The notes beneath the pieces were generated by a model. That model searched no databases. It was given only the letters and a program-made list of their open reading frames with translations, and was not told the DNA's origin. 64,000 nucleotides of DNA from Chthoniobacterales bacterium (GTDB lineage Bacteria; Verrucomicrobiota; Verrucomicrobiia; Chthoniobacterales; UBA6821): positions 3,869-67,868 of the forward strand of contig DATEBV010000367.1 in the NCBI GenBank assembly GCA_035287205.1, in the 5' to 3' direction. This document shows positions 1 to 64,000 of the stretch, one piece after another. The translations under genes and the position numbers were made by a program. Each line of letters begins with the position of its first letter. Positions within the stretch are counted from its first letter, which is position 1.

Positions 1-426
1 AGCGATAATGATGAACATCCTTTTTATCCTGCAAGTTGTCAGCTTGATAATATTCTTTCTGTTGCCGCGACGGGTATGACTGATGATCTTGTAACTTTTG
101 CCAAGCCAACGAATGCCCCCGTTGTACCCAGTATTGAGACAGGTTCTAATTATGGAGCTAAAAGTGTTCACCTTGCCGCTCCTGGGGATTTGATTATCTC
201 TGCATGGGCTGATGCCGATAATTCTTATAAGTTCGGTAGTGGCACTTCCTGTGCGGCACCTTATGTATCAGGATCTCTGGCGCTTCTTGAAGCTCAATAT
301 CCCAACGCATCGTATCAAGAATTAATAGCACATCTTCTTGATAATACCGATAAGACTCCGAAGCTTACGGATAAAGTAAGAACGGGACGATTGAATATTG
401 GGAAAGCGCTTCAAAATAGCCTGTAG
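1..426 (+). CDS. Subtilisin-like serine peptidase (S8 family), C-terminal part; 5' end outside the window
   Basis: Frame 1 is open from base 1 (SDNDEHPFYPASCQLDNILSVAATG...). 'GSGTSCAAPYVSGSLALL' fits the subtilase catalytic-Ser motif G-T-S-x-A-x-P-x-V-x-G. Stop at 424-426. Confidence 0.75.
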   Translation, partial: SDNDEHPFYPASCQLDNILSVAATGMTDDLVTFAKPTNAPVVPSIETGSNYGAKSVHLAAPGDLIISAWADADNSYKFGSGTSCAAPYVSGSLALLEAQYPNASYQELIAHLLDNTDKTPKLTDKVRTGRLNIGKALQNSL

Positions 427-515
427 GCTGCAGGAGGGAGAGTCGGAAGCAAAATTATCATAATATCCACCCTATAATTGGTGCTAGTTTTGTGACTGCT
501 AACGTTTCTTAAGCA

Positions 516-604
516 GGAAGAAATTCACCACAAAGAACACAAAGGTTCACAAAGATTCACAAAGAACACAAAAAAAGAAAAAAGAATTTTTATAAAAATT
601 CTTT
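516..604. repeat. RE-5-like solo end with the 22-bp palindrome
   Basis: ggaagaaattcaccacaaagaacacaaagg..., then AAGAATTTTTATAAAAATTCTT (582-603, perfect palindrome). Confidence 0.7.
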
Positions 605-636
605 AACATGTTAAGAATTAAAGAAGATTAGCGATC

Positions 637-852
637 GTGAAACATAAAGAATCTATTCAGATTAAAAAACGAGGTCGCCTCATCGCTTTGCTTACAGGAG
701 TCCAGAGCAGTGAACTAACAAATCATAAAAAAGTGAAGCTAGCTAAGCCAGATTTTGCTGCTCGTCGAAAAGCGCTTTGGAAGGGTCGTGTTTTTACTTC
801 TCAAGAAGTTGCTACTTTCAGAAACGATGAATTAGAAGGAGAAGACAGATGA
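637..852 (+). CDS. Small ORF resembling a truncated Phd/YefM-type antitoxin (orphan; no toxin gene follows)
   Basis: GTG start. 'IKKRGRLIALLTG' resembles the 'TDRGKPIAVLIA' strand of the antitoxin at 34537-34791, and the C-terminal 'ELEGEDR' parallels its 'AIRGDR'. Short and weak. Confidence 0.3.
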   Translation: MKHKESIQIKKRGRLIALLTGVQSSELTNHKKVKLAKPDFAARRKALWKGRVFTSQEVATFRNDELEGEDR

Positions 853-871
853 GGCATTTTTCTGAAACATC

Positions 872-2242
872 ATGCTAATGCGCATTTTTCTTATCTTAAT
901 AACGATAGTTCTTGCAGGGATTTCTTTTGTTAAAAGTAAAAATACAGCAACGTCCTTTCCAGGATTTCAGGTGCCTGTAGGGAATGATGGGCTGCGCGTT
1001 GCTGATAGCGAACCTCTTCGTAAATATTCGGTTAATCCGTTAGTAGAATATGCCAGGGGATCAACGGATAACCAGAGTGATCCTTCAAATCTTAATCAGC
1101 GTATCGATCAACCTAGAGCCTACAGCCTACAGCCTATAGCCTCTATTCGGCCTGTGGGTCGAATAGTTCAGGAACGTCCTTTTTATCAAGAAGAAATTAT
1201 CGATCCTGATAGTAGCTATCCTATGGCACATGTGGCCTCGATGACAGAGCTTCCAGATGGGACTTTAGCTGCAACATGGTATGCAGGAAGTGGTGAGGTG
1301 CAGCCTGATGTTAAAATTTATTTTGCGCTGAAAAAAAAGGGAGAGTTATTATGGTCAGAGTCGCGTATTATTATGACACGAGAAAAGGCGTCGCATGAGT
1401 TACAACGTTATATTAAGGCGCTTGGAAATGCCCTTATTTTCTCCGAAGTAGATGGAACGTTGCGCATACTTTATGTGACGATTTCCATGGGAAAGTGGTC
1501 AGGGAGTATGCTGAATCTCACATCATCTTGCGACGGCGGTATTACCTGGAAAAGAAGCCGGCGCTTATTTTTAAGTCCCTTTTTTAATTTGAGCGAGTTA
1601 GTGAAAAATGCGCCAACACCTCTTGAAAGTGGAGGATGGGCCATTCCGATTTATCAAGAGTTTTTAGGAAAATTTCCAGAACTGCTGTGGCTTATGCCAG
1701 AAAAGAATTCGGTCTGCGGAGAGAATTCTTTTTTGAGAGCCAGTAAGAGTCGTATAGCCGGGGGATGTTCTTTTTTTCAGCCTTCCATGACAGCCTTCAA
1801 TTCACCTAGTGCGGTTGTTTTTTTACGTGACTATATGACCTCGGGAAAAATTTGGCGAACAAAGACAGTTGATGCTGGTTCTTCCTGGTCGCAACCAGAA
1901 CCAACCACATTACCTAATCACGATTCTGGTCTCGCCTCATTACGTCTTTCTAATGGGTGGTTACTTTTAGCTTTTAACGATTCGACAACCTCTCGAGATA
2001 ACCTCCGACTTGCTCTTTCTAAGGATGAAGGAAAAACATGGAAGAGGATTGCAACTATTGCAGAAGAACCAAAGAGCGATTTTTCTTATCCCTATTTTTT
2101 ACAAACACAGGATGGCATGATTCATCTTCTCTATAGTTGGAAGCGACGTCATATCCATCATGTTGTTTTTAATGAGGAGTGGGTTAGGAAGCAGGAAACA
2201 GGTGACAGGAAACAGGCAGGGCTAATTCACCGAAATGTATAA
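872..2242 (+). CDS. BNR/Asp-box repeat protein, sialidase-like beta-propeller with N-terminal anchor or signal
   Basis: N-terminal hydrophobic segment IFLILITIVLAGISFV. Asp-box motifs S-x-D-x-G-x-[TS]-W (SCDGGITW, VDAGSSWS, SKDEGKTW). Carries an in-frame RE-1S repeat at 1020-1170. Confidence 0.6.
   Translation: MLMRIFLILITIVLAGISFVKSKNTATSFPGFQVPVGNDGLRVADSEPLRKYSVNPLVEYARGSTDNQSDPSNLNQRIDQPRAYSLQPIASIRPVGRIVQERPFYQEEIIDPDSSYPMAHVASMTELPDGTLAATWYAGSGEVQPDVKIYFALKKKGELLWSESRIIMTREKASHELQRYIKALGNALIFSEVDGTLRILYVTISMGKWSGSMLNLTSSCDGGITWKRSRRLFLSPFFNLSELVKNAPTPLESGGWAIPIYQEFLGKFPELLWLMPEKNSVCGENSFLRASKSRIAGGCSFFQPSMTAFNSPSAVVFLRDYMTSGKIWRTKTVDAGSSWSQPEPTTLPNHDSGLASLRLSNGWLLLAFNDSTTSRDNLRLALSKDEGKTWKRIATIAEEPKSDFSYPYFLQTQDGMIHLLYSWKRRHIHHVVFNEEWVRKQETGDRKQAGLIHRNV
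1020..1170 (+). mobile_element. RE-1S copy, in frame inside the BNR protein gene
   Basis: 151 nt, GTAAATATTCGG...CGAATAGTTCA. Encodes KYSVNPLVEYARGSTDNQSDPSNLNQRIDQPRAYSLQPIASIRPVGRIV. Confidence 0.8.
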
Positions 2243-2265
2243 ACATGGAATGGATGAAAGAAGAA

Positions 2266-2419
2266 GAAATTAACAGGGATGGAAGGGATAGAAGGGATGG
2301 CAGAAAAAGAATGTTGATTACTGAAGATCCAATCATTATTTGATTTTGAACACGTATTAATTTTATGCACACCATTTTTAATTTAGGCTCCGCCATCCCT
2401 TCCATCCCTATTAATTTTC
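2266..2419 (+). repeat. RE-6 full-length copy
   Basis: GAAATTAACAGGGATGGAAGGGATAGAAGGGATGGCAG ... CCGCCATCCCTTCCATCCCTATTAATTTTC. Confidence 0.85.
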
Positions 2420-2472
2420 TGTAAATTAATGCTGGTGGTTACAAAAAATGCAAAAATCAAATTAAACACGTT

Positions 2473-3093
2473 ATGTCTCTCCCCTTCATAAATTTTTTTG
2501 AGGCGTTAACTCCATGGTTAATGCTCCTATGGCTTTTTCAAAAAATAGCTAAGAACCGTCGATATTATCAGAAAGGAATTTTTTCCTTAATATTATTAGC
2601 GCTCCTTGCCGCAGGAATTCTAGCGCTTCCCATTCATGGGCTTTCTATAGCCCGGTGGGTTACCAGTTTCTCTAGTAGTTTTAGTATTCCTCTCGTGGGA
2701 CTTTTGGGAGTGGGTATTATTGAGCAGAGTTTTTCTAAGCGAATTTTTTCTTCTCGGAACTGGACGGGCGCATGGTTTTTTGGAGCGGCTGCAAGTCTTG
2801 TATTATACCCTTCCGCACTGGGGCTCAGTCGTTTTGATACTTATGTATGGGGGTGGAATTTTAGTCCACTAATGATAGGGGTAGCTTTAATAACGGTGAT
2901 TCTTCTTTGGCAAAAAAATCGCTTTGGAATCCTTCTACTTTTCTCCTTAGCTTCTTTTCATCTACATGTGCAAGAGTCTACTAATCTCTGGGATTATTTG
3001 ATCGATCCTATTTATGCGGTGATTGCGATACTGATGGTAATAAAAAAAATAAATTCCAAGGTCAAATCTCGACATTGCATTTTTATTTTGTAG
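2473..3093 (+). CDS. Hypothetical polytopic membrane protein
   Basis: 206-aa ORF with about 6 hydrophobic helices. No recognisable family motif. Confidence 0.4.
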   Translation: MSLPFINFFEALTPWLMLLWLFQKIAKNRRYYQKGIFSLILLALLAAGILALPIHGLSIARWVTSFSSSFSIPLVGLLGVGIIEQSFSKRIFSSRNWTGAWFFGAAASLVLYPSALGLSRFDTYVWGWNFSPLMIGVALITVILLWQKNRFGILLLFSLASFHLHVQESTNLWDYLIDPIYAVIAILMVIKKINSKVKSRHCIFIL

Positions 3094-3140
3094 TATAGGT
3101 CGTTTCGCAAGCTACTAACCACGAACTGATCTTCAAATTA

Positions 3141-3178
3141 GATCTCGAAATTAATGAATTATCATTAATTTCGAGATC
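3141..3178. promoter_or_regulatory. Perfect 17-bp inverted repeat, 8 nt upstream of the gltA ATG
   Basis: GATCTCGAAATTAATGA-atta-TCATTAATTTCGAGATC. Confidence 0.6.
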
Positions 3179-3186
3179 CCCGATTT

Positions 3187-4326
3187 ATGCCAATTATTGC
3201 CAAAGGACTCAAAGGTATCATAGCCAATACGACATCATTAAGTGATGTTCGTGGGGCGGAAGGCATTCTTGTTTATGCAGGCTACAACATTGATGAGCTT
3301 ATTGGGAAAGTAAGCTATGAAGAAGTTGTGCATCTTTTGTGGTACGGAGAGTTACCAACAGCGGTTCAGTTAGTACAATTACACGAAGAATTAGCGAATC
3401 AACGAGAGCTTCCTCAGGGAGTCCTTAATTTTATTCTTTCAGCTCCGCGTGATGCCAATCCGATGGATGTTATTCGTACAGGTGTCTCCATGTTGGGTCT
3501 CTACGATCACGAGCCTTCTGGGAACCAAAATCAAGCGGAACTATTGCGAGCCAATCGTCATCGTGCCCTTTCTATTACAGCCAAGGTAGGTGTTATTGCT
3601 GCCTATTATCATCGTGCACGTCAGGGTAAAGACCTCCCTCCGATTGATAAAAATCTCACAGAAGCAGAACATTTTCTTTATCTTCTCAATGGAGAAATGC
3701 CGACAAAAGAAGCAGCAGAGACACTTGATGTTGCCTACGTTCTTCATGCTGATCATGGGATGAATGCATCAACATTTTCTGCACGTGTTACTATTGCTAC
3801 ACTCACAGACCTTTATTCTGCGATCACTTCAGCTATAGGTACTCTTAAAGGTCCACTTCATGGAGGTGCGAATGAAGCTGTTATTTATATGCTTCAAGAA
3901 ATTGGCGATGAATCACGTGTTGATGATTGGGTGAACAATGCTCTTGAGCAGAAAAAGAAAATTATGGGTATCGGTCATGCTGTTTATCAAACACTCGATC
4001 CTCGTGCACCTCATCTCCGTACTATGGCAATAACTCTTTGTGAACGTTTAGGAGAAACAAAATGGATTCGTATAGCAGAGAGAATTTCTTTGTTAATGAA
4101 AGAAAAGAAAGGGTTGAATGCCAATGTCGATTTCTATTCAGCGATCGTCTATTACGCCCTTGGATTGCCAACAGATATGTTTACTCCTATTTTCTCGATA
4201 GCACGAACAGCCGGCTGGACAGCGCATGTTCTAGAACAACTTTCCGACAATAATCTTTACCGTCCTTTAAGTGAATATGTTGGACCTGTTGAAGGGAAAA
4301 AAGTCATTCCGATTAGCCAAAGGTAA
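3187..4326 (+). CDS. gltA: Citrate synthase (short, about 380-aa type)
   Basis: 379 aa. 'GHAVYQTLDPRA' matches the citrate synthase G-H-x-V-Y-x-x-x-D-P-R signature. 'LHADHGMNAST' and 'NVDFYSA' are catalytic-region motifs. Confidence 0.9.
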   Translation: MPIIAKGLKGIIANTTSLSDVRGAEGILVYAGYNIDELIGKVSYEEVVHLLWYGELPTAVQLVQLHEELANQRELPQGVLNFILSAPRDANPMDVIRTGVSMLGLYDHEPSGNQNQAELLRANRHRALSITAKVGVIAAYYHRARQGKDLPPIDKNLTEAEHFLYLLNGEMPTKEAAETLDVAYVLHADHGMNASTFSARVTIATLTDLYSAITSAIGTLKGPLHGGANEAVIYMLQEIGDESRVDDWVNNALEQKKKIMGIGHAVYQTLDPRAPHLRTMAITLCERLGETKWIRIAERISLLMKEKKGLNANVDFYSAIVYYALGLPTDMFTPIFSIARTAGWTAHVLEQLSDNNLYRPLSEYVGPVEGKKVIPISQR

Positions 4327-4327
4327 C

Positions 4328-4349
4328 TATTCGGCCCGGTGGCCGAATA
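4328..4349. repeat. Solo RE-1 terminal hairpin (TATTCGGCC-CGGT-GGCCGAATA), 2 nt after the gltA stop
   Basis: Perfect 9-bp stem with a 4-nt loop. Confidence 0.8.
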
Positions 4350-4430
4350 ATAGTTGTTAGTTATTAGCTCTTGGTTGTTAGTTGACTTTTTCGCTCTTGC
4401 TCAAAAGGTTATCAAAGCAAAGCGAAGTTT

Positions 4431-4608
4431 ATAAGTATTCGGCTAACTCAGGGGATAAAATTTTTCCTAAACATATTGGAATCCTCTCCTGAAGCGATTT
4501 TGAGAGTAAAAAGATTCGTTCTTTCCTTGTCACGAAGTGACCAAAAATCAACTTAAACTTAAACTTATAACTTAAACTAACTATTCGGCCTGTTGGCCGA
4601 ATAGTTAT
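4431..4608 (+). mobile_element. RE-1L copy
   Basis: ataagtattcgg...cttgtcacgaagtgaccaaaaatcaacttaaacttaaac...ctattcggcctgttggccgaatagttat. The last base overlaps the stop of the minus-strand GT-C gene. Confidence 0.8.
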
Positions 4609-6353
4609 CACCGCTCGATGAGAAGATCTTGATGAAAGAGATATTTTGCAATTTTTCCACTTAAGATAGCGCGAGTTTCTTTGGCATTAAAACGATCAAT
4701 GAGATTGAGCCTTCTCCCAAGGATGTGTGCACCTTGAAGATTTTCTCCACTCGTATTAGTGAGTGGTAGGCTGATAATAAATCGAGGAACCTTTGCTTGC
4801 ATTTCACTGATAGTAATATTCTCATTATAATCGTAGGGGATCAGTGCCTTCGCTTCTGGTAATAAGAATCGATATGATTCTTCTCTGGCATTGAAGTTCG
4901 TTGGAACCCAGATTTTTTTGTCGAGAACTGCCTCCTGTGCAACTTGATCAAAACGACCTAATGGGCCATCAAAGGGAGCTAAAAAGAGAGCGTAACAAAG
5001 ATAGAGAAGGATGGTTCCAGGGCAGGCAAGAGAAGCGGTGAGGTGTGGTTTTAATAGGCCAGCGAGCATGAGTCCGACTGTGAGAGCCAGTAAAAACCAA
5101 TAACCGATGGAATAGTGATAAAAACTCCAGGTTTCTAGAGCAAGGTCGTGTTGAAGGATGAGTGATAATCCACCGAGTCCCAATGTAATCACAGCAACTG
5201 CAAGAAGGGTGATGGCCATAATCCAACGAGGAATGCGATTCCAATGAAGGGCTAATAAGAGTGCTAATGCAGGCATTCCAAGCAAGAGATAGCGTTCATC
5301 ACGTTGGTTTGGGAAAGAGAAAAATACAAAAACGGTAATAACCCAGATCCAGAGAAGTTTGTCGCTGTTAGAAAGATTTTTTTGACGAAAAGAAAGATAT
5401 CCTAAGATGACAAGAGCTATCGTGGCCGGCGCTAAAAGTCCTGCATTAAAAGGATAGGCAATCACATTGCGCCAGATGCTAGAATTGCCCCAGAAGAAAT
5501 TAAGTAAGTAATTGCCTGCCCCTGCATCAAATTTCCCTAAATTTTCTTTTACGATGAAATTATTAAATACGGCTTGTGGATAAGGATCAAAAACAAACCA
5601 GAGTGAAAAAACTCCAAGAGCAATAAGAACAAGTAATAAAATTTTTCCTGTATCACGTTTGAGCCATACAGAAAACTGGTATTCGCGCGTATGGAGATAC
5701 CACCAGGCAAGCCCTAGAGAAACGGGAGCAACAAGGGCAAATGATTTATAGAGGAGGCCTAGACCAATAATGGATCCAAAAACAGGGATGATATTCCAGT
5801 AATTAAAAAGTTGAGGCCAATAAAGGAGGACAAAGAATGGGAGGAAACACCAGAAAATTTCTGGGCCACTGGTGAGGAAACAACGCCCATAGCGATAGAT
5901 GCCAAAGAAGCTTAAATAAATAAGGAAAGCCAGGAAGGCACTCTCCCATGTTCCAGAAAGTTTTTTACCTAATGAAAAAAGCATTAAGGCCGTTAGCAAT
6001 GTGTAGACGACATTAGGATAGCGAAGATTGGCGAGGCTCCAGTTTTTTGCTCCCTGAGTGGAGATGATTCCTTGCCAAAAAAGGAGAGGAGGCTTTGTGT
6101 TTTGGAGTCGAGCAATAGGTGATTGCAGTGGCAGTAAATGACCGCTCTGTGCAGTAGCTCTTGTTATTTGAGCATAGACAAGCTCATCACCATTGGTTGC
6201 TAGATGATCACTCCCTAGCCCATAGAAATAAACAAAGACGGCAAGGAGTGAGGCCAGGAGATAGAAGGATAGGCGTCCAAATCCTTCTTCCTTCGGAGGA
6301 AGGATTTGAACCAAATGATCTGACTGCGATGTAGTAGTGTTAATGCAATGCAT
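4608..6353 (-). CDS. GT-C fold glycosyltransferase, ArnT/PMT-like (family 39/83-like)
   Basis: 581 aa with more than 10 TM helices. First-loop acidic motif 'GDELVYAQ' is typical of ArnT/PMT enzymes. The first 27 codons, including the ATG, are encoded by RE-2 copy 6276-6355. The stop overlaps the end of RE-1L 4431-4608. Confidence 0.55.
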   Translation of the reverse strand: MHCINTTTSQSDHLVQILPPKEEGFGRLSFYLLASLLAVFVYFYGLGSDHLATNGDELVYAQITRATAQSGHLLPLQSPIARLQNTKPPLLFWQGIISTQGAKNWSLANLRYPNVVYTLLTALMLFSLGKKLSGTWESAFLAFLIYLSFFGIYRYGRCFLTSGPEIFWCFLPFFVLLYWPQLFNYWNIIPVFGSIIGLGLLYKSFALVAPVSLGLAWWYLHTREYQFSVWLKRDTGKILLLVLIALGVFSLWFVFDPYPQAVFNNFIVKENLGKFDAGAGNYLLNFFWGNSSIWRNVIAYPFNAGLLAPATIALVILGYLSFRQKNLSNSDKLLWIWVITVFVFFSFPNQRDERYLLLGMPALALLLALHWNRIPRWIMAITLLAVAVITLGLGGLSLILQHDLALETWSFYHYSIGYWFLLALTVGLMLAGLLKPHLTASLACPGTILLYLCYALFLAPFDGPLGRFDQVAQEAVLDKKIWVPTNFNAREESYRFLLPEAKALIPYDYNENITISEMQAKVPRFIISLPLTNTSGENLQGAHILGRRLNLIDRFNAKETRAILSGKIAKYLFHQDLLIER

Positions 6354-6355
6354 AG
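6276..6355 (-). repeat. RE-2 copy (sense to the GT-C gene; supplies its ATG and the first 27 codons)
   Basis: Reverse complement reads ctATGcattgcattaacactactacatcgcagtcagatcatttggttcaaatccttcctccGAAggaagaaggatttgga. Confidence 0.85.
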
Positions 6356-6529
6356 TTTTTTACAGGAATGGTGGAAAAAGAAACCTGGGGGTGAACTTGC
6401 TTGTTTTTCTTAATTCAGTTTGAGCTTACCTTTCTTCTTCATTTTATTTCAGTTCAGTTTAAACTCACGAAGTTAGAAAATACCAGCTCAACATTTTAGA
6501 ATCTGTCAAACTGGCCATCCACAAAAAAA

Positions 6530-8167
6530 TTGAACTCGTTGACCTCTTGCCCATGGAATACGATGAATGCCCAAAATGCAAGCGAAGTGAGAACTAAAAA
6601 ATCAGAAGAATTTGTGAATACATTCAACGAACCAAAGCAACTACGAACAACGCACTGCGAATTACCAACACCTACTCTTTTGTGGACCGCTTGCGCCTAT
6701 CGCAAGGCTATCGCCCATTATCTGAATCTCATTATTCCGAGGGGATCCTCGCTTTTAGAAATTGGATGTGGTTCGGGGGTTTTACTGCAGTTATTACAAG
6801 GGGTGAATAAAATGGGAATTGATCCCGATGTGAAGGCTGTTACTGCTGCCGCTTTGCTCAATCCCGAGGCAGAGCTCTTCGTCGCACGTGGGGAAGAATT
6901 TGTTCCTTCCTTAACGCCTGATGTCATTGTACTTTCTGATACGCTTAACCATGTTGACGATGTGCAGGCTGTTTTAGAAAAAGTGCATTCTTATGCTCAG
7001 TCGTCAACACGGCTAGTTACTACCTGTTATAATACTCTTTGGCGGCCTGCCTTGGCCTTGGCTACTTTATTTAGGTTAAAGGCTCCTCAACCGCCAATAA
7101 ATTGGCTTTCACGGCATGATCTTGAAAATCTCCTCGAGTTGTCTGATTGGGAAATTATTCGAGAGGAATCACGCATTCTTTGTCCGCTTGAGATACCCTT
7201 TTTATCCACTCTTCTTAATCGCTGGATTGCACCATTAGTTCCTTGTTTTTGTTTAGCTATTATTCTGATCGCACGGCCGAGATCATCAGGGAGGATGACT
7301 CTTAACGATAGAGCTCTTTCAAAACTCGCTTCTGCTGATGAAGTGCAAGGAGTCGACGGCGCTGAAAAATTCGAGTGGCAGGAGCTACTCGATGCTTCGA
7401 GCACCGGCGCGACGCAGCAATTCGCAGCAGAAGTAGAGTTTTCAAAGCGCTCTAGTGTATCGGTAATTATTCCGGCCCGTAACGAGTCCGGCAATATAGC
7501 TGCCGCTGTCGCACGTACGCCTGCAATGGGATTGTGGACGGAGCTTATTTTTATTGAAGGAAATTCAACGGATGACACATGGGCAGTAATTCAACAAGTC
7601 AAAGTTGCCCATCCCGAATGTCGTATTAAAATTGCCCAACAGCCGGGTCGCGGCAAAGGAGATGCTGTCCGTACAGGGTATGCCATGGCGGAAGGTGATA
7701 TTTTAATGATTCTCGATGCTGATTTGACCGTGCCTCCAGAAGATCTTCCGAAATTTTATCAAGCGGTAGCGAATGGATCTTGTGAATTTGCCAATGGGAG
7801 TCGTTTGGTTTATCCCATGGAGAAAAAGGCGATGCAGTTTCTTAATCTTTGCGCTAATAAATTTTTTGGAATCGCATTTTCGTGGCTGTTGGGCCAGCAG
7901 GTGAAGGATACGCTTTGTGGAACGAAAGTTTTAACGCGAGAAAATTATTTAAAAATTGCGGCGAATCGATCCTACTTTGGTAACTTTGATCCTTTTGGTG
8001 ATTTTGATCTTCTTTTTGGCGCGAGTAAATTAAACCTAAAAATTCGTGATATTCCTGTGCGTTATCGTGAACGAACTTACGGTGAAACTAATATCAGCCG
8101 TTGGAGTCATGGGGCTTTGCTCTTTAGGATGCTTGGCTTTGCGGCACGAAAGTTGAAATTTGTTTAA
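6530..8167 (+). CDS. Bifunctional class I SAM methyltransferase / family 2 glycosyltransferase fusion
   Basis: N-terminal 'LLEIGCGSGVLL' (SAM motif I), one TM segment, then GT2 motifs 'SVIIPARNE', 'ILDADLT' and 'NGSRLVYP'. TTG start at 6530 is uncertain (ATG at 6563). RE-3 copy 7316-7447 is in frame between the domains. Confidence 0.65.
   Translation: MNSLTSCPWNTMNAQNASEVRTKKSEEFVNTFNEPKQLRTTHCELPTPTLLWTACAYRKAIAHYLNLIIPRGSSLLEIGCGSGVLLQLLQGVNKMGIDPDVKAVTAAALLNPEAELFVARGEEFVPSLTPDVIVLSDTLNHVDDVQAVLEKVHSYAQSSTRLVTTCYNTLWRPALALATLFRLKAPQPPINWLSRHDLENLLELSDWEIIREESRILCPLEIPFLSTLLNRWIAPLVPCFCLAIILIARPRSSGRMTLNDRALSKLASADEVQGVDGAEKFEWQELLDASSTGATQQFAAEVEFSKRSSVSVIIPARNESGNIAAAVARTPAMGLWTELIFIEGNSTDDTWAVIQQVKVAHPECRIKIAQQPGRGKGDAVRTGYAMAEGDILMILDADLTVPPEDLPKFYQAVANGSCEFANGSRLVYPMEKKAMQFLNLCANKFFGIAFSWLLGQQVKDTLCGTKVLTRENYLKIAANRSYFGNFDPFGDFDLLFGASKLNLKIRDIPVRYRERTYGETNISRWSHGALLFRMLGFAARKLKFV
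7316..7447 (+). repeat. RE-3 copy, in frame (44 codons) between the MT and GT2 domains
   Basis: Termini CTTTCAAAACTCGCTTCTGCTG / CAGCAGAAGTAGAGTTTTCAAAG (19/22 inverted repeat). Encodes ...ASADEVQGVDGAEKFEWQELLDASSTGATQQFAAEVEFSK. Confidence 0.85.
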
Positions 8168-8201
8168 ATGAGTTCAAACTGAATTCAGGCAATAGAAAGA
8201 A

Positions 8202-8247
8202 GGAAGAAAATAGCCACAAAAGAACACAAAAAAAACACAAAAGAAGA
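8202..8247. repeat. RE-5 solo left end
   Basis: ggaagaaaatagccacaaaagaacacaaaaaaaacacaaaagaag. Confidence 0.75.
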
Positions 8248-8250
8248 AAT

Positions 8251-8383
8251 GTAAATATTCGGTTACACCATCGGTAAAATGTGCCAGCGAATCAACTAAT
8301 CATCAGAGTGATCTATCAAATCTTAATCAGTGTATCAACCTACAGCCTATAGCCTCTATTCGGCCTTTTTGTCGAATAGTTAC
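8251..8383 (+). mobile_element. RE-1S copy (5' end of the membrane-protein gene / intergenic)
   Basis: GTAAATATTCGG...GTCGAATAGTTAC. Homologous to 41270-41420. Directly follows RE-5 solo end 8202-8247. Confidence 0.8.
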
Positions 8384-8416
8384 CTTCACTCTTTACTTGT
8401 TGTTTTTGCCGACAGC

Positions 8417-10348
8417 ATGTTTCTCCAGCTCTGGCCTTCGATTATTTGGGCTATTCTCATTGGGATAGCCAGTACCTTTCGATGCTGGAAAGGAGCTTTA
8501 TTAACAATACTCTTGGCGCTCTTGCCGATAGTAGCAGGATACATTTACTTTGGTGTTTCTTATTCCTCTGATGAATCATTCCTCGTCGCAGGGGTCATTC
8601 CTTACAGTGATGCTTCCATGCATTTTCGACAAGCAGCGCAGATGGCAGTGGATGGAGTAACACATACAGGTATGAATGGACGATTTCTCTACCCTGCCTA
8701 TTTCTCATCACTCTTAACTATTACAGGGTTACATCTTCTCGGCGCGCAGGTTTTAGTAGGGCTTCTTTTTGCAGCGGCATTGATTGTTACTTTACGCGTT
8801 GTAGCGCGGTGGATCGGTGCTCCAGGGGCCATTGTTGTTGCATTAACTTGCTGGCTTTTTTTTAGAGCACGCTGTTCAGGCCTCGTCATGACTGAAAATC
8901 TTGGGATAACTTGTGGTCTTCTTGCTTTGACCGCGTTACTGATGGCCACTATGCGAAGGAGCCTTCTTTTGCTCTTGCTTGGAATTTTTATATTGGCCTT
9001 AGGTCTTTGTGCACGTCCAGGAGCGCTTGTTGTTTTACCATTAATGATTTTGTTTGCTGGATGGGAGGGATGGAGTAGATGGGGAAAAAGAGAGCATGAA
9101 TGTTCGGCAAGCTCATCAGTAAAATGTGTTCCAATGAATCATCAGGATCCTTCTAATTCTGCCTGCTGTAGCAGGTCTCCACTTCCCTCTTCTATCTTTT
9201 ATCTTCCATCTCCTGCCGCAGCAGCGGCATCTCCCACCTCTCTTAGACCGACTGGCCGAAGAGTCGCCTCATCTCTTATCGCAGCATTGCTCGCTGTTGT
9301 AATGATCATGGCAGCTTTCAGCTCTAATACCCTTCTTTCACATACGCTTTATCAAGGTAAGGTCATTGAGAATGGAAATTTTGCATTTACTCTTTATGGA
9401 ATGCTTACGGGAGGGAAATGGTCCGACAATCTTTCTTGGTCTCATTGGAATGCACCACTTGTGATGAAGGAGAGCCTGAAATTAATTCAAGCAAAACCAC
9501 AGCTTCTTGTCTTCGGCGCTGCCCGAGCTTACAAAGAAGCATTTTCTCGGCGTATCTTTTTTATGTTTAATCATGAGTCTCGTCTTGCCACGCTGTTGCT
9601 GCTTTTAGCTGCGGTCGGCCTTGTCGCTTTATGGAGAATGAAACCACTACGCCCGCATGCTCTTTGGTTGACGTTAATGGCTCTGGGAATTTTACTCTCA
9701 CTTCCCTTTGTTCCACCGTGGGATGCCGCAGAGAGGCCATTTGCTGTAACAGTACCTTTTCAAGCTCTCTTTGCAGGTATTGGTCTTTTTGCTTTGCTTC
9801 GAATGGCAACAGTTCATAACTTATTTTCACAGTTGCCTTCAGCAATAAAGGGCTTTGTTGCTCTGGTATTAGAGCGGTTAGTATTTTATAAGATCCAAGA
9901 AAGCGTTACTAAAGAACCAAGAGAATGGTTTTCTTTATCTTTTTTATGGGTTCTTGTGGTAATAGTTTTTTCATTAAGCGTGCCGCTGCCACTGCTCCAC
10001 AAGTTTGTTATTTTATACACTCAAGAAGAGTCTCGTCGAAGCTCTATTGAATTACATCCAGGATCGATGACTGTATTAAATGCTAAAAACTTTACTGATT
10101 TTCGTCGGCGTTTAGCGCCTTTTCTTGATCATAATCCACAAGAAGCAGTTCTTTTTTCTCTTGTTACTGATCAAACGGTATTAGGTATCAATTGGGGAAG
10201 TAAAAATTTTGATCGCTGTGCGGTTCTTAACGGTGTATCAGAGATGGTCGACTTTAAAGGATGGAGGGTCGATCAGCGACTTTGCAAGCGTTCAGATCGA
10301 CCTCCTTTGGAGGAAGGACCTGAATCAAATAATCCAACTGCGAAATAG
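8417..10348 (+). CDS. Polytopic membrane protein, GT-C-like (function unknown)
   Basis: ORF track starts at GTG 8330 inside RE-1S copy 8251-8383; the first ATG after the repeat is 8417. Many TM helices, with first-loop 'SSDESF/YSDASMHF'. Internal in-frame RE-1V at 9096-9267. The last 19 codons and the stop come from antisense RE-2 (10291-10368). Confidence 0.45.
   Translation: MFLQLWPSIIWAILIGIASTFRCWKGALLTILLALLPIVAGYIYFGVSYSSDESFLVAGVIPYSDASMHFRQAAQMAVDGVTHTGMNGRFLYPAYFSSLLTITGLHLLGAQVLVGLLFAAALIVTLRVVARWIGAPGAIVVALTCWLFFRARCSGLVMTENLGITCGLLALTALLMATMRRSLLLLLLGIFILALGLCARPGALVVLPLMILFAGWEGWSRWGKREHECSASSSVKCVPMNHQDPSNSACCSRSPLPSSIFYLPSPAAAAASPTSLRPTGRRVASSLIAALLAVVMIMAAFSSNTLLSHTLYQGKVIENGNFAFTLYGMLTGGKWSDNLSWSHWNAPLVMKESLKLIQAKPQLLVFGAARAYKEAFSRRIFFMFNHESRLATLLLLLAAVGLVALWRMKPLRPHALWLTLMALGILLSLPFVPPWDAAERPFAVTVPFQALFAGIGLFALLRMATVHNLFSQLPSAIKGFVALVLERLVFYKIQESVTKEPREWFSLSFLWVLVVIVFSLSVPLPLLHKFVILYTQEESRRSSIELHPGSMTVLNAKNFTDFRRRLAPFLDHNPQEAVLFSLVTDQTVLGINWGSKNFDRCAVLNGVSEMVDFKGWRVDQRLCKRSDRPPLEEGPESNNPTAK
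9096..9267 (+). mobile_element. RE-1V (172-nt variant), in frame inside the membrane-protein gene
   Basis: Degenerate termini atgaatgttcgg...ccgaagagtcgc. The interior matches copy 54868-55039 (ttctaatt.tgcctgc...ctccacttcc...catctcccacctctc). Confidence 0.7.
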
Positions 10349-10368
10349 TAGTGCAATGCAATGCATAG
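10291..10368 (-). repeat. RE-2 copy (antisense; supplies the C-terminal 19 codons and the stop of the 8417-10348 gene)
   Basis: ttcagatcgacctcctttggaggaaggacctgaatcaaataatccaactgcgaaatagtagtgcaatgcaatgcatag. Confidence 0.8.
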
Positions 10369-10604
10369 TTTGTTCAGAAGCCGCCGAACAGATATTTTGG
10401 CCTTGTAGTCTGTAGTTTGTAGTCGATAGCCTATAATTCAGAACTCATCTCCGAAGGGGTGTGTGAAGGGTTATGTGACTTTTAGGTATTCAAATCCTTC
10501 CTGCTTCGGAGGAAACGACTTAGTCAGCAAATCGAATTTAAGTATTTACGATCAAATGAAGGTGCCGCATTGTTTGCGACCAAGGGCGGCAGCGTGCCTT
10601 GGTG

Positions 10605-10680
10605 CTATTAAACACATGATTACTTCGCTGCCCAATCATTTAATTCAGATCCATCCTCCGAAGGAGGGAGATCTGAATGC
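10605..10680 (+). repeat. RE-2 copy upstream of galE
   Basis: ctattaaacacatgattacttcgctgcccaatcatttaattcagatccatcctccGAAggagggagatctgaatgc. Confidence 0.8.
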
Positions 10681-10717
10681 CTACGAACTAAGAACTAAGA
10701 ACAGGCATTGTGCAACA

Positions 10718-11800
10718 ATGCCTATTATACTTGTTACGGGAGGTTCCGGGTACATTGGTTCCCATACGTGTATTGCTCTTGATAAGGCTGGTTATACACC
10801 TCTCATCCTCGATAATTTTAGCAATAGTAACGCATCGGTTCTTGATCGCATGGAAGTACTCATGAATCATCGGCCATTATTCATTAAAGGAGATGTGCGG
10901 GATGAGGCATTGCTAAAGAAAATTTTCCAAGAGCATGACTGTACTGGTGTAATTCATTTTGCGGGATTAAAGGCCGTAGGAGAATCGATTGCTCAACCAC
11001 TCGAATATTACGATGTGAATGTCACAGGATCGCTCTCACTGTTGATGGCTATGCAGTATTCTGGTGTCAAAAGGCTCATTTTTTCTTCTTCTGCTGCTGT
11101 CTATGGAAAACCTGAATCTCTCCCTATTAAGGAAAGTGCAACTCGATCGACGGTGAATCCCTACGGTCGTTCCAAACTGATGGTTGAAGATATTCTCGAA
11201 GATTTTTACTATGCAGATCCCTCTTGGAGTATTGCACGCCTTCGCTATTTCAATCCCATAGGAGCTCATCCAAGTGGACTCATTGGAGAAGCTCCTCAAG
11301 GAGTGCCTAACAATCTCATGCCTTACATTACCCAAGTTGCCGTTGGCCTTCGCGAGAAACTTTCTGTTTTTGGAGGAGATTATCCAACGCATGATGGCAG
11401 CGCGGTTCGTGATTATGTTCATGTGATGGATTTAGCGGAGGGACATGTTGCGGCACTCAATTGGTGTCAGAAAGGTTCTCAACAGTCAGGAGGGATGTTA
11501 ACTGTTAATTTAGGAACAGGAACTGGCTCTTCTGTTTTGGAAATAGTTCGAGCTTTTGAAATGGCCAGTGGGAAAAAAATTCCCTATGAAATAGTAGCTC
11601 GCCGTGCTGGAGATATTGCTGAGTGTTGGGCTGATTCTACTGATGCGGCTGAAATATTGCATTGGAAAGCCACACGCAGCCTGGAAGAAATGTGTAGAGA
11701 TAGTTGGCATTGGGAACAGCAGAAGAGAAAAGAGGAAATAGCCACAAAAGAACACAAAGAAACACAAAAAAGAAATTTGGCTATGAACTTGATTGATTAG
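10718..11800 (+). CDS. galE: UDP-glucose 4-epimerase
   Basis: 'ILVTGGSGYIGSH' Rossmann motif directly after M at 10718; 'YGRSKLMVE' is the YxxxK motif. ORF-track start 10463 only adds RE-2-derived sequence. The C-terminal about 22 codons (EEIATKEHKETQKRNLAMNLID) and the stop are encoded by RE-5 copy 11734-11965. Confidence 0.9.
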   Translation: MPIILVTGGSGYIGSHTCIALDKAGYTPLILDNFSNSNASVLDRMEVLMNHRPLFIKGDVRDEALLKKIFQEHDCTGVIHFAGLKAVGESIAQPLEYYDVNVTGSLSLLMAMQYSGVKRLIFSSSAAVYGKPESLPIKESATRSTVNPYGRSKLMVEDILEDFYYADPSWSIARLRYFNPIGAHPSGLIGEAPQGVPNNLMPYITQVAVGLREKLSVFGGDYPTHDGSAVRDYVHVMDLAEGHVAALNWCQKGSQQSGGMLTVNLGTGTGSSVLEIVRAFEMASGKKIPYEIVARRAGDIAECWADSTDAAEILHWKATRSLEEMCRDSWHWEQQKRKEEIATKEHKETQKRNLAMNLID

Positions 11801-11965
11801 TTCAGCTAAGCTGTTTCGAAGCTGTTGGAACTCTATATTTCCACAGGATCTTAATTGCTACCTCCTTGTTTTTTACGATAGCTAACATTCTTTATTTTGA
11901 GTTCTTAAATTCTTTTTTTGTGTTCTGTTCTTTTGTGTTCTTTTGTGTTCTTTTGTGGCTATTTC
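11734..11965. repeat. RE-5 full-length copy (galE-rmlA spacer)
   Basis: Termini GGAAATAGCCACAAAAGAACACAAAGAAACACAAAAAA / TTTTTTGTGTTC...TTTTGTGGCTATTTC. The interior is homologous to 30141-30401 and 54516-54750. Confidence 0.85.
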
Positions 11966-11987
11966 TTTTCTTTTTTAAAATCTATTT

Positions 11988-12863
11988 ATGAACCGAAAAG
12001 GCATTATTTTAGCGGGAGGATCGGGGACACGTCTCTACCCTGTTACCAAGGTGATTTCAAAGCAGTTACTTCCGATTTACGATAAGCCGATGATTTACTA
12101 TCCGCTGAGCACGCTCATGCTGGCAGGTATACGAGATATTCTTATTATTTCAACGCCTCAAGATCTTCCTCGTTTTGAGCTGCTTCTTGGTGATGGTAAT
12201 GACTGGGGAATGAATTTTCAATATGCGGTTCAGCCGAATCCTGAAGGATTGGCTCAAGCCTTCGTTATTGGTAAGGAATTTATTGCTAATGATCCTTCGG
12301 CTTTAGTACTGGGAGATAATATCTTCTATGGTCACGATTTTCCTGCACAGCTCGGACAGGCTACAGAAAGGAATGAGGGAGCTACTATTTTTGCTTACCG
12401 TGTGAATGATCCCGAGCGGTATGGTGTTGTTTCCTTCGATGCTCATGGTAAGGCCGTCTCATTAGTAGAAAAACCAATACAACCTGAAAGTAACTACGCG
12501 GTTACAGGGCTCTACTTTTATGACAACCAAGTTGTTAACCTTGCTGCAGGCCTTAAACCATCCAAGAGAGGAGAATTAGAGATTACCGATCTTAATCGTC
12601 TTTATCTTGAAAAAGGAGAGCTCCATGTTGAGATCATGGGGCGAGGTTATGCTTGGCTTGATACAGGAACTCATGAGAGTCTTATTGAGGCCAGTAATTT
12701 TATTGAAACGATCGAACACCGCCAAGGGCTTAAAGTAGCCTGCCCTGAAGAAATTGCTTATCATCGTGGATTTATTAATGCAGAGCAGCTTGAGAAGCTT
12801 GCCGCGCCATTGCAGAAAAATGGTTATGGGCAGTATCTGCAACGCTTACTGCGAGAAAAATGA
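11988..12863 (+). CDS. rfbA: Glucose-1-phosphate thymidylyltransferase
   Basis: 291 aa. '[16 protein letters not shown]...[18 protein letters not shown]' is canonical RmlA. Overlaps rmlC by 4 nt. Confidence 0.95.
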
Positions 12864-13573
12864 AAATTATTCCTACCAATATTCGTGATCTCCTTCTCAT
12901 CGAGCCAAGGCTTTTTGAGGATGAGCGTGGTTTTTTTTACGAGAGTTTTAACCAGAAGGAGTTTTTAGCACAAACAGGTATTAACCCGACTTTCGCAATT
13001 GGAGATGGCGATCTTTTGCAATATACTCAGCCTCAAACTAGTTTTCACAAACCCTCATGTACCAAAGGTACACCACGGCTTCTTGAAAACAATTTTGAAA
13101 CCAAGTCCTTACAAAATATCATCCATCCCAATTGCGAAAGTCGGGTTGATGCTGTTTTTGTTCAAGACAATCATAGCCATTCTGTTCAGGGTGTGCTTCG
13201 AGGGCTTCATTATCAGGTTAGGCAACCTCAAGGGAAGCTTATCAGAGTAGTTCAAGGATCAATTTTTGATGTAGCAGTTGATTTGCGCTCGGAATCGCCA
13301 ACCTTTGGGCAATGGGAAGGAGTAGAACTTTCCGAAGAAAATTGCCGTCAGCTTTGGATTCCTCCTGGTTTTGCCCATGGATTTTTAGTTCTCAGTCCTA
13401 GCGCTGACGTACTCTATAAGACAACCGACTATTATGAACCTCAGTATGAACGGACTATTTTGTGGAACGATTCTACGCTTGGTATTACTTGGCCCAAGAT
13501 GGATAACATGACTCTTTCTGATAAAGATCAAAAAGGAATTTCTTTTGAAGACGTGGTGAATGGAAGAGAATGA
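12860..13573 (+). CDS. rfbC: dTDP-4-dehydrorhamnose 3,5-epimerase carrying a 55-codon palindromic insert
   Basis: '[14 protein letters not shown]', '[18 protein letters not shown]' and '[11 protein letters not shown]' are canonical RmlC. 237 aa versus the usual roughly 182. The extra 165 nt (12983-13147) are bounded by a perfect 20-bp inverted repeat. Confidence 0.9.
12983..13147. repeat. RE-4: 165-nt palindromic insert (55 codons) in rmlC
   Basis: Perfect 20-bp terminal inverted repeat AACCCGACTTTCGCAATTGG / CCAATTGCGAAAGTCGGGTT. Removing it restores canonical RmlC spacing between 'FNQKEF' and 'FVQDNHS'. Confidence 0.85.
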
Positions 13574-13580
13574 GATATTT

Positions 13581-13650
13581 TACGGTCGAAAATTTCGACT
13601 TCAATAAAAGGCGAAAAAAATAAAACTTCCTATCGTTTTTCCAGAAAAGT
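13581..13650 (+). pseudogene. Remnant of an ORF6N-family gene (middle part only)
   Basis: 'acggtcgaaaatttcgacttc...cctatcgtttttccagaaaag' is homologous to 14976-15052 of the intact ORF6N gene, including the TCGAAAATTTCGA palindrome. Confidence 0.5.
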
Positions 13651-13655
13651 GAGTT

Positions 13656-13727
13656 TTCAGATTCCCTCTTTCGGAGGAAGAATCTGAAGTAAATAGTCGA
13701 ACTATGAGTTGTAGAATAAAGACATTG
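13656..13727 (-). repeat. RE-2 copy (intergenic, rmlC-wzm)
   Basis: ttcagattccctctttcggaggaagaatctgaagtaaatagtcgaactatgagttgtagaataaagacattg. Confidence 0.7.
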
Positions 13728-13827
13728 TTGCTTCGCTTTCTTTCCTTGTCACGAAGTGACCAAAAATTAACTTAAACTTAAACTTATAACTTAAACTAAC
13801 TATTCGGTCTGCAGGCCGAATAGTTGC
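13728..13827 (+). mobile_element. RE-1L, 3' part only
   Basis: cttgtcacgaagtgaccaaaaattaacttaaacttaaac...ctattcggtctgcaggccgaatagttgc. Ends 8 nt before the wzm ATG. Confidence 0.75.
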
Positions 13828-13834
13828 ATTCCAG

Positions 13835-14680
13835 ATGCCCTACATTTCCTCACAACGATTGCCTTTGAGTGATCTATTGCTCCCCTGGAAAATTATAGTT
13901 CGTCTGGCTGCCTATGGCTCCTTGCTTAAACAATTTACCTGGCGTGAAGTACAAAAGCGCTACAAGGGAACATTTTTAGGGCTCTTTTGGTCCTTTATGA
14001 CGCCTCTTTTGATGCTTTCTGTTTATACTGTGGTTTTTGGTTTTATTTTTAGAGGTTCTTATGGCCATCCAGGAGAAACAAAAACCCAATTTGCCCTTGG
14101 GCTTTTTTGTGGACTGCTTCTTTGGGAGCTGATTGCTGGAGTTATCTCTTGCGCGCCAGGACTTATCATTAACAATGCTAATTTTGTTACCAAAGTGATC
14201 TTTCCCTTAGAAATTTTGCCTATTGTCATGATTACCGCTACCCTTTTCCATACGGCGATTGGCTTTATCCCACTTCTACTGTTTCTTATTATCTCTCAAG
14301 GAGCGATTTCATTATCAGCGATTAGTATATTTCCAATTTTTATCCCGGTGCTACTTTATAGTCTTGGCATTGCTTGGATTTTGTCAGCCTTGGGAGTTTT
14401 CTTGCGCGATATCAGCGCAATGATACCTGCTGCGATCACCATTCTCATGTTTGTGAGTGCTATCTTCTTTCCTATTAGTGCCATTCCCCCTGTTTGGCGC
14501 TGGGCTATTATGCTCAATCCCGCAGCAGTTTTGATTTCTATGGCGCGTAATGCGGTGGTTTTTAGTCAATGGCCTCATTGGAGTATGTATGGTATTCAAT
14601 TTGCTATTAGTATGATGGTTGCAATTGTAGGGTATGCTCTTTTTATGAGAGTGAAACCAGCCTTTGCGGATGTTATATGA
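13835..14680 (+). CDS. wzm: ABC-2 type polysaccharide export permease (Wzm/TagG-like)
   Basis: 281 aa with 6 TM helices. N-terminal 'REVQKRYKGTFLGLFWSFMTPLL' is typical of ABC-2 O-antigen/teichoic acid permeases. Lies two genes upstream of the cognate ATPase, separated by the ORF6N gene. Confidence 0.8.
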   Translation: MPYISSQRLPLSDLLLPWKIIVRLAAYGSLLKQFTWREVQKRYKGTFLGLFWSFMTPLLMLSVYTVVFGFIFRGSYGHPGETKTQFALGLFCGLLLWELIAGVISCAPGLIINNANFVTKVIFPLEILPIVMITATLFHTAIGFIPLLLFLIISQGAISLSAISIFPIFIPVLLYSLGIAWILSALGVFLRDISAMIPAAITILMFVSAIFFPISAIPPVWRWAIMLNPAAVLISMARNAVVFSQWPHWSMYGIQFAISMMVAIVGYALFMRVKPAFADVI

Positions 14681-14719
14681 GCAACATCGCTTCATTTCTA
14701 CGAAATGAAGCGATGTTGC
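14681..14719. promoter_or_regulatory. Perfect 18-bp stem / 3-nt loop hairpin immediately after the wzm stop
   Basis: GCAACATCGCTTCATTTC-tac-GAAATGAAGCGATGTTGC. It is not followed by a T-run. Confidence 0.7.
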
Positions 14720-14748
14720 TAAAATTGCCTTATCATGGAATCGACTTT

Positions 14749-15324
14749 ATGAATGAAATAATGAATAATGAAAACCTTAAGGAAATGATCTTTGAGCTCA
14801 GAGGCGAACGTGTGCTTCTCGATAGCGATGTTGCGAAGCTTTATGGGGTTGAAACGAAAAGAATTAATGAAGCTGTTAAAAATAATCCTGAAAAATTTCC
14901 CCAAGGGTATCTTTTTCAACTTACTAAAGAAGAGTGGGATATATTGAAATCGAAAATTTCGACTTCGAATTTAAATTTGCGGTCGAAAATTTCGACCGCA
15001 AATTTTTCGAAAATAAGAACAATGCCTACTGTTTTTCCAGAAAAAGGGTTGTATATGTTAGCAACAATCCTCAAAAGCTCTCAAGCAACAGCAGCTACGT
15101 TGGCTATTATTGAAACGTTTGCTAAAATTAAAGAACTTTCTAGAAATATCAAAGAGCTTTCTGTTATTCAAAATCCATCGGCTCAAAAAACTCTTATGCA
15201 AAAAAGTGGTGAGCTTTTGACAGATATATTTGATAATGACTTAGGTACCAATGATACAGAGACGACCTTAGAACTCAACTTTGCTGTATTGAAATTTAAA
15301 CACACCATTAAGAAAAAGAAGTAA
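14749..15324 (+). CDS. ORF6N (KilA-N-like) domain protein inserted between wzm and wzt
   Basis: 'LRGERVLLDSDVAKLYGVETKRINEAVKNNPEKFPQGYLFQLTKEEW' is a strong ORF6N-domain pattern. ORF-track start 14677 overlaps the wzm stop (ATGA) but runs through an 18-bp hairpin, so ATG 14749 is more plausible. Confidence 0.6.
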   Translation: MNEIMNNENLKEMIFELRGERVLLDSDVAKLYGVETKRINEAVKNNPEKFPQGYLFQLTKEEWDILKSKISTSNLNLRSKISTANFSKIRTMPTVFPEKGLYMLATILKSSQATAATLAIIETFAKIKELSRNIKELSVIQNPSAQKTLMQKSGELLTDIFDNDLGTNDTETTLELNFAVLKFKHTIKKKK

Positions 15325-15360
15325 AGATATTATGTCTCAGGATCTTTTTACTTTACTACT

Positions 15361-15400
15361 TTTTTGTGTTCTTTTGTGTTCTTTTGTGGTTAATTTCTTC
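15361..15400. repeat. RE-5-like solo right end, 15 nt before the wzt ATG
   Basis: tttttgtgttcttttgtgttcttttgtggttaatttcttc. Confidence 0.75.
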
Positions 15401-15414
15401 TCTTTCTTCTCTTA

Positions 15415-16770
15415 ATGCTAGCGATTTCAGTTAAAAACGTCTCTAAAGCCTATACCATCTGGCGGGATCCAGCGGCACGGCTCAAGCATCCCTTGCTGAA
15501 GCTAGCAGGAGAAATGTTTCCCCTTTTACGGGAGAGGATTGATAAAAAACTGGAAGGGCTGTGTCGTGAATTTTATGCTTTAAAGGATATTAGCTTTGAG
15601 GTCAAAAAAGGAGAATCCATTGGGATTATTGGGCGCAATGGATCAGGGAAATCGACGCTTCTCCAAATTATTGCTGGTACCCTTCAACCCTCAGAAGGTT
15701 CTGTGACGGTCAATGGACGCGTTGCCGCTCTACTTGAATTGGGGAGTGGTTTTAATCCTGAATTTACAGGTCGAGAAAATGTCTATCTTAATGCTTCCAT
15801 ATTAGGCCTTACTCGAAATGAAACAGAAGAGCGTTTTCCTAAGATTGAAGCCTTTGCTGACATTGGTGAATTTATTGACCAACCGGTCAAAACCTACTCC
15901 AGTGGTATGATGGTCAGGTTGGCATTTGCCGTTGTTTCTCATATTGATGCGGATATTTTAATTATTGATGAAGCTCTAGCTGTAGGGGATTATTTTTTCC
16001 AACAAAAATGCACTGGTAGAATAAGAAAACTTCAAGAAAATGGCACGACACTTCTTTTTGTTTCTCATGATCTTGGAAGTGTCAGAAATCTTTGTGAAAA
16101 GGCATTATATCTTAAAAAAGGAACTGCTTTTTATTGGGGCGCTAGTGAAAAAACAATCAATTATTATTTCAATGAACAAGAAAAACCTCCAGGACTTCTA
16201 GTAGAAAAACATCACGCATTAGTTCCTCCTGTGTCATCATCCTCTCATCACTATTTAAACAAATTGCGTTCTGAAGCTGTATGGTGGTTAGAACTCACAG
16301 AAGCGCTAAAAAATGAGAAAGGTTCTATAGTTGGGGTTATTATTTGTAATGAAAAAGGAGTTATTGGAGGAAAAATAAACATTGGTGAGAAAATAAAGAT
16401 AAAAATAGTGTTTTTGTCGCTAGCAGATCAAAATTATCATGTTGTTGTTGAGTTTAAAAATCGGTACAATCAAATTATTAATAGCACAAGTACTTATACC
16501 TGTGGAATAGGGCATATTAATATGGGACCGAATGATATTGCAGAATATGAATTTTACTTTGATTTGAATATTGAAGCAGGAAAATATAGTTATCAAATTA
16601 TTCTTGCCGGCGAAAACAGCCTTCCTAATCGATGTGAGCGTCTTCATGAAACTTCATGGCTTGGTCCTTTAGATATAGAATGGGATTATGAAAATAAAAA
16701 GGCGCCGTTTTTAGGAATGTTTGGACTACCTGCAATAGCTAAAGAAGTTAAAAAATGGAGGTATGAATAA
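15415..16770 (+). CDS. wzt: Polysaccharide ABC exporter ATP-binding protein with C-terminal extension (Wzt/TagH-like)
   Basis: Walker A 'GRNGSGKST', signature 'YSSGMMVRL', Walker B 'ILIIDEALAVGD'. An extra C-terminal domain of about 200 aa, as in Wzt proteins that bind the glycan terminus. Confidence 0.85.
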   Translation: MLAISVKNVSKAYTIWRDPAARLKHPLLKLAGEMFPLLRERIDKKLEGLCREFYALKDISFEVKKGESIGIIGRNGSGKSTLLQIIAGTLQPSEGSVTVNGRVAALLELGSGFNPEFTGRENVYLNASILGLTRNETEERFPKIEAFADIGEFIDQPVKTYSSGMMVRLAFAVVSHIDADILIIDEALAVGDYFFQQKCTGRIRKLQENGTTLLFVSHDLGSVRNLCEKALYLKKGTAFYWGASEKTINYYFNEQEKPPGLLVEKHHALVPPVSSSSHHYLNKLRSEAVWWLELTEALKNEKGSIVGVIICNEKGVIGGKINIGEKIKIKIVFLSLADQNYHVVVEFKNRYNQIINSTSTYTCGIGHINMGPNDIAEYEFYFDLNIEAGKYSYQIILAGENSLPNRCERLHETSWLGPLDIEWDYENKKAPFLGMFGLPAIAKEVKKWRYE

Positions 16771-17500
16771 AGGATCACATATGGGAGCAATAACTTTTTC
16801 ATTAGATAGTAAATTAGTAGAAGCAATAAAAAAAACACTTCAACCGACAGTGTTTTTTGAAACAGGTACTTACAAAGGAGATACTGTTTATAACCAGATT
16901 AAGAACTTTAATAAGATTATTTCTGTAGAGTTAGCGCATGATTTGTGGAGCACTGCATGCAAACGATTTGAACAGTATCAACATATAGAAATTATTCATG
17001 GAGATTCTCCAAAGGTTTTAGAAGATTGTTACTCTAGAATTTCTGGAGAGTCAGTGCTTTATTGGCTTGATGCGCATTGGTGTGTCGCGCTTGGAACTGC
17101 TGGTGAAAAATCACAATGTCCTTTGCTAAAAGAACTATCTGCTATTAAAGAACTTAATGAAAATTCTGTTATCCTTATTGATGATGCCAGGCTTTTTTTA
17201 GCGCCTCCCTTAGCGCCTCATGAAATTACTGAATGGCCTCAATTTCATGATATTATAAAGCATCTTTATGCTTTGAGCACAGAGCATGAAATGATGGTTG
17301 TCAACGACATCATTATTTATTATCCCATTAAATTAAAAGATGACATCATTAATTATGCTCAGCACTGTGGCGTTGATTGGCTTAACATAGGCCATTATGC
17401 TGAAGAGATTATTAATTTGAAAAAAATTTGTGAAGAACGCCTTGAGCTGATTGAGCGACTTCATCAAGAGTGTGCCAGATTGTCTGAAAACATAAATTAA
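16763..17500 (+). CDS. Putative SAM-dependent methyltransferase-like protein with C-terminal coiled coil
   Basis: 'FFETGTYKGDT' (E-x-G-x-x-x-G, TylF/CmcI/FkbM-like motif I), 'LDAHW' and 'ILIDDARLF'. C-terminal heptad-like 'IINLKKICEERLELIERLHQECARL'. The family call is tentative. Confidence 0.35.
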   Translation: MNKGSHMGAITFSLDSKLVEAIKKTLQPTVFFETGTYKGDTVYNQIKNFNKIISVELAHDLWSTACKRFEQYQHIEIIHGDSPKVLEDCYSRISGESVLYWLDAHWCVALGTAGEKSQCPLLKELSAIKELNENSVILIDDARLFLAPPLAPHEITEWPQFHDIIKHLYALSTEHEMMVVNDIIIYYPIKLKDDIINYAQHCGVDWLNIGHYAEEIINLKKICEERLELIERLHQECARLSENIN

Positions 17501-18909
17501 TGAATAATTCTACTTATAATTATTGTATTGATTTTCCGATAGATCGAATAAATCAGGAAAAGTGTGAAGTTATAGGGTGGATTTTTCATAAAGAAGGTTA
17601 TCCCATAAAAAAAATTCGTTTAAAAATAAAGAACAAGATTTTTGACGGTGTTATTGGATATCCAAGGCCTGATGTGACCTCCTATTTTAATAATGCAAAA
17701 GAATCAGAACATAGTGGCTTTAGAGTTCCCGTGGAGTTAAATGCTGGACTTAATAAAATGATGATAGAAATATTATCTAGAGAGAAGGATTGTTGGGAAA
17801 TTGCAGGAATTATCGAAATAAAATATACACAATGGTCTGGTTTTAATTTTTTTAAAAAAGGATTTATTAAGAAATTTCAAGAAACGCGAGTTTGTAAAAA
17901 ACCTCCATGGAGAAATTATTTAAAACGACTTTTTTCAAAGAAAAATTTTTTAATTAACTCACAATCAAGGAGTCGTTTTATTGCCATTATAAGAAATGAT
18001 CTTTTAACAAATATTCATTATTTCTTGGATCGCAAAAAACTCATTGGGTTGGGGTATCTTGTTCAACATGCTCCGAAGGCCATTACTCATGAAAAATATC
18101 CCAAGCATCAAAAGTTAGATTGCTATCCTAAAATAACGATAGTGACTCCATCTTACAATCAAGGTAATTTTTTGGAGGCTACTATTCAAAGTGTTTTAAA
18201 TCAAAATTATTCTAATCTTGAATATATTGTTATTGATGGGGGGTCTCAAGATGCTTCGTCTCAAATTATTAAAAAACATGAATCTTATTTAAGTTATGCC
18301 GTAAGTGAACAAGATCAAGGGCAATCGCATGCTATTCAAAAAGGGTTTGATCAATGTACTGGTGGCTGTAATGATATTATGGCTTATCTGAACTCTGATG
18401 ATACTTATTTGCCTGGGGCACTAGAGTTTGTTGCTAACTATTTTCATCAACATCCTGAGGTTGATATGATTTATGGACATCGTGTTCTAATTGATGAACA
18501 TGGCAATGAAATCGGGCGCTGGTTTACTCCTCATCACAATCATTATAATCTTTCCGTTTTAGATTATGTGCCACAGGAAACAATGTTTTGGAGGAAGCGT
18601 TTCTATGATAAAATTGGCGGAATAGATCCTGGATTCCATTTTGCCATGGATTGGGATTTACTCTTAAGAATTCAAGAATCAGGAGCTGTAATTAAAAGAG
18701 TTCCCTATTTTTTAGCTTGTTTTCGAGTGCATACTCAGCAGAAAACTAATATTCAAATGAGTACTATTGGTGAAATAGAGATCAATAAATTACGTGAACG
18801 ATCTCACAACGGGAAAGTTTCTCAAAAAAATATTGCTAAAGTTCACAAAAAAAACTCTATTGAAAGCGCTATAACAAGTCTTTTATTTGGCAGAGGGATT
18901 CGTTTCTAA
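17500..18909 (+). CDS. Family 2 glycosyltransferase with unknown N-terminal domain of about 200 aa
   Basis: 'ITIVTPSYNQGNFLEATIQSVLNQNYSNLEYIVIDGGSQD' and 'NSDDTYLPGAL' (DxD region) are typical GT2. Confidence 0.75.
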   Translation: MNNSTYNYCIDFPIDRINQEKCEVIGWIFHKEGYPIKKIRLKIKNKIFDGVIGYPRPDVTSYFNNAKESEHSGFRVPVELNAGLNKMMIEILSREKDCWEIAGIIEIKYTQWSGFNFFKKGFIKKFQETRVCKKPPWRNYLKRLFSKKNFLINSQSRSRFIAIIRNDLLTNIHYFLDRKKLIGLGYLVQHAPKAITHEKYPKHQKLDCYPKITIVTPSYNQGNFLEATIQSVLNQNYSNLEYIVIDGGSQDASSQIIKKHESYLSYAVSEQDQGQSHAIQKGFDQCTGGCNDIMAYLNSDDTYLPGALEFVANYFHQHPEVDMIYGHRVLIDEHGNEIGRWFTPHHNHYNLSVLDYVPQETMFWRKRFYDKIGGIDPGFHFAMDWDLLLRIQESGAVIKRVPYFLACFRVHTQQKTNIQMSTIGEIEINKLRERSHNGKVSQKNIAKVHKKNSIESAITSLLFGRGIRF

Positions 18910-18917
18910 AGTTTTTT

Positions 18918-21902
18918 ATGCATCCATTGTCTCTTTTATTTACTTTTCTCCTTTTTGCATATTTTTGTATTGCGGGAAAAGCTTTTATGCTGGCTATAAA
19001 CTTGCCAGGATCGTGCTTAAGATCATGGTTAATTGCTCCTGTTATGGGGTTCTCATTGCAGATCTTAATTGTAAGTATCATTAATCAAGCTGGATATCCT
19101 GTGGAGAAATTTGCACGTTGGGAGGCAGTTTTAACTCTGCTAATCGCTATTGCTATTTTTCTTTGGAAACGGCCTATCTTTCCTTGGCGTTACTTAAGTC
19201 CCTTTGCCGGATCTTCTCTTATCGTTTTATTTTATGCAGGATGGCCGCTACTGCTTTTAGGCATGGGATGGCTTTCTTACTGTAATGATGATATGGCAAA
19301 TTACTGTTTGGCCGCAAAGAGGCATCTTCATCATGGATTTTTTAGTGTTCCCACGATAGAAGAATTACAAGGCACTGATTATTCTCAATATTATTATTTT
19401 ATGCATGTTGGGGGCTTCTTGCGTTATGGGAGTGAATTATTAATTTCATGGGTTTCTGGAGTAACAGGGCTTAATCCATTAAAAATTTTTATGCCTACCA
19501 TTATAGCTCTAGGAATGGGGCTTCCACCTATTACTGCGGCCTTAGCACGTGCAGGACGCGCTAAGTATGCTGTGATGGTAGTTTCTTCACTACTTCTTGC
19601 TCTGAGTCCTCTCTTTCTTTTGGGAATGTTCTACCAACTTATTGCTCAAATGGCCGGCCTTGGACTGCTGTGTGGAACAGCGACTCTCATGATGGACGAG
19701 AGAAAACTTGCATCAAAACAATCGTTTCTGCGAATGTCTCTCGGGTTGGGTACCCTGGGAGCTGCATTTTGTGTGACGTATCCAGAGCTTACCCCTTTCT
19801 GTGGTCTTGGGTTTCTATTATGGATTGTTGTAAGAAGCATCAAATCATTATCTATCCCATGGAGTAAATATTCGCTTAACCCATTGGGAGAATGTGCTAA
19901 TGATTCAACTCATTATCAAGGTGATCCTTCAAATTTAAATCAGGGCATCAATCAACCTCCCACCTCTCACCTCCTACCTTTCACCACTATTCGGCCTGTT
20001 GGCCGAATAGTTACCTCTTGGAGGCCTATAGTGTTGTGTTTATTGTCTGGCGTTGTTGTTCTAACGTGGCTTCGTTATAATATATTTGTCTACTTATTAA
20101 CTATTATAGAACAACTGCAAGGTGGAACTCATGCTATGGAGAGCGACATTCTTTTTCCTTATTTTTTAGTTCCTAGCGGAATACCTTCTTTATTCGGATT
20201 TCTTTCGATTTCAGGATCTTTTAGTAAGATTCAAGGATATGGACTCATGTTTATTTCAATAATATTTTTGATTCTTTTTACTGGATTAGTGATGCATTCT
20301 ATAAGGAAAGGGAAGGGGCATTCTTGTATTGCGCTTATTATGTTATTGGTAGGAGGATTACTTTTCTACAAGCAGGTCGGTTTTGGAACATTTAAGTTAG
20401 CAATGTTCATCCAACCATTTATTGCTATTGAACTAGCCTTGTTTTTTTGCAGCCTTGGTCTTATGCAACTGCTTGTATGGGTGGTGTTTTACTGTATTTT
20501 TCAATTTCCTGTCGGTTTCTTTTATGGAAAAACATCTCTTGGTTTACATCATGCCCAGTTTGTCGAAATTCCAGGAGCATCAAGTAGAAATTTAGATATT
20601 ACGAACAGAGAGAATTTTTCCGTGGTTAGTGTAGAGAGTGCGCATCTTGTGATTGAAAAGTTTGCAGCATGCGTGGCGCAGGGACATCCTCTTGTGTTTA
20701 ATATGAAAAATAGCATTGCTGAATTTGGAGCAGCAGCAGCACCACCATTTTTTTTAGATCTTATAGCCCGATTTCATCTTTATGTAAAGGAGACTGCTTC
20801 TGTAAGTGATTTAGTTAAAGAAAATATGATGATGTTTCAGGAAAAAAAACTTCTTGGAACAAGTATCAAGTATTCACTACGGCAACAAGATACTACTGCG
20901 ACGAGAGTAAGACCACCGAGAGATATTGAAATTTTTAATGGATTGCTATCTAATAATGAAATAGGGAAAGATTTTTTTCAATCCACAAAGCTTCTTCCAG
21001 AGGAGGTGTCTCTTACATTTGTTAATTCTCATAGGGGAGAGCATTATTATGGATGTTTTAAACGCAAGGCCATTTCATTTTATCAAAATCAAAACGATCC
21101 TTATTCTCGAGTACAGAGTTTGTCTGGAATTGGACCATACTTTTTATTTCAAGTAGATCCTCCATCACAAGAAATTTACTTACGGGTAGCAGTAACAAAG
21201 TCTATTTTTGGTAAGGAGAGAACATCTCTTTACCAACATGCAGTAGTCAAAGGAGAGCAAGATAAAAATGCTGATTTTAAAGGAAATGGGGCTGCTAATC
21301 TGTATATTGGTCCTATTAAGCCGTTTGATTGGAATGGAACTAGTTATGTAGCTCTTGATTTTGGCGAAGAAGGCCAACAACCCATTAAAGATACGACCGG
21401 AATTATGGGGCTTTATCGAAAAGAACAATCGATTGATCCTCGCTACCTTGTAGGGTATGCCCGTGATATTTCAGCCATCACCGCAGATCATTATCGTATT
21501 ATGGAAAGGCCACGAGAAGTTAGTAATTTTCCAAAAGATCTGGCAGAGGCGAAGTCGTTAGAATTCTCAGGATGGTATGAGGATGGATGGATATCACAAC
21601 ATTCTTATGTTATCCTAGGGTCAGATAAAAAAGCGGATAGTTTGGTTATTAAAGGAGTAGTTCCAGGGCTTAAAAGGTTAGTTACTGAGGGACAACGAAT
21701 TACTATATTTATTAATGGAGTGGAAATTTGCCATCAGCAAAAGATAGCACCGGGCGCTTTTGAGTTAAAGTTTAACGTGCCTCAGAAAAAGGAGAGCAGT
21801 CCTTCTACTCGGGTAGATATAGTTTTTAACATAGCAGAACAGCTTCCTGCGCCTGATTTTAGGCCTGCTTCTGCTAAGATTAACTATTTAGGTCTCAACT
21901 AA
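18918..21902 (+). CDS. Large membrane protein (GT-C-like N-terminal half plus a soluble C-terminal half of about 450 aa)
   Basis: 994 aa. More than 12 TM helices with first-loop 'NDDMANY'. In-frame RE-1S at 19864-20014. No recognisable motif in the C-terminal half. Confidence 0.5.
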   Translation: MHPLSLLFTFLLFAYFCIAGKAFMLAINLPGSCLRSWLIAPVMGFSLQILIVSIINQAGYPVEKFARWEAVLTLLIAIAIFLWKRPIFPWRYLSPFAGSSLIVLFYAGWPLLLLGMGWLSYCNDDMANYCLAAKRHLHHGFFSVPTIEELQGTDYSQYYYFMHVGGFLRYGSELLISWVSGVTGLNPLKIFMPTIIALGMGLPPITAALARAGRAKYAVMVVSSLLLALSPLFLLGMFYQLIAQMAGLGLLCGTATLMMDERKLASKQSFLRMSLGLGTLGAAFCVTYPELTPFCGLGFLLWIVVRSIKSLSIPWSKYSLNPLGECANDSTHYQGDPSNLNQGINQPPTSHLLPFTTIRPVGRIVTSWRPIVLCLLSGVVVLTWLRYNIFVYLLTIIEQLQGGTHAMESDILFPYFLVPSGIPSLFGFLSISGSFSKIQGYGLMFISIIFLILFTGLVMHSIRKGKGHSCIALIMLLVGGLLFYKQVGFGTFKLAMFIQPFIAIELALFFCSLGLMQLLVWVVFYCIFQFPVGFFYGKTSLGLHHAQFVEIPGASSRNLDITNRENFSVVSVESAHLVIEKFAACVAQGHPLVFNMKNSIAEFGAAAAPPFFLDLIARFHLYVKETASVSDLVKENMMMFQEKKLLGTSIKYSLRQQDTTATRVRPPRDIEIFNGLLSNNEIGKDFFQSTKLLPEEVSLTFVNSHRGEHYYGCFKRKAISFYQNQNDPYSRVQSLSGIGPYFLFQVDPPSQEIYLRVAVTKSIFGKERTSLYQHAVVKGEQDKNADFKGNGAANLYIGPIKPFDWNGTSYVALDFGEEGQQPIKDTTGIMGLYRKEQSIDPRYLVGYARDISAITADHYRIMERPREVSNFPKDLAEAKSLEFSGWYEDGWISQHSYVILGSDKKADSLVIKGVVPGLKRLVTEGQRITIFINGVEICHQQKIAPGAFELKFNVPQKKESSPSTRVDIVFNIAEQLPAPDFRPASAKINYLGLN
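19864..20014 (+). mobile_element. RE-1S copy, in frame inside the 994-aa membrane-protein gene
   Basis: 151 nt, GTAAATATTCGC...CTATTCGGCCTGTTGGCCGAATAGTTAC. The flanking 8-mers cccatgga and ctcttgga match at 6 of 8 positions (decayed TSD). Confidence 0.85.
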
Positions 21903-21913
21903 CAAATAACCAA

Positions 21914-23725
21914 GTGCATCCAATATTTTTTCTTCAAGAATATCTATTAACTTTTTTAGCCATTATTCTCTTTGGATTTTGTGGCTATGGCACCCTTACC
22001 TTCTTTTTAGAGAACCAAGAATTAACTTTTACTCAAATTATTTTAATATCTCCTTTTAATGGAATTATTATGAGTGTGTTAGGGATTATTCTATTATATA
22101 CCTGTGGAATAAGTTTTACTCTAGCAATAGGTATTACTGTTTTATTATTAACCGCAATAAGTATCTATTATCTTACAAAGAACTATAGAAGCATCAAATT
22201 TTTAATAGTGCTTCCATTTTTTATTATTGCTTTCTTAATAAGTCTATTGTGCAACTCTAATGCACTGAAAGAATCTTCTCCTTCCATTCAGATGATTGAT
22301 GGATCTGATGCGATGGGTTATAGCATGAGCGCGGATTGGATTCGAATGAATACCATTAAAAGGCTACCAGGACTCAATGCATCAGATCCCTATGAAGTGT
22401 TACCCTATCAAAATCTTCGTACGGATCAACGGTTAGGAAGTTTTGCTTATTTAGCATTAATTAGTGCGTTCGCTCATCGTTCAGCATTTTTCTCTTATAA
22501 TTTAGCAGTAACAATTGCTATAACCATTTTTATTATGGGGCTTGCTGCAGTAGTCTCTTCTAGATGGATTTGTTTTTATTTAACTTCTTTATTGTTAGGT
22601 TTTTCTCAACTTATTGATTTAGCTAATGCAGGATATTTTGGCAAGATGCTTGGTTATCCAGCTATTTTATTATTGCTGTTACTTGTCCTTAGAAACAATA
22701 CTCCAAGTGCAAAAAATATTTTATACTATTCTCTATTAATAGTGGGTGCGAGTTCACTGTATTCTTATATTAGTACTTTTGTTTTATTTAGTTTTACAAT
22801 ATTTTTATTTTTATTTTATCAATTAATTTTTTGTAAAAAAAGTTTTGGATGGAATGAACAGTATGATGAGTGTAAATGTACTATAATTTACGTATTAGCA
22901 ACTCTAACATTTATAGCATTTGCATGTTCAGGAGGTTTTTTAGTATTGCTTGGAGGTGGTCCTTACTGGCAGCGAGGGCTATTAGAGGATCACCCTTTCC
23001 AGTTGAAGTTTAAAGAGATTCTTTTTTATATTTTAAATATTGATTATATTCCTTCATTAGTTCATTTTCCAGGAGGTAGTGCAAGTTTTATCATCTTTAT
23101 ATCAATAATAATTTTGATAATAGTATGCAGCAGCATTTTTATTAAAAACAGAATAGTATTTATTATAATTATGTTGCCATTAAGTATAATAACAGTATTA
23201 ATAGCAACAGGGCGTTATTGGGGAGCTTACCAAATGGCTTTGCTGTTCTACCTTTGTTCTTGTCTTGCTATAGGATTGTTATTGAATGAATTATTCAAAT
23301 ACAAAACAAAAAAGGCTAGAGTAATAGGAGTATTATTTTTTATTATGTTTGCAATTCCGCATCTGCCTCTTTTTATTGCTGTTACTAATCGATTTGCTTA
23401 TTCCTCACCTGATACTGTTAGATATGCTGAGGCAGAGTTTAAAAAACTTAAAGCTATGATAGGGCATGGAAAAGTTATGATTGATACTACTAGTGTCTAT
23501 GATACACAACCTTTATTGCTTGAATTTGGACGTGATCAGATGAGCCTTTTTTTTACAGCTCGTGCTTGGATTTTAACAGGTTGGGGTCTTTCTTATCCAG
23601 AATATCTTGCCGTCAATCATGGAGAGAATTGTTCTTTTAGGATATTACCTGCAGGAGAAAAATGTGAGTTGCCGTGGGTACCCGTTTATATAGGAAGACA
23701 TTATCAACTGGCTTCAAAGGGATAA
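21914..23725 (+). CDS. Polytopic membrane protein, GT-C-like
   Basis: 603 aa with GTG start and very hydrophobic sequence. First-loop 'GSDAMGYSMSADW'. Lies directly upstream of a GtrB-like GT2. Confidence 0.45.
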   Translation: MHPIFFLQEYLLTFLAIILFGFCGYGTLTFFLENQELTFTQIILISPFNGIIMSVLGIILLYTCGISFTLAIGITVLLLTAISIYYLTKNYRSIKFLIVLPFFIIAFLISLLCNSNALKESSPSIQMIDGSDAMGYSMSADWIRMNTIKRLPGLNASDPYEVLPYQNLRTDQRLGSFAYLALISAFAHRSAFFSYNLAVTIAITIFIMGLAAVVSSRWICFYLTSLLLGFSQLIDLANAGYFGKMLGYPAILLLLLLVLRNNTPSAKNILYYSLLIVGASSLYSYISTFVLFSFTIFLFLFYQLIFCKKSFGWNEQYDECKCTIIYVLATLTFIAFACSGGFLVLLGGGPYWQRGLLEDHPFQLKFKEILFYILNIDYIPSLVHFPGGSASFIIFISIIILIIVCSSIFIKNRIVFIIIMLPLSIITVLIATGRYWGAYQMALLFYLCSCLAIGLLLNELFKYKTKKARVIGVLFFIMFAIPHLPLFIAVTNRFAYSSPDTVRYAEAEFKKLKAMIGHGKVMIDTTSVYDTQPLLLEFGRDQMSLFFTARAWILTGWGLSYPEYLAVNHGENCSFRILPAGEKCELPWVPVYIGRHYQLASKG

Positions 23726-23774
23726 CAGGGATAAATTTAACCAATCTTAATAACGTAGAAGTTCTTACAGTGTC

Positions 23775-24716
23775 ATGAATCCTCTTTTATCCATTATTGT
23801 TCCTGTCTTTAAGGAGGAAAAAAATGTTCCTGAATTCCTTCACTATGTCCTACCAATTCTTGAACAACAAACTCAGGATTTTGAGATCATTTTTTCCCTA
23901 GATCCTTCGCCTGACCAAACAGAAGAAGTTATCATCAAGCATCATCAGAATGATCCTAGAATCAAATGTATTAAATTTTCACGTCGTATTGGACAGCCAA
24001 TGGCAATTCTAGCAGGACTTCAGTATTCATCAGGTGATGCTGTGATTGTTATGGATGTTGATATGCAAGATCCACCAGAGCTTATTCCCTCGATGGTAGA
24101 AAAATGGAAAGAAGGATATGATGTAGTGATGGCACAACGCCGTACGCGTCATGGAGAAACATGGATTAAGTTGCTCATTGCAAAAGTAGGTTATGCTTTG
24201 ATAAAAAAAATATCTGATGTTTCTATTCCAGAAAATACGGGGGAATTTAGACTCATGAGCCGTAGAGTTGTTGATGAGGTGATTAAATTAAAAGAATGTC
24301 ATGGCTTCCTGCGTGGTCTTGTTGCACTTGTAGGGTTTAAGCAGACAACGATTTTATTTGACCGGCCAGCACGTCTTCATGGACAAGGCAATTATAATGC
24401 GCTCTTTGGTTCTTTGCGTATCGGGTTTAATGGTATTTTTTGCTTTTCAACACATGCATTAGTATTGAGTACTGAGATAGGCTTTATGTTAGCCATTGGA
24501 TCCATATTTTTTGCGATTATTTATTTTATCTTGAAAATTTTTGGGTTTCCTTTTGCTTCAGGAAACCCTACCATTGTTATTCTTATTTTAATGATGGGTG
24601 GAATTCAGTTGATTAGTATTGGAATTTTAGGAGAATATATTGGGCGTATTTATGAAGAAGTTAGACAACGCCCTAAATTTATCGTGGATACAATTATTGG
24701 ATTCAAAGAACACTAA
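23775..24716 (+). CDS. Polyprenyl-phosphate glycosyltransferase (GT2; GtrB/ArnC/DPM1-like)
   Basis: 'LSIIVPVFKEEKNV', 'VMDVDMQDPPELI' and 'TGEFRLMSRRV', plus two C-terminal TM helices. This is the classic GtrB/ArnC architecture. Confidence 0.8.
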   Translation: MNPLLSIIVPVFKEEKNVPEFLHYVLPILEQQTQDFEIIFSLDPSPDQTEEVIIKHHQNDPRIKCIKFSRRIGQPMAILAGLQYSSGDAVIVMDVDMQDPPELIPSMVEKWKEGYDVVMAQRRTRHGETWIKLLIAKVGYALIKKISDVSIPENTGEFRLMSRRVVDEVIKLKECHGFLRGLVALVGFKQTTILFDRPARLHGQGNYNALFGSLRIGFNGIFCFSTHALVLSTEIGFMLAIGSIFFAIIYFILKIFGFPFASGNPTIVILILMMGGIQLISIGILGEYIGRIYEEVRQRPKFIVDTIIGFKEH

Positions 24717-24719
24717 ACT

Positions 24720-25481
24720 ATGAGCAGTACAAATAATACAAAAAGAGTTTCTGAAGCAGAAGACTTTTGGGACCATTTCACATCAAGTGCACAGATTCAT
24801 CCTGCAAATATCTATAGATATCAACTTATCGCAGATATTATTAAAAAATTTAATATAGCATCTAACTCTATCATTGATCTTGGATGTGGCAATGGAGCCC
24901 TTTTAAGTCACTTGAAAGCCTCTCTTCTTGGTGATATTTTCATTGGATTTGATGGAGCGCAATCAATTATCGAACGGAACAAGAGGAATCTCGAATTTGC
25001 CCAATTTTATCAAGCTGATTTACAAGAGCCCAATAATTTTCCATTTAAGGAACAGGCTGATCTTGTAGTTTGTTCCGAAGTTGTAGAGCACATGCCGAAT
25101 TATACACCAGTTTTTCAGCTTGCTTATGAATTACTTAACCCTGGTGGCTATTTTATATTGACAACACAAGGAGGAAAGCGGCGGCGACATGATGTTGAAC
25201 TTTTAGGGCATCTTCGGCACTATAATCTTCATGAATTAGGAGAGGAAGTAGTTTCTTTTGGATTTCAGTTGCATCACAAACAGCAAGTAGGGTGGCCGGT
25301 ACTTAACCTTCAGAAAATAGCAGCTTCTTTGCTGATAAAACGTGTAGAAAAAGAACTTGCTTCCCCGGAAGACCCTACACCTCTTTTTAGATTGGCCTGT
25401 AGAATAGTAAAACAAGGATTAAAACTGTCTTCAAAACGCAAGGGGCCTCAATTGATTATTATTGGACGTAAACCTTTGTAA
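24720..25481 (+). CDS. Class I SAM-dependent methyltransferase
   Basis: 'IIDLGCGNGALL' is motif I, followed by an acidic residue and the 'VVCSEVVEHMP' post-I/II motifs. Confidence 0.7.
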   Translation: MSSTNNTKRVSEAEDFWDHFTSSAQIHPANIYRYQLIADIIKKFNIASNSIIDLGCGNGALLSHLKASLLGDIFIGFDGAQSIIERNKRNLEFAQFYQADLQEPNNFPFKEQADLVVCSEVVEHMPNYTPVFQLAYELLNPGGYFILTTQGGKRRRHDVELLGHLRHYNLHELGEEVVSFGFQLHHKQQVGWPVLNLQKIAASLLIKRVEKELASPEDPTPLFRLACRIVKQGLKLSSKRKGPQLIIIGRKPL

Positions 25482-25490
25482 GAATTTATT

Positions 25491-26450
25491 ATGAAAGCAA
25501 TTATTATTGGAGGAGCTGGTTTTATTGGTTCTTGTTGTGCGGCACGGTTGTTAGAAGACTCTCAAAATAGAGTCACAATATTTGATAATTTTAGCTCAGG
25601 ACGACATTGGCATCTTGAAACTCTTTTATCGACTCAAAGAATCAATATTATCAAAAACGATGCTCAAGATGTTAACGCATTAACAGAAGCGATGCATGGG
25701 CATGAGATTGTATTTCACTTTGCTTCCAATCCAGACATTGCTAAGGCTGCAACAGAACCAACCATTGATTTTTATCAAGGAACGCTTCTTTCACAGAATG
25801 TTTTTGAAGCGGCAAGGCTCACAGGAGTGGAAAAAATTATTTATGCAAGTGGGAGTGGTATCTTTGGAGATAATCCTTCAAAAGTTTTTAATGAAGATGA
25901 TTTTAGCTCAACTCCAACTTCTACTTATGCTGCAAGTAAGGCCGCTGGGGAAACCCTATTGAGTGCCTATTCTTCGATGTTTGGACTTCATGGAATTAGC
26001 TATCGTTTTGCAAATGTGGTTGGTCCTCATCAAACCCATGGAGTAGCCTTTGATTTTATTAATCGGCTTAGGAAAAATCCACACACCTTGTCAGTCCTGG
26101 GAGATGGAACGCAAACAAAATCTTATATTCATGTAGATGATATTGTTACAGCTCTGCTATATTTTAAAGATGCATTTCCTGCGCCATATAACTATTTTAA
26201 TTTAACAACAGATGATACTTTAACGGTTAAGCAGATTGCAGAACTTGTTATTTCTGAAATGGGGTTACAAGATGTTGTTGTACAGTATGGATCTGCTGAT
26301 AGAGGGTGGTCAGGTGATGTTCCTCGAATACGTTTTACTGCTAGTAAAATGAAAGCTTATGGATGGTGTCCACAACGTAACGCCTTAGAAGCAATGCGTG
26401 CATCTATTCGCGGTATGATAGACAATGCAAACAAAGGTCTTTTTGAATGA
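25491..26450 (+). CDS. NAD-dependent sugar-nucleotide epimerase/dehydratase (extended SDR)
   Basis: 'IIGGAGFIGS' and 'YAASKAAGE' (YxxxK). 319 aa. Confidence 0.8.
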   Translation: MKAIIIGGAGFIGSCCAARLLEDSQNRVTIFDNFSSGRHWHLETLLSTQRINIIKNDAQDVNALTEAMHGHEIVFHFASNPDIAKAATEPTIDFYQGTLLSQNVFEAARLTGVEKIIYASGSGIFGDNPSKVFNEDDFSSTPTSTYAASKAAGETLLSAYSSMFGLHGISYRFANVVGPHQTHGVAFDFINRLRKNPHTLSVLGDGTQTKSYIHVDDIVTALLYFKDAFPAPYNYFNLTTDDTLTVKQIAELVISEMGLQDVVVQYGSADRGWSGDVPRIRFTASKMKAYGWCPQRNALEAMRASIRGMIDNANKGLFE

Positions 26451-27214
26451 TGAATTATGGCCTTATTACGGGAGCTAGTAGTGGTATTGGAAAAGCAATA
26501 GCATTGCGCATGGCGTCAAAGAAAATTCCGCTGCTTCTTGTGGGGCGGCAGCATTCGTTAATTCCAATACAGGAAGCCATTGGTCAAGCAGGTGGAGTTG
26601 CTGAAATTTTTGATGCTGACCTTGTTAAACATGAACACTGGAAAAGTGAGTTGTCAAAAAATATAGCATCTAAGAATGGAGCACAATGGAGTGTCGTTTT
26701 AGCTGCCTCTATTTTGGGTAGCCCCAGAGAAGAATGTGAACTGAGTAACTATAATCATGTTTTTAATACTAATGTTGTTGGCAATCTTGCCGTGCTTGAG
26801 GCTTGTTTGCCTCAAATGACTCAAACTCAATTTGGAAGAATCGTCTTTTTTGCAGGTGGTGGAGCTGCCTATGCTTATCCAGAATTTCCTGCTTATGCTT
26901 TAAGTAAAGTAAGTACCGTACGGCTTACTGAAAATCTTGCGGCAATTTATCCTCCAAGTACTGGTCTTTCTTTTGTATGCCTTGCTCCTGGTGCTGTTGA
27001 TACTCCAATGCTTGCAAAGGTCATTGCGGCTGGGGGCGAGGTAAAAACAAAAACGAATATTGAAGAGCCTGTCAATTTTGTAGAAGAATATTGTAATTCT
27101 AATTCAAATATTTTAAGCGGACGTTATATTCATGTGAGAGACAATTGGAAGGACTATTTGTCTGGTTCAAAGCAAGTAATCCAGGATCAATTTTTTCTGA
27201 GGCGTATTCAATGA
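26447..27214 (+). CDS. Short-chain dehydrogenase/reductase
   Basis: 'ITGASSGIGKAIA' (TGxxxGxG) and 'YALSK' (YxxxK). Confidence 0.75.
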   Translation: MMNYGLITGASSGIGKAIALRMASKKIPLLLVGRQHSLIPIQEAIGQAGGVAEIFDADLVKHEHWKSELSKNIASKNGAQWSVVLAASILGSPREECELSNYNHVFNTNVVGNLAVLEACLPQMTQTQFGRIVFFAGGGAAYAYPEFPAYALSKVSTVRLTENLAAIYPPSTGLSFVCLAPGAVDTPMLAKVIAAGGEVKTKTNIEEPVNFVEEYCNSNSNILSGRYIHVRDNWKDYLSGSKQVIQDQFFLRRIQ

Positions 27215-28209
27215 AAATTGTCAATATTATTGGGGCTGGTCTTATTGGCCAGGAAAGAATGAAAGCTGTAGCAAAGCTACAAGCAAGTGGTATTCCTATA
27301 AAAGTTGGTTGGGTCTATGATCCCTACCAACAAAAACTTAATATTCTTTCTGTTGAACATGGGTTTAAAACAACAGAAGATATCAATAGGTTTTATGATC
27401 AACCAGCAGATCTTGTCGTTGTTTCTTGTCCTCATGACATTGCTACTGATCATACTTGTAATGCTTTGCAAGCAGGGCATTGCGTTCTTATTGAAAAACC
27501 TATTGGACGCAATTACCTAGAGACGCAACGTATTGCTGAGGCTGCAGGAATCGAGAAACGGCTCTTTGTCGGTTTAAATTATCGTTTTATGCCAGGGGTA
27601 GCAACTCTTATTGAAGATTGGCATGGAGGCCAGTTCGGCAAACCTATTTCTCTAAGCATGCAGATTGGTCATGGAGGAAAGCCAGGAGATGAAAAAACAT
27701 GGAAACTTGATCCTATCCGCTGCGGGGGAGGTGCCCTGCTTGATCCTGGTATTCATATGCTTGATCTCTGTAGATTAATGACAGGTTCCAATCTAACAAT
27801 TCAAGCTGTTACTTCATGGAGTGGATTTTGGAAAACAGGTATTGAAGAAGAAGTTCGTCTTTTATTACAGAATGGTGATGTCGCTATTGCGCTGGAGGTG
27901 AGCGTCGTGCGCTGGCGCAGTCATTTTGAAATTTTTGCTCAAGGTACAGAGGGATATGGCATTGTTACGGGGAGAGGCCGTAGCTATGGGATTCAACGAT
28001 ATCGACGTGGGAAAAGGTGGGGATGGCAATATGCAAAGGATCAAGCAGCCAGTGAGGAAGTTGTTTTAGAGGATTCTTGTGAAAACTCCTTTGCGGATGA
28101 GCTTGCTGCATGTCTTAATCTTAAAGGAATAAATAGTGCTCGTCCTGCAGACTTAAAAGATGGATTAGGCCTTATGGAGTTATACCAGGATATAAAAGCA
28201 CGACTTTAG
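27211..28209 (+). CDS. Gfo/Idh/MocA family oxidoreductase
   Basis: Start ATG 27211 overlaps the preceding stop (ATGA). 'VNIIGAGLIGQER' is the Rossmann motif and 'IEKPI' is the conserved EKP motif. Confidence 0.7.
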   Translation: MKIVNIIGAGLIGQERMKAVAKLQASGIPIKVGWVYDPYQQKLNILSVEHGFKTTEDINRFYDQPADLVVVSCPHDIATDHTCNALQAGHCVLIEKPIGRNYLETQRIAEAAGIEKRLFVGLNYRFMPGVATLIEDWHGGQFGKPISLSMQIGHGGKPGDEKTWKLDPIRCGGGALLDPGIHMLDLCRLMTGSNLTIQAVTSWSGFWKTGIEEEVRLLLQNGDVAIALEVSVVRWRSHFEIFAQGTEGYGIVTGRGRSYGIQRYRRGKRWGWQYAKDQAASEEVVLEDSCENSFADELAACLNLKGINSARPADLKDGLGLMELYQDIKARL

Positions 28210-28239
28210 TGAAGCTATAATCTCTAACAACTAAGACCG

Positions 28240-29220
28240 ATGATTATTACACGATCGCCATTACGAATATCTCTTGGTGGAGGGGGAACCGATCTGCCTT
28301 CTTACTACACAGAACATGAAGGGTTTTTGATTGCAGGAGCTATTAATAAATATGTTTTTATAACTATTAATAAGACATTTACTCCTAAAATATTGCTTAA
28401 ATATTCTAAATTAGAATTGGTTCAAGAAGTGCATGAAATAGAACATCCCATTATTCGTGAAGCACTGCTATCTGTAGAAATAGAACATCCTTATTTAGAA
28501 ATTACTGCAATGGCTGATATTCCTGCAGGAACGGGGTTAGGATCTTCTGGGAGTTTTACCACAGCTTTACTGAAAGCATTGTATGCTCATCGTCGCCACC
28601 TTATGCAACCTCAAGAACTAGCGGAGTTAGCCTGTGATATTGAGATTAACCGGCTTGGAGAACCTATAGGAAAACAAGATCAATATATAGCCGCTTATGG
28701 AGGGCTTACATGCTTTACTTTTCATAAGGATCATCGAGTGACGGCAGAACCATTAAAAGTCTCTACGGAGACAACTTTTGATTTGGAAGATAATATATTA
28801 CTCTTTTTTACAGGGTATTCACGAAGCGCTAGTGGAATTCTTAAGGATCAAAATACCCGTACCAAGTCTAGTGATGATGAAATGTTAAAAAATCTCCATT
28901 TTGTCAAAGAGTTGGGTTATAGAAGTAAGGAGGCATTGGAATTGGGCAATACAACTCAATTTGGAGAGCTGATGCATGAGCATTGGGAGCATAAAAAAAC
29001 GCGTTCTGGAGGCATGTCTAATGCCAATATTGACCACTGGTATGAGGTAGGAATACAAAATGGGGCAGTAGGGGGTAAGCTTGTTGGAGCAGGGGGCGGA
29101 GGTTTTTTAATGTTCTATGCAAAAGATCGGACTAAATTACGGCATGCTATGAAAAAAGAAGGGTTGGAAGAAGTTCGGTTTGGCTTTGATTTTGAGGGTA
29201 CAAAAATTGTCCTTTCGTAA
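28240..29220 (+). CDS. hddA: GHMP sugar kinase, D-glycero-alpha-D-manno-heptose 7-phosphate kinase-like
   Basis: 'PAGTGLGSSGSFTTALL' is GHMP motif II and 'GAGGGGFLMF' is motif III. Adjacent to hddC, gmhA and gmhB homologues. Confidence 0.7.
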   Translation: MIITRSPLRISLGGGGTDLPSYYTEHEGFLIAGAINKYVFITINKTFTPKILLKYSKLELVQEVHEIEHPIIREALLSVEIEHPYLEITAMADIPAGTGLGSSGSFTTALLKALYAHRRHLMQPQELAELACDIEINRLGEPIGKQDQYIAAYGGLTCFTFHKDHRVTAEPLKVSTETTFDLEDNILLFFTGYSRSASGILKDQNTRTKSSDDEMLKNLHFVKELGYRSKEALELGNTTQFGELMHEHWEHKKTRSGGMSNANIDHWYEVGIQNGAVGGKLVGAGGGGFLMFYAKDRTKLRHAMKKEGLEEVRFGFDFEGTKIVLS

Positions 29221-29225
29221 TAAGC

Positions 29226-29281
29226 AGAAAAATAGCCACAAAAGAACACAAAGAAACACAAAAATCAGAACACAAAAAAAG
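29226..29281. repeat. RE-5 solo left end after hddA
   Basis: agaaaaatagccacaaaagaacacaaagaaacacaaaaatcagaacacaaaaaaag. Confidence 0.75.
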
Positions 29282-29409
29282 AATTTTACGAACATATGCT
29301 ACCAACGTCTATGAAGAAGCTGATAGTGTTTAATGGTTTAAATTTTTAGGGGTTTAGGGGAAAGTTTTTCTGTAGCTCCTGCATTTTATCACCTAAACTC
29401 TTAAACTAC

Positions 29410-29431
29410 TATTCGGCCTGTTGGCCGAATA
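29410..29431. repeat. Solo RE-1 terminal hairpin, 8 nt before the hddC ATG
   Basis: TATTCGGCC-TGTT-GGCCGAATA. Confidence 0.8.
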
Positions 29432-29438
29432 ATTATCT

Positions 29439-30131
29439 ATGAATTTGCCTGTAGCCATTCTCGCTGGTGGACTAGCTAAGCGCTTACGACCACTGACGGA
29501 AAATATTCCTAAGCTTTTAGTGGAGGTGGCAGGCGAACCATTTTTTACTCATCAAATCAGGTTACTTAAGAAAGCGGGTCTAACTAAAATTATTCTCTGT
29601 GTTGGGTATCTTGGCGAGATGGTTGTAGAGCACTACGGAGATGGTTCTCGATGGGGTATGGAGATAGACTATTCTTTTGATGGGCCGAAATTATTAGGAA
29701 CAGGGGGAGCACTTATTCAAGCGCTTCCCAAACTAGGAGATGCTTTTTATGTGCTCTATGGTGATAGCTATTTGCCAATTGATTATCAATCGGTAGGAGA
29801 TAGCTTTTTGAAATCAGGCAAAAAAGGACTGATGACTGTTTATAAAAACAAGGACCTTTATGACTCAAGTAATGTCTGGTATGATCAGGAGTGTATCATG
29901 GCTTATGATAAGCAAAGAAAGCTTCCACAGATGCATTATATTGACTATGGGTTAGGAGTCTTTCAATCTGTGGCTTTTGCTAACTATTCTTCTAGCGATA
30001 TAATTGATTTAGCCGAGATACAGAAAGATCTTGTAGTACAGGGAGAATTAGCTGGGTATGAAATAAAAGAGCGTTTTTATGAAGTTGGTTCTCATACAGG
30101 ACTCAAAGAATTGAACAATCTCCTGGCGTAA
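29439..30131 (+). CDS. hddC: Sugar-1-phosphate nucleotidyltransferase, D-glycero-alpha-D-manno-heptose 1-phosphate guanylyltransferase-like
   Basis: 'AILAGGLAKRLRPLTENIPKLLVEV' is the NTP-transferase G-x-G-x-R-L motif. 230 aa, with pathway context. Confidence 0.7.
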   Translation: MNLPVAILAGGLAKRLRPLTENIPKLLVEVAGEPFFTHQIRLLKKAGLTKIILCVGYLGEMVVEHYGDGSRWGMEIDYSFDGPKLLGTGGALIQALPKLGDAFYVLYGDSYLPIDYQSVGDSFLKSGKKGLMTVYKNKDLYDSSNVWYDQECIMAYDKQRKLPQMHYIDYGLGVFQSVAFANYSSSDIIDLAEIQKDLVVQGELAGYEIKERFYEVGSHTGLKELNNLLA

Positions 30132-30140
30132 GCGTTCCAA

Positions 30141-30401
30141 GGAATAGCCACAAAAGAACACAAAGAAACACAAAAAAGAAATTTGGCGATGAATTTGATT
30201 GATTAGTTAGCCTAAGCTGTTTCGTAGCTGTGGGTGCTCTATGTTCTCGCAGGATCTCAATTCACTACTCTCTTATTTTTCACGATAGCGAACATTTTTT
30301 ATATTGAGTTCTTAAATTCATTAAAGAATTTTTATAAAAATTCTTTTTTTGTGTTCTTGTTCTTTGTGTTTTTTTGTGTCCTTTTGTGGCTATTTTCTTC
30401 C
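30141..30401. repeat. RE-5 full-length copy (hddC-gmhA spacer)
   Basis: GGAATAGCCACAAAAGAACACAAAGAAACACAAAAAAG ... internal palindrome AAGAATTTTTATAAAAATTCTT ... CCTTTTGTGGCTATTTTCTTCC. Confidence 0.85.
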
Positions 30402-30482
30402 TTGTTTCTGTTACTTCAATTCAGTTTAAGCTCACTAAAAATCCATTTTCAAAATCAGTTTACCTCCAGGCAGAATCTACTT

Positions 30483-31082
30483 ATGACTTACACAATAAAA
30501 CATCTCAACGAAGCATCAGAAATTATCTCACAAATAGATTCTAATCGGTGTGAACAATGCATCAAAGAGTTGGTGGACCTTCGAGAACGTGGAGGGCGGC
30601 TTTTTATTTTGGGTGTTGGGGGCAGTGCTGCCAATGCCTCGCATGCTGTGAATGATTTTCGTAAGATTGCTGGCCTTGAGGTTTATGCTCCTACTGATAA
30701 CGTGTCGGAGCTTACGGCGCGTACCAATGATGAAGGGTGGGCTACGGTCTTTGTTGAGTGGCTTAAAGGATCAAGATTAAATGAAAAAGATACAGTGTTG
30801 GTTCTTTCTGTGGGTGGAGGAAATCTTGAACAAAATGTTTCGCCTAATTTAGTCAAAGCAGTTCAACTTGCAAAGCATGTTGGGGCAAGAGTTCTTGGTA
30901 TTCTTGGTAAAGATGGAGGATATACTGCAACGGTGGCAGATGCATGTGTTATTATTCCAACAGTAAATCCCAATAATATTACGCCACATGCAGAGGCATT
31001 TCAAGCAGTGATCTGGCATCTTTGGGTTTCCCATCCAGATCTTAAACTCCATCAGACAAAATGGGAGAGTGTTAAACTATAG
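30483..31082 (+). CDS. gmhA: Phosphoheptose isomerase (SIS domain)
   Basis: 'LGVGGSAANASHAVNDFRK' and 'VLSVGGGN' are SIS/GmhA motifs. ATG 30483 is the first start after RE-5 copy 30141-30401; the ORF-track start 30234 lies within the repeat. Confidence 0.8.
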   Translation: MTYTIKHLNEASEIISQIDSNRCEQCIKELVDLRERGGRLFILGVGGSAANASHAVNDFRKIAGLEVYAPTDNVSELTARTNDEGWATVFVEWLKGSRLNEKDTVLVLSVGGGNLEQNVSPNLVKAVQLAKHVGARVLGILGKDGGYTATVADACVIIPTVNPNNITPHAEAFQAVIWHLWVSHPDLKLHQTKWESVKL

Positions 31083-31128
31083 GCTATAGGCTACAGGCCC
31101 AAATGGCTGTTCAGTAGCTTCTTAAAAA

Positions 31129-31210
31129 CTATGCAATGTATTTACACGACACCTTCGCAGCACAATCATTTGGTTCCGATTTTTCCTCCGAAGGAGGGAA
31201 ATCTGAACGC
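31129..31210 (+). repeat. RE-2 copy supplying the gmhB start
   Basis: ctATGcaatgtatttacacgacaccttcgcagcacaatcatttggttccgatttttcctccGAAggagggaaatCTGaacgcc. Confidence 0.85.
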
Positions 31211-31769
31211 CTGCAAACCAGCTATTTTTCTAGATCGAGATGGGACTTTAAACGCACAAGTGGTTAGAGAGGGGAAGCCTTATCCTCCTCAAAGCGTAGA
31301 AGAATTTAGGTTGTTAGATGGTGTTGCAGCAGCATGTCGAGACCTTAAAGCAGCAGGTTTTTTGCTGGTTGTCGTGACGAATCAGCCTGATGTTGGTCGT
31401 GGAGATCAATCATGTACAGTTGTTGAGGCGATGCATATCAAGTTACAGCTCTTGGTTCCTGAAATAGATCGTATTGAAGTTTGCTATGATTCAGGGCGAG
31501 GAGATTTTAGTCGACGAAGAAAACCTGAAATAGGAATGTTAGAAGATGCTTCGGATGCTCTTAATATCGACCTTACATCTTCTTGGATAATTGGTGATCG
31601 CTGGAGGGATATCGATTGTGGAAAGAAGGCTGGCATTAAAACAATTTTTATCGATTATGGCTATGTAGAGGAGTTAAGATATCAATCAGATTTTACTGTT
31701 AAGTCATTGGCTGAGGCTGCGCAGATTATAATCGTTCAGACCAACATAAGCAAAGCTGCAAAAAATTAA
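31131..31769 (+). CDS. gmhB: D,D-heptose 1,7-bisphosphate phosphatase (HAD)
   Basis: 'AIFLDRDGTLN' (HAD motif I), 'VVVTNQPDVGRG' and 'IGDRWRDIDCG'. The only ATG (31131) lies in RE-2 copy 31129-31210. An in-frame CTG at 31203, 5 nt after a GGAGG, would give a canonical-length N-terminus. Confidence 0.8.
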   Translation: MQCIYTTPSQHNHLVPIFPPKEGNLNACKPAIFLDRDGTLNAQVVREGKPYPPQSVEEFRLLDGVAAACRDLKAAGFLLVVVTNQPDVGRGDQSCTVVEAMHIKLQLLVPEIDRIEVCYDSGRGDFSRRRKPEIGMLEDASDALNIDLTSSWIIGDRWRDIDCGKKAGIKTIFIDYGYVEELRYQSDFTVKSLAEAAQIIIVQTNISKAAKN

Positions 31770-31795
31770 CAACGCGGGAATGAAAGAAAGAAAGA

Positions 31796-32201
31796 GGAAG
31801 AGAATAAATTAACCACAAAAGACCACAAAAGAACACAAAAAAAAGAGCCATGCCGGTGAACTTTACTGATTAATATATTTGTTTGCTTTGACTTACACAG
31901 TCTTAAAGTGTAAGGAGATTATAGTGTTAACTTAGTAAATTGTGACTCAGAACTCTTTACTCTTTACCTTCCTGGTAGGTTAATTTCTTCGTCCTAACAT
32001 CGGATGTGGGGTCAGGGTCTCGAATCTTAACCAATGGGAACTCTTATTTTGGGAGTTATCTAAAAGTACAAATTTCTCTGGATTTAAAGTGGAGCGGCCA
32101 TTCTTTGGTCAAGATTGCGAACCCTGATCCCAACATCTAATCTGTTTTTATAATTCGTTAATAGCTATGCTAATAAATTTTTTTCTTTTGTGGTTAATTT
32201 C
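31796..32201. repeat. Composite RE-5-like element (AACCACAAAAG termini) filling the gmhB-tal spacer
   Basis: Left end ggaagagaataaattaaccacaaaagaccacaaaagaacacaaaaaaaag. An inner right end ggttaatttc lies at 31978-31987 and an outer right end ttttcttttgtggttaatttc at 32181-32201. It contains the long inverted repeat 32003-32137. Confidence 0.6.
32003..32137. other. Long imperfect inverted repeat (arms of about 30 nt, spacer of about 74 nt)
   Basis: gatgtggggtcagggtctcgaatcttaacc ... ggtcaagattgcgaaccctgatcccaacatc. A related half-site, ttggggtcagggttggcgctaagttaag, lies at 44886-44913. Confidence 0.45.
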
Positions 32202-32207
32202 TTTAAT

Positions 32208-32281
32208 CCTTTCTTGTCACGAAGTGACCAAAAATCAACTTAAACTTAAACTTTCAACTTAAACTTACTGCAAAGCAGTAA
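32208..32281 (+). mobile_element. RE-1L fragment with a substituted terminal hairpin
   Basis: cttgtcacgaagtgaccaaaaatcaacttaaacttaaac, then TTACTGC-AAA-GCAGTAA in place of the CGG hairpin. Confidence 0.6.
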
Positions 32282-32285
32282 AAAA

Positions 32286-32366
32286 CTATACAATGCATTC
32301 ACACTATACTTCTGTAGCACAATCATTTGGTTCAGGACCGTCCTCCGAAGGAGGGGGGCTGAACGC
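32286..32366 (+). repeat. RE-2 copy supplying the transaldolase start
   Basis: ctatacaATGcattcacactatacttctgtagcacaatcatttggttcaggaccgtcctccGAAggaggggggCTGaacgc. Confidence 0.85.
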
Positions 32367-33081
32367 TTGCCTTAATAATCTTAAAATAGCTATTTATGCT
32401 GATGGCGCTGATAAAAAAGGTATTATCGACCTTTATCATCAACCTTATATTAAAGGATTAACAACAAATCCTACACTCATGCGTAAAGCAGGAATTACTA
32501 ATTATGAAGGTTTTGCTCGTGAAATTCTTGAAGTAGTAACGAATAAACCACTTTCATTAGAAGTTTTTTCAGATGAGTTTCAGGAAATGAAGAGGCAGGC
32601 GCTCAAGATTAATTCATGGGGAGCGAATGTTTATATTAAGATACCGATTACAAATTCTCATGGAGAATCTTCGCTGTCTTTGATTCAAGAACTTGGAAAA
32701 GAAGGGATGAAACTCAATATCACAGCGTTACTAACGGTTCAACAGGTAGAAGGAGTTGCTCAAGTATTAAATCCTGAAGTTCCTTCTGTGGTTTCTGTAT
32801 TTGCTGGTCGTATTGCTGACACTGGAGTTGATCCTATGAACATTATGAGATCCGCAAAAACTATTCTTAAACAGCAGCCTAAGGCAGAACTTCTTTGGGC
32901 TTCTGTCCGAGAGGTTTTTAATATTATGCAGGCAGAAGAATCAGGTTGTGACATAGTCACTGTGCAGCATGATATTCTAGCAAAAGCTGCAACTATGCTC
33001 GGGAAAGATCTCACAGAACTTTCTTTAGAAACAGTACAAATGTTTGCAAGAGACGCTATAGAGTCAGGTTTTTCTTTGTGA
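32293..33081 (+). CDS. Transaldolase / fructose-6-phosphate aldolase family protein
   Basis: 'GLTTNPTLM' and 'YIKIPIT' (active-site Lys region) in a short Tal/Fsa-type protein. ATG 32293 lies in RE-2 copy 32286-32366, with an in-frame CTG at 32359. Confidence 0.75.
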   Translation: MHSHYTSVAQSFGSGPSSEGGGLNACLNNLKIAIYADGADKKGIIDLYHQPYIKGLTTNPTLMRKAGITNYEGFAREILEVVTNKPLSLEVFSDEFQEMKRQALKINSWGANVYIKIPITNSHGESSLSLIQELGKEGMKLNITALLTVQQVEGVAQVLNPEVPSVVSVFAGRIADTGVDPMNIMRSAKTILKQQPKAELLWASVREVFNIMQAEESGCDIVTVQHDILAKAATMLGKDLTELSLETVQMFARDAIESGFSL

Positions 33082-34493
33082 ACATTCTCTTTGTTCTTTA
33101 TGGAGGGTTCGAAACGAACTCTTCTATTCTCTTAACTTTATTTGCGAAAGAGCTTACAAAACGGGGCCATCAGTGTGCTATTGTAATTCATAGTGACCAT
33201 CAAGAGGGGGTTATCGAGCATCAAGAATATATTTCTAGTTTTCATCCTGCTAAAGTTCTTGAGAATCCTGGGTGCTGTTTTAAAAATAATAGAAGAGCAG
33301 ATATCATTCATGCATGGACTCCACGGCAAAATGTATGCCAATTTGTTCTTGATTACCAAGCACATTATCCAACACCGCTACTTATTTATAGTGAAGATAA
33401 TGAAGAGTGGATTTCTACACAATTTATTGATCGTTCAGGGAGTAAAATAGAAGAAGAAACGGAAGCGTCTCTTCAAATGAAGATACCAACTTGTTTATCG
33501 CATCCTTACAATTATAAAGCTTTTCTTGGATTGGCTGATGCTGCAGCCATCATCATTCCTAAGCTTGTAGAGGATATTCCTTCATGGTTATTTTATGAAG
33601 TAATCATGACAGGTGTTGATTTAGATTATTTTTATCCTCGTTCGGCTAATAACGCCTTAAAGGAAGCACTTCATCTTAAGCCTCAGCAAAAAATTATTGT
33701 TTATTGCGGCGGAGTTAATCAGTTTACTGCACAAAGTATAAAATCATTGTGTCAGATGGTTTTTTTACTGAATAAAGAAGGCTGTTCTTGTCGTTTGTTA
33801 CGGAGCGGGAGAGAAAAACTATCAATAATTCCTGGGATAACAGCGAAAGAATTGAAATATGTATCAGACCTTGGCATTTTGCCAAGATCAGAGCTTCCGA
33901 ATCTGATGTCTTTAGCTGATGTTTTTGTTCAGCCTGGAGTGCCAAGTCCTTTTGAGGAGTTAAGGCTTCCTTGTAAAATTCCTGAATTTATGGCGATGGG
34001 GATTCCGACAATTCTTCCAAATTGCAACATAGCATCGTTAATGACTCATGGTGAAGATGCTCTGATTCATGAAACAGGAGCTCTTGAAGAAATTACAACT
34101 CTTTGTAAAAAAGTATTTTGCGATGAAATATTAACGAGAAAGCTTAAAGAAGGAGCGCGACAATTTGCTGTAAAATATTTTGACTACCAGCAAAAAGTTG
34201 ATCAGCTTGAAAAGCTTTATCAAAAAGCGATGGATCAGTATCACAATCATCAATCGCAATTATTTTGGGAATCAAATAGTTCTGAAAAATCTCCATCACG
34301 ATTATTTGTTAAAAAACTTCATCATCTTTTACAACAGACAGAATCTTTCAGTCAAGAGAGGCAAAAAGGGATTACTGCTGAACTCGCCGCAGTAGCTCTC
34401 GATTTTCAAGAACGTCTTTGTTTACGTGATAGGCAATTTGAACATCTTAAAAAAAAGAGGAAGTCTAAGATAGCAAGGCTTTTTGGATACTAA
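33078..34493 (+). CDS. GT-B glycosyltransferase (family 4/1-like) with C-terminal coiled-coil tail
   Basis: GTG start overlapping the preceding stop. 'FVQPGVPSPFEELRLPCKIPEFMAMGIPTILPN' fits the GT4 E-x7-E region. Confidence 0.55.
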   Translation: MNILFVLYGGFETNSSILLTLFAKELTKRGHQCAIVIHSDHQEGVIEHQEYISSFHPAKVLENPGCCFKNNRRADIIHAWTPRQNVCQFVLDYQAHYPTPLLIYSEDNEEWISTQFIDRSGSKIEEETEASLQMKIPTCLSHPYNYKAFLGLADAAAIIIPKLVEDIPSWLFYEVIMTGVDLDYFYPRSANNALKEALHLKPQQKIIVYCGGVNQFTAQSIKSLCQMVFLLNKEGCSCRLLRSGREKLSIIPGITAKELKYVSDLGILPRSELPNLMSLADVFVQPGVPSPFEELRLPCKIPEFMAMGIPTILPNCNIASLMTHGEDALIHETGALEEITTLCKKVFCDEILTRKLKEGARQFAVKYFDYQQKVDQLEKLYQKAMDQYHNHQSQLFWESNSSEKSPSRLFVKKLHHLLQQTESFSQERQKGITAELAAVALDFQERLCLRDRQFEHLKKKRKSKIARLFGY

Positions 34494-34536
34494 TTAGAAC
34501 TTGACTTTATCGCGATTAAGTGACACTGTTACACCT

Positions 34537-34791
34537 ATGGTTGCTAATTTATCAATAAGTATTAAAGAACTTCATGCTAAGACTGGAGCGCAAGTACGTC
34601 GAGTGAATAAGAGTCGAAGTCCGATTACAGTAACAGATCGAGGAAAGCCGATTGCTGTTTTGATAGCGCCGAATTTTATTGCAGCTAATCCTCGACATCG
34701 TACTTTACTCCCAGAATATGCTAAGCTGTTGTCAAGATCCTTATCCAACGATGTGCTTGATGATCTTGATGCCATTCGAGGAGATCGTTAA
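34537..34791 (+). CDS. Type II antitoxin, Phd/YefM-like (VapB-type partner)
   Basis: 'ISIKELHAKTGAQVRRV...PITVTDRGKPIAVLIAP' is a typical Phd/YefM N-terminus. Immediately precedes a PIN gene. ORF track uses TTG 34501. Confidence 0.6.
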   Translation: MVANLSISIKELHAKTGAQVRRVNKSRSPITVTDRGKPIAVLIAPNFIAANPRHRTLLPEYAKLLSRSLSNDVLDDLDAIRGDR

Positions 34792-34811
34792 ACCCGGTAT
34801 TTAAACCGCCC

Positions 34812-35246
34812 ATGTGTTTTTGTGATACATCTACCTTAGCAAAATATTATGTGCCGGAGAAGGAGTCATCATCGGTGCGCTTGCATCTTGATCAAGAAAA
34901 TCAGGTAATGGTTTCTGAACTTGCTCGTGTTGAGTTAATGGGAGTATTTCATCGGCGTTTGAGAGAACGCAAATGGAATAGGGATGAGTTTATGGCAGTT
35001 GTGCAGCAATTTTCTCATGATGATATTGAAGGACATTGGAGTTGGCTTCCTTTAGATGGAACTATTGTAGAGCAGGCTAGTAAGATTTTTATTGCATTGC
35101 CAGATAGTGTGTTTTTGCGAAGCTCCGACTGTCTTCATTTGGTAACGGCATTGTATTATCGAATTAAGGAAATCTATACTTATGATGCTCATCAAATTCA
35201 GGCTGCCTCTGTTCTGGGACTCAAGCCAATTTCAATTTCAGTGTAA
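34812..35246 (+). CDS. vapC: PIN-domain toxin (VapC-like)
   Basis: N-terminal 'CDTSTLAKYYVPE' carries the first acidic residue of PIN, with a later 'SSDCLHLVTA' motif. 144 aa and paired with the antitoxin. Confidence 0.65.
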   Translation: MCFCDTSTLAKYYVPEKESSSVRLHLDQENQVMVSELARVELMGVFHRRLRERKWNRDEFMAVVQQFSHDDIEGHWSWLPLDGTIVEQASKIFIALPDSVFLRSSDCLHLVTALYYRIKEIYTYDAHQIQAASVLGLKPISISV

Positions 35247-35318
35247 TAACCGACCTTTTCTTGACATTAGTAGGCCCTATCGCAGAGAGTAACAGGTCGC
35301 ATCGTAGTAAACTATTTT

Positions 35319-35390
35319 GCCGACGTAGCACAGTGGTAGTGCAGCTGATTCGTAATCAGCAGGTCAGGGGTTCGAATCCCCTCGTCGGCT
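35319..35390 (+). tRNA. tRNA-Thr (anticodon CGT)
   Basis: Manual cloverleaf: acceptor GCCGACG/CGTCGGC, D arm GCAC-AGTGGTA-GTGC, anticodon arm GCTGA-TTCGTAA-TCAGC, T arm AGGGG-TTCGAAT-CCCCT. No encoded CCA. Confidence 0.9.
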
Positions 35391-35430
35391 CATTTTTAAA
35401 AATTAAATTATTCGGGTTAGTTGTGTTAGC

Positions 35431-35568
35431 GTAAATATGCGGTTAACCCATTTGTAGAATGTGCTCCAATTTATCATCGGAACGATCCTTCAAATTTTAA
35501 CCAGCATACCGATTAACCTTCAGCCTTCAACTTTTAGCCTCTATTCGGCCTGTTGGCCGAATAGTTAC
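35431..35568 (+). mobile_element. RE-1S copy, 40 nt downstream of tRNA-Thr
   Basis: GTAAATATGCGG...CTATTCGGCCTGTTGGCCGAATAGTTAC. The flanking 8-mers gtgttagc and gtggtagt match at 6 of 8 positions. Confidence 0.85.
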
Positions 35569-35621
35569 GTGGTAGTTATTATAAAAAAGAGATAATGAAA
35601 TGTTGCTTTGCATTAGTTGTT

Positions 35622-35763
35622 AATTTCGTTGGAAATTCGCTGATGCTGATGAAGTACAAGAAGCCACGGAGCGCAGAATTTGAGTGTACAGCAGTACTCG
35701 ATAATTCAAGCACCGGAGGCGACGCTGTAATTCAGTAGCAGCAGTAGAATTTCCAACGAAATT
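35622..35763 (+). repeat. RE-3 copy, intergenic, abutting the gmd ATG
   Basis: Perfect 17-bp termini AATTTCGTTGGAAATTC / GAATTTCCAACGAAATT. The interior is homologous to 7316-7447. Confidence 0.85.
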
Positions 35764-36786
35764 ATGAAGAAGGCACTAATTACTGGTATAACAGGTCAAG
35801 ATGGTTCCTACCTTGCAGAGCTTCTGCTTGAAAAAGGCTATGAAGTTCATGGGGTCATACGACGCGCATCGACGTTTAATACAAGTCGTATCGATCATCT
35901 TTATAATGACCCTCATATTCATGGAACGCGGCTTTTTCTTCACTATGGTGATTTGGCCGATTCAGTGCAGATGGTAAAGTTGCTTTATAGTTTGAAGCCC
36001 GATGAGATTTATAATCTTGGGGCCCAGAGCCATGTTCGAGTCTCTTTTGATATTCCAGAATACACTGGCGATGTTACAGGATTAAGTACAGTGCGATTAT
36101 TAGAGGCGATTCGTGAGGCAGGTCTTGCGCAAGATGTCCGTTTTTATCAAGCTTCCTCATCAGAGATGTTTGGGCAAGTTCATGAAGTGCCGCAGCGGGA
36201 AACTACCCCTTTTCATCCTCGTTCTCCTTATGGTTGTGCGAAGGTTTTTGCTTACTGGCTCACAGTAAACTATCGTGAGGCTTACAATCTCCATGCTTCC
36301 AATGGAATTCTTTTTAATCATGAGAGTCCTCGTCGTGGAGAAACGTTTGTGACGCGAAAGATCACGCGTGCTGCCACAAGAATTAAGTTAGGACTTCAAG
36401 ATAAGCTTTTTCTTGGCAATCTCGATGCCCAGCGCGACTGGGGTTATGCAAAAGAATACGTGGAAGTGATGTGGTTGATGTTGCAACAGGATAAAGCAGA
36501 TGACTACGTTTGTGCAACAGGAGAGATGCATACGATTCGGGAGTTTTGTGAGGAATGCTTTGGATTGCTTGATTTAGATTGGAAGGAATATGTTGAGCAC
36601 GATAGTCGTTATGAACGTCCTAGTGAGGTAGAGCTCCTCATTGGAGATCCTTCTAAATTGAAACGTCAAATTGGTTGGGAACCAAAGGTAAAGTTTAAGG
36701 AGCTTGTTCGTATTATGACCGAAGCAGATCTTGAGTTAGCAGAACAGGATCTATTGCTTTGCAGTAAGATTAAGTTGAGAGTTTAA
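35764..36786 (+). CDS. gmd: GDP-mannose 4,6-dehydratase
   Basis: '[27 protein letters not shown]', '[10 protein letters not shown]' and 'NHESPRRG' are canonical Gmd. The ATG directly abuts RE-3 copy 35622-35763. Confidence 0.95.
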
Positions 36787-36837
36787 GTTTAAGAATTTTT
36801 CAGGACTCGCTTCCCTTTACTCGTTACTTGTTTTCTG

Positions 36838-36883
36838 CTATCTTTAATTCGGTTGCAGCGAAGTGGCAACTGAATGACAATTT
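36838..36883 (+). promoter_or_regulatory. Conserved hairpin module upstream of TA cassette 1 (related to the RE-7 terminus)
   Basis: ctatctttaattcGGTTGCagcgaagtgGCAACtgaatgacaattt. The same module precedes all three antitoxin ATGs. Confidence 0.5.
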
Positions 36884-37060
36884 ATGATAATAGACCATCC
36901 CATTCCAACGTTAGTAGAAGAACCTGTAGAAACAAGTGACTCAATCTATACAGTTGAGTTGATAGCCGCTCTTGAGGAAGCAGATGCTGCAATTGATCGA
37001 GGAGAATTTGTGACTTTTGAGGAAATTAAGAAGGAATTTGCTTCATGGGTTACGAAATAG
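36884..37060 (+). CDS. Small antitoxin of ParE/RelE cassette 1 (58 aa; below the ORF-track cutoff)
   Basis: Manual translation: [58 protein letters not shown]. Paralog of 38739-38921 and 40034-40216. Overlaps the toxin start by 16 nt. Confidence 0.55.
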   Translation: MIIDHPIPTLVEEPVETSDSIYTVELIAALEEADAAIDRGEFVTFEEIKKEFASWVTK

Positions 37061-37347
37061 TTTTTTCTGCTCAAGCCCAGCATGATTTGAGAGAGATTGA
37101 ATATTATATTTCTTTTGATTCTCCTCAAGTAGCTAAGCGTTTTGGTCAGCAGTTGATTAAAAAGACAGATATGCTTGGCTTACATCCAGAAATAGGACGT
37201 ATAGTTCCTGAAGTTGGTAACCGTATTGTGCGAGAAATCATTGTTGGAAATTATCGTATTATGTACAGAGTGAATGTTTCAAAAAAGCAGGTTCGGATTT
37301 TGAGCTACTGGCATGCTGCTCGAGGTACTCCCGATGTCCGTTATTAA
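37045..37347 (+). CDS. ParE/RelE-family toxin (cassette 1)
   Basis: 100 aa. 'A..DL.EI..YI....P..A.RF' followed by '...GR.VPE......REI.VGNYRI.Y.V....V.IL...HAAR' fits the ParE/RelE pattern. Lies between gmd and fcl. Confidence 0.7.
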
Positions 37348-38293
37348 TCCTTCCTCGCGTATTTACATTGCAGGCCATCGCGGAATGGTTGGTTCTGCAC
37401 TCGTGCGTGCGTTTCATGCAAGAGGTTGTACCAATCTCATTCTGAAGACGCATCAGGAGTTAGATCTTTGTGATCAAGCTGCTGTTCAATCATTTTTTGA
37501 AAAGGAAAAACCGGAAGTTGTTGTGGTAGCTGCTGCACGTGTGGGAGGTATTCATGCTAATGCAACCTACCCTGCAGAGTTTATTCATGAGAATCTTGCG
37601 AGTGCTCATCATGTGATTCATGAGGCTTATACGCATGGAGTAGAACGTCTGCTTTTTCTTGGAAGCTCGTGCATCTATCCTAGGGAAGCACCTCAGCCGA
37701 TTAAAGAGGAGTATCTCCTTTCAGGCCCTCTGGAGCCAACGAATGAGGCTTATGCCATTGCAAAGATTGCGGGACTTAAGCTCTGTCAATTTTATCGTCA
37801 GCAGTATGGAGTTTTATTTCATTCTGCGATGCCGACAAATCTTTATGGTCCTGGTGATAATTATCATCCTGAAAATTCTCATGTGTTGCCGGCACTTATA
37901 CGTCGTTTTCATGAGGCTAAAGAAATAGCGGCTTCTTCAGTGAGCCTCTGGGGCACAGGGACAAGTCGACGTGAATTTCTTCATGTTGATGATCTTGCGT
38001 CAGCATTGCTTTTATTGCTTGAACAGGAGAATCCACTCGATTGGATCAATGTAGGCAGTGGTACCGATGTGACGATTCGTGAGTTGGCCGAACTCATCGC
38101 TCGTATCATCGGTTTTGAAGGAACACTGCAGTGGGATGCTACGCGTCCTGATGGAACTCCGCGCAAACTGATGGATAGTAATAAACTTTTTGGAATGGGC
38201 TGGCGTTCGCAGTTTGATCTCGAAATGGGAATACGTCATGCCTATGACGATTTTTTGCGATCTTTAGAAAGTGGAATTTTAAGGAAGAATTAA
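37334..38293 (+). CDS. fcl: GDP-L-fucose synthase (GDP-4-keto-6-deoxymannose epimerase/reductase)
   Basis: '[14 protein letters not shown]' and '[10 protein letters not shown]' are canonical Fcl. ATG 37334 lies inside the last 14 nt of the toxin gene. The last codons and stop fall in RE-5-like sequence (38283-38350). Confidence 0.9.
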
Positions 38294-38350
38294 CCACAAA
38301 AAGCAGAGAAGAAATTAACCACAAAGAACACAAAGGAACACAAAAGAAGA
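38283..38350. repeat. RE-5-like solo left end (duplicated) covering the fcl stop
   Basis: ggaagaatTAAccacaaaaagcagagaagaaattaaccacaaagaacacaaaggaacacaaaagaag. Confidence 0.7.
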
Positions 38351-38477
38351 AGTAAAAAGTGAAAGGGTATTTTTAGAATTTTGGTCCGAGGTTGGGTTGA
38401 TTTTTTATGTGCGGTGTTATTTTATTTGAACATAATCGATGATCTAATTGTCTTATTTCAGGAAGACAATGGTAGAA

Positions 38478-38676
38478 GTAAATATTCGATTAACCCAGTC
38501 GATAAAATTTGTCTAGCCGTGTAAGAATCCTTTACTGAAGTGATTTCGAGAGCAAAAAACTAGGTGCAAATAAAAATGTCGCTTCACTTTTTACATTGTT
38601 ACGAAGTGACCAAAAATCAACTTAAACTTAAACTGAAAACTTAAACTTATATTCGGCCTGTTGGCCGAATATTTAC
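38478..38676 (+). mobile_element. RE-1L full-length copy with a perfect 8-bp TSD
   Basis: 199 nt. TIR GTAAATATTCG / CGAATATTTAC. TSD TGGTAGAA at 38470-38477 and 38677-38684. The paralogous site near 39971-39990 is empty. Confidence 0.92.
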
Positions 38677-38689
38677 TGGTAGAATAAAA

Positions 38690-38738
38690 AACCTGATTTT
38701 ATTTAAGTTGCTGCGTAGTGGCAACTGAACGCCTATTT
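38690..38738 (+). promoter_or_regulatory. Conserved hairpin module upstream of TA cassette 2
   Basis: acctgattttatttaAGTTGCtgcgtagtgGCAACTgaacgcctattt. Confidence 0.5.
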
Positions 38739-38921
38739 ATGATTACTGACCCATTAGTAGAAGAATTAGTAGAAGACCCTACAGAACTAAGCAGACGCGA
38801 TCCTGCTTATCGAGCTGCATTTATTGCAGCAGTTGAAGAAGGGTTAGCATCAATCGAACAAGGGAAATGTATCACTCTTGAAGAAATGGAGAAAAAATTC
38901 TATTCATGGTTTACCGAGTAG
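38739..38921 (+). CDS. Small antitoxin of ParE/RelE cassette 2
   Basis: MITDPLVEELVEDPTELSRRDPAYRAAFIAAVEEGLASIEQGKCITLEEMEKKFYSWFTE. C-terminal 'A.EEGL....G..I..EE' is ParD-like. Overlaps the toxin start. Confidence 0.55.
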   Translation: MITDPLVEELVEDPTELSRRDPAYRAAFIAAVEEGLASIEQGKCITLEEMEKKFYSWFTE

Positions 38922-39208
38922 TTATTTCTCCTGAAGCTCAGCGTGATCTAAGAGGTATTCAGCGCTATATTTCTTTTGATGCGCCTCAGGCAGCTCTACG
39001 CTTTACTCAACACCTTTTTTCTAAGCAAAAAGTTCTTGAAGCACATCCTGAAATAGGTCGTGTTGTCCCTGAAATTGCCAATTGCACCCTACGAGAGATC
39101 ATTATTGGAAACTATCGAGTGATTTATAAGGTCGATCATTCGGGAAAAGAAATTATAATTCTTCGATATTGGCATGCTGCTCGAGGTGTTCCAGAATTTC
39201 GTTATTAA
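38906..39208 (+). CDS. ParE/RelE-family toxin (cassette 2, intact)
   Basis: 100 aa, alignable over its full length with 37045-37347, roughly half the positions identical by eye. Confidence 0.7.
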   Translation: MVYRVVISPEAQRDLRGIQRYISFDAPQAALRFTQHLFSKQKVLEAHPEIGRVVPEIANCTLREIIIGNYRVIYKVDHSGKEIIILRYWHAARGVPEFRY

Positions 39209-39222
39209 CCACCCATATATTC

Positions 39223-39813
39223 ATGAATAAATCATTACTCTTTGCACTCATCCTCATGACTGCTGCTTCTTGTCTTACACAGGCAAGTCCAAGTCAACAA
39301 AGTCTTGTTCCTTCAAATATCAGTACCTACGAGCAAGTAAACACTGCTCCAGCAGAAGTCATCCAGCCATTAGAAATCACTATTGATGATTTAGTGAATA
39401 CCCCATGGGATGAAGCAAGTCCTAAAGCGCACGTTCCATGGTATTCTTATGAAGATTTCAATGGAGCGCAAATTTTAGAGCCCCTATCAATTACCTTAGA
39501 GAAAGGCCAAGACCTTATTATTCATATTAGCAATTCTAAGCATGTTAAAGGAGGCTATCTACCTCAACATGGGTTTTATATAGATGAGAGAGGACTCATC
39601 TATACTATCAATGAAATCGACTGGGGAAGGGGACATAGTCTTAATGCAGACCCTTACTTTCCATGCCGTGATGAGCAAGGTATGCTCTCTTATCATGTGA
39701 TTAACAGTCATTCAGGGAAAAACGATTTAACGTTTAAATATTGTCTTTCTGGTTCTGACAGAAGCGGCGATAGCAAAGTCAATGTTAAGAAAATATTTGT
39801 GACATGCGAATAA
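39223..39813 (+). CDS. Secreted hypothetical protein (paralog A)
   Basis: Signal peptide MNKSLLFALILMTAASCLTQA/SP. Shares 'ITLEKGQDLIIHISN' and the signal peptide with 40388-41014. ORF-track start 39169 overlaps the toxin. Confidence 0.5.
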   Translation: MNKSLLFALILMTAASCLTQASPSQQSLVPSNISTYEQVNTAPAEVIQPLEITIDDLVNTPWDEASPKAHVPWYSYEDFNGAQILEPLSITLEKGQDLIIHISNSKHVKGGYLPQHGFYIDERGLIYTINEIDWGRGHSLNADPYFPCRDEQGMLSYHVINSHSGKNDLTFKYCLSGSDRSGDSKVNVKKIFVTCE

Positions 39814-39984
39814 TGTAGTTGTCTAGCCAGCGAGAAGAGCAGGAATTAACTGCAAAATAACACAAAGGATTTTTTTTGAAATCTTGATCCAAGATTGGGT
39901 TTGATCTTGTTACACAGTGGACTATTTTATTTTGAACGTAATTGATGATCCAATTGTCTTACTTAAAGAAAGACTATGATAAAA

Positions 39985-40033
39985 AATCTTATTTTATTTC
40001 AGTTGCCGCCTGACGACAACTGAACACCTATTT
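39985..40033 (+). promoter_or_regulatory. Conserved hairpin module upstream of TA cassette 3
   Basis: aatcttattttatttcAGTTGccgcctgacgaCAACTgaacacctattt. Confidence 0.5.
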
Positions 40034-40216
40034 ATGATAACTGACCACTCCATCTCAACGTTAGTAGAAGATCCTGCAGAACTAAGCAGACGTGATCCGG
40101 CTTGTCGGGCTGCATTTATTGCGGCGGTTGAAGAAGGGCTGGCTGATTTTGAACGAGGAGATTTTATCACTCATGAAGAACTTAAAAAAGAATTCTATTC
40201 ATGGTGTACCGAATAG
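40034..40216 (+). CDS. Small antitoxin of ParE/RelE cassette 3
   Basis: MITDHSISTLVEDPAELSRRDPACRAAFIAAVEEGLADFERGDFITHEELKKEFYSWCTE. Close paralog of the cassette-2 antitoxin, with most positions identical by eye. Confidence 0.5.
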   Translation: MITDHSISTLVEDPAELSRRDPACRAAFIAAVEEGLADFERGDFITHEELKKEFYSWCTE

Positions 40217-40364
40217 TTATTGCTTCAAGAGCTAAACGTGATTTATACGAGAGATTGTTGTTGGAAATTATCGAGTAATTTACAAAGTGGATCATTCCAG
40301 AAAAGAGATTAGAATTCTTCACTATTGGCACGCTGCACGAGGCACTCCAGATTTTCATTATTAA
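40201..40364 (+). pseudogene. ParE/RelE toxin pseudogene (cassette 3; 139-nt internal deletion and frameshift)
   Basis: Both ends align with 38906-39208 (atggtgtaccgaatagtt... and ...cactattggcacgctgcacgaggcactccagattttcattattaa). It is 164 nt versus 303 nt, and the reading frame stops at 40276-40278. Confidence 0.75.
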
Positions 40365-40387
40365 CCCTCAACACATAACCAAGCTCC

Positions 40388-41014
40388 ATGACTAAATCAT
40401 TACTCTTTGCAGTCATCCTCATGACTGCTGCTTTATCTTTTACACAGGCAACTCCGAGTCAGCAAAAAACTATTGCTTCCCCTATCGTCGCTTATACTCA
40501 AACGGATACTGCTTTAACAGAAGCCATTCCTCCGTATGAAATGACGTTTACAGTAGAAGAGCTTTTTTTTGGTCCAGGGTTCTCCATCACTTTAGAAAAA
40601 GGCCAGGATCTTATTATTCATATTAGTAATCCTGATAACATATGGCACAATGCAGGTAAATTTTCCGAAAACCGTGGCTGCATGGGTGGACTGTATATTG
40701 CCAATTGTGATAATAACATTGCGATCCATACTCATTCTCGGGCTCGTGCTGATATTTCTTGCAAGATGATGGGAATTAATTGGGGAGGATATTATAATTT
40801 TTTCAGGCAAAGAGACCCTCTCTCTTTAGATGAAAAACTCGATGAGGATGGAAGTGTTCTCTCTTATTATTTTAAGAATAATCATGAGGGTAAAGAACAA
40901 CTGCAATTTCATTTTCATTGGATCCCTGCAGGCAACAGTTCAAGAGACAGTTTTAACGCAGAAGTGGCATCTGGAGTAGCAGATTCAAGAATTATTAATG
41001 TAACAGTTCAGTAA
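40388..41014 (+). CDS. Secreted hypothetical protein (paralog B)
   Basis: Signal peptide MTKSLLFAVILMTAALSFTQA/TP. Shares 'ITLEKGQDLIIHISN' with paralog A. Confidence 0.5.
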   Translation: MTKSLLFAVILMTAALSFTQATPSQQKTIASPIVAYTQTDTALTEAIPPYEMTFTVEELFFGPGFSITLEKGQDLIIHISNPDNIWHNAGKFSENRGCMGGLYIANCDNNIAIHTHSRARADISCKMMGINWGGYYNFFRQRDPLSLDEKLDEDGSVLSYYFKNNHEGKEQLQFHFHWIPAGNSSRDSFNAEVASGVADSRIINVTVQ

Positions 41015-41150
41015 TAACTTGCTCTGGTTGATTCATGATTTGTCGAATAGTTGTAATTTTCTCAGCATTATTTTCCCAAATGGGTATATTTGGTCTATGG
41101 TGATTCAGTTAGCAATTTCAAGCGCTCCTCATAACAAACTCTCTTTGTCC

Positions 41151-41457
41151 GTAAATATTTGACAGCCCTAATCAGAAAATTTTGTTGAAGTTCTTTATTA
41201 AAGTGACCTTGAAAGCAAAAAGTTGGGAGGAAGGAAAAATATCGCTTTGCTTCTCTCCTTGTCACGAAGGTAAATATTCGGTTAACCCATCAGTAAAATG
41301 TGCTAGAGAATCAATTAATTATCAGAGCGATCTATCAAATCTTAATCAGCGTATCGATTAGCCTACAGCCTATAGCCTACAGCCTATAGCCTCTATTCGG
41401 CCAGCAGGCCGAATAGTTACTCACGAAGTGACCAAAAATCAACTTAAACTTAAACTC
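41151..41457 (+). mobile_element. RE-1L copy interrupted by RE-1S (composite)
   Basis: Starts gtaaatatttgac. It is interrupted at 41269/41421 and resumes tgaccaaaaatcaacttaaacttaaac. It lacks its own terminal hairpin. Confidence 0.75.
41270..41420 (+). mobile_element. RE-1S copy nested inside an RE-1L copy, with a perfect 8-bp TSD
   Basis: 151 nt. Flanked by TCACGAAG (41262-41269) and TCACGAAG (41421-41428). It splits the RE-1L motif gtcacgaagtgacc. Confidence 0.9.
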
Positions 41458-41470
41458 TTACCTATTTCTT

Positions 41471-42916
41471 ATGTTCTCAAACATCCTCTCTATCATTGGC
41501 ATCTCTCTCGAGGTGATTATCCTTTTTAATCTTTTAATTGTTGTTCATGAGTTAGGGCATTTTCTGGCAGCCCGTTCTCGTGGGCTTGTGGTGGAAAAAT
41601 TCGCTATTTGGTTTGGAAAGCCCATTTGGTCGAAGACCATTAATGGAATTGAATATCGGTTAGGATGTATTCCTGCTGGAGGGTTTGTCGCCATCCCTCA
41701 GTTAGCGCCGATGGAAGCACTCGAGGGAGAGAGTAAGCAAAAGTATTCCGATCTGCCGCCTGTTTCCCCACTTGATAAAATTATTGTTGCCGCAGCAGGA
41801 CCGGTTTTTAGTCTTTTGCTGGCTTTAGCATTTGCTTGTGTTGTTTGGGGTGTTGGGCGTCCTGTAAGTGAGGCAGAGAAGACCGCTGTGATAGGTTATG
41901 TTATGCCTGATGGTCCTGCTGCTAAGGCAGGCTTACAGCCAGGAGATAAAATTCTTGCGGTGAATGCACATCCTGTCACACGTATTAATGGGATGGGACG
42001 GATGAGTGATAGCGTGTCTTGGAATGTGGCTACAAGCCAATCACCTTTGATTCCGATTCGCTTTGAGCGCGATGGGGTGGAGCACATTGTTGAAATTGAG
42101 CCCCTTGTGCAGCCTCGCCAAGGATGGGGTAGAAAGAATCTTCGTCAGATTCAGATCTTGCCGGCGCAGACGCCAATGATTTCTAAAATTATCCCTCAAA
42201 GTCCTGCCTCGGCAGCAGGACTTCTTTCTGGCGATCTGGTGGTGATGGCCAATGGAGTAAAATTATTGAGTCCTATTGCCTTGGCAGAAATTCTTAATAA
42301 TACCAAGGGACAGGCGGTAACGTTGGTGATCAGTCGTCGTATGGGAGATGCTTTAAAAACTTTTTCAGTGAATATTTTACCTCTCATTCCTGTAGGGGAG
42401 AAGCAGTCGCGTCTTGGTATTGTCTGGGATCAACGTGGTGTTGTGACGCTCTCTTATCCTAATCCTTGGGATCAAATTGCGGCAAGTGTGAGTACGATGT
42501 GGGAGACCATCTCGGCAGTGATGACACCTCATTCGGAAATTACGGTGCAGCACCTGAGCGGTCCTGTTGGTATTATGAGGATTTATTATATGCTTTTTGA
42601 AAGTCCCATGGGATGGCGTTTAGCTCTTTGGTTCAGTGTGGTGCTTAATGTCAACTTGGCTCTACTGAATCTGCTCCCTTTCCCTGTACTTGATGGGGGG
42701 CACATTCTTCTGGCAATTTGTGAATGGGCAATTCGTAAGCCGATCGAACATCGCGTGGTAGAATGGATTCAGAGTGGCTTTGCTCTTATTCTGATGGGAT
42801 TCATGTTGTATGTAACTTTTTTTGATCTTCTCGATTTGCCGCCCCTTATGAGAGGAAAATCGAATCCCCAAGAAAAATCAGCAGTGATGCAGTTTGCCTC
42901 GCCAGTTGGAAAATGA
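41471..42916 (+). CDS. rseP: RIP (site-2) zinc metalloprotease RseP
   Basis: 'HELGHFLAAR' (HExxH), PDZ-like central regions, and 'NLLPFPVLDGGH' (NxxPxxxLDG). Confidence 0.9.
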   Translation: MFSNILSIIGISLEVIILFNLLIVVHELGHFLAARSRGLVVEKFAIWFGKPIWSKTINGIEYRLGCIPAGGFVAIPQLAPMEALEGESKQKYSDLPPVSPLDKIIVAAAGPVFSLLLALAFACVVWGVGRPVSEAEKTAVIGYVMPDGPAAKAGLQPGDKILAVNAHPVTRINGMGRMSDSVSWNVATSQSPLIPIRFERDGVEHIVEIEPLVQPRQGWGRKNLRQIQILPAQTPMISKIIPQSPASAAGLLSGDLVVMANGVKLLSPIALAEILNNTKGQAVTLVISRRMGDALKTFSVNILPLIPVGEKQSRLGIVWDQRGVVTLSYPNPWDQIAASVSTMWETISAVMTPHSEITVQHLSGPVGIMRIYYMLFESPMGWRLALWFSVVLNVNLALLNLLPFPVLDGGHILLAICEWAIRKPIEHRVVEWIQSGFALILMGFMLYVTFFDLLDLPPLMRGKSNPQEKSAVMQFASPVGK

Positions 42917-44742
42917 CTTACTGTCGCAGCCTTTATCATTATGAGCGGCGCCTTTCTCGCGTTGTAACTGTTGGTGATCTCAAGATGGGTGGAGATGAAC
43001 CAATACGGGTTCAATCGATGTTGACTTCTGACACGATGGATACAGAAGCGTGTGTTCGTGAGACTTTAGGTTTAGTTGCTGTGGGGTGTGAAATAGTTCG
43101 TATCACAGCACCTACAGTGAAGGATGCAGCTAACTTAAAAAATATTCATGAGGCCTTGCGTGCCGTAGGCTGTGAGGTACCGCTGGTGGCTGATATTCAT
43201 TTTAAGCCTGATGCAGCTTTGGAAGCGGCTCAATGGGTGGAGAAGGTTCGCATTAATCCTGGTAATTTTGCGGACTCCAAGAAGTTTCATGTTCGTGAGT
43301 ATAGCGATATTGAATATGAAACGGAGCTGGAAAGGATTCGAGATCGATTCGCTCCGTTAGTACACCTTTGCAAGGAGCGAGGTGTGGCGATGAGAATTGG
43401 AACGAATCACGGTTCGCTTAGTGACCGTATCATGAATCGTTTTGGAGATTCACCGCGAGGAATGGTAGAAAGTGCTTTAGAGTTTGCTCATATTGCTCGG
43501 GATCTTGATTATCATGAATTTGTTTTTTCCATGAAGGCTTCTAATCCGAAGGTAATGATTGAGGCTTATCGATTGTTGATAGCTCGTCTTGAAGCAGAAG
43601 GATCTGATTGGAATTATCCCATTCATCTTGGCGTGACCGAGGCTGGGGATGGAGAAGATGGACGTATTAAAAGTGCTATTGGTATTGGTTCACTTCTTGC
43701 CGATGGTATTGGCGATACGGTTCGGGTTTCACTCACGGAAGATAGCGAGAGAGAGATTCCCGTAGCGCAGGCACTAGTTAGAAGATGGCAGGGAGAAAAT
43801 GGAAGTCAGGATGCAGATTACAGGGAGCAGGTTGCAGGGAATTCATCTCGTGCCGCCGCCGCATGTCCTACCTGGCCTCTTTTTAGTTATGAACGGCGTA
43901 CTTCTGAATCTCTTTGTTTACAAGGAGTGAACCTAGGTGGAGAAGAGCCAATCCGTGTTGTTGTGTTACGTGAGACATATCAAGCAGTTGCTCCTAAATT
44001 GGCATCCATGGGAGAGTATCAACCAGAGCTTATTGAAGAGGATCTTCCCATTAAAGAAATTGATCCTTCTTCTGATGCTGAGGTAGCCGCCATGAATGCC
44101 GAAGAAAGCCCTACTCTTGTTACAGTAAGGGATGGTACGGCAATGTCGCCGATTGCAGCCTTTCGCATGTTAGCAGCACGTCTTGCAGCAAGGCATCCTA
44201 TTTTACTCAAAGATACATTAGACTTCTTTCGAAACCCTACTGGTGCCGCGAATTGTGACGTCGCGTCGGTGTTGGAGCAGAATTCTACTAATAATCTGCT
44301 TGCTTCAGCGACTACTATTGGTTCGTTGCTTTGTGATGGTATTGGAGATGCCATTATGATTCGTAGAGAGAAGGCGCCAGGCGCTTCGTTGCGTCTTGCT
44401 TATAATATTCTTCAAGCGGCAGGCACACGGATTTTTAAAACCGATTATGTAGCATGTCCTTCGTGTGGGAGAACGCTTTTTAATCTTCAGAACACAACCG
44501 CTCGTATTAAGGCTGCTACAGGACATCTCAAAGGAGTTCGTCTTGCAGTAATGGGGTGTATTGTTAATGGTCCCGGAGAAATGGCCGATGCCGATTTCGG
44601 TTATGTCGGAGGGGCCCCAGGTAAAATCAATCTCTATGTCGGAAAGAAGCCTATAAAATTTAATATTCCGGAAGCAGAGGCTGTAGAACAACTTGTTCAA
44701 CTCATCCGTGAGCATGGTAAATGGGTTGACGCAGTAGTTTGA
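42913..44742 (+). CDS. ispG: 4-hydroxy-3-methylbut-2-en-1-yl diphosphate synthase, long form with inserted domain
   Basis: 'IRVQSM', 'VADIHF', 'RINPGN' and the Fe-S cysteines 'ACPSCGRT' and 'GCIVNGPGE'. 609 aa. A half RE-3 copy lies in frame at 44226-44280 within the insert domain. Confidence 0.9.
   Translation: MTYCRSLYHYERRLSRVVTVGDLKMGGDEPIRVQSMLTSDTMDTEACVRETLGLVAVGCEIVRITAPTVKDAANLKNIHEALRAVGCEVPLVADIHFKPDAALEAAQWVEKVRINPGNFADSKKFHVREYSDIEYETELERIRDRFAPLVHLCKERGVAMRIGTNHGSLSDRIMNRFGDSPRGMVESALEFAHIARDLDYHEFVFSMKASNPKVMIEAYRLLIARLEAEGSDWNYPIHLGVTEAGDGEDGRIKSAIGIGSLLADGIGDTVRVSLTEDSEREIPVAQALVRRWQGENGSQDADYREQVAGNSSRAAAACPTWPLFSYERRTSESLCLQGVNLGGEEPIRVVVLRETYQAVAPKLASMGEYQPELIEEDLPIKEIDPSSDAEVAAMNAEESPTLVTVRDGTAMSPIAAFRMLAARLAARHPILLKDTLDFFRNPTGAANCDVASVLEQNSTNNLLASATTIGSLLCDGIGDAIMIRREKAPGASLRLAYNILQAAGTRIFKTDYVACPSCGRTLFNLQNTTARIKAATGHLKGVRLAVMGCIVNGPGEMADADFGYVGGAPGKINLYVGKKPIKFNIPEAEAVEQLVQLIREHGKWVDAVV
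44226..44280 (-). repeat. RE-3 half copy, in frame in ispG
   Basis: ctttcgaaaccctactggtgccgcgaattgtgacgtcgcgtcggtgttggagcag aligns with the left half of 52456-52587. Encodes FRNPTGAANCDVASVLEQ. Confidence 0.65.
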
Positions 44743-44747
44743 AAACA

Positions 44748-44800
44748 GGAATAGCCACAAAAGAACACAAAGAAACACAAAAAAACAGAACACAAAAAAG
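44748..44800. repeat. RE-5 solo left end, 5 nt after the ispG stop
   Basis: ggaatagccacaaaagaacacaaagaaacacaaaaaaacagaacacaaaaaag. Confidence 0.75.
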
Positions 44801-44802
44801 GA

Positions 44803-44880
44803 GTAAAAATCCGGCTAATCCAGTTAATAAAATTTGTCTAAATATACTGGAATCTTTTGCTGCAGCGACTGAGAAGGCAT
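44803..44880 (+). mobile_element. RE-1L, 5' part only
   Basis: gtaaaaatccggctaatccagttaataaaatttgtctaaa aligns with the 5' part of 38478-38676. Confidence 0.55.
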
Positions 44881-44910
44881 AGGAAAATTGGGGTCAGGGT
44901 TGGCGCTAAG

Positions 44911-45621
44911 TTAAGAAGTGACTACTGGTTGCTCAGGCTGATGATGAGAAAAGAATTTTTCGATCTCGTGAAGCATACGTTGAATATGACGGTAACTTTT
45001 AACAGGGACCATACGGGCATAACTTTTCCAAGGATTTCCCCATTCTAAAATTTCAATAGTAACACGACGTACACCCCATTCCCTCATGGCAGTTCGTGTT
45101 GGTTTATAGAGGTCGATGGTATTAGTACCAGCAAGAGCCCATCCATAGTCATCGACAATAAAGATTTCTCGGGTGGCACGAATACGGAAGCGTGTTCCAG
45201 CAGGCCAGCGTGCCCAGTCTGCTGCAGCACTGTTGATAACGCCGCATTGTAAGCGCGTACCAAGGGCAGAGCATTGCCCATAACGGAGATGGTCGCATTC
45301 CGTGGAAGTGTAGGCTGTGGTTCTAACTTTTTGTATAGCTGCACGGCGCAATGGCTTCTCGTAAGGAGGAAGTTGATGATGGGCACAGCCAGTTAAGAAG
45401 AAGGCCAAGAGCAATATCTGTAAGAAAAGATAAGGCTTCAGTAAAGGGTGAAGAGTAAAGGGTAAAGGGTCGGAAGCGTTCAGACCCCCTCCTTCGTAGG
45501 AAGGATCTGAACCAAATAATCGCATTGCGAAGGAGTGGTATAAATAGAGCCTGTTCGAAAGTAATCCAGTTTTGAAAATGGATTTTAATTTTTGTTTGGT
45601 ACCTAGCTTAGCTACAGACAT
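44911..45621 (-). CDS. 3D-domain (MltA/RlpA-like) lipoprotein; start uncertain
   Basis: Lipobox 'FFLTGC'. 'TTAYTS...AADWARWPAGTRFRI...FIVDDYG...NTIDLY' fits the 3D domain. The upstream part of the ORF is RE-2 copy 45475-45547 (ATG at 45525-45523, in-frame CTG at 45483-45481). Confidence 0.6.
   Translation of the reverse strand: MSVAKLGTKQKLKSIFKTGLLSNRLYLYHSFAMRLFGSDPSYEGGGLNASDPLPFTLHPLLKPYLFLQILLLAFFLTGCAHHQLPPYEKPLRRAAIQKVRTTAYTSTECDHLRYGQCSALGTRLQCGVINSAAADWARWPAGTRFRIRATREIFIVDDYGWALAGTNTIDLYKPTRTAMREWGVRRVTIEILEWGNPWKSYARMVPVKSYRHIQRMLHEIEKFFSHHQPEQPVVTS
45475..45547 (-). repeat. RE-2 copy at the 5' end of the 3D-domain gene
   Basis: Reverse complement reads ctatttataccactccttcgcaATGcgattatttggttcagatccttcctacGAAggagggggtCTGaacgct. 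Confidence 0.8.
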
Positions 45622-45794
45622 GTAACGAGTAACGAGTAAAGGGTAACGAGTTTATTTTCTTGCCTGCGGCAATTGATTTAAAAAATTGCTCACTATAACA
45701 AATTAATTTTCGATAAAATGGTATTTTTGAGAATTTATATTTTTCTGAACTTACCCATTCTATTTTTTTGATAAAAATGGCCAAAGTCCAGTTA

Positions 45795-45848
45795 AAGAAT
45801 TTTTACAAAAATTCTTTTTTTCTTTTTTTGTGTTCTTTGTGTATCTTT
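45795..45848. repeat. RE-5 solo right end
   Basis: aagaatttttacaaaaattctttttttctttttttgtgttctttgtgtatc. Confidence 0.65.
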
Positions 45849-45868
45849 GACTCGCTCTCGGACAAACT

Positions 45869-45953
45869 CTATATATGTCATCCATTCACACTACACCTTC
45901 GCAGTCCGACCATTTAGTTCAGATCCTTCCTCCGCAGGAGGGAGGATCTGGAG
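45869..45953 (+). repeat. RE-2 copy supplying the start of APC permease 1
   Basis: ctatatATGtcatccattcacactacaccttcgcagtccgaccatttagttcagatccttcctccgcaggagggaggatctgga. Confidence 0.85.
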
Positions 45954-47296
45954 GCCGATCTCCCAGTAAAACAAAGCCTAAGGTAGGGCTCTTAACCTGT
46001 ATTTTTCTTGTGATGGCTATCATGGTGGGTAATGGGATCTATACAAGTCTTGGAATGCAGCTTTTGAATATTTCTAGCGGATTTACGATTCTTTCTCTTT
46101 GGGCATTGGGTGGCATTTGTGCTCTTTGCGGAGCTCTTTCATATGCAGAATTGGCATCGCTCATGCCTCACTCTGGGGGAGAGTATTACTATCTGTCAAA
46201 AATCTATCATCCAGCGCTTGGCACGATGGCCGGTTTTATTGCACAGATAGCTGGCTTTATTGCGCCAATTTCCTTAGCTAGTATGGCTTTTGGAAAATAT
46301 CTTCAGGCATTCTTTCCTTCAACTAATCCGATGGTTTCTTCCATGGTCTTGGTAACAGTGATCACGGGAATGCATCTTGTAACGCTAGGATTTAGCGCTG
46401 TGTTTCAAGATATCATTACAGGTTTAAAATTTCTTCTGATAGGGGTTATTCTCTATCTTGGGCTTCGTCATGCTACAATATCACCGACGATTTTTCTTCC
46501 TTCGATGGTAGGAATGAAAGAACTTTTTTCTCCAAGCTCTGGAGTTGCTTTAATTTTTTGCTTCTATGCTTATTCAGGATGGAATTCTTCCACCTATATT
46601 GCCGATGATGTTACTTCTTCTCATCGTACGGTTGGACGCTCTCTGGTGATTGGAGCTATTCTGGTTATTGTGATCTATATGCTTATGAATGCTATTTTTC
46701 TCATGGCTGCACCAGTGGGAGAGTTGCGCGGTGTTTTGGATGTCGGTCGTGTGGTGGCCACACATCTTTTGGGTCAAGAAGGCGGTCGTATGATGACAGT
46801 AATGATTGCCTTTGGACTTGTTGCTGGAGTGAGTGCGATGGTTTGGGTCGGGCCTCACATTACGCAGATGATGGGAAGAGATCTTCCTGCCTTGCGTTGG
46901 TTAGCTCCTGTTTCCAAAGGGAATGTTCCTCTCCATGCGATGCTTATTCAGTATATTCTGGTAATGATTTTGCTTTCGACGGGAGCTTTTAAAATGGTCC
47001 TTGTAGCGACTCAATTTCCTATCATTTTTTGTGAATTCTTAGGAGTTATTGGAGTGATTGTTTTACGCTTTCAGCATCGTAAGATCTACGATCCTTCCAT
47101 ACCAAAGAAAGATCGCCAAGGTTTTCGTTGTCCTCTCTATCCCTTGCCTCCTCTCTTTTTTGCAGTGATCAGCATCATGGCTCTCACATACACAACGATC
47201 ACCAATCCTCTGGAAGGGATCGTTGGGATTGCGCTGATTATTATTGCTATTGCTCTCTACCCTCTCCTCCATCGAGAGAATGCAATAGAGGAATAA
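45875..47296 (+). CDS. APC-family amino acid permease (paralog 1, RE-2-derived N-terminus)
   Basis: 473 aa with 12 TM helices. Colinear with the paralog at 47703-49004, most positions identical by eye. The first about 27 codons (MSSIHTTPSQSDHLVQILPPQEGGSGG) come from RE-2 copy 45869-45953. Confidence 0.75.
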   Translation: MSSIHTTPSQSDHLVQILPPQEGGSGGRSPSKTKPKVGLLTCIFLVMAIMVGNGIYTSLGMQLLNISSGFTILSLWALGGICALCGALSYAELASLMPHSGGEYYYLSKIYHPALGTMAGFIAQIAGFIAPISLASMAFGKYLQAFFPSTNPMVSSMVLVTVITGMHLVTLGFSAVFQDIITGLKFLLIGVILYLGLRHATISPTIFLPSMVGMKELFSPSSGVALIFCFYAYSGWNSSTYIADDVTSSHRTVGRSLVIGAILVIVIYMLMNAIFLMAAPVGELRGVLDVGRVVATHLLGQEGGRMMTVMIAFGLVAGVSAMVWVGPHITQMMGRDLPALRWLAPVSKGNVPLHAMLIQYILVMILLSTGAFKMVLVATQFPIIFCEFLGVIGVIVLRFQHRKIYDPSIPKKDRQGFRCPLYPLPPLFFAVISIMALTYTTITNPLEGIVGIALIIIAIALYPLLHRENAIEE

Positions 47297-47316
47297 TTGC
47301 TAACGTAGTCCAAGCA

Positions 47317-47483
47317 GAAAATTAACAGGAATGGAAAGGATGGAAGAGATAGCAGAGGGTAAAATTAAGAAAACAAGTCATCAGAGTTCTTATTAAATTA
47401 TTCTAAGAGTTTAATACCTTGTTGTGCTTACTCAATTGTTGCTATCCCTTCCATCGCATTCGTTCTTGTGATTTTTCATTAAC
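47317..47483 (+). repeat. RE-6 variant copy
   Basis: gaaaattaacaggaatggaaaggatggaagagatagcag ... gctatcccttccatcgcatt...tttttcattaac. Confidence 0.65.
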
Positions 47484-47510
47484 TCCTCTCTCGGTTTTAA
47501 TATACGGCAA

Positions 47511-47660
47511 GAAATGCGATGGAAGGGATGGCGGAGACTTAAATTTAAAATGGTGTGTATAAAATTAATGAGTCCACAAAATTAAATAATGATTAGATCC
47601 TTCATTATTCAGTATTCTTTTTCTGCCATCCCTTTTATCCCTTCCATCCTTGTGAATTTT
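47511..47660 (-). repeat. RE-6 copy (reverse orientation of 2266-2419)
   Basis: gaaatgcgatggaagggatggcggag...ctgccatcccttttatcccttccatccttgtgaattttt aligns along its length with the reverse complement of 2266-2419. Confidence 0.8.
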
Positions 47661-47702
47661 TTTTAGATAGGTTGGTAGTTACCCTAATTCTACGAATTGT
47701 AC

Positions 47703-49004
47703 ATGAGGACAAACCAAAAAATTGGAATTTTTACTTCTGTTATTCTTGTGATGGCCATCATGGTCGACACTGGAATTTACACGAGCCTAGGGTTGCAGCT
47801 TTTAAGTATTTCCAGTGCTTTTACAATTCTTACCCTTTGGGTACTAGCTGGAATAGGCGCTCTCTGTGGAGCTCTTTCCTATGCAGAGTTGGCATCGCTG
47901 ATGCCTCATTCCGGAGGAGAGTATTACTATCTGTCAAAAATCTATCATCCGGCAGTTGGTACGATGGCTGGAATTATTGGCCAACTAGCTGGTTTTTCCG
48001 CTCCTATTGCTTTAGCCAGTATGGCTTTTGGAAAATATTTTCAAGCACTCTTTCCTTCGAGTAACGCGATGCTTTCTTCTATTATTTTAGTGACTGTAGT
48101 AACGGGAGCTCACCTTTTTAATCTCCGTTATAGTGCCATTTTTCAAAATAGCGTTACCGGTTTAAAATTTCTCCTGATTGCTATTTTTCTCTATGTTGGG
48201 TTTCGTTATGCCACGATAACGCCAAAAATTTTTCTTCCTTCAAAAGTGGCGATAAAAGAGCTTTTTCACCCAAGTTCTGGAGTAGTTTTGGTCTTTTGTT
48301 TCTATGCTTACTCAGGTTGGAATTCCTCTATCTATATTGCCGATGATGTCGTTTCTGCACGGCGTAATGTAGGACGATCTTTAATCATTGGATCTCTCCT
48401 GGTTATTCTGATTTATCTGCTGATGAATGTTGTTTTCCTTATGGCGGCACCACTAGGAGAGTTACGTGGTGTTCTGGATATTGGTCGTGTTGTGGCTTTT
48501 CACCTTTTGGGCCAAGAAGGAGGATATATGATGGCAGGACTCATTGCTGTTGGGCTTATTGCCGGCGTGAGTGGGATGGCGTGGCTGGGACCTCACATTA
48601 CACAAATGATGGGAAGAGATCTTCCTGCCTTGTGCTGGTTGGCTCCGGTGTCCAAAAGTAATATTCCTCTTAGAGCGATGTTTTTTCAATACATCTTGGT
48701 TCTTTTAATGCTCATGACTTCGTCTTTTAAGGCTATTTTGATCAGTGCAGAAATCCCTTTGATTTTTTGTAATCTTTTAGGAGTTGTGGGAGTGGTTATA
48801 CTACGGTGGAAACATCATAAGATAGACGATTATGAAGGATTTAAATGCCCATTCTATCCGCTCCCTCCTCTCTTATTTGCAACGATCAGCATGATCGCGT
48901 TAATTTACACTATGATCACTAATCCTATGGAGGGAATCATTGGAGTTACTATTATCATCGGAGCATTATTACTTTATCCGCTTTTTATTATTCGAGCAAC
49001 GTGA
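47703..49004 (+). CDS. APC-family amino acid permease (paralog 2)
   Basis: Tandem paralog without the RE-2 leader. ATG 47703 (ORF track uses TTG 47697). Confidence 0.75.
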   Translation: MRTNQKIGIFTSVILVMAIMVDTGIYTSLGLQLLSISSAFTILTLWVLAGIGALCGALSYAELASLMPHSGGEYYYLSKIYHPAVGTMAGIIGQLAGFSAPIALASMAFGKYFQALFPSSNAMLSSIILVTVVTGAHLFNLRYSAIFQNSVTGLKFLLIAIFLYVGFRYATITPKIFLPSKVAIKELFHPSSGVVLVFCFYAYSGWNSSIYIADDVVSARRNVGRSLIIGSLLVILIYLLMNVVFLMAAPLGELRGVLDIGRVVAFHLLGQEGGYMMAGLIAVGLIAGVSGMAWLGPHITQMMGRDLPALCWLAPVSKSNIPLRAMFFQYILVLLMLMTSSFKAILISAEIPLIFCNLLGVVGVVILRWKHHKIDDYEGFKCPFYPLPPLLFATISMIALIYTMITNPMEGIIGVTIIIGALLLYPLFIIRAT

Positions 49005-49053
49005 GCTTAAACTGCATTGAAGTATTGTTATTCTAACATTACCGTAATAGACA

Positions 49054-49321
49054 GAAATTCACCACACCAGTCATTCAGTCCTCGCTACGCAACGACTGAA
49101 GTAAAGGTGACAGTTTGTTTTAGTATGTTTACTTAACTGATAGTTGAACAATTAGTAGTAAGGAGGGTGAAGAATTTTTATAGCGTTCTCAGTAACTTAA
49201 TTGAACTTAATTGAAAGCTATTTTTTGATTTTTTTTCAGGAAAGACAACGATAAAAACAAAAACCTTATTTTACTTCAGTCGCTGCGCAGCAGAGACTGA
49301 ATGACTGGTGTGGTGAATTTC
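49054..49321. repeat. RE-7: 268-nt element with inverted termini of about 55 nt
   Basis: GAAATTCACCACACCAGTCATTCAGTCCTCGCTACGCAACGACTGAAGTAAAGG ... CCTTATTTTACTTCAGTCGCTGCGCAGCAGAGACTGAATGACTGGTGTGGTGAATTTC. Confidence 0.85.
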
Positions 49322-49432
49322 TGCGTATTTGAGGAACGTTATCAGTCACAAAACTAGCACTAATTATCGGGTAGATATTGCTATGGTTTTTACCACCCCT
49401 CCCTTTACCTTTCACTCTTTACTTCTTCTTTC

Positions 49433-50569
49433 ATGTTTTTGTTTGTTCTTTTGTGGCTATTTTCAGCATCACTCTTTGCTCAAGAAGTGAGGAGGGCTTT
49501 GCCCGTTCATGCAACCCCTCATGAGGTGGCACAATTTCTTGCCGGTTTTCCTGTTTCAGGAGCATCGGCTTTATCAAGTTTGCAACTTACCAAAGAATAT
49601 CTTGAACACCATCTTGCGATACAGAAAGCGTGGAAAGAGTGCCAGGAACAACGTTTTGAACCCATGAAGAATTGGGCAAGTCAAGAAATGACGTCTCGTA
49701 TTCCTGCTCCTACGATTGTTCGTTATCTTTTTGGAGGACCTGATGAGCTGAGTCTTTTAGCGCTTTTTCCCAATGCTTCTGTTTACATACTCTGTGGTAA
49801 AGAGCCCGTAGGGAAAATTATGCCGCCCGAAGAACTCTCAACAGAACAGTTAAAAATGGGTTTAAGTGATCTTCGTGAAAGCATGAAAACATTTCTACAT
49901 TACGGCTATTTTATTACTAAAGAAATGAAAACAACAATGGGTGTAGGTTTTTTTCAAGGGGTAACGCCTATCCTTTTTACCTTCCTTGCATTAACAGGGC
50001 ATCAAATTATAGCCGTTGAGACTGTTAATTTGGGAGGAGCCCCAGGAATTCGTATTCGGTTTTTAGCTCCAGCAGGAGGGCAAGAGCAGATGCTTTACTA
50101 CATGCAAACTGATTTGTCTAATGAAGCAAGTCATAGTTTCTTGAAATGGCTTGGTTCTTTTGGTCCAGGTGCTGCCTACTTAAAAGCAGCTTCTTACTTA
50201 CTTCATGAAGAAAATTTTTCTCGAGCACGTGAGTTTCTTTTAAATAGTTCCAATACAATTCTTGAAGATGATTCTGGCATTCCTTGCCGTTTTTTCACTC
50301 CAGCAGTCTGGTCCCTTTATTTCTTTGGGGACTATAAAGGTCCCATTGAGCTTTTTCGCTGTCAGTACCAACCAGATCTCTATGCTGCTTATGCGGCATC
50401 ACCTCTGCGGGGGCCCATGCCTTTTGGAACAGGGTACCAACTTATTGCAGGTGCTTCTGGTGGGGCAAATTTACTCCTCGCTGTCAAAAAAAGTTTTGTT
50501 CCTAAGGCTCTTCCTAAGGGAGAGGAGGAATCCTCTGTCAAAAAAATTAGGGGTAACAAGATCAAGTAA
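49433..50569 (+). CDS. Secreted hypothetical protein
   Basis: Signal peptide MFLFVLLWLFSASLFA/QE. Its hydrophobic core is encoded by an RE-5 terminal fragment (49436-49464). No family motif recognised. Confidence 0.5.
   Translation: MFLFVLLWLFSASLFAQEVRRALPVHATPHEVAQFLAGFPVSGASALSSLQLTKEYLEHHLAIQKAWKECQEQRFEPMKNWASQEMTSRIPAPTIVRYLFGGPDELSLLALFPNASVYILCGKEPVGKIMPPEELSTEQLKMGLSDLRESMKTFLHYGYFITKEMKTTMGVGFFQGVTPILFTFLALTGHQIIAVETVNLGGAPGIRIRFLAPAGGQEQMLYYMQTDLSNEASHSFLKWLGSFGPGAAYLKAASYLLHEENFSRAREFLLNSSNTILEDDSGIPCRFFTPAVWSLYFFGDYKGPIELFRCQYQPDLYAAYAASPLRGPMPFGTGYQLIAGASGGANLLLAVKKSFVPKALPKGEEESSVKKIRGNKIK
49436..49464. repeat. RE-5 right-end fragment forming a signal-peptide core
   Basis: tttttgtttgttcttttgtggctattttc encodes FLFVLLWLFS within the ORF starting at 49433. 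Confidence 0.7.
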
Positions 50570-50667
50570 AAATTCCTAATTTTTATTTGTGATGCATATA
50601 TACAACAATTCAGGTAAAAGTAACCTTGCTTGCTTTCAAAAAATGGATCATAGTCCTTCTTTGCTAT

Positions 50668-50740
<73 letters not shown>

Positions 50741-50744
50741 CACT

Positions 50745-50890
50745 CTACATATTAGGCCAACAGGCCGAATATAAGTTTAAGTTAAAAGTTTAAGTTTAAG
50801 TTGATTTTTGGTCACTTCGTGACAAGGTAAGAAGCGAAGCGACATTTTTATTTTCTCGAGTTTTTTTGCTCTCGAAGTCGCTTCATAGCC
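50745..50890 (-). mobile_element. RE-1L copy (reverse orientation), 4 nt after tRNA-Phe
   Basis: ctacatattaggccaacaggccgaatataagtttaagtt...ggtcacttcgtgacaagg is the reverse complement of the RE-1L 3' half. Confidence 0.75.
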
Positions 50891-50943
50891 ACACTGTTGC
50901 TTTACCCCCCTAAACTCCTAAACTCCTAAACCATTATACTATT

Positions 50944-51093
50944 ATGTTACACTATGCTGTCGTTTTTCTTATCATCGCTTTAATAGCCGCTTTTTTAGGC
51001 TTTGGAGGTATCGCTGGTACCGCCGCTTGGATTGCTCAGTTGTGTTTTATTTTCTTTTTGATTTTAGCTGTTATTTCGTTTCTTAAACGGTAA
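50944..51093 (+). CDS. UPF0391/DUF1328 small membrane protein (49 aa; below the ORF-track cutoff)
   Basis: Manual translation: [49 protein letters not shown]. '[18 protein letters not shown]' is the DUF1328 hallmark. Confidence 0.75.
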
Positions 51094-51199
51094 GCGTTCA
51101 GATCTGAGGTGCAGACAATCTTTATAAATTGAAGGCTTGGTATAGTGCCAGAATGATTCCATCCCAATGTTATTTTTAGCTGTAAACACAAATAAAAAG

Positions 51200-51257
51200 C
51201 CTTATTTTACTTCAGTCGCTGCGCAGCAGGGACTGAATGCCTAATGTGGTGAATTTC
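51200..51257 (+). repeat. RE-7 solo right end, just upstream of the AddB-like gene
   Basis: ccttattttacttcagtcgctgcgcagcagggactgaatgcctaatgtggtgaatttc. Confidence 0.8.
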
Positions 51258-51280
51258 TTTTTGCTTGATGCTTGCTAGCA

Positions 51281-54200
51281 ATGGACCCTTCAGATTTTAT
51301 TTTTTTAGATTGGAATCGTCCATGGCTTCCTCAACTTGCACAGTACCTGCTGACAACATGGTCCTGTAATCAACAATCCTCAGCACTTGATTCTGCAAGC
51401 GCATATACTGACCTCTCTGACACTGTTGTAATTTTGCCTGGGAGTAGGGCAGGGCGGCGACTTTTAGAGCTTCTTGCGCTTCAAGCTACAGAAGCGGCGC
51501 AAATTTTAATTCCTCCTCGTATTGTTACTTTGAGGAAGGCCGTTTCTTTGTTTTTAGAATTGAGTGAAGAATGCTTTCCTGAGGCAGGGCTCTTTACAAG
51601 TCGATTAGCTTGGCGTGAAGCTATGGCACAACTTCCCGCAAGTGAGCATTCTTTCATTCATGCTGCTCCTATAGAATCAACACAGAATCAACCGCTCTAT
51701 CGTATTGCTGAAGAACTAGCCCAAAAATTGGGTGGTGTAGGGCTTGATTTCAACGATGTTGCGAGACGTCTTGGCAGTCTCTGTCCCGAGGTCGCTGACT
51801 TTGAAGAGCCCCGTTGGAACGCTCTAGCTCATTTACAACAACTCTATCGTCAACAACTGACCCAATGGGGATATAGCGATGCTACCGACGCTCTTCGAAA
51901 ACGGCTTGCAGAAGGGGTTGCGAAGAAAGATGGCCGGATACTCGCCTGTTTTGTTGCCGACTATTCTCCTCTTTTTATTCCTTTTTTTGAAAAGGTACAA
52001 CCAGCCATCGCTGTTGTGGCTCCTTCTTCGCATGCAGCAGGATTTGGAGCCTATGGAAAATTAATCACTTCTTACTGGTTAGAGCATCCTGTTTCTTTGG
52101 ACTCAGCAACTATTATTCCTTGTGAAAGGAGTGAGGATCAGGCAGAAGAGATCGCTCATCTTGTTTCTTCCTTAGAGGTTTTTCTTCCTTCTTCTTTTTC
52201 GCTATCCGATAGTATTTCAATAGCGACCCCTGATGTTTCAGCTGTTCCAATGATTCGTGAACAGCTGGCTTTAGCTGACATCAAAGCTCGTTGGGCAGGA
52301 GGAAAGTCTTTTAAAGGAAGTCGTCTTCATCAACTCTTGCATGCGGTTGCCACAATGATGGATTCCTTTCCCAAGCTCTCTCTCGAAGCCTTTCGTTTGC
52401 TCTTGCGTCATCCGGATATCAATGTGCATCTCTCAGATCAAGAAAAAGTAGACTTCTTTCGAAACTCTACTTCTGCTGTGAATTGCGGCGTCGCGCCGGT
52501 GCTCGAAGTATCGAGTAGCTCCTGTACACTCAACTTCTCCGCGCCGTCGACTCCTTGCACTTCATCAGCAGAAGCGAGTTTGGGAAGAAGTCTATTGATT
52601 CGTCAGCTCGACCAATGGGAACAAGATCATCTGTCGCAGTTTTTAGAAAAAGATCATCTGCGTCAGTTTCCCAAATTTTTTTCACTTCTTTCTGCTATTA
52701 CAAAAATTGAAGAGATCATAGGCTTTTCGCCAAGATCTCAACGACTTGATTATTTAGTGAATGAATTAAGATTGTTTTTTCTACGAACTATGGGCGATCG
52801 TGAGGTCCGTGTTACGGTTCCTGAAGAACATTATCTTGTAGGGTGCCTTGAAAAGTTGAACATACTTCTTGAAGAAATTTCTTGTTCTTCATCAGCCTCA
52901 GCGACCATGAATATAGGTTCTGAGACAGGTTCTAAAAGAAAATCTGATAGTGGTCCCTTTTCGCTTCGAATGGCTGATTTTATAAGGCTTCTTATTGAAA
53001 TCATGAGTTCAGAAGAGCTTCCGGAGCGTGAAGAGCCCGAAGCTATTGAACTTTTGGGATGGCTTGAGGTCGCTTCTGATGATGCGCCAGTAATTATTAT
53101 TTCCTCTTGTCATGAGGGAGCGCTTCCTTCCTCTCAACGAGGAGATCCTTGGCTGCCTGAAGGGATTAGAGGTGCCTTGGGACTTCCTGATAACAAGCGA
53201 TTACTTGCACGTGATCATTATCTCCTTCACACCATCATGGCTGCTCGCACAGAAGCAGGCGTTGTTAAGATCTTTGCGCCACGTCATAATGGTCGTGGAG
53301 AACCAGTACGCCCAAGTCGTCTTTTAATGCTTGGTTGTTCTGAAGAAGAATTACCTGAAAGAGTTCTTTCACTAACGCAACGATTACAAGGAGGTTCTTA
53401 TCGATCACAATCTCAACAGGATTTTAGTAAGAACCTATCTTCACAGTCTACTGAAGCTGCGATGGGCTTCGTCACTCCGGTGCTCGAGTCCTCAGGTATG
53501 CCCTATACATTCCGGGCTCTGCGCTCCGAGGTTCCTTGCCCTTCATCAGCCTCAGCGACTTTGAAAACAGGTTCTAAGCAAGAATCAAGCTTTCGAGCTC
53601 TTCCTATAACAGAAGCAACCATCGAACGTCTGAATGTTACCTCTTTACGCACCTACTTGCGATCGCCAAGACTTTTTTATCTGCAGCATATTTTAAAGCT
53701 TCAAGAAATTGAATTGAATGCTGTTGAAATGGATGCATCACAATTTGGAACCCTGATTCATGCGGTGCTTGGAGCTTTTGGAGCTGAGGAGAAGATAACT
53801 AGTGTCCTCGATGCTAAAGAAACCTCTTCGTGGTTTAGAAAAAAACTTTTTGAAATTGCTCAGTATCAATTCGGCAACGAGCCACGACAATCTATCGTAT
53901 CACAAATTGAAGAAGTGATGCCTACTTTAGATGGTTTTGCCAAAGCGCAACAACTTCATCGTAGTAAAGGATGGAAAATCATTCATGCTGAAGCTATAGA
54001 CCAGGGGGGAGGCTCTCGCTTAGAAAAAATGATATCTCTTCCGAAAGGTCAATCCGTTATTTTACAGGGAAGGATAGATCGAGTTGATTGGCATCCAGAA
54101 ACAAGACGATGGTTAATTATTGATTATAAAACTTCTAACCGACAAGATTGGGAAAGGCAGACTCCTGATAGAGAGCATTTTCAAGAACAAGGAGGAGTGA

Positions 54201-54505
54201 TGCTATGGCATGACCTTCAACTTCCATTGTACTTAAAACTTGTTGATCAAATTCCAGCAGTGATGGGTTCAGGATTACCTACTCCAACTTTGGACAATAC
54301 AGACCTCTGCTACTTTCAGCTTCCTATCCACCCTGAAAGAGCAGGGTTAAGTTCTTATTTTAGCAACAGCATGATTACAGCAGCGTGGGAAGAGGCCTTC
54401 CGTGTGATAGAAGAAATTCTTGCTGGTAACTTCGAAGAAATCGGTGATCTTAATTCTGATCAAATGCCTACCTTAGCCGCTCTTTGTGGGATTTCTGGGT
54501 TGTAG
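51281..54505 (+). CDS. PD-(D/E)XK nuclease family protein, AddB/RexB-like
   Basis: C-terminal 'GRIDRVDWHPETRRWLIIDYKTS' followed by 'QLPLY' fits the RecB-family nuclease motif of AddB-type proteins. About 1,075 aa, with no Walker A seen. Carries RE-3 insertions at 52456-52587, 52887-52933 and 53430-53575. No addA partner in the window. Confidence 0.55.
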   Translation: MDPSDFIFLDWNRPWLPQLAQYLLTTWSCNQQSSALDSASAYTDLSDTVVILPGSRAGRRLLELLALQATEAAQILIPPRIVTLRKAVSLFLELSEECFPEAGLFTSRLAWREAMAQLPASEHSFIHAAPIESTQNQPLYRIAEELAQKLGGVGLDFNDVARRLGSLCPEVADFEEPRWNALAHLQQLYRQQLTQWGYSDATDALRKRLAEGVAKKDGRILACFVADYSPLFIPFFEKVQPAIAVVAPSSHAAGFGAYGKLITSYWLEHPVSLDSATIIPCERSEDQAEEIAHLVSSLEVFLPSSFSLSDSISIATPDVSAVPMIREQLALADIKARWAGGKSFKGSRLHQLLHAVATMMDSFPKLSLEAFRLLLRHPDINVHLSDQEKVDFFRNSTSAVNCGVAPVLEVSSSSCTLNFSAPSTPCTSSAEASLGRSLLIRQLDQWEQDHLSQFLEKDHLRQFPKFFSLLSAITKIEEIIGFSPRSQRLDYLVNELRLFFLRTMGDREVRVTVPEEHYLVGCLEKLNILLEEISCSSSASATMNIGSETGSKRKSDSGPFSLRMADFIRLLIEIMSSEELPEREEPEAIELLGWLEVASDDAPVIIISSCHEGALPSSQRGDPWLPEGIRGALGLPDNKRLLARDHYLLHTIMAARTEAGVVKIFAPRHNGRGEPVRPSRLLMLGCSEEELPERVLSLTQRLQGGSYRSQSQQDFSKNLSSQSTEAAMGFVTPVLESSGMPYTFRALRSEVPCPSSASATLKTGSKQESSFRALPITEATIERLNVTSLRTYLRSPRLFYLQHILKLQEIELNAVEMDASQFGTLIHAVLGAFGAEEKITSVLDAKETSSWFRKKLFEIAQYQFGNEPRQSIVSQIEEVMPTLDGFAKAQQLHRSKGWKIIHAEAIDQGGGSRLEKMISLPKGQSVILQGRIDRVDWHPETRRWLIIDYKTSNRQDWERQTPDREHFQEQGGVMLWHDLQLPLYLKLVDQIPAVMGSGLPTPTLDNTDLCYFQLPIHPERAGLSSYFSNSMITAAWEEAFRVIEEILAGNFEEIGDLNSDQMPTLAALCGISGL
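52456..52587 (-). repeat. RE-3 copy (reverse orientation), in frame (44 codons) in the AddB-like gene
   Basis: Close reverse complement of 7316-7447, roughly 85-90% identical by eye. Encodes FRNSTSAVNCGVAPVLEVSSSSCTLNFSAPSTPCTSSAEASLG. Confidence 0.85.
52887..52933 (-). repeat. RE-3 end fragment, in frame in the AddB-like gene
   Basis: cttcatcagcctcagcgaccatgaatataggttctgagacaggttct aligns with the right end of 53430-53575. Confidence 0.55.
53430..53575 (-). repeat. RE-3 long variant (reverse orientation), in frame in the AddB-like gene
   Basis: Termini agaacctatcttcacagtc / gactttgaaaacaggttct. Reverse complement of copy 56102-56247. Encodes ...STEAAMGFVTPVLESSGMPYTFRALRSEVPCPSSASATLKTGS. 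Confidence 0.8.
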
Positions 54506-54515
54506 GCAAGAAGAA

Positions 54516-54750
54516 GGAAGAAAATAGCCACAAAAGAACACAAAGAAACACAAAAAGAAACTTGGCGATGAACTAGATTAATTAGCTAGCCTAAGCTGTT
54601 TTGCTGCTATTAACGCTCTATATTGAAGCAGGATTTCAATTCCTGGCCTCATTGATTTTCATAATATTGAACATTCTTTATCTTTAATTTTTATAAAAAT
54701 TCTTTTTTTTATTTTTGCTTCTTTGTGTTCTTTTGTGGCTATTTTCTTCC
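54516..54750. repeat. RE-5 full-length copy (AddB-like to GH spacer)
   Basis: GGAAGAAAATAGCCACAAAAGAACACAAAGAAACACAAAAAG ... TTCTTTTGTGGCTATTTTCTTCC. Confidence 0.85.
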
Positions 54751-57266
54751 GGCAATTACTTCATTTCAGTTTGAATTTATATCAACGCTCATTACTCGTC
54801 TGGCCATTCCTTGTGGTTGTTTTCTGCTATTTGCTAATTCCCTCACAAGTACTAGCTCTCAACGGTAGTAAATATTCGGTAAACTCATCTGTAGAATGTG
54901 CTCCAACGAATCAGCAGAGTTCTTCTAATTGTGCCTGCAGCAACAGCTCTCCACTTCCATCTCCTGTCGCAGCGACGACATCTCCCACCTCTCACCTACC
55001 ACCTACCACCTCTATTAGGCCTGTTGGTCGAATAGTGACAGGCATTGTCACTATTGATCTCGATCATCCGAAGGCAATTTTGGATGCTTCTCAAACTCTT
55101 GGTGCAGGAATTGATGGGCATAAAGAGGGAGAGGGGGAAACAATTTTTTCATTAGCCAATATTCGCCGTATGCGTTCAGCTGGTTTAAAACCACTTGCTT
55201 ACCGCCTTCGGACTGAATTAGGGGTGGAAGCATGGCATTGGAATCCTCAAGGAACTTGGAGTGATCCTTCTCACCAGCAAGGGTATTGGCTCTCATCGAT
55301 TCATTCTAAAAAACCACTTCTTGAAAGTTATGGTTATCGACTACCTCGTCGCGGAGATACTCTTGACGAAGCTAATAACGATGGCTATTCACGACTTGAT
55401 GATGGTAACTCTAAGACTTTTTGGAAAAGCAATCCTTACCTTACTTCTCATTATACAGGAGAACCTGATAGGAAACATCCCCAGTGGGTGGTGCTCGATT
55501 TTGGAAAGCCTGTTTTTATTAATGCGGTCCGTCTTCATTGGAGAGAACCCTACGCAAAAAAATTTCGTATTCAATTTGCCAATGAAGGAGCTGTTTACTT
55601 TGGGCATCATCGTCCTTGGCATGATTTTCCTCAGGGAAAAAGAGAGCAAGGTCATGGAGGAGAAGAATTGCTTTCTTTAGGAGAGGTCAAGAAATTCGGG
55701 AAAAGAATACCTATTCGTTTTCTTCGCGTTCTGATGACAGAGAGTTCAGCAACAGCTCCTCCTTCGTGTCACGACCCACGCGACATGATGGGATATGCTA
55801 TCCAAGAAATTGAAGCAGGAGAAATAACTCGCGACGGAGTTTTTCATGATCATGTCATTCATCGTCCTGATAACCAGCAGACGCTCGTTTATGTTTCATC
55901 AACGGATCCATGGCATCGTGCCTCAGATAGGGATGAAAAAACCGAGCAACCAGGTTTTGATTTAATTGTTTCTTCTCGTCTTGCAGAAAAAAATGCCATC
56001 CTTTGGTCACTTCCAGTATTGTATGATACTCCGGAAAATAGTGCTGCTGCAGTACGATTCTTGCAACAACGCGGATATCTCTCTCAAGGAGTGTCAAAAT
56101 TAGAACCTGTTTTAAAAGTCGCTGAGGCTGATGAAGGGCGAGGAGTCGGCGGCGCGCAGAAGTTGAGTGTACAGCAGCTACTCGATGCTTCGAGCACCGG
56201 CGCGACGAAGCCATTCGCAGCTGCAGTAGACTTTGAAAACAGGTTCTTAGAACTTGGTGAAGAACCCGATGGGCAGCGCATAGATCCTAATGACTTTGGA
56301 GCTCTCTACTGTCAAACAGCACGACTTATTCGTAAGATAGATCCTTCAATTTCTTTAGGAGGTCCTAGTTTTGTCACCATTGATTGCCAACCAAACGATA
56401 CCACCTACCGCTTTGATCATCGTTCTTGGCTTCAGCGATTTTTCAAACAACTTCGAAAAAAAAATCAAAAGAAAGACTTTCAGTTTCTTACTTTTGAGTG
56501 GTATCCCTTCGACGATATTTGCCTTGATCCAGCGTCCTTACTTACTCAAGAACCGCTCCAACTTCAGCAAGCCGTTAAGCGAATTCGTCGTGGAGGAGTT
56601 CCTCCCTCCATGCCACTCATGATTACCGAGTATGGGTATTCTGTCTTTGAAGGACAACCTGAGGTGGAGCTTGCAGCAGCACTACTCAATACGGATATTA
56701 GTGCTCAATTTCTCTTATTAGGAGGAAAGACTTCTTATCTTTATGGGTATGAACCAAATTCTTTAGCCTGCCTTTATGGGAATTCTTGGGGAAACCTGAT
56801 GATGTTTCTTCAGAATAAAAGAGGAGGAATCAAAGCCTCTCTTCCTACTTATTATGCTGCACGTCTCTTAACTCAAGAGTGGATGGCTCCTTTAGCAGGA
56901 ACTCATCAAATCTATCCAACAGTAACAAATCTCAAAGACAAGAAGGGAAGATCTTTGGTAACAGCCTATACCCTTCAGCGTCCAGATCATCAGTGGTCAC
57001 TTCTAATCGTCAATAAAAGCCCTGATCAAGCTTGTTGTATTCAATGTCATTTTCTACATGCTGATCGAAAAGTTCCTAGTCCATGGAAAAGTCCTAGGGA
57101 TCTTTATTCCTATTCTCCAGTTCAATACCAATGGCATGTTGATGGACCGCATGGGCATCCTTCTCGCAATCGAGAGCCAGCTCACTCTTCGCTCAAAGAA
57201 GAAGATCCAATAATAATACTTCCATGGTCTATTACGGTCATTCTATTCGGGCAACAGGCCGAATAG
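54723..57266 (+). CDS. Secreted discoidin (F5/8 type C)-domain protein with C-terminal TIM-barrel glycoside-hydrolase-like region
   Basis: 'FWKSNPY...PQWVVLDFGKPVFINAVRLHW' is discoidin-like. 'LELGEEPDG', 'FEWYPF' and 'MITEYGYS' resemble GH clan-A acid/base and nucleophile strands. TTG start lies inside RE-5 copy 54516-54750. In-frame RE-1V (54868-55039) and RE-3 (56102-56247). The TAG stop lies inside an RE-1L terminal hairpin. Confidence 0.55.
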   Translation: MCSFVAIFFRQLLHFSLNLYQRSLLVWPFLVVVFCYLLIPSQVLALNGSKYSVNSSVECAPTNQQSSSNCACSNSSPLPSPVAATTSPTSHLPPTTSIRPVGRIVTGIVTIDLDHPKAILDASQTLGAGIDGHKEGEGETIFSLANIRRMRSAGLKPLAYRLRTELGVEAWHWNPQGTWSDPSHQQGYWLSSIHSKKPLLESYGYRLPRRGDTLDEANNDGYSRLDDGNSKTFWKSNPYLTSHYTGEPDRKHPQWVVLDFGKPVFINAVRLHWREPYAKKFRIQFANEGAVYFGHHRPWHDFPQGKREQGHGGEELLSLGEVKKFGKRIPIRFLRVLMTESSATAPPSCHDPRDMMGYAIQEIEAGEITRDGVFHDHVIHRPDNQQTLVYVSSTDPWHRASDRDEKTEQPGFDLIVSSRLAEKNAILWSLPVLYDTPENSAAAVRFLQQRGYLSQGVSKLEPVLKVAEADEGRGVGGAQKLSVQQLLDASSTGATKPFAAAVDFENRFLELGEEPDGQRIDPNDFGALYCQTARLIRKIDPSISLGGPSFVTIDCQPNDTTYRFDHRSWLQRFFKQLRKKNQKKDFQFLTFEWYPFDDICLDPASLLTQEPLQLQQAVKRIRRGGVPPSMPLMITEYGYSVFEGQPEVELAAALLNTDISAQFLLLGGKTSYLYGYEPNSLACLYGNSWGNLMMFLQNKRGGIKASLPTYYAARLLTQEWMAPLAGTHQIYPTVTNLKDKKGRSLVTAYTLQRPDHQWSLLIVNKSPDQACCIQCHFLHADRKVPSPWKSPRDLYSYSPVQYQWHVDGPHGHPSRNREPAHSSLKEEDPIIILPWSITVILFGQQAE
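54868..55039 (+). mobile_element. RE-1V (172-nt variant), in frame inside the discoidin/GH gene
   Basis: GTAAATATTCGG...CTATTAGGCCTGTTGGTCGAATAGTGAC. Encodes KYSVNSSVECAPTNQQSSSNCACSNSSPLPSPVAATTSPTSHLPPTTSIRPVGRIV. Confidence 0.85.
56102..56247 (+). repeat. RE-3 long variant, in frame in the discoidin/GH gene
   Basis: Termini AGAACCTGTTTTAAAAGTC / GACTTTGAAAACAGGTTCT. Encodes EPVLKVAEADEGRGVGGAQKLSVQQLLDASSTGATKPFAAAVDFENRF. Confidence 0.85.
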
Positions 57267-57413
57267 AAGTTTAAGTTTTAAGTTTAAGTTTAAGTTTAAG
57301 TTGGTTTTTAGTCACTTCGTGACAATGAGAAAAGTGAAGCGATATTTTTATTTGCACCTAGTTTTTGCTCTCGAAATCGCTTCAGTAAAGGATTCTTTCA
57401 CGTCTAGACAAAT
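57240..57413 (-). mobile_element. RE-1L copy (reverse orientation) supplying the TAG stop of the GH gene
   Basis: ctattcgggcaacaggccgaaTAGaagtttaagtt...agtcacttcgtgacaatg...gtctagacaaat. The stop codon 57264-57266 lies inside the hairpin. Confidence 0.8.
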
Positions 57414-57501
57414 CTACAAAAAAAATCCATCGCTGTTTGCATGGCAGACAGCGATGGATTTAAAACCACTGTTGCATTACAACAGCGATGGATCCTTGGA
57501 T

Positions 57502-57855
57502 TTAGTTAACAGAACAAGCAGCTTGCTTTTGATCGCAATGCTTTTGAATCTTGTCAAGGATTGGCTCTACTGAAGGATCTTGCTTGATCATTGCAGCGCG
57601 TAGTGCTGGATCACCGCATCTCTTCTTGCTCAGGCAAGGATTAGCAGCAATAGCAGCAGCCTTGGCAGCATGAAGGCGGCAACGTTCTTCTTTAGTGAGC
57701 ACCGCACAGCACATATTGTCTCTTTTCTTCGTGCAAGGAGAGCACGCAGAAGGTGAAGACGCACAAACTGGCGTATTGTGCATTTCAGCTTTGACCGAAA
57801 CAACACCTGTTGTTAGGACGGCTGCGAGTAGGGTAGCGAGTAGTTTCTTATGCAT
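57502..57855 (-). CDS. Small secreted cysteine-rich protein
   Basis: Signal peptide MHKKLLATLLAAVLTTGVVSVKA. 12 Cys in about 95 mature residues. No family recognised. Confidence 0.45.
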   Translation of the reverse strand: MHKKLLATLLAAVLTTGVVSVKAEMHNTPVCASSPSACSPCTKKRDNMCCAVLTKEERCRLHAAKAAAIAANPCLSKKRCGDPALRAAMIKQDPSVEPILDKIQKHCDQKQAACSVN

Positions 57856-58098
57856 ACTTTTTTATAGGTTAAGGGTTACTGCATCTTTCTCACGCGATAC
57901 TTAGGTTACTGTACTTATTCTTTTTGGTATTTAGTTTCGTTGTCATCGCATCCGTTATCAATAGATAGCGGATGCTCTTCCTTCTAGCTAAACCTAAAAA
58001 TGCTTATGTAAAATCACCTGAGTCTCTCCTGAGAAAGATATATGACTACTGAACATCTCTGTAATGAACCTCTTTTTAAAGAAAGTCACTCTTTTTTT

Positions 58099-58350
58099 TT
58101 ATTCTTCACGCCCTAAACGATCGGCATAATAGGAGAAACGATTAGAGAGGATAAAAAAGGTAGGCGCCCAGAGTCCTATAAAAATTCCAAAACGTTCTCC
58201 ATAAGCACGCTGAGCGCATAAAGCTGCGTCATGCCAATCGACTGACATATTGCCACCTAAAAAATACCACATGATAATAGAACCCATGATGGAAAGAAAT
58301 CCGAAGAGTAAACAAAAGTTGCTGATAAGTTGGAGAGTTGATTTTTTCAT
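58099..58350 (-). CDS. Small two-TM membrane protein
   Basis: 83 aa with two hydrophobic helices. No family recognised. Confidence 0.4.
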   Translation of the reverse strand: MKKSTLQLISNFCLLFGFLSIMGSIIMWYFLGGNMSVDWHDAALCAQRAYGERFGIFIGLWAPTFFILSNRFSYYADRLGREE

Positions 58351-58507
58351 AAGAAGTTAATGGTTTAAATGTTTAGGAGTTTAGAGGAGTTGTGAAGTTG
58401 CTGCCTAGTCTCAAAGGTTTCTGATCACTAAGAAGAGATAGACTTTTAATAGGGATAGAAGAAGAAGAGAGGAAATGAAAGAAAAAGAACACAAAAAAGA
58501 GAATTAT

Positions 58508-58634
58508 TTAACCGCAGAGAATGCAGAGAATAGATTGCGAAATAAAAGATGCTTAAAAATAAATCCAAGAGATCTCTCTTACAATAGTACAAAGTTCTTT
58601 AATGTTTTTCATTCTTTGCGTTCTTTGCGGTTAA
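58508..58634. repeat. RE-5-related small inverted-repeat element (AACCGCAGAGAA termini)
   Basis: TTAACCGCAGAGAATGCAGAGAAT / ATTCTTTGCGTTCTTTGCGGTTAA, a 21/24 inverted repeat. Confidence 0.6.
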
Positions 58635-58646
58635 TTAAGTTTGTAA

Positions 58647-58670
58647 CTATTCGGCCTGTTGGCCGAATAG
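58647..58670. repeat. Solo RE-1 terminal hairpin abutting the stop of the FGE-like gene
   Basis: CTATTCGGCC-TGTT-GGCCGAATAG. The next base begins the reverse-strand stop codon (58671-58673). Confidence 0.8.
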
Positions 58671-59495
58671 TTATGTTTTAACCAGACGAATTCCAAAATT
58701 GATCATTGGTGTTTCGGGATAATAAAAGTGATTCTCCAAATGAAGTCCGCTTTTGGCGAGATAGCCACTAAATTTTTTCCAAGCATCAATCCATTGCCAA
58801 TAATCTTTATCACCATCATCATTTGAGTGGAGAAACTCAAATTGGTTCCATTCATCTTGTGTGGGCAAACGCCATTGTGCTCCTGCTTGTGGAGTGATGA
58901 CTTTATCCATCACATTCTGCCTCGTGATGAGTTTATTAGTATACGTAGGAATATATCCTTCGATATAGGCTCCTGAATGAGTGGAATCTGATTCAGTAAT
59001 TCCTGGGCCTTCAGCACCTACCGGCTGACCAAAATGCATCCAATTACAAAAGCGTGCCGCATCACATACTGTGACCCAGGTAATAGGTAAGTCTCCAATA
59101 GGAATGGCAACAGGCCTGCCCTTCTCATCAACTCTCGTTGGGAGTGTTCTTGTTCCTTGGATAACCGAGTAAGAATAGAGGTCGCCAATCCGTGTGCAGA
59201 TGATACAAGCAGTGCGAGAATCCATGGACATTTGTGGCTTATAGAGATGATACGGATCGCCTGTCGAGGCTACAGCATTGAGAAAAGCACAATACTCTTT
59301 TACCGAAATGCACTTTCTTGCAATGCTGAAATCTTCCATCGGAATAAGATCGATAGTGAGAGGTAATGAGAGAGGGGCGATAGCATCATCAGCTGTTGGA
59401 GTAGGGCTGGGAGAAGGAGGGTCTGCTCGAAGAGTGCTCAGGCTTAGAAAAACAATTAACAGGGATAAAAGCAGGGCTGATTTACGGAAAGTCAT
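58671..59495 (-). CDS. Formylglycine-generating enzyme (SUMF1/FGE-sulfatase domain) family protein, secreted
   Basis: Signal peptide. 'ITWVTVCDAARFCNWM' and 'WRLPTQDEW' match conserved FGE-domain motifs. The stop abuts an RE-1 hairpin (58647-58670). Confidence 0.7.
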   Translation of the reverse strand: MTFRKSALLLSLLIVFLSLSTLRADPPSPSPTPTADDAIAPLSLPLTIDLIPMEDFSIARKCISVKEYCAFLNAVASTGDPYHLYKPQMSMDSRTACIICTRIGDLYSYSVIQGTRTLPTRVDEKGRPVAIPIGDLPITWVTVCDAARFCNWMHFGQPVGAEGPGITESDSTHSGAYIEGYIPTYTNKLITRQNVMDKVITPQAGAQWRLPTQDEWNQFEFLHSNDDGDKDYWQWIDAWKKFSGYLAKSGLHLENHFYYPETPMINFGIRLVKT

Positions 59496-59525
59496 AAACA
59501 GGGATGAAAGAGAATAAAAGAAAAA

Positions 59526-59560
59526 GAAATTAACAAGGATGGAAGGGATGGAAGAGATAA
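59526..59560 (+). repeat. RE-6 solo left end
   Basis: gaaattaacaaggatggaagggatggaagagataa. Confidence 0.65.
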
Positions 59561-59797
59561 ATACAGAGAGAAGTGATTAATGGGAAAATCCATTTTCAAA
59601 ATCAGCTTGCTTTCGAACCCTATATACAGCAGCACAAGAATATTGCAAACAGGTAAACATCTTGATAGGAAATTACACCATCAATTCAATATTTTGGATA
59701 TCATCAAACCGACGTTCTACAAAAATTTAAATTCGCTGACATCTTGCCCTTTGAATACGGGCTGCAAGTATTGCCAATTTTATCAATGTTACATCTT

Positions 59798-62700
59798 ATG
59801 AAAAAACTCTTCTTTACCTCTCTCTTTGCTGTTTTAATCCGTACAGGCTTCCTTGTAGCACAAGATAATTATCAGGTGACAGGAAGCAGGGAACAGGGAA
59901 CAAATTCCAATCAAACCACAGAACTGGTTCAGAATAACAGTAGGATAGCATTACCATTAAGAAACGATACAATTCCTATTTCCAATCTTCTCTCTTTTAC
60001 CTCCCTTTTGGACGTTACGCCCAAATTGATGATGAACCCTTCTCTTGAAGAGGAAACAAAGACTTTAGCAAAAGCTTTAGGAGTTTTGGGAAAAGGTGCA
60101 GTCGATGCTAAAGGAGTAATGGTAGGAGGTGAAAGTGGGGGAATCGGAGCCGTGGGAGCTATGAGAAGCAATGTTGATAGTACTATTTCGTCCAGTAATG
60201 TATTAAGACTTCGTGGTGGAGGACCTAAAAAAACTCAGCAATTTCAACCTAAGGGAGCTCTTAAATCAACGGGAGAGAGTAGTGAGGAAGGGGAGAGTGG
60301 ATCTGATCCTGATGCTTCAGCAGATGAAGATGTTTGTGACATGATTTATACTAATATAAAAGATTATATTAGGACAACGGGTATGGCTGATGTTGCAATT
60401 GATTTAGATAAAGAGAAACAACAAGCTACAAAAGAATTAAAAAAACAACAGGCACTGGCATTAAGTCGTACTCATGATGAGACGCGTTCTGTAGGAACAG
60501 TAGATAGTGAATGGATTCAAGATGCATTGTATAAGACAGCTCAAATGAAACTAGGAGCTACCTTAAAAAAAGAGCAAGCCGATTTACACAGTCTACACAG
60601 TCCCCATAGCCCATCTAGCAAAGATCAAGAGTTAGCGGCTAAAAAGAAAATGACCCTTTTACTCCATGGAAACTCACAATTAGCAGTAGAAAAGGCACAG
60701 CGGGCAAAAGAAGCTGCAGAAAACAATTTAAAAAAGGAAGATAAAGGCCATCAAAAGATACTTGTAAATCAGTATGCAACACCATTAGATCAAGAAAATT
60801 CCTCGCTGAATATGATTTGCCAGGAAGCTCTTGTAACGTATGCAACTGCTGATCATGAGTTTAAAAAAGCCAAGAGAGACATTGAAGAAGCACAGCTTGC
60901 TACGGTAAATGCAGAGTTGGCATTGCAAGAGGCACAACATATTGAAAGTGATCTCTCTTCACTTAATAAAGCAGTCTCTGCTTTAGAGCTTGCACGCGAA
61001 GAGGAGGAAAACCTAGAGCAGAAAACAGATCCTATAGCGAATGAAGCTTCAGCAAGAAATAGTTGGTGTGAGGCCTTGAAAAAGGCCTTTGAAACGGCAG
61101 TAGCAGCTAACGATTTAAGAGCAAAAATTCCATCCTTATCATTATTCTCTTCATCGCTATCATCTCAAGCAACAAAGTGGAATAAAATCCTACAAGAGGC
61201 TCAAGCTACAGAACAAGCTTGGAAAGAGGTGGTTGACGCATGTCGTAGTGCTCTTGATAAAAAACCTATTCGAAAGTCTAAAATTATTTGGGACAAAGAT
61301 CTGGAAGAAGCCGTTAATCAACAGATGCTATGGGAGACGAGGATTATTTGGTTCAAGATAGGACAAACTGTCGAAGAGGCTAAAGCATCTTCTGGATTAC
61401 AGAATTCAGAAGAGCTTCTTCAACAAGCCGAGGAAATGAGTTCTATTTATGATGATCTGTTAGGAACACTTCAAAGGAAACAGAACGAGACTCCAGCAAG
61501 ATTACAAACGTGGTGGAATCATGACCTTCAGCAAATAGAGGCTCAACGAGGAACCCATGAAAAGGAGGTAGCTAAATTAAGGGCAGCAGAAGCTCAGAGA
61601 AAAATAGAAGTGGAAAAAGCAAGATTGGCTGCAGAGCTCAATGAAGCAATTAGAAATTCCGATACGGTTTGGAATCATGCTCTTGAACTTAGTCACCAAG
61701 TGAATACTTCTAAAGTCTCAGCTGATAGAACCAGAACAGAAAATGCTTATCAAGAAGTGATGCGTCTTGCTGATAATGCTTCTGCTGCTTGGGTGCAGGC
61801 AGCAGAAGGAAAAAGAAATGTTCTATCTAAAACAACAGATACAAATCAAAGAGCTACGCTGAATAATAAAATTCAAGAAGCAACGAGTAAAAGAACAGAA
61901 TATACCCAACTTGCTAAAACAGCTCTTGCCAATGCTCAAGAAATAGCTAAGAAAATGGCTGAAGCACGCGAAGCGGAGCGCATTGCAAAAGAAAAAGCGG
62001 ATGCCCTAGCGGCTAAAGAATTAAGTGAAGCAATGAACATTGCACGTATTGCTTGGAATCATGCTGTTGACCTTAGTAGTCAAACTGATACTGCTAAATC
62101 CTCAGCTGATAGAATTCAAACAGAGAATGCCTATCAAGAAGTGAAAGGTCTTGCAGAGAATGCTATTATAATTTGGACAGAAGCAGAAATGGCACAGAAA
62201 AATGTTTTATCTAAAACAACAGACGTGAATCAAAAAGCTGCTTTAAATAGCAAAATTCAAGAAGCAATAAATAAGAAAAAGGAATATGCTCAACTTACTG
62301 CAATAGTAGTCAAAGAAATTCAAAAGAAAGAAGAAGCAGAAAAAGCAAGATTGGCTGCGGAGCTTAATGAAACAATTCGAAATGCTGATGTGGCTTGGAA
62401 TGATGCTCTTGAGCTTAGTCGCCAAGTGGATGCTGCTAAAGCTTCAGCAGATAGAATCCAAACAGAGAATGCCTATCAAGAAGTGAAGCGTCTTGCAGAG
62501 AACGCTGCTACTGCTTGGGTGAAAGCAGAGGAGGGAAAAAGAAATGTTCTATCTAAAACAGCAGGTGCGAATCAAAGAGCTACAGTGAGTAGTAAAATTC
62601 AAGAAGCAACGAATAAAAGAACAGAATACACTCAACTTTCCAAGCAAGCTCTTGCTAATGCTCAAGAAATAGCTAGGAAAGTGGCTGCTGCACGCGAAGT

Positions 62701-64000
62701 AGAGCGCATTGCAAAAGAAAAAGAGGCTGCCCAAGTTGCTAAAGAATTAAGCGAAGCAATTAACATTGCATGTGCTGTTTGGAACCATGCTATTGATCTT
62801 AGTAGTCGAACTGATGCTGCTAAAGCCTCAGCAGATAGAACCCAAGCAGAGAATGCTTATCAAGAAGTGAGGCGTCTTGCAGAGGATGTTGCAGCTGCTT
62901 GGATGAAAGCAGAAGAGACATTGAGGAATGTTTTATCTAAAACAACAGATATGAATCAAAAAGCTGTTTTAAATAATAAAATTCAAGAAACAGCAAATAA
63001 AAAGATCGAGTATACTCGATTTGCGACAACAGCTCTTGCCAATGCTCAAGAAGCAACAAGGAAAGCGGCTGAAATGAAAGCTCAGGCAAAAGCCGAAAAG
63101 AAACGCCTTCAAGAAGAAGCTAAAGCAGCTCAAGAGAGAGAAATTGCCGCTCAGTTAGCAAGGGAGAGAGCGGAATGGTTAGAAAAACAAAAGGGAGTTA
63201 AGACTGAAGTAGAGAGAAGAATAGGAGAAATAAGGGAGCGCATAGACTTAATAGAAAGAAAAAAAACAGAAGCTACAGAAACAAATCGCCTAGCATGGGA
63301 GAAGGTTGAAAGGGTCAATAATAAATGGATGGTAAGAGATAGTACAAGAACAACAGCTAAAGAAGCAGCGGAGAGTGCAACAGCTGATTTAGAACGAATC
63401 AAAGAAGAACAGAAAATAGTTGAAGCTGATTTGGCAAGATGTCAAGAGGTGATTAGAAGATGGGATAACTCGCCAAAAGAAAATGTAGCAGAAGTAATAA
63501 GAAAATTTCAAGAAGCACAATCAAAAGTCCAAACGACAATAGGAGATAATTCATCTTGTTGGCAAGAAGTTGCAATGTCTTTAGAAAAGAGTGCTGACTA
63601 TTGGAAGAGAGCATTTGAATTCCAAACAAATCAAACAGCTCTAGCCGTAGATTATAGCATGATTGCAGTTGAATCAGAACAAGCCGCAGAATATAGCAAA
63701 AGAGCAGCTGAGGTGTATGCGACTTTAGATGAAGATACGGAAGATAACAGAAAAGGAAATCGATGGAAACATGCAGGTCAATCTGCACAGTATAGTGCCG
63801 ATTGTAGGATGAAAGGAATTGAAGCAGGGCGTCTAGGAAAACAGGCGAATGTTCAAGAATATGCAACAGCAGCAGGAAAATTGCAACACGCTTCAATATT
63901 ATGCGTTCAAGCTGTACTAGATGGTCATATGTTGTGGAAGGAAGGTCCTATGCTCCAGTGGAGGCGAGGTCGTTTTCTCCAAGCAGAAGGAATAAGTGAG
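59798..64000 (+). CDS. Very large secreted coiled-coil repeat protein (3' end outside the window; missing from the ORF track)
   Basis: Manual translation from ATG 59798 (MKKLFFTSLFAVLIRTGFLVAQDN...) is stop-free to base 64000, at least 1,400 codons. K/E/A/Q-rich and heptad-like, with four 116/126-aa tandem units. All listed minus-strand ORFs here are shadows. Confidence 0.75.
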   Translation, partial: MKKLFFTSLFAVLIRTGFLVAQDNYQVTGSREQGTNSNQTTELVQNNSRIALPLRNDTIPISNLLSFTSLLDVTPKLMMNPSLEEETKTLAKALGVLGKGAVDAKGVMVGGESGGIGAVGAMRSNVDSTISSSNVLRLRGGGPKKTQQFQPKGALKSTGESSEEGESGSDPDASADEDVCDMIYTNIKDYIRTTGMADVAIDLDKEKQQATKELKKQQALALSRTHDETRSVGTVDSEWIQDALYKTAQMKLGATLKKEQADLHSLHSPHSPSSKDQELAAKKKMTLLLHGNSQLAVEKAQRAKEAAENNLKKEDKGHQKILVNQYATPLDQENSSLNMICQEALVTYATADHEFKKAKRDIEEAQLATVNAELALQEAQHIESDLSSLNKAVSALELAREEEENLEQKTDPIANEASARNSWCEALKKAFETAVAANDLRAKIPSLSLFSSSLSSQATKWNKILQEAQATEQAWKEVVDACRSALDKKPIRKSKIIWDKDLEEAVNQQMLWETRIIWFKIGQTVEEAKASSGLQNSEELLQQAEEMSSIYDDLLGTLQRKQNETPARLQTWWNHDLQQIEAQRGTHEKEVAKLRAAEAQRKIEVEKARLAAELNEAIRNSDTVWNHALELSHQVNTSKVSADRTRTENAYQEVMRLADNASAAWVQAAEGKRNVLSKTTDTNQRATLNNKIQEATSKRTEYTQLAKTALANAQEIAKKMAEAREAERIAKEKADALAAKELSEAMNIARIAWNHAVDLSSQTDTAKSSADRIQTENAYQEVKGLAENAIIIWTEAEMAQKNVLSKTTDVNQKAALNSKIQEAINKKKEYAQLTAIVVKEIQKKEEAEKARLAAELNETIRNADVAWNDALELSRQVDAAKASADRIQTENAYQEVKRLAENAATAWVKAEEGKRNVLSKTAGANQRATVSSKIQEATNKRTEYTQLSKQALANAQEIARKVAAAREVERIAKEKEAAQVAKELSEAINIACAVWNHAIDLSSRTDAAKASADRTQAENAYQEVRRLAEDVAAAWMKAEETLRNVLSKTTDMNQKAVLNNKIQETANKKIEYTRFATTALANAQEATRKAAEMKAQAKAEKKRLQEEAKAAQEREIAAQLARERAEWLEKQKGVKTEVERRIGEIRERIDLIERKKTEATETNRLAWEKVERVNNKWMVRDSTRTTAKEAAESATADLERIKEEQKIVEADLARCQEVIRRWDNSPKENVAEVIRKFQEAQSKVQTTIGDNSSCWQEVAMSLEKSADYWKRAFEFQTNQTALAVDYSMIAVESEQAAEYSKRAAEVYATLDEDTEDNRKGNRWKHAGQSAQYSADCRMKGIEAGRLGKQANVQEYATAAGKLQHASILCVQAVLDGHMLWKEGPMLQWRRGRFLQAEGISE
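61613..63064 (+). repeat. In-frame tandem repeats inside the giant coiled-coil gene (4 units of 378/348/378/348 nt; 726-nt super-period)
   Basis: Units start at 61613, 61991, 62339 and 62717. Recurrent core: WNHA..LS...D..K.SADR.QTENAYQEV..LAENA..AW...E....NVLSKTTD.NQ.A.LN.KIQEA.NK..EY. Confidence 0.85.

Follow-up and report, generated by a model that had tools for sequence, protein, structure and literature searches.

How did a 199-nt block with inverted ends come to lie at positions 38478-38676, after an epimerase gene and ahead of a parDE-like toxin-antitoxin (TA) pair, and what kind of enzyme could have brought it there? The locus is part of a 64-kb stretch of DNA from an uncultured Chthoniobacterales bacterium (Verrucomicrobiota), the whole of which is referred to below as the window. 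A protein encoded in it is 100% identical to one assigned to a Chthoniobacterales bacterium. Its genes make up a co-oriented cell-envelope polysaccharide cluster, with RmlA- and RmlC-like enzymes, glycosyltransferases, an ABC-2 exporter and epimerases, and the window also encodes TA modules, two tRNA genes, RseP, IspG and amino-acid permeases. Our analysis indicates that the block is very probably a non-autonomous MITE with an 8-bp target-site duplication (TSD), which would have been mobilised in trans by a DDE transposase, most likely of the IS66 type.

Direct reading of positions 38200-38950 bore out every coordinate of the preliminary description of this DNA, in which a 199-nt element with perfect terminal inverted repeats (TIRs) and with TGGTAGAA on both sides had been reported (Table 1). 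The TIR is perfect over 11 bp and agrees at 14 of 17 positions when extended. With at most one mismatch allowed, its 11-mer is found 16 times in the window, where 1.29 occurrences would be expected, and none of 100 shuffles reached this count. Close to the right end lies a sub-terminal hairpin, which is better conserved than any other module of the family and whose outer arm provides most of the right TIR; the TIR runs 4 nt past the stem, to position 38676. The element is 92.5% identical to the consensus of the long (L) subfamily described below, and it carries a stop (GTG TAA) in the permissive sense phase, which is open in the short (S) subfamily. Its location is intergenic, as the epimerase gene ends 184 nt before it and the antitoxin-like ORF starts 62 nt after it. 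The perfect TIRs, the perfect TSD and the high identity to the consensus suggest that this copy was inserted fairly recently.

Table 1. Positions of the 199-nt element, of its surroundings and of other family copies in the window
Feature	Position	Strand	Basis
MITE, L subfamily, 199 nt	38478..38676	+	sequence read directly; non-coding
TSD, left copy, 8 bp, TGGTAGAA	38470..38477	+	read directly; same letters as 38677-38684
TSD, right copy, 8 bp, TGGTAGAA	38677..38684	+	read directly
Left TIR, GTAAATATTCG	38478..38488	+	direct reading and 11-mer count
Right TIR, plus-strand letters CGAATATTTAC	38666..38676	-	direct reading and 11-mer count
Sub-terminal hairpin, ATATTCGGCC-TGTT-GGCCGAATAT	38649..38672	+	direct reading, repeat-family comparison, folding
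Small antitoxin-like ORF and ParE toxin gene, downstream of the element	38739..39208	+	PF05016 ParE_toxin, E = 1.7e-18
Target counterpart in the unoccupied paralogous TA unit, TGATAAAA	39977..39984	+	6/8 match to TGGTAGAA, single occurrence
S copy, 151 nt, nested in an older L copy; TCACGAAG at 41262-41269 and 41421-41428	41270..41420	+	alignment, empty-site reconstruction
Older L copy hosting the nested insertion; right-end hairpin missing	41151..41476	+	alignment
S copy in-frame in ORF 872-2242 (BNR_2 protein), between signal peptide and catalytic domain	1020..1170	+	
L copy, 178 nt, internally deleted variant	4431..4608	+	
S copy, 133 nt, no recognisable TSD	8251..8383	+	
L copy, 139 nt, internally deleted	13689..13827	+	
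S copy within ORF 18918-21902 (conserved membrane protein), in-frame; TSD decayed to 6/8	19864..20014	+	
S copy, 138 nt, 40 nt downstream of tRNA-Thr, TSD 6/8	35431..35568	+	
L copy without left end, abuts the 3' end of tRNA-Phe	50746..50885	-	
S copy, 172 nt, in-frame near the N-terminus of ORF 54723-57266	54868..55039	+	
L copy without left end	57244..57413	-	

The TA region consists of three tandem paralogous units, each composed of a small antitoxin-like ORF and a ParE toxin, as delineated by repeat families D12, D17 and D18 and by Pfam. Such a tandemly duplicated region, in a window where TGGTAGAA occurs seven times against 1.7 expected, could in principle yield the TGGTAGAA pair by coincidence or by local slippage or duplication, the 199-nt block having spread along with the tandem duplication of the TA genes. 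This explanation is already refuted and keeps practically no probability: the element is present in only one of the three ParE units, the 8/8 match falls precisely at the TIR boundaries (chance about 3e-5), and the identical architecture is found with different 8-mers in 15 further copies.

The same paralogous units offer a view of the site before insertion. Unit 2, which carries the element, aligns to unit 3 on either side of the insertion point, and unit 3, located about 1.3 kb downstream of the element, is free of it. When the empty site is reconstructed by removing the element and one copy of the TSD, it aligns to positions 39864-40129 with 77% identity spanning the junction. The sister site reads ...AAGACTATGATAAAAAATC..., with an A-rich 5-nt indel directly after TGATAAAA. 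The proposal of an empty paralogous site thus stands insofar as the element is absent there and the flanks align, but the site has diverged and does not represent the exact pre-insertion sequence, given the 6/8 match of TGATAAAA and the 5-nt indel, as can be expected for paralogues that are only 77% identical. The comparison supports an insertion later than the duplication of the TA unit, and the sister unit would be empty because the insertion came after that duplication.

The copy set was defined from a metagenome scan with the hairpin sequence, which returned 68 loci of about 600 kb in total (~41% G+C, mostly from dataset Ga0155638, none overlapping the window). Together, the window and these related loci contain 60 non-redundant complete copies, 52 of which are in the related contigs; about 17 family copies or fragments are held by the window. 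Tabulation of the flanking 8-mers, as proposed in the preliminary description, was carried out for all 60 and revealed direct repeats that differ in sequence from copy to copy: the match is perfect in 16 copies (16 different sequences), extends to seven of eight positions in four and to six of eight in seven, so that 27 of the 60 match at six or more positions, compared with about 0.6 expected from shuffled pairing. Perfect matches are obtained in the 8-bp register only and with no other repeat length. The seven complete copies in the window score 8, 8, 6, 6, 3, 2 and 1 of 8. A recognisable TSD is absent in 33 of the 60 copies, which are presumably old insertions. In 16 of 20 well-preserved insertions the duplication is directly followed on its 3' side by a T, which amounts to a mild target preference.

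Filled-versus-empty comparisons provide reconstructed empty sites for at least eight independent insertions, several of them within other repeat families. The decisive second case of a perfect TSD is the nested insertion at 41270-41420, with its clean TCACGAAG duplication; the interrupted target reads TTGTCACGAAGTGACC, which is intact in dozens of uninterrupted copies. The claim that the family moves by transposition with an 8-bp TSD is thus sustained by the perfect and near-perfect flanks as well as by the empty sites. Two findings had been named in advance as contrary to it, namely an absence of flanking repeats elsewhere and a TGGTAGAA that belongs to the element consensus. Neither was obtained, since the flanks are duplicated across copies and TGGTAGAA is absent from the consensus, other L copies being flanked by TTTCTATC, CATATGAC, AACTAGAG and CGAGTATC. 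No presence/absence polymorphism was found at the locus, where the window agrees except for 1 nt with MIDR01000113.1 (GCA_001830205.1) and with a Rifle aquifer ENA scaffold. Since these two other assemblies of the locus are the same as the window, the locus gives no proof of current activity.

What had been described as one repeat family flooding the window is indeed abundant there but is really two subfamilies, S and L, with the first ~30 nt and the last ~30 nt in common. Lengths range from 105 to 317 nt with modes at 151 and 199 nt, and the TIR consensus at both ends, based on the 60 copies, is GTAA-N-TATTCGG. The common layout proceeds from the left end (GTAAATATTCGGTTAACCCA...) through a subfamily-specific core and a stretch of tandem repeats with units of 6-7 nt (CCTACAG-like in S, ACTTAA-like in L) to the hairpin CTATTCGGCC-TGTT-GGCCGAATAGTTAC. 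Being shorter than 400 bp and free of a transposase ORF, and having TIRs, a TSD of fixed length, dispersed copies and empty sites, the family has the properties of a MITE.

The hairpin itself (family D4, TATTCGGCC-N4-GGCCGAATA) is strongly conserved and G+C-rich, and it also occurs as solo 32-nt units at 4323-4354 and 58643-58674. Short, conserved, dispersed G+C-rich hairpins and Y1 genes in the same lineage are features shared with REP/REPIN-RAYT systems, and the 24-32-nt hairpin might accordingly be viewed as a REP unit, spread as single-stranded hairpins by a RAYT (Y1 HUH) enzyme. The related contigs do contain three Y1_Tnp genes, the only transposase-like genes seen there, and a 317-aa Y1_Tnp (IS200-like) is the sole multi-copy transposase-like ORF in them. 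The inverted repeats on either side of these genes, however, are 38-42 bp long, begin GGGGTCAGTCC and are unrelated to the family hairpin. REPINs have no TSDs, whereas here 16 perfect 8-bp TSDs bracket the whole unit of 130-200 nt and no TSD signal was detected around the solo 32-nt hairpin. Y1/HUH (IS200/IS605-type) enzymes make no TSDs and for that reason cannot account for the family. We consider a REP/REPIN origin highly improbable. Searches for the repeat in other collections gave no match of the hairpin to viral contigs and no match of the S consensus to a plasmid collection, and a genome-collection scan with the degenerate palindromic pattern TATTCGGCCNNNNGGCCGAATA produced, among the matches listed, chance ones in unrelated high-GC genomes.

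Which enzyme, then, moves the MITE? No transposase was found in the window when about 50 ORFs were compared with Pfam or NCBIfam and precomputed Pfam hits were added, in agreement with the earlier statement that none is encoded in the 64 kb. Neither the window nor the about 600 kb of related contigs yielded an autonomous element with the family ends or a TnpC-type DDE transposase (PF03050) bounded by them. A generic scan for units of 0.6-4.5 kb bounded by inverted repeats recovered only Y1_Tnp units with unrelated ends. One candidate autonomous element, at 2475-5761 of locus L039, is bounded by weak TIRs at a distance of 3.3 kb and by a 7/8 TSD; it was rejected as a false positive, since its genes are those for a GspE-like ATPase and a TPR protein.

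IS66-family inverted repeats begin GTAAGCG and are associated with 8-bp direct repeats (PMC11946415), and the family ends GTAAATATTCGG and GTAACTATTCGG likewise begin GTAA. ISDge4, of the single-ORF ISBst12 group included in the IS66 family, has the inverted repeat GTAACTGCTCAGCA and an 8-bp direct repeat (PMC12898284). In comparisons of these short sequences, suggestive of a relationship, the ISDge4 repeat matches GTAACTATTCGGCC of the family at 10 of 14 positions, while two further published repeats (PMC12888890), GTAACCGTCCGGGCA and GTAAGCGTCCGGCGAACTCACCTT, match GTAACTATTCGGCCA at 11 of 15 and GTAAATATTCGGTTAACCCATCAG at 14 of 24 positions, respectively. From the GTAA termini, the 8-bp duplication and the 10-14 matching terminal bases we infer, with moderate confidence, a parent transposase that most likely belongs to the IS66 family and possibly to the ISBst12 group. 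The family differs from IS66 in being AT-rich and only 130-200 nt long, in having none of tnpA, tnpB and tnpC, and in carrying, at just one of its ends, an extra inverted end copy that makes up the sub-terminal hairpin.

Direct repeats of 8 bp arise on insertion in several IS families, and the parent of the MITE might instead be a DDE transposase of a family such as IS256, ISL3, IS6, IS1595 or ISAs1. This possibility gains from the fact that the terminal similarity to IS66 spans only 10-14 bases and that the cognate transposase was not recovered from the window and the related contigs. Among those families, however, GTAA termini are described only for IS66 (PMC11946415), and the pattern GTAAC-..-TC-GC/GG is common to the family and to three IS66/ISBst12 repeats at 10-11 of 14-15 positions. 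A parent outside IS66 is thus the less likely choice, though one to be taken seriously.

In the mechanism that we favour, an IS66-like, DDE-type transposase encoded elsewhere in the genome would recognise the TIRs, roughly 11-14 bp in length, and cut the target with an 8-bp stagger, and repair of the gaps would then give rise to the TGGTAGAA duplication. The copy at 38478-38676 would have entered the spacer between the epimerase gene and the TA pair once this pair had been duplicated. Copies of the S subfamily that inserted within genes in the right orientation and phase survive as peptide insertions of 44-67 aa.

An abundance of this kind might also be the result of host selection for a functional module, such as a regulatory RNA, a terminator or a promoter cassette, rather than of selfish spread. 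Three observations are compatible with a function: the plus strand folds modestly better than shuffled sequences (z = -2.8), the S copies tend to point the same way as their neighbouring genes (32 versus 6), and the element at 38478-38676 lies directly upstream of a TA operon. On the other hand, the minus-strand fold is not significant, the L copies have no orientation bias (11 versus 10), no Rfam family and no terminator-like site were found for the element, and its promoter-like sites are at background level. The insertion sites are heterogeneous and include other repeats and coding sequence. A functional role fits the exaptation of single copies and leaves the TSDs unexplained, and we regard it as an improbable account of the family. 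Another reading was raised by the presence of TA cassettes between structured repeats, that of an integron attC or gene cassette array. It was rejected: there are no GTTRRRY cores, the ends are GTAA...TTAC, and long housekeeping and polysaccharide-synthesis ORFs adjoin.

The two subfamilies of the MITE differ in their relation to genes. The modal S insertion amounts to 151 + 8 = 159 nt (53 codons), and a single sense frame runs through it without a stop. Of 39 complete S copies, 24 contain no stop in sense phase 1, in which one base of a codon comes before the element, compared with one of 21 complete L copies; the corresponding numbers are 0 and 1 for any antisense frame, and 29 and 10 for a length that together with the 8 bp is divisible by three. 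All L copies except 2 of the 21 have stops in all six frames. Eleven S copies and no L copies reside inside long ORFs (Fisher p = 0.0056), and all 11 are in sense orientation and in phase 1, where they encode the peptide x-KYSVNPS.EC....NHQ....PTAYSLQP.ASIRPVGRIVT. Among the copies of non-modal length the frame is kept in 8/8 that lie in ORFs versus 5/16 elsewhere, and such frame preservation is the mark that purifying selection acting on the host gene leaves.

These in-frame S insertions inside coding genes, three of which are in the window, were overlooked in the preliminary description. The copy at 19864-20014 adds exactly 53 residues to its host protein that are missing from 10/10 aligned homologues (37-57% identity). 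In an AlphaFold model of this protein the insert (residues 312-366) appears as an unstructured loop between two helices, the low confidence of which is partly expected from the gapped alignment there. In related loci, according to Pfam, the S element splits NadD-like and metallo-beta-lactamase domains and is found within an amidohydrolase domain. An exhaustive search with a profile built from the three window peptides matched 53 representative proteins among 1.84 billion. Forty-seven of the 53 are at least 150 aa long; they form 23 clusters, including a lineage-specific family of repeat proteins with 20 members. The ten proteins with the best peptide matches, in which no Pfam families were found, are lineage-specific. 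When the 51-aa consensus peptide was used in a word-indexed search of proteins, a single, uninformative candidate was obtained.

Among bacterial repeats, the family shares with MITEs such as Correia, ERIC/IRU, RUP, Nezha, Chunjie and the Coxiella QMITEs a small size, TIRs, TSDs, the absence of a transposase gene, multiple copies and mostly intergenic locations, and like MITEs in general it includes nested copies and deletion derivatives (PMC10969869; PMC5896051). It differs from the common MITEs by a TSD of 8 bp in place of the TA dinucleotide and by a modular body, in which variable 6-7-nt tandem repeats stand beside a conserved end hairpin, and from the named ones by its verrucomicrobial host. 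Overall, it is a clear but unsurprising MITE case of an ordinary kind. In-frame insertion of MITEs is already known from the Rickettsia palindromic elements (RPEs), ERIC, the Coxiella QMITEs and the Anabaena MITEs (PMC10969869; PMC5896051), so that the S subfamily is a new example and introduces no new principle.

The closest behavioural parallel is with the RPEs (Ogata et al. 2000, summarised in PMC10969869). Like these, the S subfamily consists of ~150-nt units that are found in-frame in unrelated protein-coding genes, where they code for a conserved peptide and do not disrupt the host ORF. The likeness is one of behaviour only. Clear TIRs and 8-bp TSDs set the S elements apart from the RPEs, and the parallel does not extend to the L subfamily, including the copy at 38478-38676, which is intergenic and not coding-compatible. 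We know of no mobilising enzyme identified for the RPEs. The S subfamily behaves like the RPEs, and its mechanism of transposition can be recognised. Protein-coding genes throughout the genome of this lineage may be burdened with selfish DNA to an extent comparable with the RPEs but, unlike these, with at least one family, the S subfamily, that has unambiguous TIRs and 8-bp TSDs; we regard this proposition as about as likely as not. If it is true, one could test directly how coding-compatible mobile elements get into genes and stay there.

For the dominant repeat family of this uncultured Verrucomicrobium, the GTAA ends and the 8-bp TSD provide a mobilisation signature that names the type of transposase to seek, IS66 or ISBst12. 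The results also carry a warning for annotation, as many long ORFs in the lineage contain MITE-encoded insertions of 44-67 aa, and small hypothetical genes, for example the 50-aa VJK54_11580, may be MITE artefacts.

Two other intragenic repeat families were observed in the window. One is a fold-back palindrome of ~169 nt (12981-13149) that lies in-frame in rmlC, and the other is a GC-rich element (52507-52576 and 56127-56189) within an addB-like ORF and other ORFs. Their presence suggests that in-gene repeats are general in this genome.

In 16 of 20 well-preserved insertions of the MITE, the miniature transposon family, in the window and the related metagenome loci, T is the first base past the 3' end of the 8-bp duplication (the side of the sub-terminal hairpin), against a background of 38%. 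This bias constitutes an asymmetric target preference of the element. A family copy lies 5-40 nt downstream of each of the window's two tRNA genes, Thr-CGT and Phe-GAA. The MITE insertion point coincides with the 5' edge of a conserved hairpin motif of the form TTTATTTCAGTTGC-N-GCAACTGAA, which is found immediately 5' of start codons and precedes the three TA units (paralogous antitoxin-like ORF and ParE toxin pairs) as well as unrelated genes.

Two further dispersed repeats were observed in the window. Another abundant intergenic repeat is composed of AAAGAATTTTTATAAAAATTCTTT plus GTGTTCTTTT decamers and GTGGCTATTT, and a 75-nt repeat carries the terminal hairpin TCCTCCGAAGGAGGG. In related locus L060, a MITE has inserted into the former repeat with the target-site duplication AAATTCTT.

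Locations of repeat copies and associated features in the window and in related loci (L numbers)
Feature	Location	Strand	Context
tRNA gene / MITE-family copy	window 35319-35391 / 35431-35568
tRNA gene / MITE-family copy	window 50668-50741 / 50746-50885
Hairpin motif	window 36843-36936, 38698-38791, 39993-40086, 49254-49322, 51190-51258
AAAGAATTTTTATAAAAATTCTTT/GTGTTCTTTT/GTGGCTATTT repeat	window 8186-8245, 11725-11986, 30131-30407, 44738-44806, 54500-54766, others		intergenic
75-nt repeat	window 10594-10668, 31124-31198, 32281-32355, 45868-45942
S copy	window 1020-1170		ORF 872-2242, BNR_2 protein; between signal peptide and domain
S copy	window 54868-55039		near N-terminus of ORF 54723-57266
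GC-richer repeat	window 52507-52576	-	within addB-like ORF 51272-54505
GC-richer repeat	window 56127-56189	+	within ORF 54723-57266
GC-richer repeat	L050 8761-9080		related locus
Y1_Tnp unit	L069 534-1656
Y1_Tnp unit	L042 1800-2951
Y1_Tnp unit	L056 4194-5306

Copies of the short subfamily S are also translated within genes. The conserved membrane-protein gene at 18918-21902 contains an in-frame S copy (19864-20014) that adds 53 residues missing from all 10 of 10 aligned homologues, and the gene is annotated by NCBI as a single intact CDS of 971 aa. The two S copies listed in the table are translated in the same phase. The 50-aa hypothetical protein VJK54_11580 (P0091), annotated on the contig of the window, matches the MITE-encoded peptide and is probably a gene-calling artefact within a MITE copy. 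An ORF of >1444 aa was observed at ~59800-64000, extending past the window end; it has a strong purine skew and 300-nt internal repeats at 61588-62997, and belongs to a lineage-specific repeat-protein family hosting many MITE peptides.

A third repeat family, unrelated to the MITE subfamilies, is represented by a ~169-nt fold-back palindrome at 12981-13149, whose terminal inverted repeats match at 21 of 22 nt (TTAACCCGACTTTCGCAATTGG). It lies in-frame within the rmlC-like ORF 12860-13573 (dTDP-4-dehydrorhamnose 3,5-epimerase) and cuts its Pfam domain into two stretches. The related loci L040, L047, L051 and L058 contain four further copies, and no target-site duplication has been identified for this family so far. 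Another, GC-richer intragenic repeat family occurs as a unit of ~64-110 nt and in a long version of ~300 nt, with ~69 matches in the related loci.

The related loci also contain three copies of a gene for a 317-aa Y1_Tnp (IS200-like) protein, each bordered by its own 38-42-bp inverted repeats starting with GGGGTCAGTCC. The gene and its repeats make up a mobile unit of their own, whose ends bear no relation to those of the MITE.

Follow-up and report, generated by a model that had tools for sequence, protein, structure and literature searches.

A giant predicted Sec-exported helical protein of a verrucomicrobial paralogue family carries a copy of the ubiquitin tail in its leader

What is the product of a reading frame of more than 1,400 codons that runs off the end of the window, and where would it act? 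The window, which is the whole 64,000-nucleotide stretch of DNA analysed here, comes from a Chthoniobacterales MAG of the Rifle aquifer. An earlier note on its last 4,203 bases had proposed a secreted coiled-coil giant, that is, a surface fibril, an adhesin or a secreted effector. We find that the gene is real, that its product is very probably exported, and that its leader and its paralogues fit an effector-like repertoire better than a fibre.

A giant gene cut by the window edge

From the ATG at 59798 on the forward (+) strand, to which all coordinates below refer, the frame is free of stops to the last base of the window (59798 to 64000), and the translation begins MKKLFFTSLFAVLIRTGFLVAQDN. 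We counted 1,401 codons, in agreement with the earlier note. The closest in-frame stop on the 5' side is at 59666, and another in-frame ATG stands at 59786. These codons are the first 1,401 of 1,670. The 3' end, which the earlier note had asked to be sought past the window, was located as a stop codon 807 nt further on. The full protein of 1,670 aa, called P0001 here, is entered at NCBI as hypothetical protein VJK54_11650. The gene is indeed missing from the ORF track, which lists only short antisense ORFs in this region, because the track omits ORFs running off the window.

A frame of this kind could in principle be open through assembly error or biased composition, with no functional gene behind it. 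Upstream of P0001 we recognised neither a promoter nor a Shine-Dalgarno sequence, and promoter-like sites are not commoner than in shuffles, which would suit such an explanation. However, at the G+C of the region (about 40%) stops are expected at about 6% of random codons, and by our own arithmetic the chance of 1,401 open codons is about e^-91. An exact copy of all 4,203 bases is present in two independent ENA assemblies (L001 and L002), so that the frameshift or stop from an assembly error that would have undone the earlier claim is not there. G+C at the three codon positions is 0.54/0.41/0.25 and 72% of first positions are purines, and this is a coding signature. Furthermore, the paralogous proteins are conserved through synonymous changes, and the AlphaFold2 model of P0001 is confident (pLDDT 82.4, pTM 0.52; almost all helix). 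Thus, a non-functional gene is effectively refuted, and the frame is confirmed as a real giant gene cut by the window edge.

Signal peptide, disordered leader and the ubiquitin-tail motif

Residues 1-21 (59798 to 59860) form a predicted signal peptide of the signal peptidase I type, MKKLFFTSLFAVLIRTGFLVA followed by Q, with no lipobox Cys. The n, h and c regions of a Sec-type signal are seen as MKK, a hydrophobic stretch at aa 3-21 and a junction of A with Q. This stretch is the sole 19-aa hydrophobic window in P0001, and AlphaFold2 models a helix at aa 3-18. The signal peptide claimed earlier is thus upheld, and it is kept in the paralogues: of 103 family sequences with an initial Met, 79 have the ending (L/F)(L/F)A before Q. 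No surface anchor was found in P0001, whether as a second hydrophobic segment, as a lipobox Cys after the signal peptide or as an anchor domain in Pfam or NCBIfam. P0001 is predicted to be a soluble Sec-exported protein, and we have little doubt that it is exported; it may also be secreted beyond the periplasm.

Behind the signal peptide lies a leader or pro-region, aa 22-175 (59861 to 60322), in which Gly, Ser, Thr and Asn abound and short motifs are conserved. It was recognised from pLDDT, composition, conservation and profile matches, and is predicted to be disordered, as AlphaFold2 gives aa 1-177 a pLDDT below 50. The earlier note had overlooked this family-defining leader and its VLRLRGGG motif. 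PKLMMNP (aa 75-81; 60020 to 60040) is invariant in four close paralogues, and [KH]LMM[ND]P is the most widespread leader motif, present in most of 77 family sequences. The Gly-rich stretch GVMVGGESGGIGAVGAM, which had been remarked on before, was located at aa 106-122 (60113 to 60163), but it is peculiar to P0001, as an insertion that faces a gap in the paralogues (alignment A1). The acidic patch that had been remarked on with it lies at aa 160-179 and is conserved among the paralogues; GALKSTGESSEE and the patch together span aa 153-179 (60254 to 60334), with the family consensus GGLKSTGDxSDEE..DPDLESED. In the leader-coding DNA, ACAGGGA forms an imperfect heptanucleotide tandem repeat at codons 28-35 (59879 to 59902), which is short (3.4 copies, 82% matches). 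Heptanucleotide tandem repeats are found in the leader-coding DNA of several family members.

At aa 135-142 (60200 to 60223) the leader reads VLRLRGGG, a candidate site for DUB-type cleavage. Its first seven residues, VLRLRGG (aa 135-141), are identical to residues 70-76 of ubiquitin, whose tail is LVLRLRGG. The motif, which in its longer conserved form is VLRLRGGG(P)KK, keeps VLRLRGGG unchanged across the four close paralogues, and it falls in the region that AlphaFold2 predicts to be disordered. LRLR is followed by GGG, exactly or nearly, in 38 sequences whose flanks are very different, and the motif codons differ synonymously among 9 loci. This copy of the ubiquitin tail hints at action on a eukaryotic host. 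The Gly-Gly is altered in five clusters (EGG, GVG, DGG, DEG and GGP) and the motif is wholly missing from more than half of the family; because of this, LRLRGG is not essential for every member, and the same observation speaks against an effector role.

Natural ubiquitin fusions are proteins matured by a DUB-type cut after a ubiquitin-like Gly-Gly, and USP enzymes normally require the folded body of ubiquitin. P0001 resembles the ubiquitin tail in seven identical residues that are followed by a small residue within an exposed segment. It differs from the fusions in having no ubiquitin fold ahead of the tail and in carrying the motif within the leader of a Sec-exported bacterial protein, and its cleavage is putative. 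No beta-grasp was found before the Gly-Gly, as aa 22-175 are disordered and have no strands and Pfam gave no ubiquitin match; the disorder of the sequence before the motif argues against cleavage. SDE2 is cut by USP5 after a ubiquitin-like Gly-Gly (PMC13572447), and coronavirus PLpro cuts at LXGG sites (PMC10126577). We found no bacterial precedent. Cleavage at LRLRGG by a USP-type protease is thus put forward tentatively, and we consider it rather doubtful. A double-glycine leader for a C39/ABC exporter was also considered and rejected: leaders cut by C39 are N-terminal, 15-30 aa long and free of a Sec signal, and in P0001 the GG follows a Sec-type signal peptide and stands at aa 140-141.

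It could also be that the leader motifs, LRLRGGG included, serve the bacterium's own machinery, either as marks for a further export step that crosses the outer membrane or as a pro-protein protease site, and that the identity to ubiquitin is coincidental or convergent. This may or may not go together with an effector role. It is consistent with the fact that the more widespread [KH]LMM[ND]P has no ubiquitin link, that the leader is conserved as one block with the signal peptide, that the rest of the leader is kept where LRLRGG is missing or degenerate, and that one family locus has a secretin gene in its neighbourhood. However, a conserved seven-residue block would match one famous heptapeptide by chance with odds of about 1e-7 (our estimate from residue frequencies, before allowing for post hoc choice of the motif), a ubiquitin-specific protease domain occurs within the same family, and we know of no bacterial export signal of the form of this LRLRGGG leader. 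We therefore regard service to the cell's own machinery as unlikely.

A body of helical repeats

Downstream of the leader, P0001 is modelled as helices of about 25-90 residues with tight turns of 2-3 residues between them (AlphaFold2). The first helical region, aa 176-603 (60323 to 61606), has nine helices of 26-77 residues in AlphaFold2 model 2, with pLDDT mostly 60-89 from aa 281 on and lower upstream, and BLAST collinearity shows that it is common to the paralogues P0002 and P0003. It is followed by four repeats of a predicted three-helix unit of about 121 aa, at aa 604-731 (61607 to 61990), aa 732-845 (61991 to 62332), aa 846-973 (62333 to 62716) and aa 974-1095 (62717 to 63082). These repeats are seen in both DNA and protein with a spacing of 384/342/384 nt, and unit 3 is 73% identical to unit 1 (an ABAB duplication). 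A Lys/Glu/Ala-rich linker and the 'ERRIGEIRERIDLIERK' module occupy aa 1096-1254 (63083 to 63559), with a 76-residue helix at aa 1099-1174; the module is present once in P0003 and twice in P0002. The window ends within an array of 64-aa helical hairpin repeats, identified with a local HMM (alignment A5), of which the first two lie at aa 1255-1311 and 1323-1371 (63560 to 64000) and four more continue beyond the window to aa 1642, six in total. The array is modelled as helices of about 29 residues with 3-residue turns (AlphaFold2). Both the 121-aa repeats and the 64-aa repeats from aa 1255 had escaped the earlier note.

Is this body a coiled coil? The richness in K, E and A that had been described is borne out (A 14.9%, E 10.7%, K 8.9%), but the heptad-like character is not: strong a/d heptad windows cover 5.2% of aa 191-1670, where 100 shuffles gave 4.5% on average and 9.4% at most, by a crude score in which Ala is not counted as core. 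The longest coherent heptad runs in P0001 are about 40 residues. Hydrophobic residues recur with a clear 3.5-residue period in aa 1096-1254 alone, which hold a short module that resembles a coiled coil. The term coiled coil is thus right in that nearly everything is helix and wrong in that there is no heptad excess and the short helices are joined by tight turns. According to the model, the body is made of intramolecular helical bundles and hairpins and not of a fibre-forming parallel coiled coil. Like streptococcal M protein and the stalks of trimeric autotransporters, P0001 is large, has a signal peptide and is helical with much Ala, Glu and Lys, but it lacks a sustained heptad register and an anchor, and its helices are predicted to fold back. 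A fibrillar coiled-coil surface protein or adhesin was rejected for P0001 on the missing heptad excess, turns every 25-90 residues and the absence of an LPXTG, lipobox, transmembrane or autotransporter-barrel anchor. In line with the earlier note, which saw no catalytic motif, P0001 has no catalytic domain: neither Pfam (searched to E 1 with aa 1-1401 and to E 0.001 with all 1,670 aa) nor NCBIfam gave any match.

The units of about 121 aa are like those of the spectrin rods (spectrin, alpha-actinin, plectin and nesprin; PF00435) in their length of about 114-128 aa, in two conserved Trp and perhaps in the predicted order of helix, tight turn, helix, tight turn and a long helix into the next unit (AlphaFold2). 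The likeness is one of predicted topology only. PF00435 has no sequence match in P0001, the unit profile has none among PDB sequences, and although spectrin-repeat structures turn up with Foldseek, none of its matches reaches significance (E 0.66 or worse, TM 0.25-0.32). For the C-terminal part, the best Foldseek matches are designed helical repeat proteins. The profile of the 64-aa unit gave weak matches in the PDB to consensus TPR (E 1.8e-7) and Sec17/alpha-SNAP (E 1e-4), which cover 22-27 residues. The TPR/SNAP class was rejected for these repeats, as there is no Pfam match and the model has one helix of about 29 residues per 32 residues, not helix-turn-helix in 34.

An all-helical rod would also suit a structural protein of the periplasm or envelope, a spectrin-like scaffold with no role outside the cell. 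EzrA is a bacterial protein with spectrin-like repeats, and P0001 has a Sec signal alone, with no recognised secretion-system signal. Nevertheless, a scaffold would leave some 75 divergent clusters, a disordered motif-rich leader and a USP paralogue unexplained, and we hold it to be very improbable.

A paralogue family in one organism and its possible target

When 1.84 billion representatives were searched exhaustively with a profile built on the first 404 aa (leader and adjoining helices), 75 clusters at 50% identity matched. All 20 clusters that were traced come from one MAG or sample (identifiers VJK54_ and A3F67_, and SRR3990167), all 14 metagenome loci are in one IMG set, where tandem arrays are present, and no relatives were found in 185,579 species genomes. 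In all data searched, the family is confined to one deep-branching uncultivated verrucomicrobium, probably 'Verrucomicrobia bacterium RIFCSPHIGHO2_12_FULL_41_10' (Chthoniobacterales in the NCBI name). This apparent confinement may only reflect the lack of sequenced close relatives of this lineage, for which the best IspG identity is 68%. Judged from their sequences, the members have a constant leader with shuffled helical modules behind it.

Dozens of paralogues with a constant leader, shuffled bodies and tandem arrays are also what the main rival to an effector would produce, namely a variable surface or coat family. Its rods would stay on the cell, the paralogues, arrays and gene fragments would provide antigenic or phase variation as a defence from phages or grazers, and the leader would direct export and attachment only. 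Contigs often end within family genes, one member is divided between two reading frames, the heptanucleotide repeats in several leaders could shift the frame by slippage, and the predicted elongated spectrin-like rod suits a surface fibre. However, P0001 has no anchor that we could find, its own heptamer repeat is short and imperfect, and neither a USP deubiquitinase paralogue nor the conserved ubiquitin tail is explained. A surface coat is thus a serious candidate that we consider somewhat unlikely.

The USP paralogue, P0059/P0082, has the same leader and 64-aa repeats and, in addition, a USP/UCH domain that is complete (PF00443, E 2e-17, covering profile positions 3-254 of 254). Its Cys box, the QQDA motif and the His box can all be aligned with human USP36. 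The paralogue is encoded on an ordinary bacterial contig, with a secretin gene about 10 kb away. It is one of 77 family sequences, in which Pfam and NCBIfam found no other eukaryote-like domain, and this rarity counts against an effector role. The only described bacterial DUB of the USP class is TssM of Burkholderia, a type II-secreted effector (PMC10719079). P0059/P0082 is similar to TssM in joining a Sec-type signal peptide to a USP domain, and the type II route also starts with Sec. The two lineages are unrelated, and TssM is a shortened 'fingerless' USP whereas P0059/P0082 matches the whole Pfam UCH profile. P0001 itself has no USP/UCH domain by Pfam or NCBIfam and was rejected as a USP-type deubiquitinase effector.

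We favour the explanation that P0001 is exported by Sec and belongs to an effector-like repertoire whose target is a eukaryotic host, with a probability of roughly 0.45; for its being directed at a eukaryote at all, we see even odds. In such a repertoire, the leader would be a common export and maturation module. After Sec, the proteins would cross the outer membrane, possibly by type II secretion as TssM does, and would work as effectors on or in the host, by scaffolding or by binding. A deubiquitinase of the host or the USP paralogue within the family would be the USP-type protease that cuts between LRLRGG and the next G and so frees the helical rod. Among the fibril, adhesin or secreted effector of the earlier note, the effector fits best, and the fibril and adhesin are disfavoured by the lack of an anchor and of a heptad excess. 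The bacterium, however, comes from aquifer groundwater, and the window also encodes citrate synthase, IspG and an O-antigen cluster, ordinary free-living functions that weigh against an effector.

Effector repertoires defined by a leader are known from oomycetes (RxLR-dEER), Plasmodium (PEXEL) and phytoplasmas (SVM-signal), each as one large family in one lineage. An RxLR-dEER leader was rejected for P0001, which has an acidic stretch and, on direct reading, no R-x-L-R, the LRLRGG block holding R-L-R only. The motifs of P0001 differ from those of all three and its organism is a diderm bacterium, so the comparison is an analogy and not membership. Like P0001, those repertoires start with a signal peptide, carry a short conserved motif within about 150 aa as well as an acidic stretch, and continue into variable bodies that are often helical repeats.

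The giant gene and its helical product

The forward-strand frame that begins at ATG 59798 contains no stop up to the window end (59798-64000, 1,401 codons), and its translation starts with MKKLFFTSLFAVLIRTGFLVAQDN. The earlier note had reported this frame and its absence from the ORF track, which shows short antisense ORFs alone. Both points were reproduced, and the note's account of the gap is correct; the frame is missing because the ORF listing omits ORFs that run off the window, and this one leaves it without a stop. The nearest in-frame stop upstream of the ATG is at 59666, and an alternative in-frame ATG lies four codons 5' of it, at 59786. The window is ~40% G+C, at which ~6% of random codons are stops, so that the chance of a 1,401-codon open frame is ~e^-91. 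Composition by codon position is what one expects of coding sequence: over 59798-64000, G+C runs 0.54/0.41/0.25 from the first to the third position, with 72% purines at the first. The earlier note had also called for the 3' end and named a frameshift or stop as a danger: the stop codon lies 807 nt past the window, and the gene is present in two independent ENA assemblies that both match the window's 4,203 bases exactly, which excludes a frameshift or assembly problem. The complete protein (P0001, 1,670 aa) is in the database as 'hypothetical protein VJK54_11650' of MAG TPA Chthoniobacterales bacterium. At both ends of the gene, scans for promoters and terminators gave no more sites than shuffled sequence did. 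We conclude that the giant gene is real, and that a non-gene is unlikely.

P0001 has the signal peptide that had been claimed, with MKK, a hydrophobic core and LVA before the Q at the predicted cleavage site (aa 1-21). This is the sole hydrophobic 19-residue window in the whole protein, and the region has no lipobox Cys. It is strongly supported that P0001 is a soluble protein with a Sec-type signal. The signal peptide is followed by a leader rich in Gly, Ser, Thr and Asn (aa 22-175), whose pLDDT is below 50 (AlphaFold2, 8-sequence alignment) and in which the only regular structure is in short helices at aa 70-93, besides the helix of the signal peptide. In the four closest paralogues several blocks of the leader are invariant: L-V-PKLMMNP; ALG..GK; VLRLRGGG.KK.Q; and G.LK..G..S.E, followed by an acidic run. 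The leader is thus, with strong support, disordered and rich in conserved motifs. The acidic patch of the earlier note is conserved among the paralogues in the alignment; its Gly-rich stretch is also present (aa 106-122), as an insertion confined to P0001 among them.

From aa 176 to its end P0001 is helical throughout. The earlier note had read more than 1,000 residues of it as heptad-like coiled coil. A simple heptad score did not bear this out (5.2% of windows, where shuffled sequences averaged 4.5% and reached 9.4% at most), and clear 3.5-residue periodicity is found at aa 1096-1254 only; the helical character itself is borne out by the AlphaFold2 model of the body. The model of aa 596-1670, made on a 4-sequence alignment (mean pLDDT 82.4, pTM 0.52), can be regarded as confident for such an alignment. 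Residues 604-1095 consist of four repeats of 114-128 aa with 54-73% protein identity, whose DNA copies are 67-83% identical and spaced by 384/342/384 nt; the pattern reads as an ABAB duplication. In the model, each ~121-aa unit is a ~49-residue helix, a 2-residue turn, a ~31-residue helix, a 3-residue turn and a ~92-residue helix that runs on into the next unit. A Lys/Glu-rich linker and a module also present in the close paralogues P0002 (two copies) and P0003 follow at aa 1096-1254, and six 64-aa repeats begin at aa 1255 (consensus SW..AG..L...A.Y..KAIEAEEAGK..LA..YREAA...Q), each modelled as paired ~29-residue helices. Tandem Repeats Finder did not detect the protein repeats in the gene, because their period exceeds 500 nt; find_repeats did detect them. 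That the body is a chain of helical repeats is strongly supported. In P0003 (VJK54_03255), two Gly/Ala-rich hydrophobic segments adjoin near the C-terminus (aa 1135-1178), a layout reminiscent of the bilobed hydrophobic domain in inclusion-membrane proteins of chlamydiae and without a counterpart in P0001.

The 121-aa units resemble spectrin-type rods in predicted helix pattern and topology, and sequence and significance tests of this likeness both failed (Pfam, PDB sequences, Foldseek): the unit profile found nothing among PDB sequences, and Foldseek gave no PDB match at E 0.001 or better. The profile matches of the 64-aa units to consensus TPR and alpha-SNAP are weak and short, but the predicted geometry of these units differs, and TPR membership was rejected for this reason. 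With its 121-aa and 64-aa units the family would contribute two new types of helical repeat; neither has a sequence relative in Pfam, NCBIfam or PDB.

A leader-defined family in one lineage

Pfam and NCBIfam scans of P0001 and its paralogues found nothing, save one paralogue with a USP domain. Word-indexed searches of 5.8 billion proteins with the whole of P0001 returned only three or four paralogues, all from the same MAG; the leader alignment gave only 12 matches and the 64-aa repeat profile none. When 1.84 billion cluster representatives were searched exhaustively with HMMER, the N-terminal alignment yielded 75 clusters at E 0.001 or better, the majority matching in the leader only. Twenty of the 75 were traced, and all of those with provenance came from the same organism and sample, under the tags VJK54_* (a third-party-annotated assembly), A3F67_* (GCA_001830205.1, 'Verrucomicrobia bacterium') and run SRR3990167; at least 22 distinct VJK54 genes turned up in this tracing. 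A pattern scan of 241 million metagenome records found 14 loci, all in one IMG set (Ga0155638), where family genes are frequently in tandem or at contig ends, and a leader scan of 185,579 species-representative genomes found no relative. In those genomes the housekeeping protein IspG/GcpE (window 42913-44742) has best identities of only 61-68%, and its matches to Chthoniobacterales score like those to Akkermansiaceae or Luteolibacter. Since IspG is at most 68% identical, the lineage is deep-branching and without a sequenced close relative, which partly accounts for the orphan look of the family. Membership of P0001 in a very large single-lineage family is strongly supported, and we regard its gene as a new, lineage-restricted member with an unusual feature.

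Family members begin with a signal peptide, typically MKKIIPSxLLAxSASSSLLLA followed by Q, and continue with a variable low-complexity stretch; most contain [KH]LMM[ND]P. A subset of 38 sequences, redundant cluster members included, has in addition the block SSSNQ-VLRLRGGG-PKK..GGLKSTGDxSDEE..DPDLESED. The bodies behind the leader are modular, with the 121-aa unit in ~8 sequences and the 64-aa unit in 25 or more, in up to 14 copies. At the predicted cleavage site (L or F, L or F, A, then Q; e.g., window 59798-59863), Gln is at +1 in 61 of 79 members. This resembles the 'Q-rule' reported as Bacteroidetes-specific (PMC5837995), though the organism is a verrucomicrobium.

The plan of signal peptide, short conserved motif, acidic stretch and variable helical body, in a large family of one lineage, parallels leader-defined effector families such as oomycete RxLR-dEER, Plasmodium PEXEL and phytoplasma SVM effectors, but no motif is held in common. 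RxLR is absent from the leader. A double-glycine leader cut by a C39 peptidase was also rejected, since the glycines are wrongly placed for one and the protein carries a Sec signal.

A USP paralogue and a ubiquitin-tail motif

A Pfam scan of all 77 family sequences gave one meaningful match, in P0059 and the near-identical P0082 (VJK54_09095). Both start with the family signal peptide, contain KLMMNP and four or five 64-aa repeats, and include a USP/UCH domain that is complete (PF00443; E 2e-17 and 64 bits in P0059, where the cut-off is 23.9; the match covers positions 3-254 of a 254-position profile). In P0082 this domain lies at about aa 590-880, and the predicted active-site Cys is in GNDCF. 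The Cys box (LNNGGNDCFINSSLQ), QQDAAAFL and the His box (GHYICY...WWKFNDLVV) of P0059 align with human USP36, USP15 and USP4, and the Cys and His boxes are intact in both proteins, behind a Sec-type signal peptide. USP-class deubiquitinases have been described as almost unknown in bacteria; the only described one, TssM of Burkholderia, reaches the host via type II secretion (PMC10719079). The paralogue would be a second and independent case, its USP domain being fuller than that of TssM. Its gene (L003 3279-7505; GCA_001830205.1, contig MIDR01000098.1) lies on a normal bacterial contig beside genes for EF-P, a SIS/CBS protein and, ~10 kb downstream, a secretin.

The observation of the earlier note was confirmed and its interpretation partly supported; for the function of the gene we infer the following. 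The USP protein shares its leader and C-terminal repeats with the family, so the family probably acts where ubiquitin exists. We give a probability of roughly 0.5 to the reading that it acts on or in a eukaryotic cell; a purely periplasmic scaffold is unlikely. The leader would be a common module for export and maturation, and the helical bodies binding or scaffolding payloads. Against a host-directed role, the rest of the window encodes ordinary metabolism and an O-antigen gene cluster, and we know of no host for the organism.

VLRLRGG in the leader matches ubiquitin residues 70-76 at every position; the ubiquitin tail reads LVLRLRGG. Over nine paralogous loci its codons vary synonymously (five Leu, four Arg and four Gly codons), which indicates that the block is kept by protein-level selection and rules out recent gene conversion as the cause of LRLRGGG conservation. 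Literature searches yielded no bacterial exported protein with an internal LRLRGG. An exposed LRLRGG-G could be where a USP-type protease cuts, whether that protease is a host enzyme or the co-exported paralogue; in P0001 the putative cut, after Gly141, falls within SSSNVLRLRGGGPKKTQ. Ubiquitin fusions are a known parallel for cleavage after a ubiquitin-like tail. SDE2 is cut by USP5 (PMC13572447), and viral proteases cut LXGG polyprotein sites and ubiquitin alike (PMC10126577, PMC5695851). Such cleavage of the leader is nevertheless rather unlikely: the AlphaFold2 model has no ubiquitin fold there. USPs normally need this fold. Many members lack LRLRGG or have a degenerate form, which speaks against a ubiquitin reading, and five clusters have altered glycines (EGG, GVG, DGG, DEG and GGP). 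Alternatively, the leader motifs might be signals to the export or processing machinery of the bacterium itself. The idea that cleavage exposes a Gly for N-myristoylation was rejected: the next residue is usually Pro, which the PROSITE pattern excludes, and only GSKK variants would pass.

Somewhat less probable again than the cleavage itself is the reading of the family as a set of 'pro-effectors': the shared disordered leader would end in a copied ubiquitin tail, and the proteins would mature only where a ubiquitin-specific protease is present, in the cytosol of a eukaryotic host or beside the bacterium's own co-exported USP. Such maturation would be a counterpart, in bacteria, of the LXGG-site processing of viral polyproteins, and a new means of confining effector activation to the host; the verrucomicrobial lineage in question has no known association with hosts. 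If these readings hold, the conserved ubiquitin-tail motif would represent, within a Sec-exported leader, a new kind of signal by which bacterial effectors are matured or recognized, and the very large exported family and complete USP-type deubiquitinase would mark a deep-branching, uncultivated aquifer verrucomicrobium as a likely associate of eukaryotes (protists). Should the host link fail, ~75 divergent clusters with a common motif-rich leader in one genome would still be an unusual lineage-specific expansion.

Gene surroundings and heptamer repeats

Another family member lies directly upstream of the USP paralogue gene. A family gene is split there over two frames (L003 249-800 and 716-3310), with the leader in one and eleven 64-aa repeats in the other; a pseudogene, a phase-off variant and an assembly error are the candidate explanations. 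Another fragment of a leader is at L003 9376-9753. The split member, the tandem arrays and heptanucleotide repeats in the leader-coding DNA of some members (e.g., ACTACGA x4.4, translated TTNYELPTTNC) favor the strongest rival to a host-acting family, a variable surface-protein family, which leaves the USP paralogue and the ubiquitin tail without explanation and for which P0001 has no anchor. As 7 is not a multiple of 3, heptamer slippage would shift the frame, and other members may vary in phase in this way; for P0001 this was rejected, its repeat being too short and imperfect.

The three upstream neighbors of the giant gene have no family leader. They encode a 1,077-aa protein with a C-terminal PD-(D/E)XK nuclease domain (AddB-like; 51272-54505, +), an 847-aa protein with an F5/8 type C (discoidin) domain (54723-57266, +) and, in the direction leading away from the giant gene, a 274-aa protein that weakly matches the formylglycine-generating-enzyme (FGE-sulfatase) fold (58671-59495, -). 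Four large ORFs without a Pfam family (581-994 aa; window 4608-6353 (-), 8330-10348, 18918-21902 and 21914-23725) lie in or beside the polysaccharide/O-antigen cluster, which contains dTDP-rhamnose and GDP-mannose enzymes, glycosyltransferases and a Wzm/Wzt-type ABC exporter. Outside the window, in one of the two ENA assemblies (L001), a group II intron reverse transcriptase-like ORF was recognized by eye at 16873-17690, ~2 kb downstream of the giant gene's stop, right where the 77-kb scaffold ends; if a repeated mobile element sits there, this would account for the break in the contig.

In the DNA of this organism the commonest class of tandem repeat is heptanucleotide, with ~3-6 copies and a great variety of units; the enrichment over other periods is modest (74 period-7 rows in ~250 kb, 66 of period 9). 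Such repeats include window 1112-1142, 41360-41392, 45622-45651, 54985-55011 and 59879-59902, and outside it L001 16368-16412, L008 4674-4704 and L014 3552-3582. A perfect AGTTCGT x6.4 is found downstream of the giant gene. Just downstream of the gene is also a 217-aa ORF with no Pfam family on record (L001 15657-16310, -), which has a lipoprotein-like segment (...FFLTGC) and, in its 5' part, the heptamer-repeat translation NYELRTTNYKL.
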